A stretch of DNA of 64,000 nucleotides from a virus (taxonomy: Duplodnaviria > Caudoviricetes), in the IMG/VR virus record IMGVR_UViG_3300011116_001227; one strand, written 5' to 3'. Positions within the stretch are counted from its first letter, which is position 1. Each line of letters starts with the position of its first letter. The position numbers and the translations under genes were made by a program. Positions 1-64,000 of the stretch are shown one piece after another. The notes under the pieces were generated by a model that was not told the DNA's origin, searched no databases, and saw nothing but the letters and a program-made list of their open reading frames with translations.

Positions 1-1
1 C

Positions 2-160
2 ACAACCGATTCTCGGTGGGATGAAAAAAATGCCCACGGCTCATGGCTCAATTCCATGGAGAAAATCGGGTTCCGCACCGGAAAATATGAACTGGATGGG
101 GTGGTTAACCTATATGTTTGGGTGAAAGAAGAGGAGAAAAAATGTCGGGAGGATCACTAA
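2..160 (+). CDS. partial hypothetical protein (C-terminal part, runs off window start)
   Basis: Open frame TTDSRWDEKNAHGSW...KCREDH to TAA 158-160, overlapping the ATG at 142. Confidence 0.4.
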   Translation, partial: TTDSRWDEKNAHGSWLNSMEKIGFRTGKYELDGVVNLYVWVKEEEKKCREDH

Positions 161-420
161 ACCCACAATACCTGTATTACCAGGTGAACCAATTCGCGGA
201 TGAACTTGAGAACCGAATCGAAAACAACAATGTTCCGGATGAATACGGTTATGCCCCAAACCTCCCGGATGATATCCTAGATTACCTAAAACTCCAGGTT
301 TCCAACCTAAGGAAAATCTCCGAGGTGATGAGAGCAACGGATTACCTATTCGCAGGGGATCACGGCCCAGATAACTTTATGAAGGTTATCCAGAAGATTG
401 AAGAGAAGGGTAATAATTAG
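142..420 (+). CDS. hypothetical phage protein
   Basis: ORF 118..420; start more likely ATG 142 (MSGGSLN) with GAGGAG upstream. Confidence 0.6.
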   Translation: MSGGSLNPQYLYYQVNQFADELENRIENNNVPDEYGYAPNLPDDILDYLKLQVSNLRKISEVMRATDYLFAGDHGPDNFMKVIQKIEEKGNN

Positions 421-425
421 AGATC

Positions 426-728
426 ATGAAGATCACAACATCTCAACTCAAAAAGATCATCGCAGAAGAAGTTAAGAAAGCAATCATTGGTGAAGCCATG
501 GAGGCCGGCCCGGTTGGATCGGCAGAACTTCAAACCATGCTCGATGTGGTTTGTGATGGATTCAAGGCCCAATTCGATCCCAAGGATCCCAGCATGGATG
601 CCAGCGGTGGTAAACCAGTTTGGGATCAACAATGCGAAACGGCTTGTGAAGTTCTAGGTGAAAAAATCCAGGAACTCATCATGCAGGTTGAAGAAGATCT
701 TCACCTCGGGCAATTCTACCAGGAATGA
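426..728 (+). CDS. putative virion/internal head protein with MKIT-QL-IIxEE leader
   Basis: N-terminus MKITTSQLKKIIAEEVKKAIIGEA; motif shared with many ORFs in the window. Confidence 0.65.
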   Translation: MKITTSQLKKIIAEEVKKAIIGEAMEAGPVGSAELQTMLDVVCDGFKAQFDPKDPSMDASGGKPVWDQQCETACEVLGEKIQELIMQVEEDLHLGQFYQE

Positions 729-732
729 AATC

Positions 733-1413
733 ATGAAGATCACAGTTTCACAACTCCGTAAGATCATCCGAGAAGAGGTTGAGAAAAACCTAACCGAAGC
801 CAACTTCAAAGTTGGTGATAAGGTAACGGAAAAGGGAACCGATTCAGGTTGGTGGGAGATCCTAGAATTAATTCCCGATAATAGAACAGGTAAAACCGTT
901 GCCAAATTACAAATGTTTCAACCCGTGGGCGGTAAGAAACCTATCACACACGTAACAACGGATAAACTTGCTAAAGTTAGAGAATCCCTATCTCGATCGG
1001 CTCCCCTAAAGGATGGCGGTGTTGTTAACCGAGATTCAGGAGAAATTCTGGATATGGATACCGTTCCTCCTCAATACCTCGATCATGTTGAAATCGATGC
1101 GGAAGGTTATACCACACTTCCAAATGAACAATTCGAACAACTCCGCGGGGAATTAAAAGGATTATCTGCAGGGAAACCAAAGAAACAGTGGAAAGCCCCT
1201 TTCCAACTTAACAGAGAATCCCCAGATCCTCAGGATGTTCATGATGAATTTCTTAAGTTAAGGGATTATGATGGTGAAGTTCCCCTCAAAATGCTGGCGG
1301 CCGGTTTAGGGGTAGAACCCAACCAAATCGATTGGAACGGAACCGGGTTAAGGGTGATCAACGGTGTTGTTACTGAACTCCTCGGTGATCCTCCGTACAA
1401 AAACTCCCCATGA
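733..1413 (+). CDS. putative virion protein with MKIT leader and SH3/KOW-like segment
   Basis: Internal ATG 733 gives MKITVSQLRKIIREEVEKNLTEANFKVGDKV. Confidence 0.65.
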   Translation: MKITVSQLRKIIREEVEKNLTEANFKVGDKVTEKGTDSGWWEILELIPDNRTGKTVAKLQMFQPVGGKKPITHVTTDKLAKVRESLSRSAPLKDGGVVNRDSGEILDMDTVPPQYLDHVEIDAEGYTTLPNEQFEQLRGELKGLSAGKPKKQWKAPFQLNRESPDPQDVHDEFLKLRDYDGEVPLKMLAAGLGVEPNQIDWNGTGLRVINGVVTELLGDPPYKNSP

Positions 1414-1508
1414 TCCCATCAAGCCCGGCCGCTGAGGAATACCTCAACGGTGTGGATTTAAGTTCCTGTTCTAAACAAAGTTATACAACCAGCAACTTTC
1501 ATTCCTAA
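1410..1508 (+). pseudogene. truncated copy of the start of ORF 1866..2066
   Basis: MIPSSPAAEEYLNG shares SSPAAEEYL and 27/28 nt with 1882..1909, then diverges and stops after 32 codons. Confidence 0.5.
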
Positions 1509-1510
1509 GT

Positions 1511-1873
1511 ATGCAAAGGATACTTGTTTGTGGTTCTAGGGATTGGAATGATATTGGTGTGATTCGCGAAAGGTTGGAAAAATTTCCCAATAATTCGATT
1601 GTGATTCACGGTGGCTGTAGGGGTGCTGACATCATATCTGGGATGATTGCTGAGGAACTTGGCATGGAAGTGTTGTGTTTCCCCGCCGAGTGGGAAAAAC
1701 ATGGAAAAAGTGCTGGACCAAAGAGAAACCAAAGGATGCTGGAGGAAGGTGTTCCAACCCTCATTTTGGCTTTTCATGATGATATCAGTTCATCAAAGGG
1801 AACACTTGACATGATCAAACGTGCCAAAAACAAGGGAATCAATGTAGAATTGATCGGTTCAAAACATGGATGA
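1511..1873 (+). CDS. SLOG-family (DUF2493/YspA-like) protein
   Basis: RILVCGSRDW, VIHGGCRGAD, PAEWEKHGKSAGPKRNQRML, SKGTLDMI are typical of this family. Confidence 0.8.
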   Translation: MQRILVCGSRDWNDIGVIRERLEKFPNNSIVIHGGCRGADIISGMIAEELGMEVLCFPAEWEKHGKSAGPKRNQRMLEEGVPTLILAFHDDISSSKGTLDMIKRAKNKGINVELIGSKHG

Positions 1874-2066
1874 TAACCAGACATCCAGCCCGGCCGCTGA
1901 GGAATACCTTCGGATCCTCTGGGATGTTGAGATGAAAAACACGGATGAACACGAGTGGCAAACAACCCTCGATTCACTGTGGAACCAATTATCCCCAGAG
2001 GATATCAGGATCATTGAGGAACGGCACGAGGCCTTCTTCAAGCTCCTCTACCCGGATGAACCCTAA
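1866..2066 (+). CDS. hypothetical protein
   Basis: 66-aa acidic ORF overlapping the upstream stop. Confidence 0.55.
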   Translation: MDDNQTSSPAAEEYLRILWDVEMKNTDEHEWQTTLDSLWNQLSPEDIRIIEERHEAFFKLLYPDEP

Positions 2067-2094
2067 CACAAAAGGTAACTCTAGGTTTACTTTC

Positions 2095-2124
2095 GTGCAA
2101 AACCTCGCGGGGCGATGATAGAAT
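2095..2124 (+). promoter_or_regulatory. sigma70-like promoter candidate GTGCAA-N18-TAGAAT (extended -10 TG)
   Basis: Intergenic; same GTGnAA-N18-TAnnnT geometry at 3428, 5726 and 50271 (minus). Confidence 0.4.
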
Positions 2125-2148
2125 AGATTGTAGGATATGATTATCTCT

Positions 2149-2490
2149 ATGAAGATTATGTTAAACCAACTACGCAGGATAAACAAGGAAGAAGTTCAAA
2201 AAACCATGGATGAGATGGGAGCGCCAAGAGCAAAGCGGCCAAGGGCTCTTCCTGGCCAAGTTACGGATCCTGAAGAATTAAAACTCGCGATGAAGGATGC
2301 TTACGGCTTCGATCTACCTTATATACCTGTTCCTGGCAATCCAAACATGGCGTTGGTGAGAGATATGGAGATCCCAGGCCAGTTTTTCCCCTGGAAATAT
2401 GAAGCATCCGGCCCCTATCGCGGGTGGAGTGAAAGTGATGGGCCCGTTGTTAAGATGGGTAAAAAGTCCCGCGGGGTGATGATAAAATAA
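2149..2490 (+). CDS. hypothetical protein with degenerate MKI-QL-I-EE leader
   Basis: ATG 2149 gives MKIMLNQLRRINKEEVQK. Confidence 0.6.
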   Translation: MKIMLNQLRRINKEEVQKTMDEMGAPRAKRPRALPGQVTDPEELKLAMKDAYGFDLPYIPVPGNPNMALVRDMEIPGQFFPWKYEASGPYRGWSESDGPVVKMGKKSRGVMIK

Positions 2491-2494
2491 AATC

Positions 2495-2719
2495 ATGGCT
2501 CCACAACCCGGTGATCTAATCCAAATCCTGTCAGATACCCACGGCTACCCGGATAACTGGATCCGCGGCACAGATCCAACTAGATTTCCCATCGGCTCCA
2601 CAGGCATCCTTCTGGAAATAAAACCTCCTTCATATAATGAACCCCGAACCTTTTTCAAGGTTGCAACCCCTCAAGGCTCAGTATCCATCTTCGAAGGATT
2701 CACAATCGTAATCAAATGA
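2495..2719 (+). CDS. small SH3/KOW-like hypothetical protein
   Basis: PGDLIQI...GILLEI...FKVATPQG pattern. Confidence 0.5.
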   Translation: MAPQPGDLIQILSDTHGYPDNWIRGTDPTRFPIGSTGILLEIKPPSYNEPRTFFKVATPQGSVSIFEGFTIVIK

Positions 2720-2943
2720 AACTCGGTGATCTTGTCTCATATGAATGGGGCTACTCAAATGCAAAGATTCGAATAACAGGAATCTTGCTGGCCCTCAAAC
2801 CATTCGGAATCACAAATCAACACGAATTCCCTCCATCAGCCAGGGTACAATTCTCATTCGAACTCCTTGAACCAGACGGAAAACGAAACTGGTACGATGT
2901 CTGGATGGGCGAATCAGGCCCGAAAGTCATATCATCGTGCTGA
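2716..2943 (+). CDS. small SH3/KOW-like hypothetical protein
   Basis: MKLGDLVSY...GILL...ELLEPDG; ATGA-coupled. Confidence 0.5.
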   Translation: MKLGDLVSYEWGYSNAKIRITGILLALKPFGITNQHEFPPSARVQFSFELLEPDGKRNWYDVWMGESGPKVISSC

Positions 2944-3224
2944 AACCCGGCCAACCAAAAAGATTTCGCAAAGGAAATCTTGCCCTGGTTTCACCACCCA
3001 CACCAACCAAACCATCTTTACCTGACATTCTCGCAATTTGGTCGGAACCTGTTCCTTCTTCCAAAAGCCCAAGAATCATTGGCAACCTGCGCAAGAATGA
3101 CATTGTCTTAATCATCAATATTCACAATGTTGATCAATATATCCAATATTCAAAGATTTTCTCAGCCCACAGGAACACGGTTGGGTGGGTCAATTCGAAG
3201 TTCCTGGTCAAGGTTCAGAAATGA
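2937..3224 (+). CDS. small SH3-like hypothetical protein
   Basis: FRKGNLALV...IVLII...VGWVNSKFL resembles an SH3b-type barrel. Confidence 0.5.
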   Translation: MLKPGQPKRFRKGNLALVSPPTPTKPSLPDILAIWSEPVPSSKSPRIIGNLRKNDIVLIINIHNVDQYIQYSKIFSAHRNTVGWVNSKFLVKVQK

Positions 3225-3433
3225 TGTCACGTTCATCCCACATCTGTCCCGGTGACCTGGTCATCATCACCAACTTCGCTCCTGAATACAACCCGGAAAG
3301 AGTTGGGATCATCCTCGACCGCTGCATTCCATACAAGAACGGTTACAAGTATGCCGTCCTCACGGACCGCGGAGAAGAATTCATAGAAGATGTTTTCCTC
3401 TTCAATCAAGAACCGTGTCAACCCACCGTGTAA
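3221..3433 (+). CDS. small SH3/KOW-like hypothetical protein
   Basis: CPGDLVII...GIILD...YAVLTDRG; start at ATG 3221 overlapping the upstream stop. Confidence 0.5.
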   Translation: MMSRSSHICPGDLVIITNFAPEYNPERVGIILDRCIPYKNGYKYAVLTDRGEEFIEDVFLFNQEPCQPTV

Positions 3434-3468
3434 AAAATCAAAATAACGGATTAAGGTTATCAGAAGAC

Positions 3469-5115
3469 ATGATCACAAAATCTAGGAAGTTCTGGCTCTC
3501 ATTGACTGGCGGTCTGCTGGTCTCGACCTGTTTCTTTTCATACCCATATGTCCTCAGGTGGCAAATTGAGAAAAGAATCCCAGGCGTCCAATTCCAGGAT
3601 GCACACCTCTCAACCTCAGGGGTAACAATCACAGGGGTATCCCTAGACAAAGGTTGGGTCAAAGGCAACCTAGACTGTGTCTCATCAGACTTCCAGGGTC
3701 ACAACATCACAATCGACGGCGGTTCTCTTTCAGTAAACCTGGATGCCAGACCACATGGCAACGGTCAAGAAGATCATCAACGAAACATTCAGTTCAACAA
3801 CCTGACCCTCAAGGTCACCAAGGAAGATCACAACCTCTCGCTGGACGGTGTCAGGTCTGAAGATCACAAGGTCTGTTTCTCAGGGGCTCAGTTGGAGACA
3901 CCGTCAATCTCGGCCGGTCAAGGTTGTTTCGACAGAGAAACCCACACAGTCACGGTCGGGGAAGCCAACCTCAAACAACTCAAGATCATGGGTGCCGTGG
4001 TCACAGACCTTGTGGCCAACAAGATCACCTACAACACCAAAGAAAAGGTTGCAGAGGTGGACGGTGTCACGGCACAGATCATCTTCGAAAAACAAACTTT
4101 CTCAATTGAAACCAACGGAGTCAAGGCCTCTCGACATCCGGACACTGTCACCCTGGGATCTCTAAGGGTACGGCACCCGTGGTTGGCTTCAGACTGGATC
4201 ACCATGGAAAATGTGAAGGTCCAGCACGGCGAAAGGTGGGACCTGACGGTCGGCGGCAGTCATGTTCAGGTTGAACCAGGAACTCTAACTCTGTCAGGGT
4301 CCGAGACTTGTGACACGTGGATCGGTTCTCTACCAGTCAACCTCAAGGCATCTCCACTGGACAAGATCCACATGACAGGCCGGACCAGCTTCTCGATCGG
4401 ATTCAGACCAAAACCGTCCTTCTCTCTGAAGTCCGACTGCAGGGCAACCTGCAATTCACTTCCAAACCTAAGGAAACCATTCACCTACACAGCATACGGT
4501 CCAAAGGGAGAAAAGTTCCAAAGGGAGACCGGCCCGGGTTCTAAGGGTTGGGTCCCACTACGGATGATGGGTGACATGCCACTGGCCGTGACAACCATGG
4601 AAGATCCAGGCTTCGAACATCACAGGGGATTCATAACCCAGGCCTTCTTCAACAGCTTCACGGATAACTTGAAACAGGGCCGCTTTCTTCGGGGAGGAAG
4701 TACCTTAACCATGCAACTTGCCAAGAACCTGTGGCTCACCCGAGACAAGACCCTGGGCAGAAAAGTTCAGGAATTCTTCCTGGCCCAAGGAATAGAATCA
4801 TGTTATTCGAAGGATGAGATCATGGAACTATACCTGAACATTGTTGAATTTGGTCCTAACCAGTATGGGATTGGATCAGGTGCCCAGCATTGGTTTAAGA
4901 AGGGCCCAGGAGAACTAGTTCCGTCTGAGGCATTTTGGTTGGCCAGCATTCTACCTCGGCCCAGCAAGGCCCCGCCGCCGACCGATGAAGCTCTTAAGAG
5001 AATTGAGGGATTGATGAAACGGTTGGCCGATGACGGTAGGATACCTGATTTCAGTTTAGATGTTGTTGAAGATGATGCTGGAGGATCGGATGTTCAGCCG
5101 CAAATTGATCAATGA
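3469..5115 (+). CDS. membrane-anchored peptidoglycan transglycosylase (GT51, MtgA-like C-terminal domain)
   Basis: N-terminal TM; GT51 motifs EDPGFEHHRG, GGSTLTMQLAKNL, RKVQE, KDEIMELYLN; no transpeptidase domain. Confidence 0.85.
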   Translation: MITKSRKFWLSLTGGLLVSTCFFSYPYVLRWQIEKRIPGVQFQDAHLSTSGVTITGVSLDKGWVKGNLDCVSSDFQGHNITIDGGSLSVNLDARPHGNGQEDHQRNIQFNNLTLKVTKEDHNLSLDGVRSEDHKVCFSGAQLETPSISAGQGCFDRETHTVTVGEANLKQLKIMGAVVTDLVANKITYNTKEKVAEVDGVTAQIIFEKQTFSIETNGVKASRHPDTVTLGSLRVRHPWLASDWITMENVKVQHGERWDLTVGGSHVQVEPGTLTLSGSETCDTWIGSLPVNLKASPLDKIHMTGRTSFSIGFRPKPSFSLKSDCRATCNSLPNLRKPFTYTAYGPKGEKFQRETGPGSKGWVPLRMMGDMPLAVTTMEDPGFEHHRGFITQAFFNSFTDNLKQGRFLRGGSTLTMQLAKNLWLTRDKTLGRKVQEFFLAQGIESCYSKDEIMELYLNIVEFGPNQYGIGSGAQHWFKKGPGELVPSEAFWLASILPRPSKAPPPTDEALKRIEGLMKRLADDGRIPDFSLDVVEDDAGGSDVQPQIDQ

Positions 5116-5324
5116 CAATGATGGTCGGTGATCTGATCAGGTCAAAGTTTAGAAATGAATATGTGTCAATTTGGGGATCACCTGACTATGTGAATTACCT
5201 TGGTGAGTTTGGACCAACCCACGTTGGCATCATACTTGGACGAGATGACACACGTGATGTTTATAGAATATTGATCAATGGTAAATGTGGCTGGATATTT
5301 GAAACATTTCTGGAGAGGATCTAG
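5112..5324 (+). CDS. small SH3/KOW-like hypothetical protein
   Basis: MVGDLIRS...GIILG...YRILING. Confidence 0.5.
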   Translation: MTMMVGDLIRSKFRNEYVSIWGSPDYVNYLGEFGPTHVGIILGRDDTRDVYRILINGKCGWIFETFLERI

Positions 5325-5539
5325 TGACTTTTGTTCTGACTCCGGGTGACTTGATAAAGATCTCTTATGCCAATGGTAGGTTGGATCATGAAGGACCGAC
5401 ATTGGGAATATTTGTTTCTTCTAGAGGCCTAAAATGGGGAGATGATTACTTCCGATACAAGATGATCACACCAAAAGGAATAGAAGAGATCCTCGTGTGG
5501 AACGGTGACTGGGTGGAGATCATCAATGAAACCAGGTGA
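5324..5539 (+). CDS. small SH3/KOW-like hypothetical protein
   Basis: TPGDLIKI...GIFV...YKMITPKG. Confidence 0.5.
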   Translation: MTFVLTPGDLIKISYANGRLDHEGPTLGIFVSSRGLKWGDDYFRYKMITPKGIEEILVWNGDWVEIINETR

Positions 5540-5729
5540 TCTTGTCAAAGGCAAACCCTACAACACCCGGTTCTCAGGTGCCGTGATCACACCCATGACT
5601 GGGATCATCATCAAGGAATCCAACAGGACCAACTACTGGGGTGACACCATCCATAGATGGTGGTGGATCCTTACAGAAAATGGGCAGATGATCGAAGAGG
5701 TAGAAAACTACATCGAAAATGTTCAGTGA
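5526..5729 (+). CDS. small SH3/KOW-like hypothetical protein
   Basis: ATG 5526: MKPGDLVKG...GIII...WILTENG. Confidence 0.5.
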   Translation: MKPGDLVKGKPYNTRFSGAVITPMTGIIIKESNRTNYWGDTIHRWWWILTENGQMIEEVENYIENVQ

Positions 5730-5781
5730 AAAATATCCCTCTGATGGTTTATAATCATATCATGCAGAAACAACAATCACC

Positions 5782-5958
5782 ATGGCTCCCGGAACACTTG
5801 TGAAATACTGCCCACACTGGGCAACCCAAATGGGCATAAAGGATAGCAGATTATATGTGATCATCTCTTATGATCCACAGCACAATTGGTGTCAGGCCAT
5901 AACCTCTTCGACCGGAGAAATTACAAAATTCTGGACAGAAGATCTCGTAGAATGCTAA
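5782..5958 (+). CDS. small SH3/KOW-like hypothetical protein (not in ORF track)
   Basis: Hand-translated 58 aa MAPGTLVKYCPHW...KFWTEDLVEC; TATAAT at 5750. Confidence 0.5.
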   Translation: MAPGTLVKYCPHWATQMGIKDSRLYVIISYDPQHNWCQAITSSTGEITKFWTEDLVEC

Positions 5959-6001
5959 AATGTAACAGTCACTGACTGTGATACAAAGGGAAGTTGTATC
6001 T

Positions 6002-6238
6002 ATGTCTGAAACCTGGAAACTTAAAAGAGGAAATCTACTTCACATCACTTCTGGACGGAAGAAAGACAAGTTTGGACTCATATTGGATGTTGTGGGTCCT
6101 AGAAAATCGACCGCGATGGGTTACTATTTTTACATTCGGATGTTGTCAGAATTCGGAAAAGAATCTGTCATCCTGAAGACGGTGGACACATGGGATATTC
6201 TCAACCAAACCGAAGAATTTGGTGATCCATGTCAGTGA
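6002..6238 (+). CDS. small SH3/KOW-like hypothetical protein
   Basis: KRGNLLHI...GLILDV...IRMLSEFG. Confidence 0.5.
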   Translation: MSETWKLKRGNLLHITSGRKKDKFGLILDVVGPRKSTAMGYYFYIRMLSEFGKESVILKTVDTWDILNQTEEFGDPCQ

Positions 6239-6480
6239 CCATCAAGCGGTCATCACCGCCCAGGAAAGTGGGTAGAAAACCAAACCACAAGTTTTCCGTG
6301 GGAAACATGATATCAGTGTCTTTCGACGGAGATCCTCCTTGCATGGTGGGACTTGTGTTGGACATAGATGCGCCCAGCGAGACAGGGAATTCATTCTATG
6401 TCATAAAAATCCTCACCGATTCAGGCGAAGTTATGAAGACGTGGATATCTACCTTAGATCAGGTGGAGATTCTTTGTTGA
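6229..6480 (+). CDS. small SH3/KOW-like hypothetical protein
   Basis: SVGNMISV...GLVLD...IKILTDSGE; paralog of the next ORF. Confidence 0.5.
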   Translation: MSVTIKRSSPPRKVGRKPNHKFSVGNMISVSFDGDPPCMVGLVLDIDAPSETGNSFYVIKILTDSGEVMKTWISTLDQVEILC

Positions 6481-6719
6481 ACAGTTGTCGAGTCGGAGAT
6501 CTAGTGAAGGTGACCCTCAAGGATTTCATGAGGTCAGACCCACAAGTCATCATCGGCACGGTTCTGGAAACTAGTCCCGGTCAACCTCACATCACCCCAG
6601 AATCTCCTTCGGAACCCGGTCCGATCTATGAGATCAAACTCCTCACAACTTCAGGAGAGATATGGGAGTCATGGATCGACCAACGAGATGATCTGGAAAT
6701 CTTAGAAAAATGTCGATAG
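6474..6719 (+). CDS. small SH3/KOW-like hypothetical protein
   Basis: Likely TTG start; RVGDLVKV...GTVLE...IKLLTTSGE. Confidence 0.5.
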   Translation: MLNSCRVGDLVKVTLKDFMRSDPQVIIGTVLETSPGQPHITPESPSEPGPIYEIKLLTTSGEIWESWIDQRDDLEILEKCR

Positions 6720-6728
6720 ATAGAAGAC

Positions 6729-7046
6729 ATGAAACAGACTCAATTTAATAATCTAGTCATCATTTCTTCTATTTTTTTATGTATTTTTTGTTTTGCAAAG
6801 CATTTCGTTAATGCACCGATGTCTTCTGACAAAGGTACTCAAATTTACTCTACGAAACACTCTAGTGACTATATCATCAGAGAAAATGTAGACATCAAGT
6901 CGAAGTCACAAGAACAGTATTTTTTACAAAAATCTGATTTGAAATACTGCTGTTCAGAAATTGGAAAGATTTATGAATCAACAGTCGACTGCTATGATTA
7001 CTCTGTTGACTGTATTGACAGTGTTTGTGAATACGAAAAGCCGTGA
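6729..7046 (+). CDS. hypothetical membrane-anchored Cys-containing protein
   Basis: N-terminal hydrophobic stretch, Cys-rich C-terminus. Confidence 0.5.
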   Translation: MKQTQFNNLVIISSIFLCIFCFAKHFVNAPMSSDKGTQIYSTKHSSDYIIRENVDIKSKSQEQYFLQKSDLKYCCSEIGKIYESTVDCYDYSVDCIDSVCEYEKP

Positions 7047-7048
7047 TT

Positions 7049-7450
7049 TTAAACTAATTTTCTCTTTAGTTTAATCTCTTTAATGAGCGAATGTTTATCT
7101 TTTAATATATTGTCTTTTAATATAATTCTGAATTTTTCTGCATCATCTAACACATCTGGATTGTATGCTCTGAATGAGCCTCCGTGTCCGATGTCTAAGT
7201 GACAAGAATTTTTGCCCATGCAGAGTGTGATTAGATTATTTGGATCCAACTCGAGCTCTGGATGCAAGTGAAAAGGCTCAATATGATGAACTTGCAGATG
7301 TTCATTGTTGCCGCAAGATTCACAGATCTGATGTTGTCTCAAGTGATGATCTCTCACTGAGTCCCACTTTGAAGATCGATTCTTCGATTTAGATGCTTCT
7401 CTAAGACTCGAATGAATTCTTTTAATTCCTGACAATATTTTTTTTATCAT
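7049..7450 (-). CDS. HNH endonuclease
   Basis: CESCG...LQVHHIEP...NLITLC...CHLDIGH. Confidence 0.8.
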   Translation of the reverse strand: MIKKILSGIKRIHSSLREASKSKNRSSKWDSVRDHHLRQHQICESCGNNEHLQVHHIEPFHLHPELELDPNNLITLCMGKNSCHLDIGHGGSFRAYNPDVLDDAEKFRIILKDNILKDKHSLIKEIKLKRKLV

Positions 7451-7487
7451 GTCACTCTCTTAAGCCTCACATCTTATGCAAACGAAT

Positions 7488-7526
7488 CAGCCTCGGTGAT
7501 TAACTAGTCAGTTGTTACCGAGGCTG
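7488..7526. terminator. long stem-loop, probable terminator
   Basis: CAGCCTCGGTGA / TTACCGAGGCTG arms with inner AACT/AGTT pairing; intergenic. Confidence 0.55.
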
Positions 7527-7578
7527 CTTTAATTTAATCTTATTAAATTAAAAGTATTTATTATTAATCTAATAAATC

Positions 7579-7953
7579 TTAATATTCGTCGTCGTCTTCA
7601 AAGTCTTCAAAGTCTTCAAAGTCTTCTTCATAGTCCCAATCTTCATCTTCGTGTGACATGCTGTACTTGGGTTCCATATAAGAAAAAACTTGGCTGAGAT
7701 TTTCTTGAGCAACAGAGATGTGATCTTGAACCCATGCAGGAAGTTGGTCTCCATCGTCGAGCATGTCACACAGCATGAATGCCATTTTTTTAATACGATA
7801 AAGTTGTGATTTTGACATCCCACCTTCAGCGTCGTATGGTTCACCATCCTCAGCGCCATGTAAGAAGAAATCAAAATCTTCTTCTGGCTCATCGACTACT
7901 GTAATTGATGACTCTTGCAGCATTCTTTTTAATTGCTTGGCTGTAATTTTCAT
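7579..7953 (-). CDS. putative virion protein with MKIT leader, conserved helical domain and acidic tail
   Basis: ATG 7953 MKITAKQLKRMLQES; core EGGMSKSQL...DQLPAWVQD paralogous to 58172..58774; tail FED x3 from a 9-nt tandem repeat. Confidence 0.65.
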   Translation of the reverse strand: MKITAKQLKRMLQESSITVVDEPEEDFDFFLHGAEDGEPYDAEGGMSKSQLYRIKKMAFMLCDMLDDGDQLPAWVQDHISVAQENLSQVFSYMEPKYSMSHEDEDWDYEEDFEDFEDFEDDDEY

Positions 7954-8078
7954 GTTAGCCTCTCTTAAACAATATCTGTAATTACAGCTTAAGTATACTT
8001 TTGCATTGAAGCTTTTTTGAATACTTACGACAGGATAGCGAATTATTTGTCTTAAAGTTAAGCACAATAGCAAGAGTC

Positions 8079-8342
8079 GTGATGATCAAGAAAGATAAAA
8101 TTAATCTTGGAGATTTGCTCATGATCGATACACACGACGGAAGAAATGCAATTGTCTGGTCTATCTGTCCTCCCCCAAATTTAAGTGCAGATATAGAAGT
8201 TGTCGACAGTCTTGAAGCAGGTGATTTCTGTTTGTGTATTGACGCTGAGGCATTTTTTGAAGACTATATTGCTGTTCTTACACACAACGAAGTCATCGGA
8301 TATGTCAGCAAAGAGCAAGTAGAAAGAATCAGGCGTTGTTAA
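8079..8342 (+). CDS. small SH3-like hypothetical protein
   Basis: NLGDLLMI...VIGYVSKEQV. Confidence 0.5.
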   Translation: MMIKKDKINLGDLLMIDTHDGRNAIVWSICPPPNLSADIEVVDSLEAGDFCLCIDAEAFFEDYIAVLTHNEVIGYVSKEQVERIRRC

Positions 8343-8358
8343 ATTACGTTGACTGATT

Positions 8359-10272
8359 TTATACTTCGTATTCTTCAATTGAGAGCGTACTGAGATATTT
8401 TCCGCCGAAGTTTCTAGAACCTGCTGCACCGTTGACGCTGATGGGTTGTCCTGAGACTTGTGCACCAACTACGACCTTATAAACAAGAGCAGTTCCAGCG
8501 CCTGGAGAATCTACTCTGTAAGACAGGTTTGCCTCTGTTGGATATTGATTTCCTGGTGGTGCTATTCTGGTGACTGCTTCCGCGTTTGCTGTACTGTCCC
8601 TGTGTGTGTGGACGACGAATGTGTATCCTGCAGCACACGTTGCAATCACATGGGCAGTGATCTTCAGCTTGCTTGTTGCACTCTTCATGGTATAAGACGG
8701 AGTTGTGAGGATTACCTGGCCCTCTGAAAGTTGAGGAATGGTGTCGTCGATTGGGCACACGGTCGAAATGACGGCGCCATACTGACCACCAAGAGCTCCG
8801 CTTTCTACATAAGATCCACCAAGAAACTTTCCGCTAATCGTGATAGATCCTGTTGACCCTGAAGCAATTGAAATGCCAGTGCCTTCTATAAGATAAGATG
8901 ATCCATCTGACAAATTTGTAATAGAACCGCTAAGACCATTGCTAAATTTAACATTACCCGTAAATGTTGAACCACTCGACATTGCAACTTTGCTACTATC
9001 AATAGAGAGTATCACAGAAGCTCCTGGTCCGCCGTCTGTGAGCAAAATTCCATTGCCTACCGCAAGAGATCTTTCATTAGTTAAAGTTGCATCATTAGAT
9101 AATGTGACATAAGTCGAATCAACAGGCGCAATCTCAGCAGTATGTGCAAGTCTCTTTGCGCTTCCACCGATGTATGCCTGAGGACGACCCGTTGCGATAT
9201 CCATGCCGAGATGACCCAGCGTAGTGGGCGTCGAAGTTGCTAACCATTTAAGCAAAAATCCAGGTGCAGATCCGCTTAGACTTAAAGTACCTGCTGCAGA
9301 TCTATAAATCAGTGTATCTTTTGTTTGACCCGCTGAGCTGTTAAATCCTAATCCTGCAGACTCATTTGTCGGTATAGTTACATTAGAATACAATTCGAGT
9401 TCAGACGCAGTTCCGACTGGATTTAATCTCCACGTTGAAGAATTCGCATTAATGAATTCAAAACCTGATGCATTTGCCGCCGTTGAAGTTCTCCAGCCGC
9501 CAGGAGCACTTATATGCAATGGTCGAGACGGAATAGCTGTTCCGATACCAAGGTACTTATTGGTATTATCCCAGAAAAAATTTGAGTTATTTTGAGATAA
9601 TTGACCGCTAGAAGAAGCAAAGAGAACACTGCCTAAAGTCAATGGTGCAACTTTAATATCTCCAGTGAAGGTTGTGCCTGAAACAGTCGCGACTATCGAA
9701 TTATTAATCGACAAATCTACGCTGCCAGAAAGTCCTCCACCCAATAAACCTGACCCGGCAGTGATACCAGTTATATCGCCATCAATAGAACCAGATCTGG
9801 AAATAGTAATAGACCCAGTTGATCCTGTAGCAATTAATACACCGCTACCAGCAACCAGGTAAGAAGTACCGTCGACTAATTTTGTTAATGATCCTGATAG
9901 ACCATTGGTAACTTTTAAAATTGTCGACGTGATAGTATTTGATGATTTATTGTAAGTTAATCCTGAATTTCCCGAGAATAAACCTGCATCATTAAACTGT
10001 ACGTATGTGTCACTCCCGCCAGGAGAAGTAGATCCGCCGCCTCCTCCGCCTCCTGCGGAAGATATTGTTAATGTTTGCGATGTTCCAGATACACCATTAA
10101 CTGCAAGAGTAATGTTGTTACCGGCAACAAGCTTAGAAGAAAGAAAATCAGATGAAGAATCATTTGACGTTATTCTGACTTTAGTAAAGTCTTTTTCTAA
10201 ATCGTCTGAAATATCAGCACTAGTAATCGATCCATCTGCAATCTGAGAGCCTTTTATCTGTGATGTTGACAC
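8359..10272 (-). CDS. tail fibre / baseplate-associated structural protein
   Basis: 637 aa, G/S/T-rich, poly-Gly linker, DGSITSADI N-terminus, duplicated 36-aa NGLSGS...GSITIS block. Confidence 0.7.
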   Translation of the reverse strand: MSTSQIKGSQIADGSITSADISDDLEKDFTKVRITSNDSSSDFLSSKLVAGNNITLAVNGVSGTSQTLTISSAGGGGGGGSTSPGGSDTYVQFNDAGLFSGNSGLTYNKSSNTITSTILKVTNGLSGSLTKLVDGTSYLVAGSGVLIATGSTGSITISRSGSIDGDITGITAGSGLLGGGLSGSVDLSINNSIVATVSGTTFTGDIKVAPLTLGSVLFASSSGQLSQNNSNFFWDNTNKYLGIGTAIPSRPLHISAPGGWRTSTAANASGFEFINANSSTWRLNPVGTASELELYSNVTIPTNESAGLGFNSSAGQTKDTLIYRSAAGTLSLSGSAPGFLLKWLATSTPTTLGHLGMDIATGRPQAYIGGSAKRLAHTAEIAPVDSTYVTLSNDATLTNERSLAVGNGILLTDGGPGASVILSIDSSKVAMSSGSTFTGNVKFSNGLSGSITNLSDGSSYLIEGTGISIASGSTGSITISGKFLGGSYVESGALGGQYGAVISTVCPIDDTIPQLSEGQVILTTPSYTMKSATSKLKITAHVIATCAAGYTFVVHTHRDSTANAEAVTRIAPPGNQYPTEANLSYRVDSPGAGTALVYKVVVGAQVSGQPISVNGAAGSRNFGGKYLSTLSIEEYEV

Positions 10273-10290
10273 ATCATATATGTATTTAGC

Positions 10291-10437
10291 TTAGACTTTT
10301 TTGTCATCTTCATTCTTAACATCTTTCTCGTCAATGTCATCGTTATTTTGTCTACTATTAACAATTCCCACTACAAGATTATTCACAAGTACAATGACGA
10401 ATAGTGACAAAGTAAATGTTAGGTAAGGGTGTGCCAT
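10291..10437 (-). CDS. small membrane protein (not in ORF track)
   Basis: Hand-translated 48 aa MAHPYLTFTLSLFVIVLVNNLVVGIV... single TM plus charged tail. Confidence 0.35.
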   Translation of the reverse strand: MAHPYLTFTLSLFVIVLVNNLVVGIVNSRQNNDDIDEKDVKNEDDKKV

Positions 10438-10467
10438 TGTCCATTCTTGCATAATTTCCTCTACGTA

Positions 10468-10803
10468 TTACTTATTTCTTCTAACGACGCGGCCGCGAGA
10501 AGTATCATAAGGACTCACTTCTATTGTAACATTATCACCCGGCAAAATTTGAATATGATTCTGTCTCATCTTTCCGCTAAGGGTAGCAAGAACCATCACG
10601 TCGCCATTTGTGATCTTTACTCTAAACCATGTCCCAGGTAATGCTTCTTCAACAACACCGACTAGAGTGAGTTTATCGTCACGATCATCTTTTTTATTAG
10701 ACCCTGAGTGCTTAAAATCTCTTCTTCCTTTAGAAGATTTTTTTGGCTGATCTTTTGTTTTATAAGTGTCAAAATTTTCGCTTGATTCTGTTGTGTCTCG
10801 CAT
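10468..10803 (-). CDS. infA: translation initiation factor IF-1 with N-terminal extension
   Basis: GVVEEALPGTWFRVK...LSGKMRQNHIQILPGDNVTIEVSPYDTSRGRV is the IF-1 S1 domain. Confidence 0.92.
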   Translation of the reverse strand: MRDTTESSENFDTYKTKDQPKKSSKGRRDFKHSGSNKKDDRDDKLTLVGVVEEALPGTWFRVKITNGDVMVLATLSGKMRQNHIQILPGDNVTIEVSPYDTSRGRVVRRNK

Positions 10804-10826
10804 CTTGCTCTTTTAATGTTATACTG

Positions 10827-11255
10827 TTACGTGTTATTTGTTTCTACAATACTATCAAATTCAAACTTTCCTAAAGACTTATTATTTAGAAATAACTCAG
10901 CGTTAGATAAGCTTGATTTACTATTCTCTATTAACCACTTAGCTTGAACTATAAATCCATCAGTATGACTTGACCATCTGCCCAACTCATTTGGCAAATA
11001 GACAGTGTTTCCGTCAGGTTGTGGAATATATCTTCCTTCAGGAATATAAAATTCTGCTGCGTTAAAAATTTTAACTTCTCCCGTAGCGACGACTAATGAA
11101 ATATTTTTGTCTACAGGATGAACTCCAATACCCACAATTTTCTCATTAATATTTGATTTTTTTCGTATGTCGTCAATCTGTGTCTGAGTCAAACACTCAA
11201 CATACTCTGGTAATTCTAAAGTCGTAGATGCAAAATTTAAATTTCTCTTTATCAT
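10827..11255 (-). CDS. hypothetical protein
   Basis: 142-aa ORF in the minus-strand block. Confidence 0.55.
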   Translation of the reverse strand: MIKRNLNFASTTLELPEYVECLTQTQIDDIRKKSNINEKIVGIGVHPVDKNISLVVATGEVKIFNAAEFYIPEGRYIPQPDGNTVYLPNELGRWSSHTDGFIVQAKWLIENSKSSLSNAELFLNNKSLGKFEFDSIVETNNT

Positions 11256-11481
11256 AAGTGATTTATCGCGCTAAAATTAATATTTACTTAAATTAACAAT
11301 TTCAAATCATGTGACACTGTTCGATTTGTTTGGAGCTCAGATCTCAAGTCTTATGCTTCGAAGTCTTCAATTCATAAAATTGGAGCTTCAGTAAAGAGAG
11401 GTGAGCAAGGAGTTGTTATATCATCCTTTAAAGAATCCACACAAGCATTGTTCTGTTTTCTAATAGAAAAATAGTTCTCAT

Positions 11482-11751
11482 TTATTCATGGATGATTGCT
11501 TCTTTAGAAGACGAATAAGTCTGCTGTAACAAAAGCTCTGATCTTTGAAATGGTCCTTTGTAATCACCATCTTCAGAATATACATAAAAGACTGGAGAAT
11601 AAGAAGAAAGAATTCTACTTGTGTGAGTTGATTTCTCTAAGCCCTGGACTGGGTTAGATTTTTTTATAACAATTCCAAGATTGTAGACATCAGAAGAATT
11701 AATTCGATTATTCTGTTTAATTGTTACTAAGTCTCCTATATCGATGTGCAT
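11482..11751 (-). CDS. small SH3/KOW-like hypothetical protein
   Basis: DIGDLVTI...GIVIK...FYVYSEDG. Confidence 0.5.
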   Translation of the reverse strand: MHIDIGDLVTIKQNNRINSSDVYNLGIVIKKSNPVQGLEKSTHTSRILSSYSPVFYVYSEDGDYKGPFQRSELLLQQTYSSSKEAIIHE

Positions 11752-11957
11752 ATTCTAGCTTTCAAAGCTTCGTCTGTCAAAGATTCTAAATCAATTAATG
11801 CATTTGATAAATGCTCTTGCAATTTATAAGCGCCTTCATTATTCCAAAGCACAATCCAGCAGTCTTCTTCTAAATTAGATTGAGACACTACTATTCCCAA
11901 TATATGGGAATTTAAATTCCATCTTATCTTTTTGGCGACGAGGGCGCCGAGCCGCAT
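11736..11957 (-). CDS. small SH3/KOW-like hypothetical protein
   Basis: MRLGALVAK...GIVVS...WIVLWNNEG. Confidence 0.5.
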   Translation of the reverse strand: MRLGALVAKKIRWNLNSHILGIVVSQSNLEEDCWIVLWNNEGAYKLQEHLSNALIDLESLTDEALKARICTSI

Positions 11958-11972
11958 TATCTAAAATATCAA

Positions 11973-13601
11973 TCATGATTCATCTTCAACAATTACAGCA
12001 TCTAACGACAAGAAAGTGCAAGTTACAGATGCTGCATTTCTAAGAGCTGTTCTTGTTACCTTAACAGGATCTATAATTCCTGCATCGATCATGTCGACAT
12101 ACTGGTCTACCGATGCATTGTAACCTAAGTTACTAGATCCCGATTCGCTCTTTTTTCTAATTAAATCATTAACAATTACTTCATGACTCTTGTCGGCATT
12201 CTCAGAAATTCTTTTAATCGGAGCTAAACACGCGTCAGAAATAATTGAGCCTCCGACGCCGAATTCTTTCCAGCCTTCATTTTTATTGTCTGATAATTGA
12301 CGCCAAATTTCAAAAAGTGCCATGCCTCCGCCAGGAACAATTCCTTCTTCGACAGCAGCACGCGTTGCATTTAAAGCATCTTCAATTCTATACTTTGTTT
12401 CAATAATCTCTAATTCTGTAGCTCCTCCAACTTTAATGACAGCGACTCCTGAAGATAATCTTGCAATTCTAAGACGAAGTCTATCAGCTTCTTCTTGAGT
12501 TAACGTGATATCCTGAAGCTGAGACCTTAAATTGGCAACGTGATCGTCAATTGACAACTTTGTGCCACCTGTGCCTACCATTGTGGTTGATTTAGCATCA
12601 ACCAAAAAACTCTTCAGAGATCCAAGATCAGACATTGTTGTCTTGTTGAGAGTCAATCCTGTTGATGGTGAAACAATTTTAGCACCAGTCATAACAGAAA
12701 TGTCTTTTATAAATTCTTCTCTACTTTTTCCATATCCTGGTGATTTAATTGCAACAACGGGAAGATTAGCATTCACTCGGTTGACAACTAAACCCTGCAG
12801 AGCTTCGCCATCTACTTCATCTGCAATAACTAACAGTGGGACTTTTGACTGCATTACTTTTTCAAGCAGTGGTATCATGTCGCGCATGCTGTTGAGTTTC
12901 TGATCAACTAATAAAACTTTTGCATCGCTATAAGCAGCATGCATCTTTTCAGAATTCGTCACAAAGTAAGGACTCAGATATCCTCGATCAATCTGCATTC
13001 CTTCAACGATATCGAGTTGCGTAGACGTACTCTTGGCTTCTTCTACCGTGATAATTCCGTCGTATCCCACTTTTGTCATTGCGTCTGCGATCGTTTCTCC
13101 AATTGTACGATCACCGTTCGCGCTGATTGTTGCAATTTGTGCAATTTCTTCTGAAGTAGTTAACTGCTTCGCAGTCTCTTTTAACATTGAAGAAACAACT
13201 TCGGCAGCCTTGCTGATTCCACTGCAGAGTTCTTTTGCATCGTATCCGGCCTCTAAGAGCCTTAGACCAGATTTTACCATAGAAAAAGTCAAAACAGTCG
13301 CTGTCGTAGTACCATCTCCCGCAATATCATTTGTCTGTGTCGCAGCTTCTCTAATTAATGCAGCACCCATTCTTTCAATTGGAGTCTTAAGATGTATAGA
13401 CTTGCTGACAGTAACACCGTCTTTTGTGATAATTGGCTGAGAATTAGGATCTTGCTGAATTAGAACACATTTACCTCGCGGACCCAAAGTACAACCAACA
13501 GCATGCGCAACTGTCTGCATACCTTGAAAAAGAGATTTTCTTGCGCCTGACGAAAAAATAACTTTAGTAGATCTAACTTCTTCAATCTTATTACTATACA
13601 T
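11973..13601 (-). CDS. groEL: group I chaperonin GroEL
   Basis: TLGPRG, ITKDGVTV, AGDGTTTATVL, VAVIKVGG, GIVPGGG, GIIDPVKV; no GGM tail. Confidence 0.95.
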   Translation of the reverse strand: MYSNKIEEVRSTKVIFSSGARKSLFQGMQTVAHAVGCTLGPRGKCVLIQQDPNSQPIITKDGVTVSKSIHLKTPIERMGAALIREAATQTNDIAGDGTTTATVLTFSMVKSGLRLLEAGYDAKELCSGISKAAEVVSSMLKETAKQLTTSEEIAQIATISANGDRTIGETIADAMTKVGYDGIITVEEAKSTSTQLDIVEGMQIDRGYLSPYFVTNSEKMHAAYSDAKVLLVDQKLNSMRDMIPLLEKVMQSKVPLLVIADEVDGEALQGLVVNRVNANLPVVAIKSPGYGKSREEFIKDISVMTGAKIVSPSTGLTLNKTTMSDLGSLKSFLVDAKSTTMVGTGGTKLSIDDHVANLRSQLQDITLTQEEADRLRLRIARLSSGVAVIKVGGATELEIIETKYRIEDALNATRAAVEEGIVPGGGMALFEIWRQLSDNKNEGWKEFGVGGSIISDACLAPIKRISENADKSHEVIVNDLIRKKSESGSSNLGYNASVDQYVDMIDAGIIDPVKVTRTALRNAASVTCTFLSLDAVIVEDES

Positions 13602-13642
13602 GAAGAAAAGTTTATGACAAATTCAAGAGATGTATAAGCTTA

Positions 13643-13918
13643 TTATGCTTTTACAATCTGTGTCCAAACAGGCTTTCCTGATTTCCATGCAACTGCGATA
13701 TTACCCTTGCGATAGTTGTCTAGAACTTGAAGTAAAGTGTCTCTCTGCTGATTATCAACAGCATTGTTTATAAAAGTTTGTAGACGTTTTTCTGTATAAT
13801 CAATTATTGATTTTAATTCTACAGCTGAAAGTTGGGACTTATGAAGCTGAAATTCGGTGCATCTTTCACCTAATTTCCAGCCGGGAGGATTTCTTTTTGT
13901 CGCCATTTCTGCTTTCAT
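13643..13918 (-). CDS. hypothetical protein
   Basis: ORF 13643..13930; ATG at 13918 preferred. Confidence 0.5.
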   Translation of the reverse strand: MKAEMATKRNPPGWKLGERCTEFQLHKSQLSAVELKSIIDYTEKRLQTFINNAVDNQQRDTLLQVLDNYRKGNIAVAWKSGKPVWTQIVKA

Positions 13919-13981
13919 TACTGACCTCAAAAGTCATCACTTATAAATATCGATTATTAATTAATGAAAGAAAATTTAAAA

Positions 13982-14827
13982 TCAAATCTGACAAATCTTG
14001 CACCACCAGCTAGTTCGTTTGTCTAACGTTTCTTCACGGCAAACATCATGTCCACAAGGACAAAACTTTTTATTGTAGATTCTAAATTGGAATTGAGAAT
14101 CTCCCTTATCACCCTCGACTGTTCTATATGTTCTAATAGAAGCACCATGATCAGCGTAAGACTCTCTGGGTACAATCAGAGATTCAGACCAAATACGCAA
14201 TATGTCATCGTTACTTAAACTAGAAATAAGTCTATGCGGAGAAATTGAAGATCGATACAGAATTTCTGACTTAAGATAATTTCCAATTCCTGATACTGCC
14301 GTCTGATTCATTAAAACTTCAGCAATAGTTTTTGAAGGATAATGCAAGATTCTTTCTGCGAATAATTCTGGATCTAACAAATGGTCTTCAAGAACATCTG
14401 GTCCTAGTGAGTTTAGTTTCTTGTCATGTTGTAATTGATCGCAGACAAATTTAATAGTGCCAAAACGTCGAGTATCATTGAAGAACAACTTTTGCTGGTC
14501 TCGGGTGACGAGGCTACCCGAACCATTATATTCCACAATGAAAGCCGCGTGTTTTCCGGCGGTGCGAGACCACTGACCTGACATGCCATATGTGCACCAC
14601 ATGTACCATGTCTTGTCTTGACCTTTTAACGTCCACCACATGAACTTGCCCTTTGTGTCGACTGTCTCGACCCGCAGCGGAAGATCATTAATGATATTTG
14701 ACATGCCTTCGGGTTGCTTTGCAGAATAGCGCCCCGTCGATGTCGTAAGGAATCTTGTGATTTTTTTATCAAGCAAGACCTCTCTAAGTCTATCACGTGA
14801 ATGTTTGAGTTCTGGTCCTTCTGGGAT
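13982..14827 (-). CDS. Fpg/Nei-family DNA glycosylase/AP lyase
   Basis: In-frame PEGPE N-terminal motif at 14824, KGKFM, DTRRFG, H2TH SGIGNYLKSEILY, C-terminal Zn finger; the codon before Pro is ATC (14827-14825) with AAGGAGG 8 nt upstream. Confidence 0.9.
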   Translation of the reverse strand: MPEGPELKHSRDRLREVLLDKKITRFLTTSTGRYSAKQPEGMSNIINDLPLRVETVDTKGKFMWWTLKGQDKTWYMWCTYGMSGQWSRTAGKHAAFIVEYNGSGSLVTRDQQKLFFNDTRRFGTIKFVCDQLQHDKKLNSLGPDVLEDHLLDPELFAERILHYPSKTIAEVLMNQTAVSGIGNYLKSEILYRSSISPHRLISSLSNDDILRIWSESLIVPRESYADHGASIRTYRTVEGDKGDSQFQFRIYNKKFCPCGHDVCREETLDKRTSWWCKICQI

Positions 14828-14842
14828 TGGAATACCCTCCTT

Positions 14843-15445
14843 TCATGCTTGTTTCTGACGAATTAGCTTGAGTATAGTATGATGAGAACAGCCCCATTTT
14901 CTACCGAGTTTATAAGCGGGAACGTTGGCCTCATAATCACTGATTATTGATTTGCATTCTTCGTCTGTGAAATCAACAATTTTTTTACTCGGTTTCCTGG
15001 ATTTACGTGGGCCGTCAGTTTTCAACTTCTTGCCTTTGTTCCAGGGCACTCTCCCTTTGCATGCCTCAACCACGTTCTTCTTCCACTCGGGTGGAAGGCC
15101 GTTGACGTAGACTTCTTTCATCTTTTCTTTGATTAGTTGTTTGGTTTCTTCGGAGTGTGTGTCACCCACACCCATACCGCCTGTGTCCCAAGACAAGTTG
15201 TAGAACATCGGATTAACGGGAGCGCGAAAGATGCTTATCCACTTCTTCTCGCAGTCAATTGCTGTGCGAAGGTCGACACCGGCACCCAAATCCTCTAGGA
15301 TGATGTATGTAAAATTTTCCTCACCATGTTTTTCGATAGATTGTCTCAATAACATGCCAGATCCAAGATAGCTTGGGTCCCTCCTAGCGTTTCTTCCTAC
15401 ATACATCTTTCCGTTTAGCTTATTTACAGTCAAGTATATCCACAT
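14843..15445 (-). mobile_element. free-standing GIY-YIG homing endonuclease (Seg-like, NUMOD-type repeats)
   Basis: WIYLTVNKLNGKMYVG...YLGSG...HGEENF...YNL...HSEETKQLI, PWNKGKK; ATG 15445 with AAGGAGG. Confidence 0.85.
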
Positions 15446-15466
15446 TTGGACCTCCTTGACGTAAGT

Positions 15467-15484
15467 ATGCCCGAGCTCGGGCAT
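15467..15484. repeat. perfect 18-bp palindrome ATGCCCGAGCTCGGGCAT
   Basis: Self-complementary; lies 9 nt upstream of the SD of the GIY-YIG gene. Confidence 0.8.
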
Positions 15485-15652
15485 TATTTGAGCTAGACAT
15501 GAAATCAATTTATAGACCCTTTGACTAAGACTTCCGGCATGTGATTTAATGTAACACATTCAGTCTGTTATTTGTAAGACTACAATTTTTGTTTGTAAAA
15601 AACAAAAGATAATCAAAGTTTAGATGATTACTTATAATCAGAGCAATAACTC

Positions 15653-16819
15653 ATGAGCATCTTTCGCGAACACAAAACAGTGGCTGATAGAACGGCGTCG
15701 GATCGTCGAAGGCACAAACAAAAAATCGAAAAGGCAATCCGCGAAGGCATCCACCACATCGTCGCGGATGAAAGCATTATCGGACAAGACGGCAAACAAA
15801 AGTACAGAATACCTGTCCGCGGAATCAAAGAATATCGATTCGTTTACGGAAGCAACGGCAAGCAGGTCGGATCAGCTCCTGGTAAAGATGTCAAAAAAGG
15901 TCAAAAGATCGGCGACAAGCCCGAAGAGCAAGGTGGACAACCCAATAAAGCTGGTGGCGACAGGGGAGAAGAGTATTACGACGTTGAAGTTACTCACGAA
16001 GAGCTGGCTCAATACCTCTTCGCGGAACTAAAGCTTCCAGAGCTCCAAAAGAGGCAACTCGCCAACATCGACACCGAAAAACTTAAGCGTAAGGGTTATC
16101 GTCCACAGGGTATCATGCCTCGTCTCGATCGGAAAAAATCAGCGATTGCTCGAATTAAGCGCATGAAAGCAGCTGGTTTTGATCCTGAAAAGGCAGAAGA
16201 GGGTGAAACATTCTCTTTCCATGAAGATGATCTCATGTATCGTCACTATAAGATGAAAAAGAAACCCTGCACGAATGCAGTTATCTTCTTCGTGATGGAC
16301 GTCAGCGGATCCATGTCTCAAGACAAGAAGTTTCTTGCGAGATCTTTCTTCTTCTTACTTTATCAATTTATTCGTCTTAAATACGAAACAATAGAAATTA
16401 ATTTTATTTCTCACGACACAGAAGCACATGAAGTCGAAGAAAAAGATTTCTTTACAAAAGCTTCAACTGGCGGAACAAAGGCATCTTCAGCGATGTTTCT
16501 TGTTAATAACATTATTGAAAAAAGATATCATCCATCTTCGTGGAACATCTATCTCTTCCAGTGCTCTGATGGAGATAACTTCCAAGAAGATAACGCTAAA
16601 TTTTTAGAACAAGTAAATAAAATTACTTCAGTTGCTCAACTCTTTGGTTACTGCGAGATAGAGCCTGAAACTAGTTGGATGTCTGATCCTGGCAAGCTAT
16701 TTCAGCTACTTCGACCTCTTCAGAGCAACAAACTGAAGGAAGTTAGAATTCAAAAGAAAGAAGAGGTCTGGCCGGCATTCATGAGTCTCATGGGTGGAAC
16801 TTCGACGGAGAACGATTGA
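15653..16819 (+). CDS. yeaH: YeaH/YhbH (DUF444) family vWA protein
   Basis: DRRRHKQKI, IPVRGIKEY, MDVSGSM, LARSFFFLL, GGTKASSA, SWNIYLFQCSDGDN. Confidence 0.9.
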   Translation: MSIFREHKTVADRTASDRRRHKQKIEKAIREGIHHIVADESIIGQDGKQKYRIPVRGIKEYRFVYGSNGKQVGSAPGKDVKKGQKIGDKPEEQGGQPNKAGGDRGEEYYDVEVTHEELAQYLFAELKLPELQKRQLANIDTEKLKRKGYRPQGIMPRLDRKKSAIARIKRMKAAGFDPEKAEEGETFSFHEDDLMYRHYKMKKKPCTNAVIFFVMDVSGSMSQDKKFLARSFFFLLYQFIRLKYETIEINFISHDTEAHEVEEKDFFTKASTGGTKASSAMFLVNNIIEKRYHPSSWNIYLFQCSDGDNFQEDNAKFLEQVNKITSVAQLFGYCEIEPETSWMSDPGKLFQLLRPLQSNKLKEVRIQKKEEVWPAFMSLMGGTSTEND

Positions 16820-18126
16820 TGGATTACAAATTAGAAGACCTCAAGACGTGGGACGAAAGAATCGTAGATCTAGCAAAGAAGCACGATCTCGACTGGTTTG
16901 AACTCGACTACGAAGTGGTTGACTACCACGAGATGATCGGAGCTATGGTCCATCACGGCATGCCATCCATGTATTCCCATTGGTCTTTCGGCAAGTCTTT
17001 CGAACAGACAATGAATCGCTACAACGTGGGAATGGAAGGCCTTCCCTATGAGCTCATCATCAACAGTGATCCTTCACTGGCTTACTTGATGAGAGAGAAT
17101 CCACTCTACCTCCAGATCCTCATCATGGCTCACTGTGTCGGTCACTCTGATTTCTTCAAGAACAATAGGATGTTCAAGAGCACCAGGCCAGAATCTGTCA
17201 TCCAACGTCTAAGAGCAGCCAAGAAGAGAATCCAGAGCTATGTTGAAAATCAACACATCGGCATTGAAAAAGTTGAAAGAACAATAGACGCATGTCAGGC
17301 TCTACAGTTTCAAACCACGAAGTACGGTCAAGTCAGAAGACCACATAAAGAAATTTACGCTGAGTATGTAGAACTAATTAATAATGATAAAGACGGAAGA
17401 TACAAAAATTTTAATCTAGAAACTTTTCCTATTGAACCAGACTACGATTTATTAGGATTTCTTGAAGAGAACGCTGATATCCCTGACTGGCAACGAGATA
17501 TCATTCACGTCTGCCGTGAAGAAGGTCAATACTTCTGGCCGCAGATCCAAACAAAGATCATGAACGAAGGTTGGGCTTCATACTGGCACTACACATTGTG
17601 CCACGAGCTCGATCTTCCAGGTGAACTGCATCTCCCAATTGTAAAGATGCATAATGCGGTGGTTCGTCCTCACATCGGTGCAATCAACCCATACCACCTT
17701 GGATTCCACCTCTTCCAAAAGATCAAGGAACGTCATGGAATCGAAGAATGCTTCCTCGCAAGAGAGGTGTGCTATGACGTATCTTTCCTGCGACAATACC
17801 TCACAGAAGAAGACTGCATCGAACTGAACCTGTTCTCGTATTCTGCAAAGAAAAGAGTCGGTGTCACTGTAGACGACGTTTCTGATGAACGAGGCTGGAA
17901 GCAAGTAAAAGAAGACTTAGTTGCACAAGTTGCAGGCGGATCAATTCCTGTTGTCTTTGTTGACGAAGTAAAACGTGATGGCACGTTAATTGTCAAGCAC
18001 GAGTTCGAAGGAAGAGAACTTGAACTTAAACATGCAAAAGAAGTAGTTGATCACATTAAATACTTGTGGAACAAACCAGTTAAATTTTACACAATACTAG
18101 AAGACGAACCTTGGGAGATTGACTAA
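16816..18126 (+). CDS. spoVR: SpoVR/YcgB family protein
   Basis: GMPSMYSHWSFGK, YELIINSDP, AHCVGHSDFFKNN, QTKIMNEGWASYWH, NPYHLG. Confidence 0.92.
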   Translation: MMDYKLEDLKTWDERIVDLAKKHDLDWFELDYEVVDYHEMIGAMVHHGMPSMYSHWSFGKSFEQTMNRYNVGMEGLPYELIINSDPSLAYLMRENPLYLQILIMAHCVGHSDFFKNNRMFKSTRPESVIQRLRAAKKRIQSYVENQHIGIEKVERTIDACQALQFQTTKYGQVRRPHKEIYAEYVELINNDKDGRYKNFNLETFPIEPDYDLLGFLEENADIPDWQRDIIHVCREEGQYFWPQIQTKIMNEGWASYWHYTLCHELDLPGELHLPIVKMHNAVVRPHIGAINPYHLGFHLFQKIKERHGIEECFLAREVCYDVSFLRQYLTEEDCIELNLFSYSAKKRVGVTVDDVSDERGWKQVKEDLVAQVAGGSIPVVFVDEVKRDGTLIVKHEFEGRELELKHAKEVVDHIKYLWNKPVKFYTILEDEPWEID

Positions 18127-18159
18127 ACTTCACCTTCAAGAAAGAATAGATATAACATC

Positions 18160-20097
18160 ATGAGCAGCATCAAGAAACAACTATTACAACAAATCAAGTC
18201 GGCGAGAGAAGAATCTAGTAAGATCAAGAAGTTCTCAGGTAACCTGATGGACTACATCGAAATGGTCGAAAAGGATCCAACAATTGTCAAGTCGTCACAC
18301 AAACGCCTCCACGATGCAATCGAGGAACACGGCTCATACGTGATGCCTGACTCTGATTCTCGTAAGTTCAAGATATTCGACGGCGAATCAATCAAGATCC
18401 ACAAGTACTTCGAAGGTGAGTTCTTCGGAATGGAGACTGTCATCGAAAAGGTCATGAGCTTCTTGTCTTCCGCGGCTCACAAGGGTGAAGAATCTCGTCA
18501 GGTCCTCTTACTCATGGGTCCTGTCGGTGCAGGCAAGTCAGCATTAACAGAGCACATCAAAAAGGCTCTCGAAGGAAAGAAGTACTACACCCTCAAGGGA
18601 GATCCTCACCGCGGTGAACCTCTACAACTCATCCCACGTTCTCTTCGCCCATCAGTCGAAGCAGCCCTCAATGTGAAGATTGATGGTGATATCTCTCCAA
18701 TCGCTCGTCACAAGCTTCTCAATGACTACGAAGGTAAGTACGAGAACTTTGAGGTCGAGGAAGTTACATTCTCTCAGCGCGGTCGTCGTGGTGTTGCTTC
18801 TGTTCCTCCAATGGATGCAAACTCTCAGGACGTCTCGGTCCTCATCGGTTCAGTCGACATCTCAAAGCTCGACAAGTTCGCTGAGGATGATCCACGATCT
18901 CTATCACTCAACGGCGCATTCAACGTCGGTAACCGTGGTGTTGTCGAGCTCGTCGAGGTCTTCAAGAATGAGATTGAGTTCCTCCACACCATCATCACAG
19001 CAACACAGGAAAAGCGAGTCCCATCTCCTGGTAAGTCAGACATGCTTCACTTCGACGGTGTCATCCTAGCACACTGCAACGAGGCTGAGTGGAATCGCTT
19101 CCAGTCTGAACACACCAATGAAGCCATCATGGACCGCATTGTGAAGATCTCCGTTCCTTACTGCCTTGAGCTAAACCAGGAAGTCAAGATCTACGAGAAG
19201 ATGCTCGGTAAGTCTGACTTCAAGGCTCACATCGCACCACACACCCTCAAGATAGCTTCTATGTTCTCAGTCATGTCTCGTCTCAAGGAATCTGCTAAGT
19301 GCGATCCTCTAACAAAGATGAAGATCTACAACGGCGAAGAAGTCCTCGAGAAGGGAAGAGTTCGTAAGGTGGACATCAGGGACCTTAGGGAAGAAGCCAA
19401 ACATGAAGGCCTCGATGGCATCTCTACTCGCTTCATCACCAAGGCCCTTGACAATGCTCTCACAGCATCCGACAAGGGAATGATCACACCAATCTCAGTG
19501 ATGGATTCTCTGACCAAGATGGTCAAGGAGCAACTAGTCGATGAAAGCTTCAAGACAAAGTGTCTCGAATTACTCCAGAAGACGATCCGCGAGGAGTACC
19601 TCAAAATACTTGAGACTGAGATCGCAAAGGCGTTTATCGCGGCGTACGAAGAGCAGGCTCAGTCGCTTTTTGATTCTTATCTTGATAACGCTGAAGCTTA
19701 TACAACTCGTGCAAAACTCAAGGACAGAGTTACTAAGGAAGAGCGTAAACCAGACGAAGGATTCATGGCGTCAATCGAAGAACAAATTGGTGTCACAGGA
19801 TCTTCCCGAGACGGATTCCGTTCAGACGTCACAGCCTACATGTTCGCCAAGATGAGAAGAGGGGAAAAGGTCTCCTACAAGACCTACGAACCTCTCAAGA
19901 ACGCCATCGAGTGTTTCCTCATCTCTTCAGTTCGTTCAATGGCCCGCATCGTGACCAAGTCCAAGACTCGCGATGAGGATCAAACAAAGAAGTACAACGA
20001 AATGATCGAGACTATGGTGAAAGATTATGGCTACACTGCAGAATCCGCAGAGGAAATTTTGGCGTTTGCGTCAAATAATTTGTGGCGTGACAGCTAA
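18160..20097 (+). CDS. prkA: PrkA/YeaG family AAA+ serine kinase/ATPase
   Basis: FFGME, GPVGAGKS, DVSVLIG, GNRGVVELVEVFK, EAIMDRI, IAPHTL, GLDGISTRF. Confidence 0.92.
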   Translation: MSSIKKQLLQQIKSAREESSKIKKFSGNLMDYIEMVEKDPTIVKSSHKRLHDAIEEHGSYVMPDSDSRKFKIFDGESIKIHKYFEGEFFGMETVIEKVMSFLSSAAHKGEESRQVLLLMGPVGAGKSALTEHIKKALEGKKYYTLKGDPHRGEPLQLIPRSLRPSVEAALNVKIDGDISPIARHKLLNDYEGKYENFEVEEVTFSQRGRRGVASVPPMDANSQDVSVLIGSVDISKLDKFAEDDPRSLSLNGAFNVGNRGVVELVEVFKNEIEFLHTIITATQEKRVPSPGKSDMLHFDGVILAHCNEAEWNRFQSEHTNEAIMDRIVKISVPYCLELNQEVKIYEKMLGKSDFKAHIAPHTLKIASMFSVMSRLKESAKCDPLTKMKIYNGEEVLEKGRVRKVDIRDLREEAKHEGLDGISTRFITKALDNALTASDKGMITPISVMDSLTKMVKEQLVDESFKTKCLELLQKTIREEYLKILETEIAKAFIAAYEEQAQSLFDSYLDNAEAYTTRAKLKDRVTKEERKPDEGFMASIEEQIGVTGSSRDGFRSDVTAYMFAKMRRGEKVSYKTYEPLKNAIECFLISSVRSMARIVTKSKTRDEDQTKKYNEMIETMVKDYGYTAESAEEILAFASNNLWRDS

Positions 20098-20146
20098 CAT
20101 TATTCACTGCTAACTTAACAATTTAAGTGTGTCGCATATTTAATTC

Positions 20147-20968
20147 ATGCGGCACATTTATACATTTAAGAACTTAGTGAATGGCAAAATTTACGTTGGA
20201 CAAACTAAACATCCTGAAAGAAGGGAACTAGAACATCTTATAAGCGCAAAAGAAGGTGTTGAAGGAAGGCTGTATTGGGCAATTAGAAAACACGGAGAAG
20301 AAAACTTTTTATTTGAAGTAATAGAGAATTGTGAAGATGATATCACAAATCAAAGAGAAGAATTTTGGATAACCCATTTTGATTCTTTCGAAAACGGTTA
20401 TAATTCAACGACTGGTGGAGATCATTATAAACTTTCAGATGAAGCAAAGAAAAAAATTGGTGATAGATTCCGTGGCAAACATCTTTCCGAAGAGCACAAA
20501 CAAAAGCTTCGGGAAGCCAATAAAGGTAAAATACCCCCATGCTACGAAGAGACTCGTCGGAAACGATCTGAGTCTATGAAGGGTAAAAACACGGGACCAA
20601 AATCAGAAGAGCATAGAAAGAAGTTGTCTGAAGCTCATTGTGGAAAAAAGTTATCAGATGAACATAAAGAAAAACTTCGCAACAAACCCGTTTCCGAAGA
20701 AACAAGACAAAAAATATCCGAGGCCGGGAAAGGAAGAATTGTTTCAGAAGAAACTCGTCGTAAAAAGTCCGAGTCGATGAAGGGAAAGAAGTTCGGTTCT
20801 CCTTCACAAGAAACTATCGAAAAAAGAACTGCAAAAACTAGAGATAGAAAGAGAACGGAAGAACAAAAACAAAGAATGCGCGATGGATGGGCTCGAAAAC
20901 GTGAAGAAAAACAAAGGTTATTAGAGGAACAATGCTTACAAGAAACGTCTCTAGATAAACTCAAATAA
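20147..20968 (+). mobile_element. free-standing GIY-YIG homing endonuclease with NUMOD3 repeats
   Basis: HIYTFKNLVNGKIYVGQT...R...H...GYN; repeated SEEHKQKL/SEETRRKKS-x-GK units. Confidence 0.88.
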
Positions 20969-21109
20969 TCGGGCCGAGGTTTGCTTATTTGTTTTTATTT
21001 TTTAATTGCTTAAAGAGATACACGACGCCCGGTATCACAAATGTCCATGGCGTCAGCAACAAGATGGATACTATGATACCACGAAAGTTCATATTCTAAA
21101 TAAGGCACA

Positions 21110-21271
21110 TCAGAACTTCTTTACGACAATTCCAAACTTTTCTAGATCGTCAATATTAAAAGCGAACCATCGCTCAAGAGACTTGTCCCAAGCATTTACT
21201 GTTTTTTCATTGAGCATTTCTTTAAAAGTACAAATTGACTGCGTCTGCCTTCCGCTAACTTTCTTAGACAC
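21110..21271 (-). pseudogene. partial duplicate of the C-terminal half of ORF 22217..22525
   Basis: VSKK..QSICTFKEMLNE.TVN.WDK.LERWFAF.I..LEKFGIVVKKF shared over 54 codons; upstream homology is lost at a GC hairpin. Confidence 0.65.
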
Positions 21272-21291
21272 ATTATAGCTCTTGATAAACG

Positions 21292-21318
21292 AGGCCGGGT
21301 TAACCGGCCTTATTTTTT
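21292..21318 (+). terminator. intrinsic terminator candidate
   Basis: AGGCCGG-GTTAA-CCGGCCT followed by TATTTTTT. Confidence 0.55.
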
Positions 21319-21520
21319 CTATTTTTAATAAGATAGTAAAGTGTTGCAAAAACAAGGGTCCAAGGGACCATACCCACGAGAATCATTGCTTTGATCATCT
21401 TGATTTCTTGAAGTTCGTATATAAATTATTTAAAAACTTTAAGAAGAGACCAAGAATGGAACATTGAAGCATAAGTATTTATGCTGATCAATTAAATTAT
21501 TATTTGGAGGACCGTTAGCA

Positions 21521-22210
21521 ATGAAAAGAGACAAAGGTTTAAGAATTATTCTTGTGTCTTTTGCTATCGCTTTGATGGGATGTGTTTGTTCTGCAACTCA
21601 AGTTCCCCGGTCACAAAATGCTAGAAAACGTTTTGTTGAGAGTATTGAAGAAAAAACTGTTGCTCTTACTGAAGTCGATAAAAGAGGCAACATTACACCT
21701 TACTGTAGCGGCGTGTGGGTATCAGAGAACAAGATTGTCACAGCAGCACACTGCACAGAAGACAGAGATATTATAATCTACATAACAAAAAAAGATTTGA
21801 ACAAAGGAGATCTGCAGCTTCGTCTCTCGGCAAAATTAAAATCTGACGAAAGCAGCGATTTGGCAATTTTGTTGACAGATCCTGGAAGTACTCCAAAACA
21901 TAAGTCTGCTAGAATAATTTCTGACAGCGATGTGTGGTCTGGAAAGAAGCTGTATATTATGGGTCACACTGCTGGAATGTGGTGGACGTATACTGAAGGC
22001 GTGATTTCTTCTAGCGTTAGATCTATGTACGACGAAGGCCGCACTCCATCAATTCAAGTTTCTGCGCCTATTTGGCTTGGAAATTCTGGCGGCGGCGCGT
22101 TTGATGAGAACGGCGACCTCGTCGGTATTTGTTCGTGGATTTCAGTAAAAGGACCCAACTTGGCATTTTTAATGCCGCCAGAGGCTATTGTAAAGATCTT
22201 AGGGAAATAA
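21521..22210 (+). CDS. secreted/membrane trypsin-like serine protease
   Basis: N-terminal hydrophobic signal; TAAHC, DLAIL, GNSGGG triad motifs. Confidence 0.88.
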   Translation: MKRDKGLRIILVSFAIALMGCVCSATQVPRSQNARKRFVESIEEKTVALTEVDKRGNITPYCSGVWVSENKIVTAAHCTEDRDIIIYITKKDLNKGDLQLRLSAKLKSDESSDLAILLTDPGSTPKHKSARIISDSDVWSGKKLYIMGHTAGMWWTYTEGVISSSVRSMYDEGRTPSIQVSAPIWLGNSGGGAFDENGDLVGICSWISVKGPNLAFLMPPEAIVKILGK

Positions 22211-22216
22211 GTTTGT

Positions 22217-22525
22217 TTAAAACTTTTTAACGACAATACCGAACTTTTCTAGTTCGTTGATGTCAAAAGCAAACCATCTTTCGAGAGTTTTGTCCCATGA
22301 GTTTACTGTGTTCTCGTTCAGCATTTCTTTAAACGTGCAGATAGATTGATGCTGTTTTCCTCCGACTTTTTTTGAAACCATAAAATCTTGACCCAGCTCT
22401 ACAGACCACTTACCTTCTACTACGGCATCAGTCAAACGATTTGGATCGATTTTCGTTCGAGGCTTTCTCTGCTCTTTTACCTTGGGCTTCTTTTCTTTGA
22501 TTTCTTCTTTTCTCTTAATCGTCAT
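22217..22525 (-). CDS. hypothetical basic protein
   Basis: Lys-rich N-terminus; has a partial paralog at 21110. Confidence 0.6.
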   Translation of the reverse strand: MTIKRKEEIKEKKPKVKEQRKPRTKIDPNRLTDAVVEGKWSVELGQDFMVSKKVGGKQHQSICTFKEMLNENTVNSWDKTLERWFAFDINELEKFGIVVKKF

Positions 22526-22931
22526 GTTTTGTTAACCATTTATAGTAAAGTGTCAGGGCATGATCTTTAGGACAGACATCAGGAATTTTTCCGAGAACAA
22601 AAATATCCCATGCAGCTGCACCGTAATCGCCAATTCCGGGCAGTTCTTTTGCGTGCTTCCAATTTGTCTTTAAATAATTCTTTGATAAATTAATGAGTGT
22701 AATTGCCCTTTTATTTTTAAAACCTAGCGGTGCAATGACAGAAGTAAGCTGCGATAAATTGCAGTTCGACATTGACTGCACTGTTGGGCACAATTTAAAC
22801 AAGCTTGGAAGAATTTTTTCAACTTGCTTCCTTGTCGTCCTGTTAAGAAGAACACACACAATTAAAATTTTCCAATTGTTTGGCCACAAATCTTCTTGTA
22901 TAAGACAGTACGGCGATCTGGGCGGAGGCAT
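22515..22931 (-). CDS. MBD4-like HhH-GPD DNA glycosylase domain
   Basis: PPRSPYCLIQE...WKILIVCVLLNRT...LGF...RA...LPGIGDYG follows the MBD4 catalytic domain. Confidence 0.8.
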   Translation of the reverse strand: MPPPRSPYCLIQEDLWPNNWKILIVCVLLNRTTRKQVEKILPSLFKLCPTVQSMSNCNLSQLTSVIAPLGFKNKRAITLINLSKNYLKTNWKHAKELPGIGDYGAAAWDIFVLGKIPDVCPKDHALTLYYKWLTKHDD

Positions 22932-22934
22932 ACT

Positions 22935-24011
22935 TCACTTGATCTTATCAAGATCAGACGCACTTTTGATTGGCATGAATCGATCTTTTCTGTTAACTTC
23001 TACGAATTGAGTCTGAAATACTTCAGACAATTGTTGAAGAAGCCTTTCATGTTGAATGACTAACTGATTGTTAACATTCTTCTTGACTCTATGCCAAGAC
23101 CAGTGAATTCCTTCAAACGGCAGATTTGCATTGAAGATCATTGTGTTTGTGTTTAGCCATTCAAACTGGTCTAGATCTGTCTCATAAGACATTCTAAAGC
23201 TTTCAACAATTTGATTGACTCCTTCGTGAACACACAGAAATCCTCCCTTGTCTTCTGGATTTCTTTTCACGACTTCACACGTCACAGACGCTTTGTTGTT
23301 GTGATGAAGACCTACGATTTTTTCGTCAGGATACGCAAGAACGTTGTCTACGTTCGAAACATAGATATATTTTCCACCCTCAGATAAAAATTTAGAAATT
23401 AGACCTGAGTGTTGAAGAGCTGGAACGACATCTCCGTGGCCACAAGGATAAAAATTTGGCTTTCCGTCGGCTGTTAAAGAAATTTGATTGTCAGGTGTCA
23501 GGCGTATAGATTCGTATTGCTCGATAATCTCTATACCGTCTCTCATTAAATTCTTGCTTGTCAGATGCTGTTTAACAAGGTCAACGAGATCGTGACTCAC
23601 CATTATCCACACATTTTTTATATGTGTCGACTGCTTCAATTTACGTGTGATTAGTGTGTCTGTCGTACCAGGTATTTCTAGCAAACACTTTGGTCTTCCT
23701 ATTCTTGTTCCCGCTCCACCGGCCAAAATACAGAACGCAACAGAATTGTCTTTTAACAGGCTCTCTCCTTGGCGTGCAAGATCTATACTCAATTCATCGT
23801 GAATGATAACGTCAGATCTTTTAACATTCTCAGGAGTGTCTACTGTGTAGTCCTTCGGATTTAAGACAAGTGTTATTAAATCCTGAATGTCAAGTCCACC
23901 AAATTTAGAAGCTCTGTCTAAGTCTTCTTGTGAAAGACTCTCGAGTTGATTTTGTAAATTAAGTAAAAATCCTGGGTATTTTTGTCGCACTGTAGCGCAT
24001 ACAGTACACAA
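22935..24011 (-). CDS. UDP-sugar pyrophosphorylase (UDPGP/UAP family)
   Basis: LAGGAGTRIGRPK, PCGHGDV, SNVDNVL, EDKGG, NTNTMIF, RFMPIKS. Confidence 0.85.
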   Translation of the reverse strand: MCTVCATVRQKYPGFLLNLQNQLESLSQEDLDRASKFGGLDIQDLITLVLNPKDYTVDTPENVKRSDVIIHDELSIDLARQGESLLKDNSVAFCILAGGAGTRIGRPKCLLEIPGTTDTLITRKLKQSTHIKNVWIMVSHDLVDLVKQHLTSKNLMRDGIEIIEQYESIRLTPDNQISLTADGKPNFYPCGHGDVVPALQHSGLISKFLSEGGKYIYVSNVDNVLAYPDEKIVGLHHNNKASVTCEVVKRNPEDKGGFLCVHEGVNQIVESFRMSYETDLDQFEWLNTNTMIFNANLPFEGIHWSWHRVKKNVNNQLVIQHERLLQQLSEVFQTQFVEVNRKDRFMPIKSASDLDKIK

Positions 24012-24145
24012 AAAAAATGTTTAGTATAAATCGTGCGTCAAAAGACGAGAGAATTAATTTAGATTGAACGAGCAACTAAAAGCTGCGTTTACAACCAATA
24101 TATTTGTCGAAAAATACGACTAATTCTCTGTAAGAAAAATCTTTT

Positions 24146-25225
24146 ATGAACAATTTTTTTGCAATATTTGGAATTGTCTCAACGGCAATTGTCTCTATTT
24201 GGGCGACGCTAAAATATCTTGTGTTGGGTACTTACAAGATCGACAACGATACTAGCAAAAGACTAGTAGAACTAATACAAGCTGAATCAACATTTAACTG
24301 GGTATTGACTGGTGAGCACGTAGTAGAGCCACGTTATCCAGATGTCTATGAAGCGATAGTTCAATTGAAAGGTGCACTGTTTTATATTTCTCGAGGAGAG
24401 AGACTTCTTACAGCTGGTTGGAAGGGTAAAGAAGAATTAACGCACGTTATCTTTCCAAGATGGCATCGAAAAAGAATTCTAGAAATTATCAAGAGAAACA
24501 GTCTTGACGCACCTTCAATACCTGTCATGGCACTTACACCGCATGGAACAGACAGACTTGGAGAGCTTAGCATAAATCCTGATGCAACGCCGATCTTAGA
24601 AGAAAGAGTGTGCGGCGACATAGAGAAAGATGTAAAAAAAGTTATAGACGGCGAGAAGAGCAAAACAGGGTTTTTGTTGTACGGTCCACCGGGTAACGGT
24701 AAGACGCAATTTATAAAGTATCTTGCTAAAAAATACTCTTTGCCAATCTATGTCGTGTACTTAAATCCTGACTACAACAATCTAGACATCGCAATTATGT
24801 TTTCTTCTATTCCTAAAAGATCTTTAGTCTTGATGGAAGACTTTGACAACTACTTCGATGGCAGATCTTGCATTATGAAAAATGATCAAGTCAAATTTAC
24901 GTTTGACGCGTTTATTAATTCGCTTGATGGCGTTCACAATGACTACAAACAAGTAATCTTTGCAATGACAGCTAATGACATTAAAAAGATTGATTCTTCT
25001 TTGTCGACAAGACCTTCTCGTTTTAAGTTTGTCCGTGAATTTGGACCACCGTCAGAAGAAGTAAGAAAATCTATCCTCGGTGATGACAATCTCGTTAAGA
25101 TGACGAAGGATCTATCTCTTGACGCCGTATTCAATTACCAGACTTTATCTTCGACACTACACCGTCGTACCAAATCTCGAGGCTCTTCCGGAAAGGCCAC
25201 ATCCAAAAATAGTTCGCGGAAGTGA
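24146..25225 (+). CDS. BCS1-like AAA+ ATPase with N-terminal TM
   Basis: GFLLYGPPGNGKT, LMEDFD, FINSLDG, MTAN, RPSRF. Confidence 0.82.
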   Translation: MNNFFAIFGIVSTAIVSIWATLKYLVLGTYKIDNDTSKRLVELIQAESTFNWVLTGEHVVEPRYPDVYEAIVQLKGALFYISRGERLLTAGWKGKEELTHVIFPRWHRKRILEIIKRNSLDAPSIPVMALTPHGTDRLGELSINPDATPILEERVCGDIEKDVKKVIDGEKSKTGFLLYGPPGNGKTQFIKYLAKKYSLPIYVVYLNPDYNNLDIAIMFSSIPKRSLVLMEDFDNYFDGRSCIMKNDQVKFTFDAFINSLDGVHNDYKQVIFAMTANDIKKIDSSLSTRPSRFKFVREFGPPSEEVRKSILGDDNLVKMTKDLSLDAVFNYQTLSSTLHRRTKSRGSSGKATSKNSSRK

Positions 25226-25676
25226 ACTGAGAAAGAATAAATTCTTTATTTGAAGGAGTAAAAGCTTTCTCACCAAGATATTCATACAACGCCCTCATGC
25301 TCTCTTCGTATGCCTCTTGTTCAAACTTCTTGCGGAAGTAAGCCAAGCCTCCAGGAAGCGGGAACAACAGATACAAGAAAGAAAAAAGAAGCCTTCCATA
25401 CTTCTTGGCCTGCCTCATGTGGATTCTCTCGTGTCGGATAATCTCTGATTTCGATGCAAGACTGTTATCTTGCCAAGAATCATGAACATAGACTTTGGTA
25501 CCAATTGTAGTGATGAAACCTGTCATAAACTTGTTCATCTGACCGAAGGTGAGGACCTTAAGACAGATGTCGATCAACTTCATGAGCTTTGAGTCAGACT
25601 TCTTAATGATGCCAAAGTCAGGAAATTCTTTCTTGACTTCTACTAGCAACGTTTCATAATCATATAAATTTGGCAT
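25131..25676 (-). CDS. HExxH zinc-metallopeptidase-like membrane protein
   Basis: IIRHERIHMRQ, TM segment, FEQEAY third ligand. Confidence 0.6.
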   Translation of the reverse strand: MPNLYDYETLLVEVKKEFPDFGIIKKSDSKLMKLIDICLKVLTFGQMNKFMTGFITTIGTKVYVHDSWQDNSLASKSEIIRHERIHMRQAKKYGRLLFSFLYLLFPLPGGLAYFRKKFEQEAYEESMRALYEYLGEKAFTPSNKEFILSQFTSANYFWMWPFRKSLEIWYDGVVSKIKSGN

Positions 25677-25731
25677 AAGTTAGTAATTAACTAGACCATT
25701 TAGAATTAAAGACGTAAAATTGCGAAGCCTG

Positions 25732-26016
25732 ATGTCTTCAATCAAGAATAAACTTCTTCCGCCTGGTTCTTTAGTCGTGTGTCGACCCGACTCTGATCAA
25801 TTAATTTTGTGGGAGTCTTATGGATGTGATGTTGACGATATCAAAGGTATGGCCAATGTCAATGATATTCTGATCGTGCTTGAAGCAAAAGAAAATTCAT
25901 CTTTTAAAGACGAAAGATTGACCGAAGAATGGCTTCTCGGAGCGTATAAAATTATGACGCCAGAAGGAATTCAAGGCTGGACTGGTGCAGGTTGGGTTGT
26001 TCCGATTACCACCTGA
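25732..26016 (+). CDS. small SH3-like hypothetical protein
   Basis: PPGSLVVC...ILIVLE...YKIMTPEGIQGW. Confidence 0.5.
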   Translation: MSSIKNKLLPPGSLVVCRPDSDQLILWESYGCDVDDIKGMANVNDILIVLEAKENSSFKDERLTEEWLLGAYKIMTPEGIQGWTGAGWVVPITT

Positions 26017-26281
26017 TTCTCAGTTCACCTACCATTCCTGTCGGTTTCACCGGCGCAGGTATTCCAGAGATCTTGGTCAGCAAGACATCAAAATGAAGTT
26101 CGACAGGAGACCTGTAGCCCCCTGACTTCTTCTTCTCGGTGACCAATGGAACACCGATGTTTATTGAAGAGCTCTGTATGCTGAACTTGACAGGAACCGG
26201 TTCAAGGGTGGTTGGATGGGACGAGAAAAATGTTCCACAACCCGAACACAATAACAATAGGGGAATTATTAAAAGCCTCAC
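26006..26281 (-). CDS. putative lipoprotein
   Basis: MRLLIIPLLLLCSGC lipobox-like signal. Confidence 0.5.
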   Translation of the reverse strand: MRLLIIPLLLLCSGCGTFFSSHPTTLEPVPVKFSIQSSSINIGVPLVTEKKKSGGYRSPVELHFDVLLTKISGIPAPVKPTGMVGELRIRW

Positions 26282-26295
26282 CTAGGCTAAGTATG

Positions 26296-27120
26296 TCACC
26301 CCCACAGGTGTTCAAAGGATCCGGTGAACTTCTCCCAAGAGTCGTCCTTAGTGATAGACTTGAATCCAAATTCTTCAAATGCAGTACGAACATTGTCCCA
26401 ATTCTTAGAAGGAGAAGAAGACGTCATTTGATCTCGTTCTTCGTCTGACCATTCCATGAAGTTAATCAAGTCATAATTCCTTGTAAAAATAGACGCAACT
26501 TCAGGACGAGACAAAAACTCAGAAAGCTTCTCAGGATCTGAAGCCAATTTTTCAGCTGTCTTATCTCCTACGCCTGCAATACCTGGAATATTGTCAGTCG
26601 CATCTCCTCGCAATGCCTTCCACGTGACGTAGGGATAATCTGGTGCTTCGACGAATTCCTTGCGAACAGGATTGTAGAGTTTTAGATTGTCCTTCTCTTG
26701 AAGAAGTTGAATAAAATCAGTGTCTGAAGATGCAATTACCCACGGCACTGCAGAAGAAGAACGCTTAACAAGATTTGCGATAGTGTCGTCACATTCTGAC
26801 GTAGGATGACGGACTACAGACACTGGAAAATAATTAGCAAGAAGCTCTACGATTACATCTTTTTGAGAGAAAAACTTTTGAAGTTCTGCGTATTTTGGAT
26901 CGTCAGCTTCAACAATTCTATTTGCTTTATATTCAGTTAATGCTTCGTGTCGTTTTACGGGTCGGCCTTCGAGAACAACATACACGCGTGTTGGATTAAA
27001 CTGATCTACAAGCGCTTTAAATTGACGAAAAAAATTATAAACAACAGGCGCAGGTCCCATAAGAAAACCGCTGCGAGCTCGATGACATTGATTCATAAAA
27101 TCGATGCAGAGAATAGTCAT
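26296..27120 (-). CDS. 5'-3' exonuclease / flap endonuclease (T4 RNase H / PolA N-domain type)
   Basis: IDFMN, VVLEG, ECDDTI, SSDTDFIQL, LRGDATDNIPGIAGVGDKTA. Confidence 0.9.
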   Translation of the reverse strand: MTILCIDFMNQCHRARSGFLMGPAPVVYNFFRQFKALVDQFNPTRVYVVLEGRPVKRHEALTEYKANRIVEADDPKYAELQKFFSQKDVIVELLANYFPVSVVRHPTSECDDTIANLVKRSSSAVPWVIASSDTDFIQLLQEKDNLKLYNPVRKEFVEAPDYPYVTWKALRGDATDNIPGIAGVGDKTAEKLASDPEKLSEFLSRPEVASIFTRNYDLINFMEWSDEERDQMTSSSPSKNWDNVRTAFEEFGFKSITKDDSWEKFTGSFEHLWG

Positions 27121-27162
27121 ACAACGATACTAACACAGACTTGCGCCAAATTGTCAACAATT

Positions 27163-27762
27163 TTAAATTTTCTTCTTAAAGCCTCTCGACCTTAAATAAA
27201 AATCCATTATTTTTGACTTCGTCTCATCATCGGCTCTGCCCCACTGTAGAAGCACAGAATTTTCCATATCTGAAACTTTTCCTTGAAGACTTTGAACTAC
27301 AGACTCAAGATTCTTTACGACAGTTTCTTCCGGCAATTCAGGAATCTCTATGTCGAGTTCGAGCGCAATTGAAAGAAGCTCTTCGGAATCTTTGCGCTTC
27401 CAGGCATCAGCGGCTCTTTTGTAAGCATCGGTTAAACCAGGATCATTCTTTGTTTTATCTGGGTGTGTAATTGCAGCTATCTTTTTCCAGATTTTTTTAA
27501 TGTCTTCTGGGACATCTGGCTTACCGTCGTCTTGAGGCTGAATCTCTGCAGGCTCATCTGATTTAATAATAATTTCAGGTTGATCTGTACCTTCTTGAGT
27601 CTGTTCATCTTCCATCATCAAATCAGTGATTTGATTCATCATTCTCATAAAATCTTCTGCATAAGAATCCATCTCTTCTTTTCGTTCTTCAACTTCAAGC
27701 TTTAAATGAGCAGCCTTCAGTTTTAAACTTTTCTTTTTTCGACTCTTATTCCAAGATCCCAT
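27163..27762 (-). CDS. J-domain (DnaJ-like) protein
   Basis: IKKIWKKIAAITHPDK...AYKRAADAW with HPD motif. Confidence 0.7.
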   Translation of the reverse strand: MGSWNKSRKKKSLKLKAAHLKLEVEERKEEMDSYAEDFMRMMNQITDLMMEDEQTQEGTDQPEIIIKSDEPAEIQPQDDGKPDVPEDIKKIWKKIAAITHPDKTKNDPGLTDAYKRAADAWKRKDSEELLSIALELDIEIPELPEETVVKNLESVVQSLQGKVSDMENSVLLQWGRADDETKSKIMDFYLRSRGFKKKI

Positions 27763-27771
27763 ATAAAGTAA

Positions 27772-28053
27772 CTAGGTAATCGAAGCACTCGTTTTAGTCA
27801 AAGTACAAATGTTTTCTTGCCACGTCCAACCAGTTCCTCCAGAATTCGTTAAGATTCTAAAAATTTTTTTATTCCCAAACGGAAGTTCAAATATCTCAAT
27901 AACTACACCTATTTCGTCAGGAATCCATTCATTTGGACCAAACTCTGGATGAAACACATCACCGTCAGGAGATCTTTTCCAGATTGTAGAATAAAGATGT
28001 AAATGAACTAGAGGTTTGACCAACTCACCCACTACAACATTGCTACTAGACAT
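27772..28053 (-). CDS. small SH3-like hypothetical protein
   Basis: VVGELVKP...GVVIE...RILTNSGGTGW. Confidence 0.5.
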   Translation of the reverse strand: MSSSNVVVGELVKPLVHLHLYSTIWKRSPDGDVFHPEFGPNEWIPDEIGVVIEIFELPFGNKKIFRILTNSGGTGWTWQENICTLTKTSASIT

Positions 28054-28076
28054 CGTTTAATTTGTCTAACTAGATT

Positions 28077-28349
28077 CTAGTCTTCGTGGGGAGGTTCTTT
28101 TCCTTCATTTCCTAAACGAACATATTCTTCTTTGATGTAGTCATCATCGGCCCACGGCATCTTGCGGACCATGTGATCATAGAACAGAGGATAATATCCG
28201 TATTTGGCAAGAATGGTGAGCCGAATAATATCTTCACCATTCAAACCAACTTCATCACCACTAGCATATTTCTGCACGGCTTTGATAACTGATCCAGCTA
28301 TCACGGTCCCAAATAAAAACTTCCCAATGGAACCTAGCTTCACCTTCAA
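28077..28349 (-). CDS. hypothetical protein
   Basis: 90-aa ORF with hydrophobic N-terminus. Confidence 0.5.
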   Translation of the reverse strand: MKVKLGSIGKFLFGTVIAGSVIKAVQKYASGDEVGLNGEDIIRLTILAKYGYYPLFYDHMVRKMPWADDDYIKEEYVRLGNEGKEPPHED

Positions 28350-28748
28350 TCACCTAAGACCGTAGAGACCACGTTTTCTGTCGATTGTGTTGAGATATTC
28401 AGAATTATTTACATCCTCAGGTTCAGAAGGACGCTCTATAGGTGAACGATATCCACGTGGATATTTAAATGCTAGATTCTCTAGATCTGTTTGGATAAGA
28501 CTGTTATAAGCATCTATTCCCTCGTCTCCGTATTTGACCTTAATATCATTTATGATTGGTTTCATTAATGTAGAATAAGATTCAACGGTACGAGTTGGAT
28601 CTTTTAATAAAGCAGCAATTTTATTTATATTCTCGTGACTTAAAATTATCTGCTTGACTTCTTCTCTAACGTCGACTTCATTTTCATTTAAAGACTTTGA
28701 AATCTCTTCTTTGATGATCTTGCGTAGTTGATTGACTGTAATTTTCAT
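28350..28748 (-). CDS. putative virion protein with MKIT leader
   Basis: MKITVNQLRKIIKEEISKSLNENE. Confidence 0.65.
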   Translation of the reverse strand: MKITVNQLRKIIKEEISKSLNENEVDVREEVKQIILSHENINKIAALLKDPTRTVESYSTLMKPIINDIKVKYGDEGIDAYNSLIQTDLENLAFKYPRGYRSPIERPSEPEDVNNSEYLNTIDRKRGLYGLR

Positions 28749-28785
28749 GAGTTGCTCTTTACAATAGATATTGTGTAGACTTCAA

Positions 28786-29298
28786 TTATAAACTAGAATG
28801 TCGTGTGAGATCTACGTCAGCTGTACCATTACCTAAATTTTTGACTGAAAATTGCACGTCTTCGTTCACGGCGAATGGATTAGAAACTGCAATTGCAACG
28901 ACTGGCACTGAATTAGTGTCAGCACAATGCGATATGACAATTAAATCTGCTATGGGAGAATTTGAGATTATTAATTTTTGTTTTTTCCCAGTATCAAATC
29001 TGACGGGAATATATGAAGATTCTGTTTCTTGACCGTCGATCTCTATCTTAATAGAATTTCCTGATTGATCTCCTGCTTGAGGATTCCAATAGGTGTCGAC
29101 AATCACTCTCATTGTTTTTCCAGATGCACCAGACATGATTATAGCAAAACCGTCCGGCCCTAATCCTTCTGAGTCTTCAGCTTTACCTTTAGACAATGAA
29201 AATGTGTATTCTACAGACCAAGGACGTTCTTTTACAATTCTAGACTTTTCTATCGCTTCTCTAATAATAGATCGCAACGCAGAAACTTTTATTTTCAT
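28786..29298 (-). CDS. L-type (legume/ConA-like) lectin-fold protein with MKI-LR-IIRE leader
   Basis: DGFAII and VIVDTYWNP resemble the ADGFAF and VAVEFDT.N motifs. Confidence 0.55.
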   Translation of the reverse strand: MKIKVSALRSIIREAIEKSRIVKERPWSVEYTFSLSKGKAEDSEGLGPDGFAIIMSGASGKTMRVIVDTYWNPQAGDQSGNSIKIEIDGQETESSYIPVRFDTGKKQKLIISNSPIADLIVISHCADTNSVPVVAIAVSNPFAVNEDVQFSVKNLGNGTADVDLTRHSSL

Positions 29299-29317
29299 GT
29301 CAAGTAACTATTAACAA

Positions 29318-29740
29318 TCAACCTGTTTTATTGACAGTTAATTTTACCTTAGCAACATTACCGTCTGGTAAGACAACAGTATCGTGTTCGATAAAAGAAA
29401 TTTCAGGTTCTTTAAAATCTAATTCATGAACTTCTTGAACTTGTGTCTCTGAATACCACTCTTTTGATTTTTTCTCAGCAGACTCAACCAACTTTGTAAT
29501 TTGAATAGTCGCACGATCGATCAAAGTTGTCTTTGCTGACTCAGCTGAAGTGAATATCTCACCATCGACTTCGTTCAATAGAACTGTTGTATTTTTATCA
29601 GATCCAGCTTGCAAATAATAGTTTACTTCTTCGCCCTTCAGGGTTTTTTTGGTGACAGTTTCGACTACTTGCATTGGATAAATCTGATGCTTTTTATTGA
29701 GAACAACAAAGACAACTTGACCAATATAATACATGCTCAC
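29318..29740 (-). CDS. hypothetical protein
   Basis: 140-aa ORF, YYIGQVVFV N-terminus. Confidence 0.55.
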   Translation of the reverse strand: MSMYYIGQVVFVVLNKKHQIYPMQVVETVTKKTLKGEEVNYYLQAGSDKNTTVLLNEVDGEIFTSAESAKTTLIDRATIQITKLVESAEKKSKEWYSETQVQEVHELDFKEPEISFIEHDTVVLPDGNVAKVKLTVNKTG

Positions 29741-30144
29741 TCCTCTTCGTCTGATTCGTTCTTTAAAAATCCGTACGACTCTCCAACACTAACCTCAGAT
29801 TCATTCTGACCAAGCATAAAAATTCCCATAGGCGGATGAGCAATTGGCACAATTGCATAATCAGGCGCTTCTTCGCCTATCGGCAACTTAGCTTCTACAC
29901 ATGCTCTTGATACTTTTTTCCACAAAGATGACTCTTCAAATTCTCTTTCCTCTGAAGAAGCAAGAGATTGACTAATTGTTTTCTTTGTTTCAGAAGGATA
30001 CAAGATACTCAACATATCTCTTAAGTGAATTAGTTCTAGACTAGTTAAACGTAACTCATACAATTCTTTACGTTTAATCTTTACTTCTTCATCAAGAGTT
30101 TTTTTAGATTGAGACTCTTTTTTATTTTGTGTCTTCTTTTTCAA
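29737..30144 (-). CDS. hypothetical protein
   Basis: 135-aa ORF coupled to its neighbours. Confidence 0.55.
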   Translation of the reverse strand: MKKKTQNKKESQSKKTLDEEVKIKRKELYELRLTSLELIHLRDMLSILYPSETKKTISQSLASSEEREFEESSLWKKVSRACVEAKLPIGEEAPDYAIVPIAHPPMGIFMLGQNESEVSVGESYGFLKNESDEEE

Positions 30145-30431
30145 GGATTGTCACTTCTTTCGTTGAGCGCTTCTAAGAATAAATCAAACGTGTCGCGATG
30201 AGCAACTTCATTTTGAATCTTAACAACTTTTAAAGCAGCCTGCAACGTCTTGATGTCAAGCTTGTCTGTATATTCTTCAATAACTTCCTTGCGGTCTCCC
30301 TTTAGAAGCTCAATTTCGTTATCGATTGTTTCAAGTTTTGTAACAAACTCTTTTACAACAGCCCGAAGCGCATTAATCTCATCGGGTTGAAGAAGAGCAA
30401 CATTGTAATTTTTTGCTTGCTTCTTTGGCAT
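30141..30431 (-). CDS. GapR/DUF2312/T4 DsbA-like DNA-binding protein
   Basis: LRAVVKEFVTKLETIDNEI..LKGDRKEV..E...LDIKTLQAALKVVK helical pattern. Confidence 0.6.
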   Translation of the reverse strand: MPKKQAKNYNVALLQPDEINALRAVVKEFVTKLETIDNEIELLKGDRKEVIEEYTDKLDIKTLQAALKVVKIQNEVAHRDTFDLFLEALNERSDNP

Positions 30432-30464
30432 GATTGAATATCATAACACGCCAAAACAAATTGT

Positions 30465-31733
30465 TCACAGTGACTTTAATTTCTCAAATGCAGCTGAGTA
30501 TTTTTCGTATTGTGGCGAGCCCTCGGGAAATTCTTGTTTTCTCTTGTTTAGCGTCGCCATAAAAATCTGCTTTGAAGAAGCTGCAATATTTCCGACAAGC
30601 TGTTTGATAGCTTTCTGTTTTTCTTCTGGATTTTTTATAGCTTCAATCTTTTTAATAGCTTCAATCCCTTCTTTTGATGCAATCTTTTTAAGCGCTTCAA
30701 GTGAATTTGTCTTTTTAATAATCATGTCTGCGAGAGCTTCTGCTTCTTCTAATGTCTCGTCTTCTACGGTTGATATCTTCTCGTAAATTTCTTTAAATTC
30801 TGGATTTTTCTTTACCAGACTTGAAATCTCTCGTCGTATTTCTTCGTTTTCAAGCATGTACTTCAAGAGTTCAATTTCATCAGAAGATACCTTCGAGTCA
30901 TCCTGCTCTAACAATAAAGAATTTGCTTTTAAGAGAGACTCTGTTTGATTATTAAGAGAATACTCTGGATAGTACGTCGGATTCAGATTCTGTGACGTCG
31001 GATTCTGTGTTTTTTTGCTTGCTGGTTTTGTTTTTTTAACTGGTTTTGTTTGAGCATCACTCTCGCGTTCTCTATCATATCCTCGAAGCTTTTCTATTAA
31101 AGAATTATTAAATTTTTCTATTTCTTCTTCACGTTTTCTTTTGTTTACCCTGTCATTATATTTCTCGCCAGAGAGAATCTTTTCTTGAAAATCCTTCCAC
31201 TTTGCTGAAGATTTTGAGATCGCAGTATCAGAAACGCCACCCGTTGCGACAGACAACAACTCTTTTGTTGCTGCAGGTGCTTTTAACACTGCTGCACTGC
31301 CCAAAATCAGACCAGGATTAAACATAAAAGAAAATAATTTTGCATCACCGCTTCCAAGCGCAGCATCTGTTCTTCTGAACACATCTGCATATTCATCTTT
31401 AATTTTTTTCATTTTTGCATCACGGGCATCAAAGATGTCGTCATATCTACTTCCTAAAACGGGAATTATTGTAGAAATAACGGCACGAAAAGCGACATGC
31501 AAGAGAGTGACTGCATCTGTTGTAATTCCTTTTACAGCAGCAACTGATGTTTTAAAAGCGTTTGTAAAAGGGCCTACAAACGTGTCCATTAAGCCGCCGG
31601 GTTGGATTCCCCCAATGCCTCTAGTACCCGCTGCTTCATCGTAGTAAGCTCCATATTCAGACTCATTCAGTCTGTTTAGACCTACAGCTCTACGAATATA
31701 TTCTCTTAATAGTCTTTCAGTTCGTAAATTCAT
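30465..31733 (-). CDS. putative virion protein
   Basis: LLREYIRRAVGLNRLNES leader variant; 422 aa helical. Confidence 0.55.
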   Translation of the reverse strand: MNLRTERLLREYIRRAVGLNRLNESEYGAYYDEAAGTRGIGGIQPGGLMDTFVGPFTNAFKTSVAAVKGITTDAVTLLHVAFRAVISTIIPVLGSRYDDIFDARDAKMKKIKDEYADVFRRTDAALGSGDAKLFSFMFNPGLILGSAAVLKAPAATKELLSVATGGVSDTAISKSSAKWKDFQEKILSGEKYNDRVNKRKREEEIEKFNNSLIEKLRGYDRERESDAQTKPVKKTKPASKKTQNPTSQNLNPTYYPEYSLNNQTESLLKANSLLLEQDDSKVSSDEIELLKYMLENEEIRREISSLVKKNPEFKEIYEKISTVEDETLEEAEALADMIIKKTNSLEALKKIASKEGIEAIKKIEAIKNPEEKQKAIKQLVGNIAASSKQIFMATLNKRKQEFPEGSPQYEKYSAAFEKLKSL

Positions 31734-31762
31734 ACTTGCGTAAATATAACAGTGAAGTTCAT

Positions 31763-32176
31763 TTATTGATTTAACATAATCAGCGCAGAATTGATTACAG
31801 ATTGCTGATATGCGTAAATTGGCGGAAGACTGTCGACATTAAACCACCTAACATCAGCGACTTCGCTGTGCTTGTGATCACAACGCGGAGACGAATTACA
31901 CTTTTGTATCGCGAGGTAAGGAACAACTACTTTTTCAAATTTCTTTTTTCTAAGAACAACGTAGGGAAGTCTGTTGACTATTTGAATTTTTATTCCTGTT
32001 TCTTCGCGGACTTCTCGACAAGCCGTCTGCATGTGAGTTTCACCCGGCTCTGTATGGCCTTTTGGAATTCCCCATGCAACATCTTGCTGGCGTTGCTTGA
32101 CGAGTAAGATCTGTAAATTTGGCGCAAATCTATAGACAACAGCACCGCAAGAAATAGTTACATCGGACATGTTCAC
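31763..32176 (-). CDS. Nudix hydrolase
   Basis: PKGHTEPGETHMQTACREVREETG Nudix box. Confidence 0.9.
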   Translation of the reverse strand: MNMSDVTISCGAVVYRFAPNLQILLVKQRQQDVAWGIPKGHTEPGETHMQTACREVREETGIKIQIVNRLPYVVLRKKKFEKVVVPYLAIQKCNSSPRCDHKHSEVADVRWFNVDSLPPIYAYQQSVINSALIMLNQ

Positions 32177-32709
32177 ATCTTAATGTGCGAACACGACAAA
32201 TAAATCTCTTTGCTACATTCACGAATAGAGTCAGGAAGCATTTTAGAAAAATTCTGGCAGTCTTTTTCTAATAAAAACTGACGCATCTTAGAAGCACTAA
32301 TATCAGGTGTTTCTTTTCCTCTAACGAGTCCTACTGCGCTAATTTTCTTTCTAGCGAATAGATTAGGAACATATCGATTTAGTGCGATGTCGCTGTATTT
32401 TTCTGAATCTTTTTTATCAGCATATATTGTGTATTTATTTTCACAATTAACTTCTTCTGCCGCTTGTAGTTCTTGCCACATTTTAAGAACGGGCGTTGTG
32501 CTTGGGATCAACAACACGTTGTCTGGCATTGTTTTTTTAACGAATTTCTCAATAATCATTGCTGCTATTTCGCCAGTGATGTTGTCGCGCTTCGAAGCAG
32601 TAGAATAAAAAACTCTTACAACATCATTCTCTTTAGAAGCAAGTCTAATAATCGCATCATGGCCTGAATGATACGGTTTAAAACTTCCCGACACAAATCC
32701 AATTCGCAT
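32173..32709 (-). CDS. HIGH-family nucleotidyltransferase (cytidylyltransferase-like)
   Basis: GSFKPYHSGH and ISASKMR motifs. Confidence 0.8.
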   Translation of the reverse strand: MRIGFVSGSFKPYHSGHDAIIRLASKENDVVRVFYSTASKRDNITGEIAAMIIEKFVKKTMPDNVLLIPSTTPVLKMWQELQAAEEVNCENKYTIYADKKDSEKYSDIALNRYVPNLFARKKISAVGLVRGKETPDISASKMRQFLLEKDCQNFSKMLPDSIRECSKEIYLSCSHIKM

Positions 32710-32712
32710 AAT

Positions 32713-33927
32713 TTATTTTCCAGCTACTTGACCTCTGTTGTACTTAAACAGGCCTAAGATCTGTCCTACCGCTGCGAAATTACCTGTAAACTTGTAAGCA
32801 TTTCCTTTGTAGACAAAAACAACTCCTTCTACGGGAGTTTTGATGCTATCTATAGATCCAAGCTTATTTAATTGCTCTTCAAGAATATGACTGGCGATAG
32901 GATCGCCAGAAGATTGAACTTCTTGAATCTTTGCTTCGACAGAGGACTTAATTCTATTGACTTCTACGTCGGCATTTGAAACCAACGAAGACTGTAAGCC
33001 TTTTAAAATTTCAATAGACAGTTTGCTAATTGCTCGCTCTATTGGACGAACATGTTCTCTAAACAGCTTGGGAGAATTCTCTACAAATTGTCTTACTAAA
33101 ACATATTCTGATTTATCAACGTATTTTTTAATATCATTCAGCGTAGGCGAGAATTCTTCTCCCATGCATCTCGACACTATCATCTCTGAGACACGCGGTG
33201 ACAGCCTGAGATCTAACGCATTTTCTTCTATCATTGATCGAAGATAATCTCCGATCGTGTTCGAGTCAGAAACACCCGCTCTTCTCATGACCTGATTAAT
33301 CATTTCAGTTGTTTCTCTCAAGACGCTCCCGTCAGATAATTTTTGAAATCTGACAATCTTCGGACCACAAATTTTCCAAGAAGAATTAGAAATTGCACGC
33401 TGCATCTTATTCACATTTTCGATGAGAACATCGACTTCGGCGGGTGCTTCAATTACAATTACTTTGTCTTTGACGACAGTTTTTACTGGCAGCTTATGAA
33501 AAGCAACAGCATTACAATCGTAATTAACTACATTCGGGCTTTGCGTGTAGATTACTTCCGCAGAATACCAGCGATTTTTTGATTCCCCAAAAATTCTTCG
33601 TTTATCAGCTGAAGACAACGTGCTTAATGCGCCTTTAAGAACTTTAAATGCATTGTTAAATGCCTCAGAGACATGAGCTCTTTCTTTAAATTTCTCAGAA
33701 AGATCTTTCTCGCTCATCCCGCCTCGCTTTATGTCTCCGTCTGCTCGAGCGACGCGCAAAGAATTTTCAAAGCAATCCCACGTAAACATGAGATTCATTC
33801 CATCAAATTTTTCAGTTGTTTCTTCTAAACGACCTGCAGCTGCAGCTTTTAAAACTTGCTTCAGATCTTTAAATGTGAGTTCTCTATTCTCATAGAGATG
33901 TTGAAGATGTCCGGAGGCGCCGCCCAT
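32713..33927 (-). CDS. ATP-dependent ligase-like nucleotidyltransferase-fold protein
   Basis: GHLQH, TEKFDG (motif I), EGVVF (motif IV), YKFTG (motif V). Confidence 0.55.
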   Translation of the reverse strand: MGGASGHLQHLYENRELTFKDLKQVLKAAAAGRLEETTEKFDGMNLMFTWDCFENSLRVARADGDIKRGGMSEKDLSEKFKERAHVSEAFNNAFKVLKGALSTLSSADKRRIFGESKNRWYSAEVIYTQSPNVVNYDCNAVAFHKLPVKTVVKDKVIVIEAPAEVDVLIENVNKMQRAISNSSWKICGPKIVRFQKLSDGSVLRETTEMINQVMRRAGVSDSNTIGDYLRSMIEENALDLRLSPRVSEMIVSRCMGEEFSPTLNDIKKYVDKSEYVLVRQFVENSPKLFREHVRPIERAISKLSIEILKGLQSSLVSNADVEVNRIKSSVEAKIQEVQSSGDPIASHILEEQLNKLGSIDSIKTPVEGVVFVYKGNAYKFTGNFAAVGQILGLFKYNRGQVAGK

Positions 33928-34212
33928 TTATTCCTCGTCTTTTTCGTTCAATTGTAGCGCTTGTGAAGCTCTTCTTGCAGACTTGAGCTCTTCTTTAAGC
34001 TGTCTCACAACAGAACCCCAATGATATCTTCTTACTGATCCACGTGGGTATTTATCACGCCACTGCGTAGCATATGATACTCGATCTTCGAGATCAGAAA
34101 TATGTGTTTCACATCCCCAGCGAACTTTACGATTTCCTGTTATCTCTGCTTCACGAATTCTGCTTTCTATGAGTATAACACGTATATACTCCTTCAGATC
34201 ATTAATTTTCAT
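33928..34212 (-). CDS. hypothetical protein with leader variant
   Basis: MKINDLKEYIRVILIESRIREAE. Confidence 0.55.
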   Translation of the reverse strand: MKINDLKEYIRVILIESRIREAEITGNRKVRWGCETHISDLEDRVSYATQWRDKYPRGSVRRYHWGSVVRQLKEELKSARRASQALQLNEKDEE

Positions 34213-34397
34213 TACATTTTCTCCAGTGCGTTCTGCATTGATTTTGCTAGAAAATATTTGACTTGTGACGCAGTTGGGGTTTGATCAGCATTTAAACCAA
34301 AAGCCAATTTAATTTGTTCTAATAAATTTGAAGACATTTCAATCGTTGCAATGTCGCCAGAGCTTAAAACAATATCAATAGTTTCGGCTGATTTCAT
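34212..34397 (-). CDS. hypothetical protein
   Basis: 61-aa ORF in the operon. Confidence 0.45.
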   Translation of the reverse strand: MKSAETIDIVLSSGDIATIEMSSNLLEQIKLAFGLNADQTPTASQVKYFLAKSMQNALEKM

Positions 34398-34400
34398 AAT

Positions 34401-35030
34401 TCACTTCTTTTTAGCAGTTATTGGAACAGGTCCTTTTGTGTCTTCGGCGGGTGTTTTCTTTTCACCATCATCCTTCACTGGATTCATTTTAATAACAACT
34501 GGCTTAATTGTTCTTCTTTTTACTGCAGGTTCTTTTTCCATCGTGACTTCTGAAGGATTGTCCGACGGCTTTATTACGTTAGCAGCTTTAATTTCGCCAG
34601 TGACGATCTGAGAAAGCGCTTTTAAAAAAGTTAGAAGAGCTGATTTTTCTGCTTTGTCTAGCCCTTTGATGTACTCCTCCATCTTATTTTTAATTTCTTC
34701 TTCTTTGAAAGATTTTCCTGCTCGAATAGTGTTAAGCTTTTCGATCACATCTTCTGAAGTGATGTCTCCTGACTTGAGCTTTTCATTTTCTTCTTCGTCG
34801 TTGATCTTGACACTTTTGTCTGACGCACCTGTTAACTTTTTTTCTTCTTCGCTAGTAGACGCTGAAGATGAAGTTTTATCCTCTGTTGATTTGTCGTCAA
34901 AAAGATCTCCTCCTTCAGACAATCTCGAAGATTTAGAATTTTTCTTAGCTGTTTTTAAGCTCTCATTGACTATATCACCAATGATATCGGAGATAGAACG
35001 CTTTGTTTTTAAAGCTTGCATTGAACACAC
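34401..35030 (-). CDS. hypothetical charged protein, possible virion component
   Basis: IIGDIVNES, RLSEG; K/E-rich. Confidence 0.55.
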   Translation of the reverse strand: MCSMQALKTKRSISDIIGDIVNESLKTAKKNSKSSRLSEGGDLFDDKSTEDKTSSSASTSEEEKKLTGASDKSVKINDEEENEKLKSGDITSEDVIEKLNTIRAGKSFKEEEIKNKMEEYIKGLDKAEKSALLTFLKALSQIVTGEIKAANVIKPSDNPSEVTMEKEPAVKRRTIKPVVIKMNPVKDDGEKKTPAEDTKGPVPITAKKK

Positions 35031-35040
35031 CTCAGTTTAA

Positions 35041-35469
35041 TTATTGATCAATTTTAATTAGTTCGATGCAGAGTGTGCATTGATTGTGTCTGTAATCAAA
35101 ATTTGACATTTCTTTAAGCGAAATACGAAAAGGACCTTCAACGGCACAGGTCTTAGACAAAAAGTTAAGAGAGTATTTGGGGCAGGTACAGATATTTTGA
35201 TTTTTTGTTATCGAGAATATTTCATAAGAATCTAAGATAGAAGCCTTAAAACTTAATTCTACACAATTGTCTTTAGCATCTCTATTAAATTGTGTAAGCG
35301 GACCATCGATAGAAGACAATTGACTGTCATGATCAAAAATAATTTCTACAGATAAAGACGAATCGATACTCAATTCTATGTCTAAATCTTGATTATTTTC
35401 TTGTAAGTCTAAATGACCTTTTAGCGCTTCGCTTACTAAGACTCGTGTTTTATTTTCATCTAAAATCAT
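35041..35469 (-). CDS. hypothetical protein
   Basis: 142-aa ORF. Confidence 0.5.
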   Translation of the reverse strand: MILDENKTRVLVSEALKGHLDLQENNQDLDIELSIDSSLSVEIIFDHDSQLSSIDGPLTQFNRDAKDNCVELSFKASILDSYEIFSITKNQNICTCPKYSLNFLSKTCAVEGPFRISLKEMSNFDYRHNQCTLCIELIKIDQ

Positions 35470-35837
35470 TGTTCTGGAATGAGAACTACGTCTTTGTAGA
35501 CACTATCAGCATGCTTTGCATATTCTTTATCGAGTTCAGTCACACTTTTAATATTTTTTGTTTGAAGCATCAAAACGACATTATCTTCTTCTATAATAAA
35601 TTTTGCATGATGACCTACGTCTTGCTCGTAATTAAGAAGCTGTTTAATAAAGTCGTTTCGGTGTTGAACTACACGAAAATCATACTTTTTCACATAATAC
35701 TCTTGCGATTTCTTCCAACTATTCATTGGAATGACAGGAAGAGATGCCTTCACAGGATCAATTGGCAACGAGCCTTTTATCATTGGCGTTCTAGCATTAC
35801 TAATAAAATTCTCGTGAAGGCTTGCAATAGATTTCAT
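35466..35837 (-). CDS. pterin-4-alpha-carbinolamine dehydratase-like protein
   Basis: W...KKYDF...F...GHHA...LQT...VTELD..A..D pattern. Confidence 0.65.
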   Translation of the reverse strand: MKSIASLHENFISNARTPMIKGSLPIDPVKASLPVIPMNSWKKSQEYYVKKYDFRVVQHRNDFIKQLLNYEQDVGHHAKFIIEEDNVVLMLQTKNIKSVTELDKEYAKHADSVYKDVVLIPEQ

Positions 35838-36592
35838 AGTAGGACATAACCTCCCACCACAGCAGAATCGTTAAAGTTAGATCCATGCGACCAGATCTTT
35901 AATTTTCGATCAATTATGCAAGATCCGCCTTTATATTCCATGTCTCTTTCTTTGCCTACTCTATTAGAAACAATTACATTTGCTCCTATCTCTTCAGAGA
36001 GTTCTACCCAAGAGCTGTCTGGGAATCCATAGTCTGGTCCCCAATTTGTTAAAAGTGCTAGTGTATCTACAGAGCCATGCTTATAATATCTGTTGTTCTC
36101 TTGATAGAATTTATACGTGTCTCTGTAGTTGTTCATAGCATCACGACAAATAAGAACACCTAAACGTCCCGCTCTAGTAACAACTACAGGCATTAAATTT
36201 TCTGCTGGACTTGCCCACATATAGTCACTTCCCCACAAATTGTGCTTTTGACAAGTCGTGACTAGTCCACTAGGTCCAACAATTGCAGCAGAATTGTATA
36301 ATTTTCCTTCTTTTAGCTCAACAAATCCAAAAATAATATGAACATTAAATTTTTTAGCAATTGGAACAAATGCCTCTGTTTGGTAGCCGTTCGCCGTCTG
36401 AGAACATTTTGCAGCTTCGTAATCACTTCTAAGAACATAACCGCTAATGCAGAGTTCGGGCAAAACAATTACAGAAGCACCTTTTGCTGCAGCTTCAAAT
36501 GCAAGCTGCTGTGCTACACGCAGATTATGATACACGTCTAGCAATTTAGGTTCAAATTGAACTGCAGCAACGATTTGTTTTTGTTGTTCCAT
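35834..36592 (-). CDS. carbon-nitrogen hydrolase (nitrilase superfamily)
   Basis: VLPELCISGY, YNSAA, QKHNL, LICRD (E-K-C triad). Confidence 0.88.
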   Translation of the reverse strand: MEQQKQIVAAVQFEPKLLDVYHNLRVAQQLAFEAAAKGASVIVLPELCISGYVLRSDYEAAKCSQTANGYQTEAFVPIAKKFNVHIIFGFVELKEGKLYNSAAIVGPSGLVTTCQKHNLWGSDYMWASPAENLMPVVVTRAGRLGVLICRDAMNNYRDTYKFYQENNRYYKHGSVDTLALLTNWGPDYGFPDSSWVELSEEIGANVIVSNRVGKERDMEYKGGSCIIDRKLKIWSHGSNFNDSAVVGGYVLL

Positions 36593-36613
36593 TTCTATTA
36601 ATTTAAACTTAGA

Positions 36614-38272
36614 TTATTTGTTTTTTCTATACTCGATATCAAGATCGCTAGGCTCATCCAAAGTTCCCAGATTTTTGACTTCAGACTCTAATTTCTGTTT
36701 AGCTTCTTCAAAAACATCAAGTCTAAGTTCTGGATCATTTGGGTCCGTTAATTTGTCTTTATACGGCTGAGCAAACACCTTAAAGAATTTTAAATCTTTA
36801 AGAATTGCAGGTTCGCTTTGAAGCATTGCGATGTCAGTATCACTAAATGTTCCTTTTAGTCCTTTTGTTTCTTTTAGATAACTTAAAAAGTCTTTTATTG
36901 CAATTGCTACAGAAAAATATGCTGCTGGTTTTTTCTTAAGCTTAAAGTAGTCGTCATCTTTTAAGTCCGACTCAGACTTCTTTAATAAACTTTTTTTGCT
37001 TAAATCAGCAATTTTTGCTCTGAGCAAATCAAAGTCCTTGATGTCTTTAAAATCATTATCTACGAGATCGCTGATTTGATCAAGTGTTAATTCACTAGTC
37101 TCTTGAATTAGTTGCTTAAGAAGATCTGATGTGTATGGTTGTAAAAAGTATCTAAATGATGCAAGATCTTCAATCTGCTCTGGCTTGAGCTTAAGCAGCT
37201 TAATGTCTTTCTCGGTAAAGACTCCATTTAATCCATCAGTATCTTCAAGACAATCTATAAAATCATCGGCAGCAAGTTTAATCAACGCATCATTTACAAT
37301 AGGCAAAGAAAGAGCAACAGGACGCGCCCCTGCAAGGCCGGATTCTTCAGCAGCTCTTACTTCACCTTGTGAAAGATTAAGTGCTTGTTCAATATCACTT
37401 CTTGCAGTTCCTTCTTGACCTGCAGTCTTATTAAATTTGACATTTTTAGGATGTAACTTGCCACCTGCAGCATTTGCTAAATCAGAAACTTTAGCTGCAT
37501 AAGCTTTATTTGCTTCTTTGCTGTTAACTGCTGCATCAAAATTAGATCCAATTAACTCTGCAGATTTGCCTGGCGTGTTATTTTTTAAATAACGTGTAAC
37601 ATTTTTAAGAGTGTTGGCTGGATCTGACTGTTTGACGGCGTCTTTGTTGATTATTCGAATTATATCCGCCACCAAACCATCAGCTTTACCTGCAACTGCA
37701 GATTTTAATTCTTCACCCTCTAGATCAGCTGCAGATTGTGAACTCGCCTTTAGTCCTTTTCCAGCTGCAATGAATTCTGCACTTTTAGGATTAAACTTTG
37801 TAATGTCAGCTGATTGTGCAATCTTAGGCGCAGGAGATGATCCTTTCCAAACTAGTTTTCCTGATGTATCTTTTTCCCAGTACTCAGACAGTAAAATTTT
37901 TCTAACATTGTGTCTAATTGATTCTTCAACACTACGATTCTTGTCTTTCATCTCTTTCTCCTCATCACGTAATTTCTGTATTGACTTTTTAATTAGATCG
38001 TATACTTTTGGTATTTCTACATCTTCAAGATCTGTAAGTGCAGCCAAAACTGATAACTTTAACTCTTTTTTATTTGAAGGAACGAACTTTTCGTTCGTAG
38101 GATCTACGGCAGCTGCTGATGGATCAACAATATCCGAAATATTGACGGGATCTTCGACAGAAGACAAAGGATCTTTATCAAATCTAGATATGACAGAAGC
38201 ACCAGTTTTCATCATTGATTGCATTTTATCATTCCTCTTTTTTTGAAACTCTGTCAGTCCAGCGTCTTCCAA
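36614..38272 (-). CDS. large hypothetical protein
   Basis: 552-aa ORF; internal IRHNVRKILLSE resembles the leader motif. Confidence 0.6.
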   Translation of the reverse strand: MEDAGLTEFQKKRNDKMQSMMKTGASVISRFDKDPLSSVEDPVNISDIVDPSAAAVDPTNEKFVPSNKKELKLSVLAALTDLEDVEIPKVYDLIKKSIQKLRDEEKEMKDKNRSVEESIRHNVRKILLSEYWEKDTSGKLVWKGSSPAPKIAQSADITKFNPKSAEFIAAGKGLKASSQSAADLEGEELKSAVAGKADGLVADIIRIINKDAVKQSDPANTLKNVTRYLKNNTPGKSAELIGSNFDAAVNSKEANKAYAAKVSDLANAAGGKLHPKNVKFNKTAGQEGTARSDIEQALNLSQGEVRAAEESGLAGARPVALSLPIVNDALIKLAADDFIDCLEDTDGLNGVFTEKDIKLLKLKPEQIEDLASFRYFLQPYTSDLLKQLIQETSELTLDQISDLVDNDFKDIKDFDLLRAKIADLSKKSLLKKSESDLKDDDYFKLKKKPAAYFSVAIAIKDFLSYLKETKGLKGTFSDTDIAMLQSEPAILKDLKFFKVFAQPYKDKLTDPNDPELRLDVFEEAKQKLESEVKNLGTLDEPSDLDIEYRKNK

Positions 38273-38519
38273 AGTACAAAGATAGAATTGGAATCATATA
38301 CGCACTGCAAGCAGCTGTATCAAATGCTTTAAAAGATACCGTTCCAATGCTCTCAAATAATGACATTATGTAAGCACAAGTGGTAGCAAAAAAAGCAACT
38401 GTTGCAAATGTCGCTGTAATTGAGGGTTTGCCGTCTGTATTAAGAATCCAAATGTTAGAAGTTTTTTTAGCAGCTTTTACAGGCTTTTCGCGACTTTCTT
38501 TTTGTATTTCTTCGCTCAT
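38229..38519 (-). CDS. small two-TM membrane protein (holin-like)
   Basis: ATG 38519; two hydrophobic helices and a charged C-terminus. Confidence 0.45.
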   Translation of the reverse strand: MSEEIQKESREKPVKAAKKTSNIWILNTDGKPSITATFATVAFFATTCAYIMSLFESIGTVSFKAFDTAACSAYMIPILSLYFGRRWTDRVSKKEE

Positions 38520-38554
38520 CGTAGAACTCCGCACACTAAATAGGCACCAATTTG

Positions 38555-39049
38555 TTATTTGGATGCTTGGTTTACGGCAAAAGTTATTAAAACAGTCACA
38601 GCTATACCGCCCAAGGCGCCTAGTCCTGACCAAAGCAGTCGACTTGGAGTTTCTTCCTGTTTAATTTTTAAAGCGTCCTCTAACACTTTTGTTCTGTTTT
38701 TATAAGCGTCAGACTCGGCTTGAATTACATCTTTTTGAGTCTTGCATTTAGAGCTTAATTCATTTAATTCGAATTGTTTTTCAATGTCTTTGTCTCTCTT
38801 CACTTTTGCAACTTCTAGCGCAATTTTTTCTTCTATTGTCTCAAAATCAGTGACAACAGAGGCAGTTGCACGTGGAGAAAATAAAATACCTGAAAAAGGA
38901 GCAGTGTCGCCTTTTCTGAGAGGAGATATTTTTGCAACATCTTCTTCTTTGTCTGGAGATGGTACAGATCCGCCTGTTGCATTTTGTGCAGTCGCAGGTA
39001 AGGTAAAAGTTATCACAAGAACAAAAGAAATTAGTTGTTTTATGTTCAT
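38555..39049 (-). CDS. exported coiled-coil protein with C-terminal TM
   Basis: Signal peptide, LRKGDTAPFSGIL, C-terminal hydrophobic helix. Confidence 0.55.
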   Translation of the reverse strand: MNIKQLISFVLVITFTLPATAQNATGGSVPSPDKEEDVAKISPLRKGDTAPFSGILFSPRATASVVTDFETIEEKIALEVAKVKRDKDIEKQFELNELSSKCKTQKDVIQAESDAYKNRTKVLEDALKIKQEETPSRLLWSGLGALGGIAVTVLITFAVNQASK

Positions 39050-39462
39050 AGTTTTCTCTCAGGCATGATTATCTGAAAACCCATTACTGACTGAACTTTT
39101 TGTGCTAAACCTACAGGATCTTCGCCGTATTGCTTGACAATTTTGGCAACATTAATTTTTTTCTTATTTTCAAACTCCTGCTTGGCTTTGACGTATTCTT
39201 CTTTTGATAAACGCAAATCTTCTTCTAATTTTTTGACATTTTGATCATGTCTAATTTTTTCTTCTTCAAAAGCTTTCTTCACTTTTTCAAGCTCTTCATT
39301 ATGAATCTTTTGCATGCTTTCCATCTGAAGAAGAAGATCAGCATCTTTTCTTGAAAAGAAGGCATAAACTTGCCAAGTGATAATCAAAGAAGCTACAGAA
39401 ACAATAATACTCTTCCAGTTCTCTTTTATGAGATCCCAGATTTTTTTAAAAATGACAGGCAT
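39046..39462 (-). CDS. N-anchored coiled-coil membrane protein (i-spanin-like topology)
   Basis: Single N-terminal TM followed by a long heptad region. Confidence 0.5.
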   Translation of the reverse strand: MPVIFKKIWDLIKENWKSIIVSVASLIITWQVYAFFSRKDADLLLQMESMQKIHNEELEKVKKAFEEEKIRHDQNVKKLEEDLRLSKEEYVKAKQEFENKKKINVAKIVKQYGEDPVGLAQKVQSVMGFQIIMPERKL

Positions 39463-39468
39463 AAAACA

Positions 39469-39855
39469 TCAATTTGGTTTTTCAGGTTTTTTCTTGGTAT
39501 TGTCTAATGTAATCTGAACAGCAGAACTTGATGTTTTGGCAGTATTTGCTGCTGTCGAATCATTCTTTATAACTTGTAATATTCCTGTTTGAACTGTGTA
39601 TAGTTCTTCAATCAGCAAAGAATGTTCATTTACCATCTTGACAGTGTCAGCTAAAGTTCTTGACAATTTTGTGACTTCTACTATCACTTTTGTCAAAGAA
39701 TCAGCAAGATCAATAATTGAATTATTTAATTCTTCTTTGCTTTTTAAAGACTTCTTTGATCCATCAGATTCTTTTTTTGATTTTTCTTCTGAATGTTTCT
39801 GAAGCCAAGTTACTAAAGCAGACAAGATATTTTCATCTTGCTTCTCTGTCGTCAT
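39469..39855 (-). CDS. hypothetical coiled-coil protein
   Basis: 128-aa ORF. Confidence 0.5.
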   Translation of the reverse strand: MTTEKQDENILSALVTWLQKHSEEKSKKESDGSKKSLKSKEELNNSIIDLADSLTKVIVEVTKLSRTLADTVKMVNEHSLLIEELYTVQTGILQVIKNDSTAANTAKTSSSAVQITLDNTKKKPEKPN

Positions 39856-40150
39856 CTATTTCCTGCCCTTCTTCGATAAGATTATACAGGGTCTCTGTGT
39901 CAAATTCACTAACAGGCATTCGAATATTTTTCTTTACGCCTTCAATTTGCTCTCTTATTTTCTTTTTGACTATTCCCTGAATGATTTTATCAGCTCTACC
40001 GTTGTCAGACAGTACTATATCAGCAAGACCTTCAAAGATATCTTGCATTGTTAATCCATGCTTAAAGAGCTTTTCTCTCAAAGCGGCATGTGACTCTTTA
40101 CTAAGTTTAACATGCACACTTTTTCTATCTTGAAAAATGTCGTGCCTCAA
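39833..40150 (-). CDS. ribbon-helix-helix-like DNA-binding protein
   Basis: KSVHVKLSKESHAALREKL...TMQDIFE. Confidence 0.5.
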   Translation of the reverse strand: MRHDIFQDRKSVHVKLSKESHAALREKLFKHGLTMQDIFEGLADIVLSDNGRADKIIQGIVKKKIREQIEGVKKNIRMPVSEFDTETLYNLIEEGQEIDDDREAR

Positions 40151-40686
40151 GCGTTTCCTCCACCAGGGCCCGCTGCACCAGCTCGTGGTGCTGGAAATTC
40201 TTCATCTTCAAATTCATTGTGAGATTTTCCAATCTCGACGCTGTACATGTCTAGAAGATTATCTTTGAATGACTTGACAGTTGCACTATCATAATTTTCA
40301 GCAAGGTAATTTGATGCTCGCTTTAAGATCGTGTCTCTAATTTCAAGAAGATTGTCGTAGTTAGAAACTAACCTCATCACGTTGTTGATGAAATTTTCCA
40401 TGTTGATGTCTTCAAGCTTGAGATTTTTAAGACTATCGTCTTTAGACTCATCTCCACCTTCAGCATCATCTTCGACTTCTGTCAAAAAATTTCTTACAGA
40501 CTGTCTAAAGTCATACGACTCTTTTTTCACTACTTTTGAATCTGATTCATAAGATGCTAAATACCTGTCGACTTGTGAGTCTAAAGAGTCTTCATTGTCT
40601 TTCTTGACACCAGCTTCTTTTAAGATCTCTTTTCTTAAAAAATTACGAAGTTCACTAACTGTTTTTATTTTGAAGTTTTTATTCAT
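40147..40686 (-). CDS. hypothetical acidic protein with leader variant
   Basis: KTVSELRNFLRKEILKEA. Confidence 0.55.
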   Translation of the reverse strand: MNKNFKIKTVSELRNFLRKEILKEAGVKKDNEDSLDSQVDRYLASYESDSKVVKKESYDFRQSVRNFLTEVEDDAEGGDESKDDSLKNLKLEDINMENFINNVMRLVSNYDNLLEIRDTILKRASNYLAENYDSATVKSFKDNLLDMYSVEIGKSHNEFEDEEFPAPRAGAAGPGGGNA

Positions 40687-41411
40687 TTTAGCACCAAGCT
40701 AATTGCTTCAGATTTTTTAAATCTCTCTTCAATTACAGTCCAGTTAAATTCTTTCATCTGAGACATCATGTAAGACTTTTTATCTGTCAAGTAATCTCTA
40801 AAGTAGGAATGCTCCCACATGTCAACAACAATCACTGGAAAAAGACCTACCATAACATCGCCACTATGATGACTAATAACAGTATTGACATATCGCTTTA
40901 GAAACATGTTAAAGCCTGTCACTACCCAACCATTTCCTGCGCTAAGTCCTGCTGCAATGAAATCTCGCTGCCAGTCTTCAAACGTTCCAAAGTCTCTTTG
41001 TAGTCTTAAAAAAGACAATGAATCCATTACAATCTCTGAGTGCGGGTCAAAGCAATTAGAAAAATAAAGCTCATGAAGCCATGTTCCATTTAGATTGTAA
41101 GTCTCGTCTAACTTGAGGGAACGATAATCAGAATGTCTTGAATTGGCTGCAGATCTGTCGACAGAATCAAGTTTTGTTGATGACTTATTGAAGGAATCAA
41201 TATATCCTTTGTAAAGCTCAACATGAGCCATCTTTGCTTTCTCTGATAGAAATTCTGTTACTTGCTTGAACTGCTTTGGCTCATGAACATAAGCCTCTTC
41301 TAACAAGTCAGACTCGGCAACAATATCTTTAGACTGTGTTTTTAAAGAATCTTTGATTATGCTTTTAACATCTACACCAAAGATGTTGTTGTCTTTTTTA
41401 GTCGCGGACAT
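40683..41411 (-). CDS. sod: Fe/Mn superoxide dismutase with N-terminal extension
   Basis: HVELYKGY, LHELYF, GNGWV, VDMWEHSYFRDY. Confidence 0.85.
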   Translation of the reverse strand: MSATKKDNNIFGVDVKSIIKDSLKTQSKDIVAESDLLEEAYVHEPKQFKQVTEFLSEKAKMAHVELYKGYIDSFNKSSTKLDSVDRSAANSRHSDYRSLKLDETYNLNGTWLHELYFSNCFDPHSEIVMDSLSFLRLQRDFGTFEDWQRDFIAAGLSAGNGWVVTGFNMFLKRYVNTVISHHSGDVMVGLFPVIVVDMWEHSYFRDYLTDKKSYMMSQMKEFNWTVIEERFKKSEAISLVLK

Positions 41412-41736
41412 AATTTTTCTCCAATTCGTCTTTTGAAACAAAGAAATCATTCGAACCGTCAGGATTACCATCGGGCGGCCTTAGGTCTACACCTCGAATA
41501 CTCACAGCAGTGACTGTATAAAGAACGCCACCCTGATCTTTATAGGTGTTAATTTCGTCCTTATCTTTGTCGTCCCTGACTTTACTTTTGATCTTTAAGC
41601 CTGGATCAAGCACAGATTTGTTCTTGCCGTCGACTTTGGTGTTGAAAGCAAGATCAACCTTTTCAGCAAGGGCAGATAATTTAGAATTCCACTCTTCCCG
41701 AATTAGTTTGATGAAGTCATTATCGTTTTTCTTCAT
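41398..41736 (-). CDS. hypothetical protein with leader variant
   Basis: MKKNDNDFIKLIREEW. Confidence 0.5.
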   Translation of the reverse strand: MKKNDNDFIKLIREEWNSKLSALAEKVDLAFNTKVDGKNKSVLDPGLKIKSKVRDDKDKDEINTYKDQGGVLYTVTAVSIRGVDLRPPDGNPDGSNDFFVSKDELEKNYVRD

Positions 41737-41747
41737 TACGCAATTTC

Positions 41748-42194
41748 TCAATCTGTAAGTATCAAGTCATTCAATCTAGTTACTTCTATCCCAGAATTTC
41801 TAAGTATCTTTAAACCTGACATGTCTCGATACTCAAAATCGTAAATTACGCTAGAAATATCAGCATTTACAATTAGTTTTGCACAAGAAACGCATGGGGC
41901 ATGCGTCAAGTACATAATTTTCTTTCTATTAAAATTATAATTACACTTTATTAAAGCATTAACTTCAGCATGAATCATGCCACTTTGCCCCGGCTGATCA
42001 CTTTCTGCTTCGTTTGGACCTCCTCTATAATTTCCGTTATAACCAAGAGACAAAAGACGAGTGTTGTCATCAGATACAACAATTGCGCCTACTTTTAGTC
42101 TGGGATCATAAGAACGCTCTGAAATATTCCAGGCAATCTTCATCCAGACCTGCGGCCAGGGTGGTCTTTTCATATTACTTTTCGCGTGTATCAA
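41748..42194 (-). CDS. dCMP deaminase
   Basis: KVGAIVV, GYNG, HAEVNAL, PCVSC. Confidence 0.9.
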   Translation of the reverse strand: MIHAKSNMKRPPWPQVWMKIAWNISERSYDPRLKVGAIVVSDDNTRLLSLGYNGNYRGGPNEAESDQPGQSGMIHAEVNALIKCNYNFNRKKIMYLTHAPCVSCAKLIVNADISSVIYDFEYRDMSGLKILRNSGIEVTRLNDLILTD

Positions 42195-42741
42195 TTAGAG
42201 GATGACACTTTAGACACCGAGGTTCATATAACTCTGCACCACCCACCTCGATCTCGTCTCCACCGACCTGTTTCTTGTATGTGTAATAAGCATCTCTATT
42301 ACAAACTACACAAACTGCGCTGAGTTTTTCAACTTTAGTTGCCCAAGGAAGCATCTTCTCGACTTCAGAAAAAACCAATCCCGTAGATGAAAGCTCAAGA
42401 GAAGAAACAACGACTGAGTAGCCATTTCTATACAGCCATATCAATGTTTCTGCAATGTTTGGAATCATAAATGCTTCATCAACAGCAACAACGTGAGGAT
42501 TTTCGTTGAGCGTTGCCAAATGTTGAATAACATCTGCACCTGATTTTACACACACAGCTGACATTTTTGATCCTCCGTGCGTGATGACTTCAGTCTCGCT
42601 GTAACGATCATCAATTTCTGGTTTGTACAATACAATTCGCTTATGCTGATACTTGTATCTTTCAAGCGAAGAAAGCAATCTTGATGTCTTTGAAGAGAAC
42701 ATCGGACCCGTATAAACAATAAATTCAGGTATATACATCAC
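42175..42741 (-). CDS. tdk: thymidine kinase (type II)
   Basis: GPMFSSKTS, DDRYS, VDEAF, CVVC, GGAELYEPRC. Confidence 0.92.
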   Translation of the reverse strand: MMYIPEFIVYTGPMFSSKTSRLLSSLERYKYQHKRIVLYKPEIDDRYSETEVITHGGSKMSAVCVKSGADVIQHLATLNENPHVVAVDEAFMIPNIAETLIWLYRNGYSVVVSSLELSSTGLVFSEVEKMLPWATKVEKLSAVCVVCNRDAYYTYKKQVGGDEIEVGGAELYEPRCLKCHPLIDTREK

Positions 42742-42747
42742 TTTACC

Positions 42748-43710
42748 TCACTGCATCTTCTGCAACCAATCCCAATTGTCTTCATACCACTTTATTGTTT
42801 TATCTAGACCTTCCCAGACTTTTACTCTTGGATCATAACCTATCAATTCTTTGGCTTTTGTAATATCAGCCTTCGTGTTCTTGACGTCACCGATTCTCCA
42901 AGGCGCGTTATGAGAAATTGCTTTTGGATATTTTGACTTCAAGTAATTAAGAATCTGTAAATTTGTAACAACTTCGCCGACACCAACATTAATAATCTCA
43001 GCTTTGAGATCTTCTTTACAGAGCGCTGATTTAATAAGTGCATCGACAACATTATCAACATAACACATGTCTCTGGATTGCGATCCATCACCGTCAGAAC
43101 GCATTGACTTATTAGACTTTATTGCAGTCAACCAGGCACTGACTGCGGTCGAGTAAGGAGAAGTTCCTAATTGATTCGGACCAAATACGTTGAAGAATCT
43201 TAAGCATACAGAATCGAGACCGTACAGAGAATAAAACAGCTTTAGATAATTCTCAATTATCGCTTTTTGAAGTGCATAAGGAGATTGCGGATTATTGATC
43301 GCAGTCTCTGGTGTAGGAAGTATGTCTGTATTGCCGTAAGAAGATGAAGATGCAGCAAAAACAAATCTTTTGACTGTGCCTTTTGTTTTACATGCATTTA
43401 ATAACATGAGTGTCTTTGACACATTTGTATCATTTGTTTCTACAGGATGTTCTACAGAATAAGTCACTCTTGGATTTGCTGCCAGATGAAAAACATATTC
43501 GTATGCTCCTTCACTAATTCTCTTTAAGACTTCGGGCGATGCAAAATCTTCAACCCACAAGCGCTCTGACCTGAGGTCTACATGCAAAAATTGAGCATTA
43601 CCATTTGAGAGATCATCTACGACGTCGACATGCCACCCTCTCGCATGAAGTGCATTCGAAAGATTACTTCCAATAAAACCTGCGCCACCTGTAACAAGAA
43701 CTTTAGTCAT
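42748..43710 (-). CDS. NAD-dependent NDP-sugar epimerase/dehydratase (extended SDR)
   Basis: ATG 43710; GGAGFIGS, SSSSYG, YALQK, FNVFGP. Confidence 0.9.
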   Translation of the reverse strand: MTKVLVTGGAGFIGSNLSNALHARGWHVDVVDDLSNGNAQFLHVDLRSERLWVEDFASPEVLKRISEGAYEYVFHLAANPRVTYSVEHPVETNDTNVSKTLMLLNACKTKGTVKRFVFAASSSSYGNTDILPTPETAINNPQSPYALQKAIIENYLKLFYSLYGLDSVCLRFFNVFGPNQLGTSPYSTAVSAWLTAIKSNKSMRSDGDGSQSRDMCYVDNVVDALIKSALCKEDLKAEIINVGVGEVVTNLQILNYLKSKYPKAISHNAPWRIGDVKNTKADITKAKELIGYDPRVKVWEGLDKTIKWYEDNWDWLQKMQ

Positions 43711-43762
43711 TCTCGACTCTCCAATTTCGCAATTATAACACTCGTAAAAAATGCGTATAAGA

Positions 43763-44758
43763 TCAAGTCTTCTTCCAAAAAGAATACATGTTCTTCTCAA
43801 TCTCGTAATTCATGAGCTTGACTTCTCTCTTTGGCTGAGTCTTAGCCCATGTTATCATCTTATCGACGAGCTGCTCGAAATTTGTGTCGTCCTTAAAGTC
43901 TAGTTCTCTCTTTGCCTTAGAGTGATCACAATAAGCAATCTTCACTTCATCACGTGGCTCAAGATGAACAATCTTAACATCCAATCCGTGACGCTTAGCA
44001 ACAAGCTGAAAACGCTGAGCAGCTTCGAGGATAGAAACATGACTATCAGCACCAATATTGTAAATTTCGCCATCACCCATCACCATCAATTTTTCAAAAG
44101 GCTCCATGTAAAAATCGACATCAGAGAAAGATCTCATCTGCAAACCATCTCCGAAGATAGTCAGAGGTTGTCCAGATAAACTTTGTCTAATCCAGATGCC
44201 AATTACATTCCTGTATTTATCCCAAATATTCTGGTAAACCCCGAATACATTGTGCGGTCTTACAATGCTGTAATTCAAACCAAAAAATCTATTTGCTGCT
44301 ACTAGATCCTGCTCCACAGTATATTTCGCAATACCGTACGGATCTTCAGGCAATTGTCTTTGAGTCTCTACGAAAGGCGGTGTCTGTGTGCCGTACACGT
44401 CCATCGAACTTGCAAAAATCATCTTTTTAACACTGTTGTTTATGCAAGAATTAATCACGTTTGCAGATGCAACGACATTATTTAAATAGTTGTGATTTCT
44501 GATAAACGGACTTAATCCAACAGCTGCATAAGCAGCAAAGTGATAAACAAAATCAGGTTTCTCTGTCTGCATCATGTAATTAGTCAGTCGAAGATCTGTT
44601 AAATTACATTCATAGATCTGAACTGACTGGTGAACTAAATCTCTATAACCTCCACTAAAATCGTCGATTCCAATTACCTTGTGACCCTTTTTTATAAAGT
44701 GTCTCGACAAATGGTTTCCAAGTAAACCTGCAACGCCAGTGATAAGAATTTTTGACAT
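43763..44758 (-). CDS. NAD-dependent NDP-sugar epimerase/dehydratase
   Basis: GVAGLLG, SSMDVYG, YGIAK, HNVFG. Confidence 0.9.
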   Translation of the reverse strand: MSKILITGVAGLLGNHLSRHFIKKGHKVIGIDDFSGGYRDLVHQSVQIYECNLTDLRLTNYMMQTEKPDFVYHFAAYAAVGLSPFIRNHNYLNNVVASANVINSCINNSVKKMIFASSMDVYGTQTPPFVETQRQLPEDPYGIAKYTVEQDLVAANRFFGLNYSIVRPHNVFGVYQNIWDKYRNVIGIWIRQSLSGQPLTIFGDGLQMRSFSDVDFYMEPFEKLMVMGDGEIYNIGADSHVSILEAAQRFQLVAKRHGLDVKIVHLEPRDEVKIAYCDHSKAKRELDFKDDTNFEQLVDKMITWAKTQPKREVKLMNYEIEKNMYSFWKKT

Positions 44759-44781
44759 ATAAGATCAATTATAACATTCTA

Positions 44782-45693
44782 TCAAATAACGTCTTGTCTG
44801 ACATGTGCGCTATTTAAATTGACGACAAGCGAAATACTCTTTGCTGGCCATAGAAATTTTTTCGTAATAAAAGCAGCAAGATGTGCAAGAAATCTTGTGT
44901 CAATAGACCCGTTTTTTCGAACGTCCGTGCTTCTAAGTGTACAAACAACACTGACATTTTCATTACGGGGAAGAAAATGAATAGAAGAGATACAAGAATT
45001 ACTTGAATAATAAAAACGTCTGGACGAAAGGTCTTGAGGCAAGTTGTAAGGATTTTTACCTTCTAACTCGTTCTCTATGATTTCACAGCATTCTTTCATA
45101 ATACTGCTGTAATATTCACATTCATGTTTATTAAGCATGATCTCATCGTCGCTATAAGAAGGATCGATTGACATCTTGAATTTTAGCTGCTCCTCGTAAG
45201 AAAATAGACCAGACACCCAAGATGATGTCATGTTACCTACTTCTCCAGGCAAAGAATTCTCTTGTGATTTTAAACGATTTGCAACATAATCAGCTAGTTG
45301 ATCCGCAGATTCTGAATTTCTAATCACAAGAACATTCGGCATGTATTGCAGTTTAGATACTTCTTCATCAAATATTTGTCTTAACTTTACAACAGATGCA
45401 GCATCTTGAAATTCATCTCCTCGAGATGATAAACGATCGAGTAAAACATCTTCGGGCGGAATCAAGACGACAAAAAAGTTGTTGAGATCTGATAATTCTT
45501 CTCTCAAAAATTGTCTTTGCTTCTCTACGTCACGACCGTACTGTCTTGCATAACAAAGCATTGAAAGACAGGAACGATCTTGAATGTTGTAACTAAAATT
45601 TGTCGCTTTGTGAAGCTTGCTAATAAAAGTTGTTTTACCTGCTAGATCGGGACCTTCAACTAGCAGATAACGAATTGGAAGTTGTGTCTTCAT
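44782..45693 (-). CDS. dNMP kinase fused to a minimal thymidylate-synthase/dCMP-hydroxymethylase-like domain
   Basis: N-terminal EGPDLAGKTT and DRS; C-terminal SCISSIHF, LRSTDV...D, SAH. Confidence 0.7.
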   Translation of the reverse strand: MKTQLPIRYLLVEGPDLAGKTTFISKLHKATNFSYNIQDRSCLSMLCYARQYGRDVEKQRQFLREELSDLNNFFVVLIPPEDVLLDRLSSRGDEFQDAASVVKLRQIFDEEVSKLQYMPNVLVIRNSESADQLADYVANRLKSQENSLPGEVGNMTSSWVSGLFSYEEQLKFKMSIDPSYSDDEIMLNKHECEYYSSIMKECCEIIENELEGKNPYNLPQDLSSRRFYYSSNSCISSIHFLPRNENVSVVCTLRSTDVRKNGSIDTRFLAHLAAFITKKFLWPAKSISLVVNLNSAHVRQDVI

Positions 45694-45697
45694 AATC

Positions 45698-46174
45698 TTA
45701 AGAACGTAAGATCAATCTTACCAAGCTACGTACAAGATTTTCAAATTTCATCTGTTCGTAACCTTTATTTAAGGTAACAAGATAATCTTTTGAAACTTCT
45801 GACTTCTTTGGGTCGATACTAACATAAGCATAAGCTTCGTAACATCTTCCTTCGCAGTTCACAGTCACTCTAATTTTTTTATAATCTTGTTCAGCTGTTC
45901 TCTTATCAGCGTCTTCGAAACAATCTAAAGATTTTTCTTGTATTGGAGTTGTCTCATATAAGACGCCCTTCACAAAATGTCCTGGTGATTTAATTGCTGT
46001 TGCTCCGTGCCACGTCTTAGAATATCCCGTAAATCCAAGATTAAAGTTAGGCAATACAGCATTTCCGATTTTTTTTAAGTTTAAATCTGTAAAACCACAA
46101 GGAGGACCGGACTTCGCTCTCTTGTGAAGCAAGTCTTGGTCCATGTTGGCGCCATAAGCAAAGTAGAAAGACAT
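45698..46174 (-). CDS. gamma-glutamylcyclotransferase (AIG2-like) family protein
   Basis: YFAYGANM, VKGVLY, LDCFE, AYAY. Confidence 0.8.
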   Translation of the reverse strand: MSFYFAYGANMDQDLLHKRAKSGPPCGFTDLNLKKIGNAVLPNFNLGFTGYSKTWHGATAIKSPGHFVKGVLYETTPIQEKSLDCFEDADKRTAEQDYKKIRVTVNCEGRCYEAYAYVSIDPKKSEVSKDYLVTLNKGYEQMKFENLVRSLVRLILRS

Positions 46175-46192
46175 ATTACGGGTAATTGTGAC

Positions 46193-49100
46193 TTATTCGA
46201 CTAAAGCTCTCATTTTATACACTGATGTAGAAAAACCCCAATTTGCATCGTTTGATGCTTGAGCTAACCACAATGTGTAAGGTTTGATTTCTTCTTTTGG
46301 TGTGCCCCATGCACGCAACCAAGCAGTCCTATGTTCATCATCGACGGCTTTAATTCGATAGAAGATCTTTCCATTTTTAGTCTTCTTCACCTGCACTTCT
46401 GCAGCGCAGAACCAACCAATACCTTCTGTCCCTGGTTCAATATCATGAAGTTTTGGAACTTGTTTTTCTGCAATCTTGGACATAACTGCAGGTGGAAACA
46501 AGAGATCTGAATCTACAGACTGTGTCAATTCTTGACACATCAGAATCTTTTCTTCACGCGACCAATCCTCAATTTCAGCAAGAGAAGCTAACGTCACATC
46601 AAGGAAAGCTTCAATCTTCTCACCAGCTTTAGCTTTCTTCTTGAGTTGTGATGCTGTCAATCCGTAAAGGCCTCTACGAAGCATCTCGTAATTTTTGTCA
46701 TCTGTTAATGCCAACAAAAGTTGCTTGTGATTATTAATTTTTCCGACGCTAAAATCTTCGAGCGATGACAATGCATCGATCTTGCAGAGTGCTGACAGAG
46801 CTGTCTTATTCATCTTGCTGTGGCGCCAATTACCTTCATTATCATACAACATCTCCTGGAGATTTTTGTAAGGACGAAGTTGCATGATCTCTTCGACTGC
46901 AGTCGAACCAATGCCCTTGACCGAGCTGAGGGGCGGAACGAAAGCGGCTGCTTCTTCAGAATACTGCCACTCTTTTCCTGAGTAGTTCACATCGATCTTA
47001 GAGAAACTGTAACCGAGCGCTTTGATCTCGGAGATAGTCTTAGCAAGACCTTTTGGATTTGTGTTCTCAGACTGCAGCGCCGTCGCGAGCCATTCTTTCT
47101 CGTAGTGGGTGTGGAGCCACGCAGCGTAGTAGGAGTCGATCGCATATGCTAAACTATGGGATTTATTGAAGCAATAGACTGACATGTTGTCAATTGTCTG
47201 CCAGAGCGGCTCTGTTACTTCAGGACCGACGCCGTGAATGCGCTGTGCACCTTCGATAAACTTCTGTTTCGCGATCTCTTTTTCGGACGTCTTCTTGTCC
47301 AAAGTGTCAAGAGACTTCTTGACAAGCGTCTTGCGTAGCTGATCTGCTTCACCCGGTGTGAAGCCTCCAAGCTTCTCAGCGAGTAACATAAATTGTTCCT
47401 GGTACACTACGAAATTCCTCGTCGGCCCTAGCACCTGTTCGATGATAGGGTGTGGATAATCGATGTGTTCTTTCTTCCTTGCCTCGACGAAAAGGTTGTG
47501 GACATTAGCTTTAAGTGGGCCAGGTCGATAGATCGCAGTGATGGCAGTCAAGTCTTCGATTTTCGTTGGCTTCACTGCTTTGCAGAACTTCCTCGCTCCC
47601 TCTGCTGTCATCTGAAACACAGAGACGAATGCTCCATCTTGGTAGACGTGCTTCCAGACAACAGGATCGTCCTGCTTCACATAACGACAGTTGAGGTGTT
47701 TGTCAAAGAATTCCCTAACGTCCAAGAAAGTAGGATTCGGATTGCCTTGCTTCACGAGGATCCGGCTGATGCAATTCTCCACGTCCTTGAGGAGAGTGAG
47801 ACCCAGGAAGTCGAACTTCAGGAAGCCGTTGTCCTCCAGGTTGCGGAAGTTCATGCCCTCCGTCCACGGTGTCTGAAGTTCACCTCGCACACCGATGATG
47901 GGCATATTCGCCGCGAGGTCGTCGGGATCGGCCAATAGAACGCCACCGGCGTGTCGACCCACCGATCGGTTCTGCATAAACAGGGTTTCGACGTGGGCAG
48001 CCACCTCTGGGTACTTCTCCATGAAGGCCGTGTACTTCGGCGAGTACTTCATGCAGTCCTCATGCTTCAGCACGAAGACCGACTTCTCCTGGTCCTCGTC
48101 TCGAGCCAGCGGCATCACCTCGTCCTGGAGAGGGCCGGTCATCTCGTTCACCTCCTCGAAGGGCACGCCGTAGATCTTGGCGATGTCCTTGACGAGGGAC
48201 TTGAGCTTCAGGGTGTTGAAGTTGGACACCGGGATCACGGCGTCATCGCCGAACAGAGTTCGTGCCGCATCGATAAGGACATCCCTGTCACCTGCGTCTG
48301 TATCGATATCCGGAAAGCTCACTCGGTGTCGTCCCAAAAATCTGCTCCAAAGCAAACCGTATGGTATCGGATCGATCTGCGTGATGCCTAACAGGAAGTT
48401 GACGAGCGATCCCGCACCACTCCCGCGGCCGCTTCCAAAGAGTGTCTTTTCCTTCGCAAGATTGAACACTTTATACATCGTAATGAAGTACGAAGCACAC
48501 TTCAAATACTTGATGTCACCGAGTTCGTATTTTGCTCTTTCCACATACGCAGGCTTGTCGTCTAAGCCTTCACGCTTCAGGCCCTCCATCACAAGCTCGG
48601 TAAGTTGCTTGAACGCAGATTTCTCAGGTGTGTCGACCTTCGGTAGCTTCGGTTTCGTGTCCACCCAGGTGTCTTCGCACTCGTTCCACGTGATGTCGTG
48701 GGTGCGTTCGATGGAGTCACGCACCAATTCTTCAGAACCCTTATAGAACTCGTACTGCTCGTAGGACCGCTTGTACTCATCCCACATCTGGGACGCGTTC
48801 TTTGGATATAGTTCGCACTTGAGGTCTTCGAACTTAGGCAGTGTTGCACCATCAAGTTTGGCACCCATCCAGCCGAGCTTCTTGTACAGCTCACGCGCTT
48901 GCCACTTTGAGGGATCTGGGTAGTGAGAATCACACGTGGAGACGAGCGGCACGCCTGTCTTCTTAGAAAGATCGATCAAGTACTTGTTGACTGTGTGTTG
49001 TTTCTCAAGCTTGTTGAACTGTAGCTCAAGATAAAAGTTTTTGTTGCCCACGGCGCTTTGGAATCTGTCAGTAAGATTCTCAAGATCTGTCATAATCTCG

Positions 49101-50227
49101 TCGTGCGGCTTATTCTGTGCTTCACCTAGAAGAATCTTGCCGCTGTAGATTCCGCCTAGACAGTTATGAACTACAACACCGTTCGCAAAGAAATTGTGGT
49201 TGTCTTCGACAGTAATATCGTAGACATCTTCTGTGTAGTCCAATTCTTCAACTTCGATCACGTCAACGAACTTGTAGGTTTCCATATTATTTTTCATCCA
49301 AGAAACAATCTTGACAGGCATGTTCTCCTTGAGCTCATCGGCACGAAGCCAGCCCTTGTCTGTCAAGACTTGATGGTCTGGTGTGAGTCTTACTTCTTTA
49401 CCATCAGCAGTCTTGAGCTTGACGATCTTTGCAGATGTCCTCGTCTTATCTCCCCACAAGACACGTTTGAACTGCAGTTCTTTGCTTTCTTCATTGAAGG
49501 AAAGAACTATGGGATTCTCCCCTGCCCTGTATCTCTCGATGACTCTTAGCAATGTCTCGGTACCCATGTCTGTTACAAGCTCAGCATCACCCGTAAGACA
49601 CGCCGTCGACCAGATGATGTCTGACCCGTATTTTTGGAGTAGCTCAAAGTCGATTCGAGGATAACGATAGAAGCCGTACTTGTAAGATGCCTTGACAAGT
49701 CTGAAGATGTTCGCAAGACCGTTCTGATTCTTAGCTACAGCAACAAGGTGATAGCGTCGTTGCCAGTCTCTGGATGACACGTCGACTGTCTTGGTTTCAT
49801 TCTCATCTTCAACGACGTGGCCGCCCTGTTCATCCTCTTCTTCGCCCGGATCGGCATCGATGTCTGTAGGAGTCTTGGCACGCTTCTCCATCTCAGCAGC
49901 AGTCTTTGCATCCTTAACGCTCTGCTTATGGGCTTCATAATCAATAGCCCACTGCTTCAGTGAGGGCACAAAGTAGAATTCCACACCGTAGAGCTGTCGA
50001 TACTTCTTGCCCTTCTTCTGTACCTTCAGAGCTGCAGATCGAGCATGTGCTAGACCGTTGCCATTACCATGATCTGTGAGTGCCCAGGCATCCATACCTT
50101 GTGACTCAGAGGTGACAAAGGCAATGTGATCGGCTGGATAGCCGAGTCCGTCGAAGGTGCTAAATCCGCTGTGGCCGTGGAAAGAAACAAATCTGTCAGG
50201 TGGGCGAATAAGATCTAATTTTGACAT
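46193..50227 (-). CDS. dnaE: DNA polymerase III alpha subunit with mini-intein
   Basis: PHP HGHS..STFDG, ALTDHG, GRGSGAGSL, FPDIDTD, GRHAGG, KFDFLGL, FNKSHS. Confidence 0.95.
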   Translation of the reverse strand: MSKLDLIRPPDRFVSFHGHSGFSTFDGLGYPADHIAFVTSESQGMDAWALTDHGNGNGLAHARSAALKVQKKGKKYRQLYGVEFYFVPSLKQWAIDYEAHKQSVKDAKTAAEMEKRAKTPTDIDADPGEEEDEQGGHVVEDENETKTVDVSSRDWQRRYHLVAVAKNQNGLANIFRLVKASYKYGFYRYPRIDFELLQKYGSDIIWSTACLTGDAELVTDMGTETLLRVIERYRAGENPIVLSFNEESKELQFKRVLWGDKTRTSAKIVKLKTADGKEVRLTPDHQVLTDKGWLRADELKENMPVKIVSWMKNNMETYKFVDVIEVEELDYTEDVYDITVEDNHNFFANGVVVHNCLGGIYSGKILLGEAQNKPHDEIMTDLENLTDRFQSAVGNKNFYLELQFNKLEKQHTVNKYLIDLSKKTGVPLVSTCDSHYPDPSKWQARELYKKLGWMGAKLDGATLPKFEDLKCELYPKNASQMWDEYKRSYEQYEFYKGSEELVRDSIERTHDITWNECEDTWVDTKPKLPKVDTPEKSAFKQLTELVMEGLKREGLDDKPAYVERAKYELGDIKYLKCASYFITMYKVFNLAKEKTLFGSGRGSGAGSLVNFLLGITQIDPIPYGLLWSRFLGRHRVSFPDIDTDAGDRDVLIDAARTLFGDDAVIPVSNFNTLKLKSLVKDIAKIYGVPFEEVNEMTGPLQDEVMPLARDEDQEKSVFVLKHEDCMKYSPKYTAFMEKYPEVAAHVETLFMQNRSVGRHAGGVLLADPDDLAANMPIIGVRGELQTPWTEGMNFRNLEDNGFLKFDFLGLTLLKDVENCISRILVKQGNPNPTFLDVREFFDKHLNCRYVKQDDPVVWKHVYQDGAFVSVFQMTAEGARKFCKAVKPTKIEDLTAITAIYRPGPLKANVHNLFVEARKKEHIDYPHPIIEQVLGPTRNFVVYQEQFMLLAEKLGGFTPGEADQLRKTLVKKSLDTLDKKTSEKEIAKQKFIEGAQRIHGVGPEVTEPLWQTIDNMSVYCFNKSHSLAYAIDSYYAAWLHTHYEKEWLATALQSENTNPKGLAKTISEIKALGYSFSKIDVNYSGKEWQYSEEAAAFVPPLSSVKGIGSTAVEEIMQLRPYKNLQEMLYDNEGNWRHSKMNKTALSALCKIDALSSLEDFSVGKINNHKQLLLALTDDKNYEMLRRGLYGLTASQLKKKAKAGEKIEAFLDVTLASLAEIEDWSREEKILMCQELTQSVDSDLLFPPAVMSKIAEKQVPKLHDIEPGTEGIGWFCAAEVQVKKTKNGKIFYRIKAVDDEHRTAWLRAWGTPKEEIKPYTLWLAQASNDANWGFSTSVYKMRALVE
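49163..49600 (-). mobile_element. 146-aa mini-intein (no endonuclease) in the dnaE PHP domain
   Basis: CLTGD block A, TPDH block B, VYDITVEDNHNFFANGVVVHN-C terminus; exteins rejoin as STA-CLGG. Confidence 0.92.
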
Positions 50228-50241
50228 GAGTCTCTACTAGT

Positions 50242-50271
50242 AATTTACCACAAAAGTACGCGTCTTTACAC
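50242..50271 (-). promoter_or_regulatory. sigma70-like promoter candidate GTGTAA-N18-TAAATT
   Basis: Directly upstream of the dnaE ATG; TG extension present. Confidence 0.4.
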
Positions 50272-50272
50272 G

Positions 50273-51265
50273 TCAAACTTTAGGGAAATGTTGCAGTAGA
50301 TCTGTACCTTTCGACTTAGCTTCATCGAGATACTTCAGAGGGTTATAGTTCTTAGATGAATTTGAAGAAATCCAATCGTAAGTCGCCTTGACGCCGCCCT
50401 CCAAGTCAAGCTTCGGAGACCAGCCAATTTGCTTTCTGACCTTGGCAGATGACAGTCTGTGGTTTCCGAGATAATCAGTCTTTGGATACCAGCGGACGAT
50501 TTTTTCTACGTTTTTCCCGACAACACGAGAAACAAGATTCATGATCTCTGCGGCGGTGTGAGGTGTCTCAGCTGCGACGTTAAAATCAGTACCCCAACCA
50601 TCCTTGCTCTCACAGATCATCGACACGGCTTCACAGTAATCGGACACGTGGAGATAATCCTTGATCTTCGCGGGGTCTAAGAAGATGTCAACAGAATCTT
50701 TGTTCTGCAAGGATGCATAGATACTCTTGGCGATGAGTGAATTCATGTCACCCTCGTCACCAAAAGCGAAGAGAGGACGCACCACAGACCAGCGTTTTGC
50801 CATGCTGGTGATGATCTGTTCACCTGCAAGCTTCTGCACGCCATAATAAGTGAGAGGCTTTCTAGCTGAGTCTTCAAAAATCTGCTGATTCTGGTAGGAA
50901 GGCGTGTCATAAATCACGGTGGTACCCATGTAGCACACGCCGGCACCAGCTGCGTTAGCTGCTCTAACAATATTGTAAGAACCGTGCACGTTGCTCAGCG
51001 TCGCTTCTGCGGGATTGAGAGCAACCACGTCTGTTCCCACAACGGCTGCATTGTGCACAACAACATCAACCCCGTATTTTTTAAAAGCTCTTGACCAAAC
51101 GTCTTCTGAATTTCGGTGCACACACACTTCACCCGTTTTTGGTAACGTAAGCATGTTGTCTCCAATTAGATCAGCATCCGATAGAATCGAGTGACCTCGA
51201 GCAATCAGCTTCTTCTTCAAATGTCTAGCAATAAATCCTGCACCACCCGTAATGTAAAAACGCAT
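50273..51265 (-). CDS. NAD-dependent NDP-sugar epimerase/dehydratase
   Basis: ATG 51265; GGAGFIA, HNAAVVG, YGVQK. Confidence 0.85.
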   Translation of the reverse strand: MRFYITGGAGFIARHLKKKLIARGHSILSDADLIGDNMLTLPKTGEVCVHRNSEDVWSRAFKKYGVDVVVHNAAVVGTDVVALNPAEATLSNVHGSYNIVRAANAAGAGVCYMGTTVIYDTPSYQNQQIFEDSARKPLTYYGVQKLAGEQIITSMAKRWSVVRPLFAFGDEGDMNSLIAKSIYASLQNKDSVDIFLDPAKIKDYLHVSDYCEAVSMICESKDGWGTDFNVAAETPHTAAEIMNLVSRVVGKNVEKIVRWYPKTDYLGNHRLSSAKVRKQIGWSPKLDLEGGVKATYDWISSNSSKNYNPLKYLDEAKSKGTDLLQHFPKV

Positions 51266-51365
51266 GTCTCCTCCGATGCAGAGCATTATAACAAAAAAAG
51301 CGACCAAATACAAGGTCACTTTTTTATAGATCTCGAGATTTTGAGAATGAATTACAAGCTAAAAA

Positions 51366-51632
51366 TCACATCATGTATTCTTTAAACAGCTCGGCCAATC
51401 CGTCCCGCGCGAAGTCTTTTGCTTCTTCACTGTCATACTCCTCGGCGATAGCATTCTGCTCTATGTTCATACGCAAAGATTCTAAAGCAGCTTTTGCTGC
51501 GTCTATTTTAGTAATATCTGCAAGTGATCCTAAAGCAAGTCTGCCTGGAGTTAAAGTGTCGTCGCCCTCGTTGAGAACCTTTGAGACCTCTTCTGCAATG
51601 ATCTTGCGGAGTTGTGATGATGTTAATTTCAT
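51366..51632 (-). CDS. putative virion protein with MKLT leader
   Basis: MKLTSSQLRKIIAEEVSKVLNEG. Confidence 0.65.
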   Translation of the reverse strand: MKLTSSQLRKIIAEEVSKVLNEGDDTLTPGRLALGSLADITKIDAAKAALESLRMNIEQNAIAEEYDSEEAKDFARDGLAELFKEYMM

Positions 51633-51698
51633 TATTTATCCTAAGTGACTATTGATTTTAAATATAAGTCAATGCTGCTTTAATCTTTTCTGCAATAT

Positions 51699-51727
51699 AA
51701 AAATGGCGACTATTTTCATAGTCGCCA
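51699..51727 (-). terminator. intrinsic terminator
   Basis: Minus strand TGGCGACTAT-GAAA-ATAGTCGCCA followed by TTTTT. Confidence 0.8.
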
Positions 51728-51940
51728 AGGTGTTTTTAACTTCAGTTTTTAATCAGCAACAGACGCAATGATTAAAGTTTGTAGATTTTAATTTATTACT
51801 TTATCTCGTAGTTCTATAAAGAAGAACGTCATCGAGCTCTTTTTATCTTTTTAAAACTTAATCTTGCGTTTAAATACTCCAATTCAACTCTTTACACCCA
51901 TAACTAATTATAGAGTTTGTTGGAATTTATCAACTAATCA

Positions 51941-52414
51941 TCACTCAATTTCTTTGTCATACGGCTCGTAAAGCATCTCACCTTCAGACTTACAGCGTTC
52001 CAGGTAGTCCTCGAGCTCTTCAAAAGAAGTACACACACGCGAGCCTGATCTTGACAACATGAGATTAAACTTTGCTCCGGCAGGAAGTCCTGCGCAGAAA
52101 TAGATAATGTGCTTATCAAAAGCAGTGGCATATCCACATTCCATGATTGTGCCAAGATCCTTGTCACGTGTATTCACCACGAGAAAGTCGGCCTCGCGAA
52201 TGTGCTTTAGGTTCCCCTGATAGGTTGCATCTTGAACCTCTCGAGATGCATTAGGGGGACAGATAAAGATCCTTCGAGGAGACGCCATATCAATCCAGTC
52301 CTTGCGTGCCTCCATGATCTGCTCAAGTCTTGTAAGCTCTGCATCCTGTACAGGATTAAACCATCCGGCTGCAAGATACATCTTCAGAGTACGTCCAAAC
52401 TTATTCTCACTCAT
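51941..52414 (-). CDS. nucleoside 2-deoxyribosyltransferase / NMP hydrolase family protein
   Basis: YLAAGWF, ADFLVV, DLGTIMECGYA. Confidence 0.8.
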   Translation of the reverse strand: MSENKFGRTLKMYLAAGWFNPVQDAELTRLEQIMEARKDWIDMASPRRIFICPPNASREVQDATYQGNLKHIREADFLVVNTRDKDLGTIMECGYATAFDKHIIYFCAGLPAGAKFNLMLSRSGSRVCTSFEELEDYLERCKSEGEMLYEPYDKEIE

Positions 52415-52528
52415 TATTGTGTCCTTTCAATCGCTCGATTTCTAATAGTAGACTATACTTGTCAATTGAACAAGAATCAGATTTCGCGATGTTTTCATGC
52501 AATTAGTACTAAATAGTACTAGACAAGT

Positions 52529-53509
52529 TCACTTGTTTGACTTCCAGTTATTGTGCTCAGACTTGAGCTTATCAAACTCAGAAATACCTGAATTCCAATG
52601 CTGAAGGAACTTTCTCTGTGGGCCATCTCCGTGAGTACCATTTAGCTCTTCGCGGGTGCACTGGTAGATTGTATCCTCGGGATGGTACTCGAACTTATCA
52701 TTCTTTGGAATGGGCCAGTATAGGTTTGTGCCGCGGGACACGAACTTATCACCCTCCTTCACGCGGAAGGTCTTGATGTAGTGCATGTCGGGCTTGTTGA
52801 AGTCCACCATCGTGGTGAACTCCGGAATAACCTTGGCAACCTCGACTGCCATTCTTACCGCAAGCAGGTTGTCACTAGATGTTTGAATTTGAGAATCTTG
52901 ACGCTGATAAATGAAGCCCACCAGGTCCTTGAGCGAAAGACGCATATAGTAGAACGAGGTCATGCACTTAGGAAGAATGAGTCGTGCGTCCATCATAGAC
53001 ACGACCTTGGAATCAGTCATATCAGCGTAGAGCTGCTTGGACTCTTCGACAAGCTTCTTCCATCTCGCCAAGAACTCAGGTGAATTCTCTACGGGCTCAG
53101 GAATGACTGCATCGTCGTCGCGGAGGTCGCGATCGCCGGTGCACTGTGCAGCAAAAGTGCCAGCACGGTGGCGGATGATGTGTGTCACCTCTTGGAAAGA
53201 CATACCGCTCAGACGGAATGTGAAACCGAGACATTCCATGGGAGCCGGAAGTGTTCGTCCACCAAAGACGTCCTCCAGGTTCTTAGACAGATCATGATCT
53301 GATGCTGACTCGGGATGGATGTCAGGTCTATCTGCCCAAGTTGCCTTAACATAATGCCAAGCCACGTTCCAAGCTTGCTGTCGCGTCGGATGGTCGACAA
53401 GCTCGATCTTTAGTGCATCGATGTTGTTGAGGAAGTTGGTCTTGACTGGTCGTCCGAACTTTAATTCCATGGGTAGTTCAATCGGCTGTAGGTCTTTATT
53501 AATGGGCAT
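52529..53509 (-). CDS. divergent ThyX-like flavin-dependent protein
   Basis: FTFRLSG, IIRHR, DARLILP and QR..SQIQ follow ThyX, but the RHRx7S Ser is Cys. Confidence 0.75.
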   Translation of the reverse strand: MPINKDLQPIELPMELKFGRPVKTNFLNNIDALKIELVDHPTRQQAWNVAWHYVKATWADRPDIHPESASDHDLSKNLEDVFGGRTLPAPMECLGFTFRLSGMSFQEVTHIIRHRAGTFAAQCTGDRDLRDDDAVIPEPVENSPEFLARWKKLVEESKQLYADMTDSKVVSMMDARLILPKCMTSFYYMRLSLKDLVGFIYQRQDSQIQTSSDNLLAVRMAVEVAKVIPEFTTMVDFNKPDMHYIKTFRVKEGDKFVSRGTNLYWPIPKNDKFEYHPEDTIYQCTREELNGTHGDGPQRKFLQHWNSGISEFDKLKSEHNNWKSNK

Positions 53510-53581
53510 AATTTCTCCAAATATGAGTTGTAGTCTTCAATTATTGTCTATGAGAGGATCAAAGTACAATTGCAATCTTCA

Positions 53582-54523
53582 TCAAAGAATATGGGCAATC
53601 TTATCGATTACGTCTTCATTTTCTTCGACGTAGATAATTCCTCTAACATTTTTTACTTCTTCGTTGTATGATTTTTTAGGAACTACGCATATGACGCCGT
53701 GCTTTGCGTATTCTGACGCATGTTTAGCTGAATCATCTACAGCAAATAATTTTGCAGTCTTATAGAAGTCTTGTCCCGCGAGCCAAGCAAATTTTTCTGG
53801 CGTGAATACTACGTCATCTGCAGGAATCTTGTTGAGGTGCAGCCACGCGTATGTATCGTAAAAGCAAGTTAGATTTTGTGAATCTCTTGCTGTAACTATC
53901 TGCACCCAGTATCCCTTCTGTTTTAAAGCAATTAAGAAGTTGTAGTACTTCTTGCTGAGCTCTAGACGCAAAAATCCATGGTCTTCGATGAATTTCTTAA
54001 AAAAGAATTCGCTGTTTAAACCATGCTCTTTAAACTTCACTGTGTTGTAATATTCTGGACAATACGGGTCCATGAATATTCCTGTTTGATCTGTAACATA
54101 TTTACAGAATTCATTTCTAAACTCTGCCAACACATCGTCGATGTCAAACAAAACGATGGGTTCTCCTGACCACTTCTTGTCTCGAAGTTGGTGTCTGTAA
54201 TGAAGATAATGATCTTTCTGTTCAAGAGCTGACGTCAATTGTTCTGAAGTAAGATTCCATAAATTTGCAATTGCCAAGATGTAACGATACGCGTCAGCAG
54301 ACTTATACAAGATCTTTTGCAGATCTGTTTCTCTTGCTTCTCTGCGATGTTCTTTGTAGTTGACAGCACTGCACAAATCTGTAATCTCGGAGTGAAGTGC
54401 AAGACTTAAAGTTTTAAACTCTTCGATCTTCTGTTCGTCAGTTAACTCAGATGAATTATAAAAGTAATTTGAAAAAGTCTTTTGCGTTCTCAACGCATCA
54501 ACAAGGTAATTCCAGTTAGACAT
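53582..54523 (-). CDS. MazG-like NTP pyrophosphatase fused to a HAD 5'(3')-nucleotidase
   Basis: LHSEITDL...SADAY N-domain; FDIDDVL, VTAR, AVDDS HAD motifs. Confidence 0.7.
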   Translation of the reverse strand: MSNWNYLVDALRTQKTFSNYFYNSSELTDEQKIEEFKTLSLALHSEITDLCSAVNYKEHRREARETDLQKILYKSADAYRYILAIANLWNLTSEQLTSALEQKDHYLHYRHQLRDKKWSGEPIVLFDIDDVLAEFRNEFCKYVTDQTGIFMDPYCPEYYNTVKFKEHGLNSEFFFKKFIEDHGFLRLELSKKYYNFLIALKQKGYWVQIVTARDSQNLTCFYDTYAWLHLNKIPADDVVFTPEKFAWLAGQDFYKTAKLFAVDDSAKHASEYAKHGVICVVPKKSYNEEVKNVRGIIYVEENEDVIDKIAHIL

Positions 54524-54526
54524 GTA

Positions 54527-54943
54527 TCAATAACCGCTCTTTAGACGCTGAACATTAATTGCACCCTTCTTCATAAAAGCTTCGTGCAATTCTTCAGAAG
54601 AAATTCCACTATAAATGACGATGCCAAAGAAGTAGTGTAATGCGTCTACGAGCTCTTCTTTGTAAGATTCTCTATCGAATTCTTTGACTTCTGTCACGCG
54701 ATGATTCTTGCTGTTCTTCAAGAGATGATTAGCTTCAAAAAGCTCGTGCATACATTCGTGAGCTAATCCTTTTAAAATTTGTTGATTCTTCTTTTCTTTT
54801 AAATCGAGAGGAAAATCCGGGTAACCTCTATCGTCCCTTAACAAATAATTAAAGTCACGTTGTTGATTGTACATCTCATCAAGTTTATCCATGCAAACCT
54901 CTTGTGTTATTTTAAACCCGACAACACTCAAAGTACAATACAA
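54527..54943 (-). CDS. all-alpha dNTP pyrophosphatase (MazG / dimeric dUTPase / dCTPase-like)
   Basis: HECMHELFEA, EELVDALHYF. Confidence 0.75.
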   Translation of the reverse strand: MYCTLSVVGFKITQEVCMDKLDEMYNQQRDFNYLLRDDRGYPDFPLDLKEKKNQQILKGLAHECMHELFEANHLLKNSKNHRVTEVKEFDRESYKEELVDALHYFFGIVIYSGISSEELHEAFMKKGAINVQRLKSGY

Positions 54944-54966
54944 GTTGATTATAATAATTACAAATT

Positions 54967-55491
54967 ATGAAAAAGAACGAATTCAAAAAGCTGCTAGAGA
55001 TATTCGGAGAACCTATTGGTAGGTACGCAGGCGATGCTCCCGAAGGCGTAAGAAATGAGCCTGTCATTTGTCCTGTCTGCAAAATGATGTTTGTAGACAA
55101 AAAATGCGGCTGCGAAGACTCGAACGACGTATGTCCAACGTGCGGCATGATGCCAGTTGACGGCAAATGCGGATGTGTCAAAGAATCAGTTGAAAACACT
55201 TCTTGCTCTTGCCACGAATCAGACGAAATAAATAAAGAACCCTGCGAGGAGTGCGGCTTAATTGAATTTAATCCACAACCAGAACCTCCCGGTGTAGATA
55301 AAGATTCAGATAAAATAAGTGAAAGTAAAAAGAAGAAGGGTCCAAGCAAGAAAACTGCAAAGAAAATTCTTCGTGGAACAAAGACCTTTGCACAAAAAAT
55401 GAAAAAAGTTTCAGGTTGGGCAGAAGATCCAGCAGCTGCTGCAGCATGGATGATGCATAAGGCTACAGGGAAATGGCCTTCAGAAAAATGA
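54967..55491 (+). CDS. Cys-rich hypothetical protein
   Basis: CPVCKMMFVDKKCGC / CPTCGMMPVDGKCGC repeats, CSC, CEEC. Confidence 0.6.
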   Translation: MKKNEFKKLLEIFGEPIGRYAGDAPEGVRNEPVICPVCKMMFVDKKCGCEDSNDVCPTCGMMPVDGKCGCVKESVENTSCSCHESDEINKEPCEECGLIEFNPQPEPPGVDKDSDKISESKKKKGPSKKTAKKILRGTKTFAQKMKKVSGWAEDPAAAAAWMMHKATGKWPSEK

Positions 55492-55503
55492 TTTAATTAC
55501 GCC

Positions 55504-56148
55504 TCATTTACCATGGGGCTTATTTTCTTGAACACCTTGTGGGGTCACTGTGACAAATCTAGCCTTACCCCGCAACTCCCTGATGGTCCGGGCTCCTGAA
55601 TAGGATAACCCGGACCGAATTCCGTCTAGCATCTCTGTTATCGTTGTCCTCATGGATCCCTTGTAAGAAATCATTGTCGATTCACCTTCGACGACTGAAA
55701 CACGGCCTCTCCAACTCATCTGAGCTTCCTTCGAAGCCATGCCTCGGAACTTCTTAAACAATGGAACACCGGCATGAGGCTTGGTCTTATATGTCATGCC
55801 CTTTTCATCCACAAGCTCACCTGGGGATTCATCATGACCGGCAAGGATCGAACCTAACATGAGCATGTCGGCTCCGGCTGCCAAAGCCTTTACAGCATCT
55901 CCGCTATTCCTAATTCCACCGTCAGCAATAAGGTAGACATCCCTATCTGACTTGCCACAATCCATCACAGACTGCAGGGTTGGAATTCCATGTCCTGTAC
56001 GGATCCGAGTAGAACACATGGAATTGTGAACAACATATCCTTCTGCAACATATGAGCTATTGTCTTCAACAGTAAGGTCATGAACTTTATGACCTTCACT
56101 ATGGAATGTTTCAACACTTTTGACAGAATGCAGTTTGAATTTTTTCAT
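55504..56148 (-). CDS. split intein C-fragment (42 aa) fused to the IMPDH/GMP-reductase C-terminal half
   Basis: MKKF...VHDLTVEDNSSYVAEGYVVHN then SMCSTR (catalytic Cys), ADGGIRNSGD, MLGSILAG, FRGMAS. Confidence 0.92.
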   Translation of the reverse strand: MKKFKLHSVKSVETFHSEGHKVHDLTVEDNSSYVAEGYVVHNSMCSTRIRTGHGIPTLQSVMDCGKSDRDVYLIADGGIRNSGDAVKALAAGADMLMLGSILAGHDESPGELVDEKGMTYKTKPHAGVPLFKKFRGMASKEAQMSWRGRVSVVEGESTMISYKGSMRTTITEMLDGIRSGLSYSGARTIRELRGKARFVTVTPQGVQENKPHGK

Positions 56149-57217
56149 ATGTTTCTTTTATCAGTTGAATTGCTTTTTCAAAATCAACTTTTCTCAGTTT
56201 ATCTTCTTTTATTCTAACAAGATGATATCCATTGTTCATTGCAATCTTGTTTTTTATAAGATCTGTTTTTCCATCAGATTTTTCTTTGTGAAAATAATAA
56301 CCATCATACTCAACAAGAAGCTTTTCACCGACCAAAATATCAAAAACCCTACCCCGGAGAGGGAATTGGCTTTTTACATTATCATTTCCAAATTCGTCAA
56401 CACACATTTGGAAAAGTTTAAGCTCTGGTGCAGAAATAACTTTTTCATATTTTCCTTTTAAGAAAATATCTTTTATTTCTTGTTTCGATTTAATGCCATG
56501 ATATAAAGCTAACTTTTTTAATGTTCTTACATCAATTCCACAGTCTTTCTTTAAGTCTGCAACTCCATATCCAAATTTAGAGTTTTTTGAGTAACACTCA
56601 AGTAGATTACAAATCTTCTCTTTTGTCAACCCAACCTCTTCATATTTTTTGATGGTCAAAAATTTATGATTTTTAGCATGCCAATCCTTACGGCTTTTAT
56701 TAGCTTTTTCTATAGACTCTTTAGAATGTTTTTTTCCATAAAATCCATTCTTCGAACCCATACAAACATCACTCATGTTTTTTGAATAATTGTCTTTAAT
56801 TTTTTCAAATTCTTCTTGAGAATATTTCTCTTTCCAAATTTCCTGGATCGGCTTTCCATACATCGGGTTTTTATTACCCGAATATTTCTCAGATCTGCTT
56901 TTTTTATAATCTTTTAGCCAGTCAGGATCAACACTTTCTGACCATTTTTTGCCATAAAACGGATTTTTTTCTCCAATTTTATTACAACTCTGACATGACC
57001 AACTTTTAGTATACAAAAATGTGTTAAAAAATTTTCTTGATTCTTTTAGTTTATCACATTGAACACAAAAAATTTGATAACACGAAATTTGTTTCTTGTC
57101 AAACTTTTTTTGACATTCCGTAATAAAAAAACATTTTCTTCCTTGTTTTTCTAGTCCGACAACTCTATATTGATTATCTCCAACAAAAACTATTCTTTTT
57201 GAAAATTCTTGGTGCAT
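56111..57217 (-). mobile_element. free-standing Vsr/DUF559-like homing endonuclease inside the fractured IMPDH gene
   Basis: NPFYGKK/NPMYGK/NGFYGKKH NUMOD3-like repeats; C-terminal SAPE...FDI...VEYDGYYFH...D...GY.LVRI.E; markedly AT-rich. Confidence 0.8.
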
Positions 57218-57250
57218 AAGGTTTCACCCCCTATGCCTAAATATATCGAA

Positions 57251-58153
57251 TCAAATAATCTCTACTAAGGAATAGTTTTCATTTAAATCGGCAGCAGGAA
57301 TCCATTTCGCGAATTCATGAATATTTTCATCATTGACATTGGGAATATCTTTGTTTTCAACCACATATATTTCATGATTTAGAGTACATGTTAATGAATT
57401 GTTAATCTTTACAAGAAGATCTGCAAAAGGTCTTTCAAAAAGATTGATTACTTCTTTTACTTCACCTGTGTGAGTTAAAACAGAGTCACCAACTTTCACA
57501 GTCTCAATTGATTTTTTCGTACCATCGGACATAGTAATTGAAGTTCCAGGAATAAAACACCCGCCCCCGACACCGACGCGGATCGATGAAGAACCCCAAT
57601 CAGCAAGGTCATTGAATGCCTCCAGGGTAGCAACGTTTCCGGTCATGATGTGAATATCATTCCCGAACTTGTTCCTCATCAACGTCAATGCAGATTTCAC
57701 GGATGAATGATGGCCGTGGGCGACATCAATACAGAAAGCTTGACATCCGACGTTGTGAAGAGCAGTGGCCCTTTCTAGAAAATCTCCAGTTGCACCAACG
57801 GCAATCATAACATTTGGAATCATTCTTTCAGGTGTCACCCTTAACTCGTTGACCTTGAGGAATGCCTTGACCGCTTCATCGATCGTACAATACCGATGAA
57901 GAATACCAAAGCCACCCAACTCATCAAGCAGAGCGGCGGCAGTTGGACCTATGACAGTATCCATCGGAGATCCTACGATCGGACAAGAAAGAACTGGGTG
58001 TGTCGGGGTCAGGCTTGCCGTGGTCTCATCTAGGCCGGTAACACTAAGATTCACATTTGAACGTGTCTCAATATCAGAATACTGAGGAGTCAAAAGGACA
58101 TCATCAAAACAGAGAGTTCGCTGCATGCCTCGATCGTACTCCAAAAGAGGCAT
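57251..58153 (-). CDS. IMPDH/GMP-reductase N-terminal half fused to a split intein N-fragment (102 aa, 57251..57559)
   Basis: FDDVLL, SPMDTV, IDVAHG, GNVAT, RVGVGGG then CFIPGT...TLNH...WIPAADL; no CBS domain. Confidence 0.92.
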   Translation of the reverse strand: MPLLEYDRGMQRTLCFDDVLLTPQYSDIETRSNVNLSVTGLDETTASLTPTHPVLSCPIVGSPMDTVIGPTAAALLDELGGFGILHRYCTIDEAVKAFLKVNELRVTPERMIPNVMIAVGATGDFLERATALHNVGCQAFCIDVAHGHHSSVKSALTLMRNKFGNDIHIMTGNVATLEAFNDLADWGSSSIRVGVGGGCFIPGTSITMSDGTKKSIETVKVGDSVLTHTGEVKEVINLFERPFADLLVKINNSLTCTLNHEIYVVENKDIPNVNDENIHEFAKWIPAADLNENYSLVEII

Positions 58154-58171
58154 GCTTTACAAACTAAAAGT

Positions 58172-58774
58172 TCACTGATCTTCTTCTGTCGAATCTGTTT
58201 CAGAAACGAATCCCCAGTCACCGCGCATCCAAGCTCTCATTTCCTCTTGGGTGACACGTGCATGAGCCTCATTGAGGTTATTGGACTTACGATTGCGAGA
58301 TTCCCCAACTGGCATATCCATTCCGGCAGGCTCGACTGCAGCTGGAGCTTCTTGATAGGATCTCATCTTCTCATCGCCCATGAGGTAACCATGGACATGT
58401 TGAAGATCGTTATGCGAAGTTGCCACAAGGTCCTGAACCCATCCAGGAAGCTGGTCTTCAGAGTCGAGAAGTTCACAAATGTCACCGGCCATCTGTTTCA
58501 TGGAAGCCATACGAGACTTGACCATGTATCCTTCATCATCGTGAGGATGGCCTTCGTCTGAACCATGGAGGAATTCCTGATGATCGTGTCCAGGTTCTGG
58601 CATTGAATCACCGGAGACGTAACCCCAGTCACCTTTCTTCCATGCAGCGACTTCATCCTCAGTGATTCGAGTCATGGCCTCGGAAAGTTTCTTCTTGCCT
58701 GAAGTAGCCTTTTTGACTTCTTCACGAACGATGTTACGTAATTGTGCTGGTGTTAGTTTCATGTTGTTCCTCAT
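58172..58774 (-). CDS. putative virion protein with MKLT leader; paralog core of 7579..7953
   Basis: MKLTPAQLRNIVREE; EGYMVKSRM...DQLPGWVQD; duplicated LxEA..R.T.EE..AW..GDWG.VS. Confidence 0.65.
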   Translation of the reverse strand: MRNNMKLTPAQLRNIVREEVKKATSGKKKLSEAMTRITEDEVAAWKKGDWGYVSGDSMPEPGHDHQEFLHGSDEGHPHDDEGYMVKSRMASMKQMAGDICELLDSEDQLPGWVQDLVATSHNDLQHVHGYLMGDEKMRSYQEAPAAVEPAGMDMPVGESRNRKSNNLNEAHARVTQEEMRAWMRGDWGFVSETDSTEEDQ

Positions 58775-59010
58775 GGTCTTGGCGGGTAGATACCATCGAC
58801 GCAGATTATTGTCTTTAATCCATTAATGTCTGCAATCTTTGGAAGATTGAAAGTATGGACACCGTCTCCACCAAATCTATTTCCGAGTAGAGAGAACAAG
58901 GCTGCATACTGTTGTGTTTGTAATGTAGAACCGTCACAAGGCATCCAACCCTGAGGAACGAAGTTTCCTGCGAAGTACATGATTGTTGCTAACATTGGAT
59001 CCATAGTCAA
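58771..59010 (-). CDS. phage tail collar domain protein
   Basis: FAGNFVPQGWMPCDG..L...QYAALFSLLG.RFGGDG..TF.LP. Confidence 0.85.
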   Translation of the reverse strand: MTMDPMLATIMYFAGNFVPQGWMPCDGSTLQTQQYAALFSLLGNRFGGDGVHTFNLPKIADINGLKTIICVDGIYPPRP

Positions 59011-59014
59011 TTCC

Positions 59015-59569
59015 TCAGATTAGTGGCTTAGAGATTCTCTGCTTCAAGAGATAAACATGTCCCTCGTGTCTGTCTTCGATTCCTGCAAGCATATTGTCGA
59101 GGCCATGTGTCATCATCCCGTACTCTCTAATCGATTCGCAGATTTGCTTCATTGTTGAGAGAAAATTTAACTCTGCAGACAAAGATTTTCGTGCAAGATC
59201 AGATTCTCGAGGAATTGTAGATGCAGATCCGAGTCCTGTGATTAATTTAAGAAGCTGTGAATGTTGTAATTGAAGATCAACATTTGCAGTGCATCCAAGA
59301 CCAATCGCTTTTTCTGCAAGACCATCGATCTCATTGACTGTAGCTTCGTAAAGACGTTGAAACAAGAGATGATCTCCGTAAAAGGGATCACCCATTGCAG
59401 TCCAGTGGTGATTCTGATGAAGAGCGTAGAGATACTTTAAATGAACAATTGCAACAGAGATCTGTGGATAAGGAATTCCTCCCCACTCTGCAATCATATT
59501 ATCAGTCAGAATGTTAAGATTGGGCTCAACTGTTATAACAAACGTTGCATTCTCTTTAAGGTCTCTCAT
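59015..59569 (-). CDS. Dps/ferritin-like protein
   Basis: HQNHHW...FYGDHLLFQRLYE...IDGLAEKAIGLG. Confidence 0.75.
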   Translation of the reverse strand: MRDLKENATFVITVEPNLNILTDNMIAEWGGIPYPQISVAIVHLKYLYALHQNHHWTAMGDPFYGDHLLFQRLYEATVNEIDGLAEKAIGLGCTANVDLQLQHSQLLKLITGLGSASTIPRESDLARKSLSAELNFLSTMKQICESIREYGMMTHGLDNMLAGIEDRHEGHVYLLKQRISKPLI

Positions 59570-60699
59570 TTTTTCACCAATGCAAATTCAATAGCTGTGT
59601 CTAATCCATAAGTCCAGTCGATTCTCGAATTAGCTCCGCGGAATACAGCTCTATTGTTCCAACCTTGAACATACTTGTCTAATGCTTTTTCAGAAGAAGA
59701 AGTCCACGTTGTTCCTCGTGGTAGGCGACCAGAAGTAGGAACAGAGGCTTCCTGCAGTTCACCTGTTTCTTCATCAATAATTTCTTGAATTATTGTATGC
59801 TTGATTTTAAAAAGATTTTCTGCAGCTTCTACGATTGAAGATCTCGTGCTGTTTTCTAGCATCTGACTTACTGGATCTGTGAAGAATTCTTCTTCTAGAA
59901 TTGGCATTACTTTAGTTTCTTCTTCTGTAGATTCGTTCAGTAAATTGTGATGAATGGATTTGAAGTATGATTCTTCAAGAACTCCGCCAGAGCCGACAAG
60001 GATGTCAACCTCTTGACGAAGCTTCATAGGATCAATCTTCACTCCGCTAGTAGCATAAATGCTTGAGCATAATCTCGAGACAGCGAGGACCTTCCAGTTG
60101 CCGTCAAATCTACCCTTATGATCATCATAAATCTTCTTGGCAGTCTTCTTGTACCACGCATCAGTGAGGTCTTCATCGCCGTAACCATCGAGAACTTCGC
60201 TGATAGGACCGTCTCCATAAATGTCGAATTTGCTATCGAATTCTTTGGGATCAGGAATACCGGCTTCAAAAAGTTTTTTGGATTTCGCTATTGTTGCTAA
60301 CTGATCGTCTGATGGAAATCTTGATAGAACTTCAGACAACTGAACGTAAGTTAATCTTTTGGCAACAGCACAACGAATACTCGAGTCTTTGTCAGACAAG
60401 AACTTAATTGCATATTTTTCAGGTAATAAACGTGCAGCAAGTTTTCTTGCTTCTTTGTTCGTATCTGCAGCTGCTAGAAGAGTTGAAACTTTGATAGAAC
60501 CCACGGGAAGATCAATTCCTCGAGATTCCATCACACTCAACTTGTCGTTCGCAGCAATAAAAATTTGACGAGGATCATTCGACACCTCAACAGACGGACC
60601 AAAAACTTGAGAGACTTCGCGAGCTAACTGAAGAGCAGATTTCTCTTTCTTCATAGCTTCTTTAACGATTCCCTGTAGCTTCTTTAGCTTAAGTTGCAT
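59566..60699 (-). CDS. putative virion protein with leader variant and LRV/HEAT-like repeat
   Basis: KLQGIVKEA; DKDSSIRCAVAKRL; LFEA and LLNES sites. Confidence 0.55.
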   Translation of the reverse strand: MQLKLKKLQGIVKEAMKKEKSALQLAREVSQVFGPSVEVSNDPRQIFIAANDKLSVMESRGIDLPVGSIKVSTLLAAADTNKEARKLAARLLPEKYAIKFLSDKDSSIRCAVAKRLTYVQLSEVLSRFPSDDQLATIAKSKKLFEAGIPDPKEFDSKFDIYGDGPISEVLDGYGDEDLTDAWYKKTAKKIYDDHKGRFDGNWKVLAVSRLCSSIYATSGVKIDPMKLRQEVDILVGSGGVLEESYFKSIHHNLLNESTEEETKVMPILEEEFFTDPVSQMLENSTRSSIVEAAENLFKIKHTIIQEIIDEETGELQEASVPTSGRLPRGTTWTSSSEKALDKYVQGWNNRAVFRGANSRIDWTYGLDTAIEFALVKK

Positions 60700-60751
60700 T
60701 CTAAAGACACTCCTAATTGCTAAATATCAATCAACTCAAAAGGTTGAAAAA

Positions 60752-60946
60752 TTAGTCTAGCTTCATATCCTTTAGCCACTTTTTTATCGCAGCTTTCCAT
60801 TCGTCTTTGACGTAGACGCTTTTGCTATTAAATGAAGGATCATCTATCAGTTTTTTATTATACGCTTCTTCAGGATGAGATCCTCCACGCACAGTTTCTT
60901 TTATGATTTGTCTGATGACAATTCTCAATAATTCGTGACTGTGCAT
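60752..60946 (-). CDS. small protein with leader variant
   Basis: LLRIVIRQIIKET. Confidence 0.5.
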   Translation of the reverse strand: MHSHELLRIVIRQIIKETVRGGSHPEEAYNKKLIDDPSFNSKSVYVKDEWKAAIKKWLKDMKLD

Positions 60947-60960
60947 AGAGTGTTAATTAT

Positions 60961-61533
60961 CTAGGTTTTCTTCAAGAAATACTTCCAATCATTATGCCAC
61001 TCAAAATTTTTCTTTTGAACATCCCAAAAATGATGCATTTTTGGAGAAGTTGGATTTTTTAGAAGTGTTAAGCCTGAATCGCTAAGAGATCTAGATCCTT
61101 TCTTCATGTTGCATCTCTTACAAGATGTCACACAATTTTTCCAAGATCTTGGTCCTCCGCGTGTCTTTGGAATAATATGATCGATGGTGACTGTGTCGTC
61201 ATCAAGATCAATTCCGCAATATTGACACTGCCAATCATCTCTGTTAAACAGTGCTTTTCTTCTAAATCGAGGAATCACATTGACGACTGGCACTCTTTTC
61301 TTCAAACGAAGCGTTGCGGGTGCTTTAAATTCTTTTGTAGGCGTAGAATAAGTGACATCCCATAGACTTGGGCCGTCTATAGAAACAATCTCAGCTCTAC
61401 ATCTAAATAACAAAACTAACGCTCGCGTTGGAGAAACAAAATTTAATGGCGTGTAATCGTCGTTGAGCAAGAGTGACAGTTTCATTGTCTGCGCCCGGAT
61501 TCGTCTTAAATAATTAGAACGTAAGAATGACAT
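60961..61533 (-). CDS. HNH endonuclease (McrA-like)
   Basis: LLLNDDYTPL N-terminus; RDDWQCQYCG, TIDHIIPKTRGG, NCVTSCKRCN..KG. Confidence 0.88.
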   Translation of the reverse strand: MSFLRSNYLRRIRAQTMKLSLLLNDDYTPLNFVSPTRALVLLFRCRAEIVSIDGPSLWDVTYSTPTKEFKAPATLRLKKRVPVVNVIPRFRRKALFNRDDWQCQYCGIDLDDDTVTIDHIIPKTRGGPRSWKNCVTSCKRCNMKKGSRSLSDSGLTLLKNPTSPKMHHFWDVQKKNFEWHNDWKYFLKKT

Positions 61534-61534
61534 T

Positions 61535-62314
61535 TTATTTTAAAGATTCAACAATCTTATCGTAATACACAGGATCTTTTTCTACAAGAATAAATTTTCG
61601 TCCTAAAGCTCTGGCTGAATGACCAGTCGATCCACTGCCCGCAAAGATGTCAACAACAATGTCTCCTGGATCTGTGTGAATTTCGATAGGAATCTGAGCT
61701 AGCTTCTCAGGCTTCTGCGTGGGGTGAATCTTTCCTCTAAAAATCTCTGTAATATCAGTCCAAACATTTGTTCTACGATAGAATTCGCTCTTTGCTGGAT
61801 ACTTCTTGTTGTAACCAGCATAACCTCTTTTATCATCAAGATACGGTACATTAAATTTTCGAGGTCTATCAGCTCTACCTTTAACGAAATAAGCAAGCTC
61901 TTCTCGCGTAAAGATGTAGTTTCTAGGAACGCCATACGCTCTCTTCTTTTTCCAAGTAATTAAATTTGCAAGTTGAAAATTTTCTGATTCAACATCAAGC
62001 ATGTACTGAAAAAATGGACGGAAATTCTTTTTGCCAACTCCACCCCAGACATAAAAACTTCCACCTTCAATTAAAATATCAGACCAAATTTTGGTCCACT
62101 CGACCATCCATGCAGAGAATTGCTTCTCGTTAAGTTTAGTCTTGTCCCATTTCTCATCTAAAATATTCCCATAAGGTGGGTCTGTAAAGATCAAAGCTGC
62201 TTGTTTTTGATCTTGACCTTGCAAGTACAATTTTACTTCATTAATGACGTCAGGATCTGTACAGTCTCCATTAATACAAAGTCCATCATTAAAAATATCT
62301 TTTCTTGAAAACAT
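61535..62314 (-). CDS. DNA N6-adenine/N4-cytosine methyltransferase (beta class)
   Basis: TDPPY before DIFAGSGST; HPTQKP. Confidence 0.9.
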   Translation of the reverse strand: MFSRKDIFNDGLCINGDCTDPDVINEVKLYLQGQDQKQAALIFTDPPYGNILDEKWDKTKLNEKQFSAWMVEWTKIWSDILIEGGSFYVWGGVGKKNFRPFFQYMLDVESENFQLANLITWKKKRAYGVPRNYIFTREELAYFVKGRADRPRKFNVPYLDDKRGYAGYNKKYPAKSEFYRRTNVWTDITEIFRGKIHPTQKPEKLAQIPIEIHTDPGDIVVDIFAGSGSTGHSARALGRKFILVEKDPVYYDKIVESLK

Positions 62315-62317
62315 AAA

Positions 62318-62346
62318 CGCCCAGCATCATTGTAACATGCTGGGCG
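62318..62346. terminator. GC-rich hairpin immediately upstream of the MTase start
   Basis: CGCCCAGCAT / ATGCTGGGCG perfect 10-bp arms; the minus strand continues TTT-ATG-TTTT. Confidence 0.6.
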
Positions 62347-62368
62347 CTTGAAGTATCAACTAGATTGA

Positions 62369-63571
62369 TCAGGCAGCGATTTTCACTGATTTAAATTTAT
62401 CAATTGTGTCGATGACTGTAGCAAGAATGTCGTCGTCAGCTTCTTCAGGTTTAATAACTGCTCTAACATCTTTAAACGCTTGACCGAACGCTTTTTTGAC
62501 TGCTTCTGTTGGCTTCGCATCTGGCTTAGATTTGTCACCTTCTGTTGGCTTCGCTTCAGGTACAGCCTCAACGGTCTTTTCAACTTCTTTCTTATCTTCT
62601 TTGGGATTCTTCTTTTCAAATGAAGATATCAATTCTTTCTTTGCGGCTTTTGTCAATCCTTGTTTCCCGATCGACTTCATTCGAAGATTTAGAGCGTCTA
62701 TTGTCTTCAGCTCGCCGGATTCAATTGCGGCAAGAACTTTATCAAATTTAGCTTTGTCAAATTCACGTTCAACAAGAAGCGACTCATTTAGACCTGAAAG
62801 TTTCTGCCATCTGTTCATAATATCAATCTGATCGTTTAAGTATTTGGCTTCATTGATCACATTTATCAATCCTAAACGTGTAAGCGGTCTACGATTCTCT
62901 AGCTTAAGATGTCCTTTATCGATAAGTGCTCTAACGACCTTGGTAGCAACGCTACCATCAACACTAGCAAGATTTCCAATTGCATTTCCAAGAACACTTG
63001 AAAGTGCAGCAATGTCGGGCTTCTTCTTCTCGAGTTCTGCAGCAACTGCTTCTTCTGGCTTTCCTGTGGCATCAGCAACAAGAGCCGCAGCAGCAGCAGG
63101 ATTAGAGCTTATTGTTGCTGTGCTGATTGTTGTGCCTGGCTCTGCGCCAGTACCTGCTGAAGAAGTCTCTCCACCACTTTCGCCTGATTTGGCAGCTTTC
63201 TCTGCATCATCAATCTCTTTCGGTGTTGTGCCGACTGAATTAAGAAGACCCATCAGAGTCTCATTAACAACCTGTTCGACGTCTATTCCTTCTACAGATC
63301 CTGCGTATTTTCTGAGTGAATCAACAATGTCTTTCAAACCTTTTTGAGCTTGTGGCAAATACGAGCTAAATGCTTTAGATGACGACGCTTTTTTAAAAGC
63401 TTCGCTGCCGGGTCCTATTCCACCGAAAAAACCCTTCACCTTAGAGACAAGCTTGTCAATAATTCCGCCTGCTTCAACAAGCATCTCATACTCATTTCGA
63501 GTAATCTTTTCTTCAAGAAGCGCTTGATAAGCTCCATAGCGATAAGAATTTTTTAATTTTTCTAATGACAT
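62369..63571 (-). CDS. hypothetical (putative virion) protein
   Basis: About 400 aa, Ala/Glu/Lys-rich; LLEE, LVEA and LNES sites; ATG 63571 preferred. Confidence 0.55.
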   Translation of the reverse strand: MSLEKLKNSYRYGAYQALLEEKITRNEYEMLVEAGGIIDKLVSKVKGFFGGIGPGSEAFKKASSSKAFSSYLPQAQKGLKDIVDSLRKYAGSVEGIDVEQVVNETLMGLLNSVGTTPKEIDDAEKAAKSGESGGETSSAGTGAEPGTTISTATISSNPAAAAALVADATGKPEEAVAAELEKKKPDIAALSSVLGNAIGNLASVDGSVATKVVRALIDKGHLKLENRRPLTRLGLINVINEAKYLNDQIDIMNRWQKLSGLNESLLVEREFDKAKFDKVLAAIESGELKTIDALNLRMKSIGKQGLTKAAKKELISSFEKKNPKEDKKEVEKTVEAVPEAKPTEGDKSKPDAKPTEAVKKAFGQAFKDVRAVIKPEEADDDILATVIDTIDKFKSVKIAA

Positions 63572-63629
63572 TTTTAATACACTACCCCTGTTCAATGTTT
63601 TTAAATATTACAATGAATTCACTAGAAAT

Positions 63630-63660
63630 AAAAAAAGCGACACATCGCTGTATCGCTTTC
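63630..63660 (-). terminator. intrinsic terminator after hsp20
   Basis: Minus strand AAAGCGATACA-GCGA-TGTGTCGCTTT plus T-run. Confidence 0.7.
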
Positions 63661-63682
63661 TTGAGCATCAATAGAATTTAAC

Positions 63683-64000
63683 TTACTTTACAACAATAGT
63701 CTTAGAACCTGATTCTGATAATTTTCTAAAATTTAACGAGAGCACACCATCTTCTAGCTTTGCTTCTGGATCATCTGCACTAAAATCTTTAGAAATTTTA
63801 TAAGAAATAGAAATATCTTCTTGATCTCTCTTTCCCTTTATACGCAGTGTTCTATCAGATACTTCTACTTTAAGATCTTCTTTCTTAACGCCTGGTAAAT
63901 CTACCTTTAGTACGAGTCCTGCGTCATTCGTTGTGACATTGTAATTGACTCTACTATGAAGAGTTGAGCCCGACCGAGGTCGTGCAACGTCAGAAAAAAT
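63683..64000 (-). CDS. small heat-shock protein Hsp20 (5' end outside window)
   Basis: Hand translation VDLPGVKKEDLKVEV...LRIKG...AKLEDGVLSL. Confidence 0.88.
   Translation of the reverse strand: MFSDVARPRSGSTLHSRVNYNVTTNDAGLVLKVDLPGVKKEDLKVEVSDRTLRIKGKRDQEDISISYKISKDFSADDPEAKLEDGVLSLNFRKLSESGSKTIVVK

Follow-up and report, generated by a model that had tools for sequence, protein, structure and literature searches.

The ThyX-like gene lies in a 64,000-nucleotide stretch of DNA (the window) from an uncultured aquatic phage. It occupies positions 52529..53509 on the minus strand, stop codon included, and encodes a protein of 326 aa, as defined by the open reading frame (ORF) list, a Pfam Thy1 match, and an AF2 model. 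A Shine-Dalgarno GGAG (53515..53518, minus strand) can be read 5 nt upstream of its ATG, and the N-terminal M-P-x-N is kept among homologues. Immediately downstream lies an NDT-family gene (51941..52414, minus strand; 157 aa; Pfam Nuc_deoxyrib_tr, 50.8 bits; phrog_7995). Its product keeps the catalytic Glu motif D-L-G-T-I-M-E-C-G-Y and, among PDB entries, matched the nucleoside deoxyribosyltransferase 6evs best (E = 1.4e-4) and DNPH1 weakly (E above 0.01). Immediately upstream, a 313-aa fusion (53582..54523, minus strand) joins an N-terminal part lacking a Pfam match to an NT5C/HAD 5'-deoxynucleotidase (residues 122-294; Pfam NT5C, 26.3 bits; PHROGs). The first gene of the unit (54527..54943, minus strand) encodes a 138-aa all-alpha NTP pyrophosphohydrolase of the dUTPase_2/MazG-like type (Pfam dUTPase_2, 28.6 bits; phrog_12184). 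The NDT and NTPase genes that a sequence-only reading of this DNA had placed next to the ThyX homologue do adjoin it (the NTPase and nucleotidase together span 53582-54943), and all are co-oriented.

The ThyX-like gene is co-transcribed with the NDT-family enzyme, the dNMP nucleotidase fusion, and the dUTPase_2-type NTPase. Judging from the nucleotide sequence, a terminator-like hairpin downstream of the NDT gene (51704..51727, minus strand; 10-bp stem followed by a T run) would close this four-gene unit. Other genes in the block encode a dCMP deaminase, TK, a dNMP-kinase-like protein, and three NDP-sugar SDR enzymes. No genes for hmdU processing (5-hmdU DNA kinase, aGPT-Pplase) were identified in a non-exhaustive look through the window, and in the kinase-like neighbour neither Pfam nor PDB sequence searches revealed a small ThyA-type domain.

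The product of ORF 52529-53509 is a ThyX-fold protein, as confirmed by both family and structure searches. Pfam Thy1 (PF02511) matched residues 67-230 with 60.2 bits, above the gathering score of 24.8. The protein scored only 33.7 bits against the NCBIfam thyX equivalog TIGR02170, below its curated cut-off of 87.9. The AF2 model had a pLDDT of 95.6, and its top matches in the PDB (Foldseek and VIA-align) were solely ThyX entries, with Z scores of 13-17. Solved canonical ThyX structures aligned over ~200-210 residues with Z scores of about 16-17 and an rmsd of 2.3-2.9 A. The best phmmer match was 3g4c, the solved S88C variant of Thermotoga maritima ThyX.

The Pfam match stops at residue 230, leaving 96 residues that are ordered in the AF2 model. 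The extra C-terminal tail of ~90 aa described previously is thus present in length, though not in kind. In the model, residues 241-299 (52613..52789, minus strand) form an ordered, subfamily-specific insertion that is not covered by ThyX structures, while the terminal helix (residues 300-326; 52532..52612, minus strand), as placed by the AF2 model and structural alignments, is retained: many of these alignments superpose its residues 300-325 on the final helix of canonical ThyX. The C-terminal part is therefore better described, on the evidence of the predicted structure, as an insertion of ~60 residues before the last helix rather than as an added tail. Invariant positions of the insertion are T261-N262-x-Y264-x-P266, N270-D271-x-F273, and Y282. 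We also considered the tail as an independent domain and rejected this idea, as an Atlas feature search with residues 233-326 returned Thy1-labelled clusters only. Beyond ThyX, the PDB matches to the tail fold were only weak helical repeats (Z of about 5).

The active-site loop has been rebuilt around a conserved RHR. In the motif as read (residues 113-127, RHRAGTFAAQCTGDR; 53129-53173, minus strand) and in the wider segment aligned by profile to Mycobacterium tuberculosis ThyX (residues 110-132, HIIRHRAGTFAAQCTGDRDLRDD; 53114..53182, minus strand), the canonical RHR-x7-S-x-R-Y becomes RHR-x7-C-T-G-D-R, which departs from the equivalog motif. Cys123 aligns with the motif Ser (M. tuberculosis S105, T. 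maritima S88), Gly125 with the Arg (R107/R90), and Asp126 with the Tyr (Y108/Y91), followed by Arg127 and Arg130. This assignment is based on an ungapped profile alignment to M. tuberculosis ThyX (E = 4e-17) together with a phmmer alignment to T. maritima ThyX. A gapped phmmer alignment to wild-type T. maritima ThyX instead placed the Cys one position off the motif Ser; it was overruled because the M. tuberculosis profile alignment is ungapped and much stronger. The change from RHRx7S to RHRx7C noted from the sequence is thereby upheld, as is the replacement of R-Y within TGD, with an Arg following one position later.

A second set of changes lies upstream. In the T. maritima and M. tuberculosis ThyX alignments, residues 85-93 (RTLPAPMEC; 53231..53257, minus strand) are the counterpart of the canonical H-x-[ST]-x-x-E-H. 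This segment reads L87-P-A-P-M-E92-C93 and therefore both His residues are gone. The folate-stacking His expected of an equivalog (T. maritima H53) is Leu87, which does not vary within the clade and occurs in 82 of the 93 subfamily representatives; Glu92 is kept (T. maritima E58), and Cys93 replaces T. maritima H59. The earlier observation that the upstream His of H-x-S-P-F-E-H is not evident holds and extends to the second His as well.

In contrast to these replacements, the arginines that bind and activate dUMP in T. maritima ThyX (R78, R80, R147, and R174) are all kept, as R113, R115, R176, and R203, and they are conserved in 93, 88, 90, and 91 of the 93 subfamily representatives, respectively. 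Arg176, the counterpart of the phosphate-binding R147, lies in ARLILP (residues 175-180; 52970..52987, minus strand), and Arg203, the counterpart of the uracil-activating R174, in IYQRQDSQIQT (residues 200-210; 52880..52912, minus strand), where Asp205 and Gln209 are also kept. The retention of ARLILP and of the late Arg and Gln, as first read, was thus correct. Lys194 provides the basic residue at the position of T. maritima R165, and RHR, Glu92, and Lys194 are retained as residues predicted to hold FAD.

The residues at stake (C123, T124, G125, D126, R127, L87, E92, R113, R115, R176, and R203) show no variation across 68 distinct homologues that go down to 46% identity. Within the loop A-Q-C-T-G-D-R-D-L-R, residues 122-127 do not vary among these relatives, and the common form in the wider subfamily is C-[TS]-G-D-x-D-x-R. 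Because its residues are invariant in 68 distinct homologues, the remodelled loop is not a product of chance or decay.

Previous work on T. maritima ThyX proposed S88 and Y91 as helpers of methylene transfer from the flavin carbinolamine (PMC8316439), and described H53 as stacking against the pterin of folate and controlling access to the folate site via Y91 (PMC11940539). The residues replaced here (T. maritima S88, R90, Y91, and H53) are those tied to methylene transfer or folate gating in these studies (PMC8316439, PMC11940539). A folate-independent flavin enzyme, in which the ThyX scaffold only stacks the nucleotide on FAD, could account for the loss of the folate-stacking His to an invariant Leu87 and for the rebuilding of the loop that handles the carbinolamine. 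Such an enzyme might be an O2-dependent C5 hydroxylase yielding 5-hydroxy-dUMP or -dCMP, or a pyrimidine-ring reductase or oxidase, and phage ThyA homologues have already switched from folate to flavin chemistry in making 5-hydroxy-dCMP (PMC13326640). However, a Leu could still offer a stacking platform for pterin, and no pattern of residues stabilising a C4a-hydroperoxide is known in the ThyX fold, and we consider this explanation very improbable.

The main alternative is that the protein is a divergent yet genuine flavin-dependent thymidylate synthase converting dUMP to dTMP, with Cys in place of Ser and Asp126-Arg127/Arg130 in place of Arg90-Tyr91. We do not favour this explanation, though it is a serious possibility. 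The ThyX fold and the retained R113, R115, R176, and R203 agree with it, and since a structure of S88C ThyX exists (3g4c, the best phmmer match), a Cys can sit at the Ser88 position in a folded ThyX. The enzyme would then belong to a salvage and supply module, in which dUTPase provides dUMP while the nucleotidase, NDT, and TK rebalance deoxynucleosides; the neighbours are typical dTMP-supply enzymes. Replacement of all four residues tied to methylene transfer or folate gating (PMC8316439, PMC11940539) argues against it, as does the invariance of the new loop and the 60-residue insertion. On the side of caution towards a new function, every nucleotide-binding arginine is kept, the uracil-activating one included, Asp126 and Arg127 might together stand in for Arg90-Tyr91 in a rewired form, and the dUTPase, nucleotidase, and NDT-type neighbours together with TK also fit thymidylate supply or salvage.

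The subfamily to which the protein belongs is small (332 cluster representatives) and almost purely viral. A cellular origin was rejected, as only 2 of 185,579 species genomes carry a member, both on MAG contigs; in each of these MAGs this longer form of the protein (the long form) is the sole Thy1 match. Among 18 related long phage contigs, 13 carry the long form together with a canonical ThyX, among them the contig with 100% completeness and every one of the five with a completeness of 61% or more. In some cases the two genes are separated by 3-4 kb. Against TIGR02170, the short paralogues found in related phages reach 105-175 bits, above its cut-off, whereas all long forms score 34-50 bits, and the long form has diverged to 54% identity while both copies were co-retained. 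In nine relatives searched, no gene exceeded the cut-off for ThyA (PF00303). A tblastn search with related canonical copies found no canonical ThyX inside the 64-kb window; by synteny, this phage's copy probably lies just beyond the window end, at a predicted position of about 65-69 kb.

This distribution bears on the thymidylate synthase explanation in both directions. If both proteins make dTMP, the canonical copy would serve as a further isozyme, perhaps differing in timing or reductant, and in M. tuberculosis ThyA and ThyX coexist without different products (PMC2386288), a precedent that counts against neofunctionalisation. Joint retention in 13 of the 18 contigs despite divergence of the long form, and the low equivalog scores of the long form beside the high scores of its co-resident paralogues, speak against simple redundancy of this kind. 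The one complete cultured genome carrying the protein is that of Geobacillus phage GR1 (79 kb), where the long form, accession UDY80709, is the only TS-like gene and neither ThyA nor canonical ThyX was found. GR1 therefore also fits a plain phage dTMP synthase. A gene of the nitroreductase/flavin-reductase type directly upstream of the GR1 long form could supply reducing power to such an enzyme; as a conserved partner this reductase was rejected, with a nitroreductase homologue in 0 of 88 other loci.

GR1 is equally relevant to the idea of a noncatalytic, ThyX-derived subunit that binds nucleotides or regulates, for instance in mixed tetramers with canonical ThyX. Several subunits contribute to a ThyX active site, and most long contigs carry both paralogues, but GR1 lacks a canonical partner. 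Furthermore, no variation is seen in the substrate-binding arginines, in the acidic/Cys loop, or at many polar positions of the insertion, which is the pattern expected of an enzyme. A noncatalytic role is therefore extremely improbable. On our best reading, the predicted product is not a redundant copy but an active flavoprotein with the ThyX fold, from a subfamily that is distinct and essentially viral.

The genes beside the long form recur across the subfamily. Within 3 kb, an NDT gene was found at 62 of 63 loci, a dUTPase_2-type gene at 54, and an NT5C fusion at 48, and even members of only 22-36% identity, in unrelated phage types, have an NDT gene, a dNMP nucleotidase gene (NT5C or HD/YfbR type), or both beside them. 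Another idea is that the substrate is a cytosine nucleotide (dCMP), in which case the protein would do on a ThyX fold what T4 gp42 or dCMP methylases do. Cys123 would add at C6 and Asp126 would handle N3/N4, giving 5-methyl-, 5-hydroxymethyl-, or 5-hydroxy-dCMP, with the dUTPase_2-type NTPase serving as a dCTPase. Cytosine C5 chemistry needs a Cys nucleophile and an acidic residue, as in ThyA-type and DNA C5 enzymes (T4 dCMP hydroxymethylase Asp179, the N177D rule; PMC8670742, PMC13326640), and the invariant C-T-G-D fits this requirement. Three NDP-sugar SDR enzymes in the block recall phages that glycosylate modified cytosine (PMC13326640), and two TS-family paralogues with a dNMP-kinase-like gene, dCMP deaminase, and TK parallel T4. 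However, the Arg that recognises and activates uracil O4/N3 (T. maritima R174) is strictly kept, and the dCMP deaminase in the block feeds dUMP. We regard a dCMP substrate as improbable.

The explanation we prefer is that the gene is a neofunctionalised ThyX paralogue making a C5-modified pyrimidine deoxynucleotide other than dTMP, to which we assign a probability of roughly 0.5. The invariance of the loop and of the ~60-residue insertion argues for a distinct, selected function. The earlier proposal of a flavoenzyme with a different nucleotide or chemistry has partial, indirect support from the fold, the kept flavin and nucleotide residues, the published roles of the replaced residues, the invariant loop, the low equivalog score, and the co-retention of paralogues, but GR1 fits an ordinary dTMP synthase too. 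In a neofunctionalised enzyme, dUMP would be the likely substrate, given that the Arg which activates uracil has been kept and that the block encodes both a dCMP deaminase and an enzyme of the dUTPase type. The nucleotide would be stacked on reduced FAD, with C5 activated by Arg203 and possibly aided by Cys123 addition at C6, and a one-carbon unit on flavin N5 would be transferred to C5. The resulting 5-methylene intermediate may then be captured instead of being reduced to methyl, most simply by water with Asp126 as the base, to give 5-hydroxymethyl-dUMP, which could serve as an entry point to modified thymine in phage DNA. Within this reading hydroxymethyl-dUMP is the foremost candidate, ahead of a cytosine nucleotide substrate and then of folate-independent hydroxylation, but taken by itself it is still unlikely to be the actual product. 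Somewhat less doubtful, yet still tentative, is the broader proposal that the subfamily represents the first ThyX-fold enzyme with a non-5-methyl product. It would be a flavin-dependent 5-hydroxymethyl- or 5-hydroxy-dUMP or -dCMP synthase with a Cys/Asp loop for Ser/Arg/Tyr, and it would initiate a DNA base modification not yet described, both in large aquatic phages of a widespread lineage and in GR1-like phages. The modified nucleotide would be routed or policed by the NDT-family enzyme and the nucleotidase, whose genes are tightly linked to it.

To our knowledge, ThyX has so far been a family of one chemistry, and its sole known functional offshoot, PolB, still methylates. Literature searches turned up no paper dealing with this subfamily or with Geobacillus phage GR1, nor one describing a ThyX-type hydroxymethylase that has been characterised, and Thy1 is not mentioned in the MetaGPA paper. 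ThyA-fold phage paralogues have repeatedly yielded new DNA-modification chemistry (hydroxymethyl and, recently, hydroxy pyrimidines), and a conserved viral ThyX subfamily that has changed precisely the residues behind methylene transfer and accompanies a normal ThyX is an obvious place for like diversification on a flavin scaffold. If a new nucleotide is made, abundant phages of marine and fresh waters would turn out to carry a modified base, a further flavin mechanism would be open to study, and another tool for making modified DNA would become available. If the protein is an ordinary dTMP synthase, the Ser/Arg/Tyr loop and His53 would be dispensable, which matters for the ThyX mechanism and for inhibitor design.

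With canonical ThyX (T. maritima TM0449, M. tuberculosis Rv2754c) the protein shares the fold, RHR, the Glu at T. maritima E58, Arg147, Arg174, and a basic residue at R165. It differs in S-x-R-Y becoming C-T-G-D(-R), in His53 becoming Leu and His59 becoming Cys, and in having ~24 extra N-terminal residues besides the ~60-residue insertion before the last helix. The pairing with an NDT-family gene resembles MilA/MilB and BcmA/BcmB, in which a TS-like pyrimidine hydroxymethylase accompanies an NDT-family N-glycosidase; those partners have the ThyA fold and belong to antibiotic or vitamin-analogue pathways. DNPH1 is a 5-hydroxymethyl-dUMP N-hydrolase, but the NDT-family neighbour resembles nucleoside deoxyribosyltransferase more than DNPH1 chains. 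MilA has been covered together with phage enzymes (PMC13326640).

Bacillus phage SP-15 encodes two Thy1-family proteins, gp9 and gp130, the latter hypothesised to be a hydroxymethyluridylate synthase (PMC5977210). It likewise combines two Thy1-family genes with modified thymine and the idea of a nonmethylating ThyX-type paralogue. However, the SP-15 proteins represent a different subfamily: the subfamily profile matched only gp9 (19.6 bits), and gp130, which it did not detect, was rejected as a homologue. PolB of Streptomyces cacaoi, a UMP/dUMP C5-methylase of polyoxin biosynthesis, is a neofunctionalised ThyX paralogue with a changed substrate (PMC5954106) and, like the protein described here, the product of a second ThyX-family gene with another role. 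Its structures (PDB 4p5a/4p5b) were among the best structural matches (Z of 15.8-16.2). PolB changes sugar specificity only, whereas the protein studied here changes the catalytic loop and is viral. Hydroxymethyl or hydroxy pyrimidines are the products of phage ThyA paralogues (PMC13326640, PMC8989533), which include T4 gp42 dCMP hydroxymethylase, the SPO1-type dUMP hydroxymethylase, and the 5-hydroxy-dCMP synthases RB69 gp48 and DLP3 gp80. Although their ThyA fold is unrelated to that of ThyX, these systems follow a like genomic logic, with a TS and a remodelled TS paralogue, and with dNTPase, dNMP kinase, deaminase, and sugar-nucleotide genes nearby, as for the ThyX-like gene.

The ThyX-like gene (52529-53509, minus strand) encodes a protein of 326 residues and is preceded by a GGAG ribosome-binding site, read from the sequence 5 nt upstream of the ATG; the N terminus of the protein is conserved across homologues. 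Pfam Thy1 matched residues 67 to 230 with 60.2 bits (cut-off, 24.8), the PHROG "thymidylate synthase" family reached only E = 3.5e-10, and the NCBIfam thyX equivalog model (TIGR02170) scored 33.7 bits, failing its cut-off of 87.9. Residues 113 to 127 read RHRAGTFAAQCTGDR. A profile of the subfamily to which the protein belongs aligned with Mycobacterium tuberculosis ThyX without gaps across the signature (E = 4e-17). In this alignment RHR is retained, Cys123 occupies the position of the motif Ser (M. tuberculosis S105, Thermotoga maritima S88), Gly125 that of the Arg (R107/R90), and Asp126 that of the Tyr (Y108/Y91), with an Arg one position further on. The top single-sequence PDB match was the S88C mutant of T. 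maritima ThyX. The canonical H-x-[ST]-x-x-E-H segment has become L87-P-A-P-M-E92-C93, while ARLILP (T. maritima R147), R203 (R174), and Q209 are kept. The exchange of Ser for Cys, the replacement of R-Y by TGD, the missing upstream His, and the preserved ARLILP and late Arg/Gln, all proposed in the sequence-only reading, are thus borne out.

An AlphaFold2 model built on a 66-sequence alignment was confident (pLDDT, 95.6; pTM, 0.91). Its top Foldseek and VIA-align matches were ThyX-family structures only (M. tuberculosis, C. glutamicum, T. maritima, PolB, H. pylori, and PBCV-1), with Z scores of 13 to 17 and rmsd values of 2.3 to 2.9 Å over ~200 to 210 residues, and placed the core at about residues 24 to 240. 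As residues ~300 to 312 matched the last helix of canonical ThyX in many alignments, the additional residues, previously described as a C-terminal tail, are better viewed as ~60 residues inserted at 241-299, ahead of a terminal helix that has been retained. Invariant in the insertion are T261-N262-x-Y264-x-P266, N270-D271-x-F273, and Y282; P266, found in 81 of 93 subfamily representatives, is a subfamily hallmark. Searched alone, the tail showed no likeness to any other family.

More than 1,000 metagenomic proteins matched the ThyX-like protein (the best 120 at 77 to 92% identity), and the gene was present at 80 or more IMG/VR loci (54 to 89% identity; contigs of up to 284 kb). Among 68 distinct sequences, reaching down to Geobacillus phage GR1 (46% identity), I-R-H-R-x3-F-A-A-Q-C-T-G-D-R-D-L-R was invariant or almost so, and L87, E92, R176, and R203 were fully invariant. 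When 1.84 billion cluster representatives were searched exhaustively (E ≤ 0.001), the yield was only 332 relatives (~280 to 350 residues; 22 to 46% identity) with the common motif Q/H-x-x-R-x-R-(7-8)-C-[TS]-G-D-x-D-x-R. In this wider subfamily the His of RHR is often substituted and the Cys position occasionally holds Ser, Thr, Gly, or Ala; R113, R115, R176, and R203 are near-universal. The clade occurred in only 2 of 185,579 species genomes, both times on MAG contigs; among 50,697 phage records, canonical ThyX was detected in 1,849 and the long form in nine (one full length). The ThyX-like protein is a genuine viral variant of ThyX that is conserved and well delimited.

No cultured phage close to that of the window was found, and its DnaE-type Pol III alpha is 26 to 29% identical to known polymerases. 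This intein-containing protein (46193-50227, minus strand; 1,344 aa) is called as several ORFs in related contigs such as L002, with intein and endonuclease inserts between them.

In T. maritima ThyX, S88, R90, and Y91 lie on an active-site loop (residues 86 to 97); the role proposed for S88 and Y91 is to aid dUMP in attacking the flavin N5-carbinolamine, and that for R90 is to increase the acidity of Y91, while R174 activates dUMP (PMC8316439). The folate site is gated by H53, which stacks on the folate pterin or on reduced flavin and is hydrogen-bonded to Y91; mutation of Y91 slows flavin oxidation ~1000-fold (PMC11940539). Set against these roles, the subfamily has kept the parts that hold FAD and bind and polarize the nucleotide, and exactly the one-carbon-transfer parts have been swapped for an equally invariant alternative. 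We consider it very probable that the protein is a working flavoenzyme with a pyrimidine mononucleotide as its substrate.

Both ThyX forms were present in 13 of 18 related long IMG/VR contigs whose whole records were searched with PF02511. Among these 13 are all contigs with an estimated completeness of at least 61%, only one of which reaches 100%; completeness was 28 to 54% in the five contigs that had the long form only. The short copies (frames of 227 to 267 aa; 115 to 179 bits with PF02511, versus 55 to 75 for the long form) carry HRHRTWSYNEISRRY or KHRVGVSINAESARY, and pass the equivalog cut-off of 87.9 with 105 to 175 bits, versus 34 to 50 for the long forms. The two genes are 3 to 4 kb apart in some contigs. 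ThyA (PF00303) gave nothing above cut-off in nine records searched. No canonical copy lies inside the window; its 50.3- to 62.2-kb region is collinear with 36.7 to 50.0 kb of the related contig G001, where the canonical copy is 17 kb beyond the long form, so that a canonical copy is predicted a few kb beyond the window end.

Four points favor a new function, with a product other than simply dTMP, to which we give a probability of about 0.5: all four residues for transfer and gating have been replaced, the new loop and insertion are strictly conserved, the protein fails the equivalog test, and canonical ThyX has long been retained alongside it. The sequence-only reading, which allowed for a different nucleotide or different chemistry, is partly supported. 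The main rival, a divergent yet genuine dTMP synthase, is a realistic possibility, though not the expected one: the complete 79-kb GR1 genome has the long form only, with neither canonical ThyX nor ThyA found, and the arginines are retained.

Four minus-strand genes form a co-oriented unit in which the ThyX-like gene comes third, following a dUTPase_2-type all-alpha NTPase (54527-54943) and an NT5C/HAD deoxynucleotidase fusion (53582-54523; NT5C/HAD at residues 122 to 294, residues 1 to 110 unassigned by Pfam). An NDT-family gene (51941-52414) follows, and a strong hairpin terminator (51704-51727) closes the unit, confirming the suggested NDT and dNTPase neighbors. The NDT-family protein retains the catalytic Glu motif and matched nucleoside deoxyribosyltransferase 6evs best (E = 1.4e-4), DNPH1 only weakly (E above 0.01). 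At 63 loci with ≥3 kb on either side, most from one syntenic lineage and hence not independent, NDT, NTPase, and nucleotidase fusion lay within 3 kb in 62, 54, and 48 cases, respectively. The NDT/nucleotidase association is also seen in distant members that belong to other types of phage: NDT and an HD/YfbR nucleotidase are found beside P0125, P0231 (from a Pol A phage) adjoins NDT, P0242 adjoins an NT5C gene, and GR1 encodes NDT and an HD protein ~4 kb away. The larger block contains dCMP deaminase, thymidine kinase, a thymidylate-kinase-like protein, three NDP-sugar SDR enzymes, and a GGCT-like protein. These neighbors would also fit dTMP supply and salvage by a genuine synthase.

The fused nucleotidase could carry dNTP all the way to nucleoside; at locus L111 a similar ~311-aa NT5C protein adjoins a 22%-identical ThyX-like gene. 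Directly upstream of the GR1 gene is a nitroreductase/dihydropteridine-reductase-type flavoprotein (L001 8286-8885), without homologues at 88 other loci, with a glycosyltransferase another 2 kb away in the same direction. Distant member P0216 (L103 1630-2415; short contig) is two genes from a Nucleotid_trans (PF03407) nucleotide-sugar transferase. Elsewhere on the minus strand of the window, an IMPDH/GMP-reductase-family gene (55504-58153), itself unusual in a phage and possibly bearing on purine pools, is split by an intein with Hint domains at both junctions and a NUMOD3 homing-endonuclease ORF (56111-57217) inside. In a 303-aa protein (44782-45693, minus strand), the N-terminal part is a P-loop kinase (phrog_761, thymidylate kinase), and ~150 C-terminal residues lack sequence-level Pfam or PDB matches. 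Further minus-strand genes encode a protein whose C-terminal domain is of the Fe/Mn superoxide dismutase type (40683-41471), a carbon-nitrogen hydrolase (35834-36592), and an N6/N4 DNA methyltransferase (61535-62314) adjoining an HNH endonuclease.

For a new function, the simplest concrete product we infer, tentatively and at low likelihood, is 5-hydroxymethyl-dUMP: water would capture the 5-methylene intermediate, with Asp126 serving as the base and Cys123 perhaps as the nucleophile at C6. dUMP is preferred over dCMP because the uracil-activating Arg is retained and a dCMP deaminase is nearby; a cytosine nucleotide as substrate is improbable, and folate-independent hydroxylation more improbable still. 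A ThyX-type hydroxymethylase was previously raised for SP-15 gp130 (PMC5977210), with no experimental follow-up found in the literature; gp130 itself was rejected as a member, falling outside the subfamily.

The three extended-SDR NDP-sugar epimerase/dehydratase genes (42748-44758 and 50273-51319, minus strand) in the replication/nucleotide block, adjoined by the GGCT-like gene (45698-46174), recall the sugar-nucleotide genes found in phages whose modified bases are glycosylated (PMC13326640); no glycosyltransferase was identified in the window, where Pfam left several large ORFs without a match. Similar cases for new function are the ThyA paralogues of T4-, SPO1-, and RB69-type phages (PMC8989533, PMC13326640) and, for a ThyX paralogue, PolB (PMC5954106).
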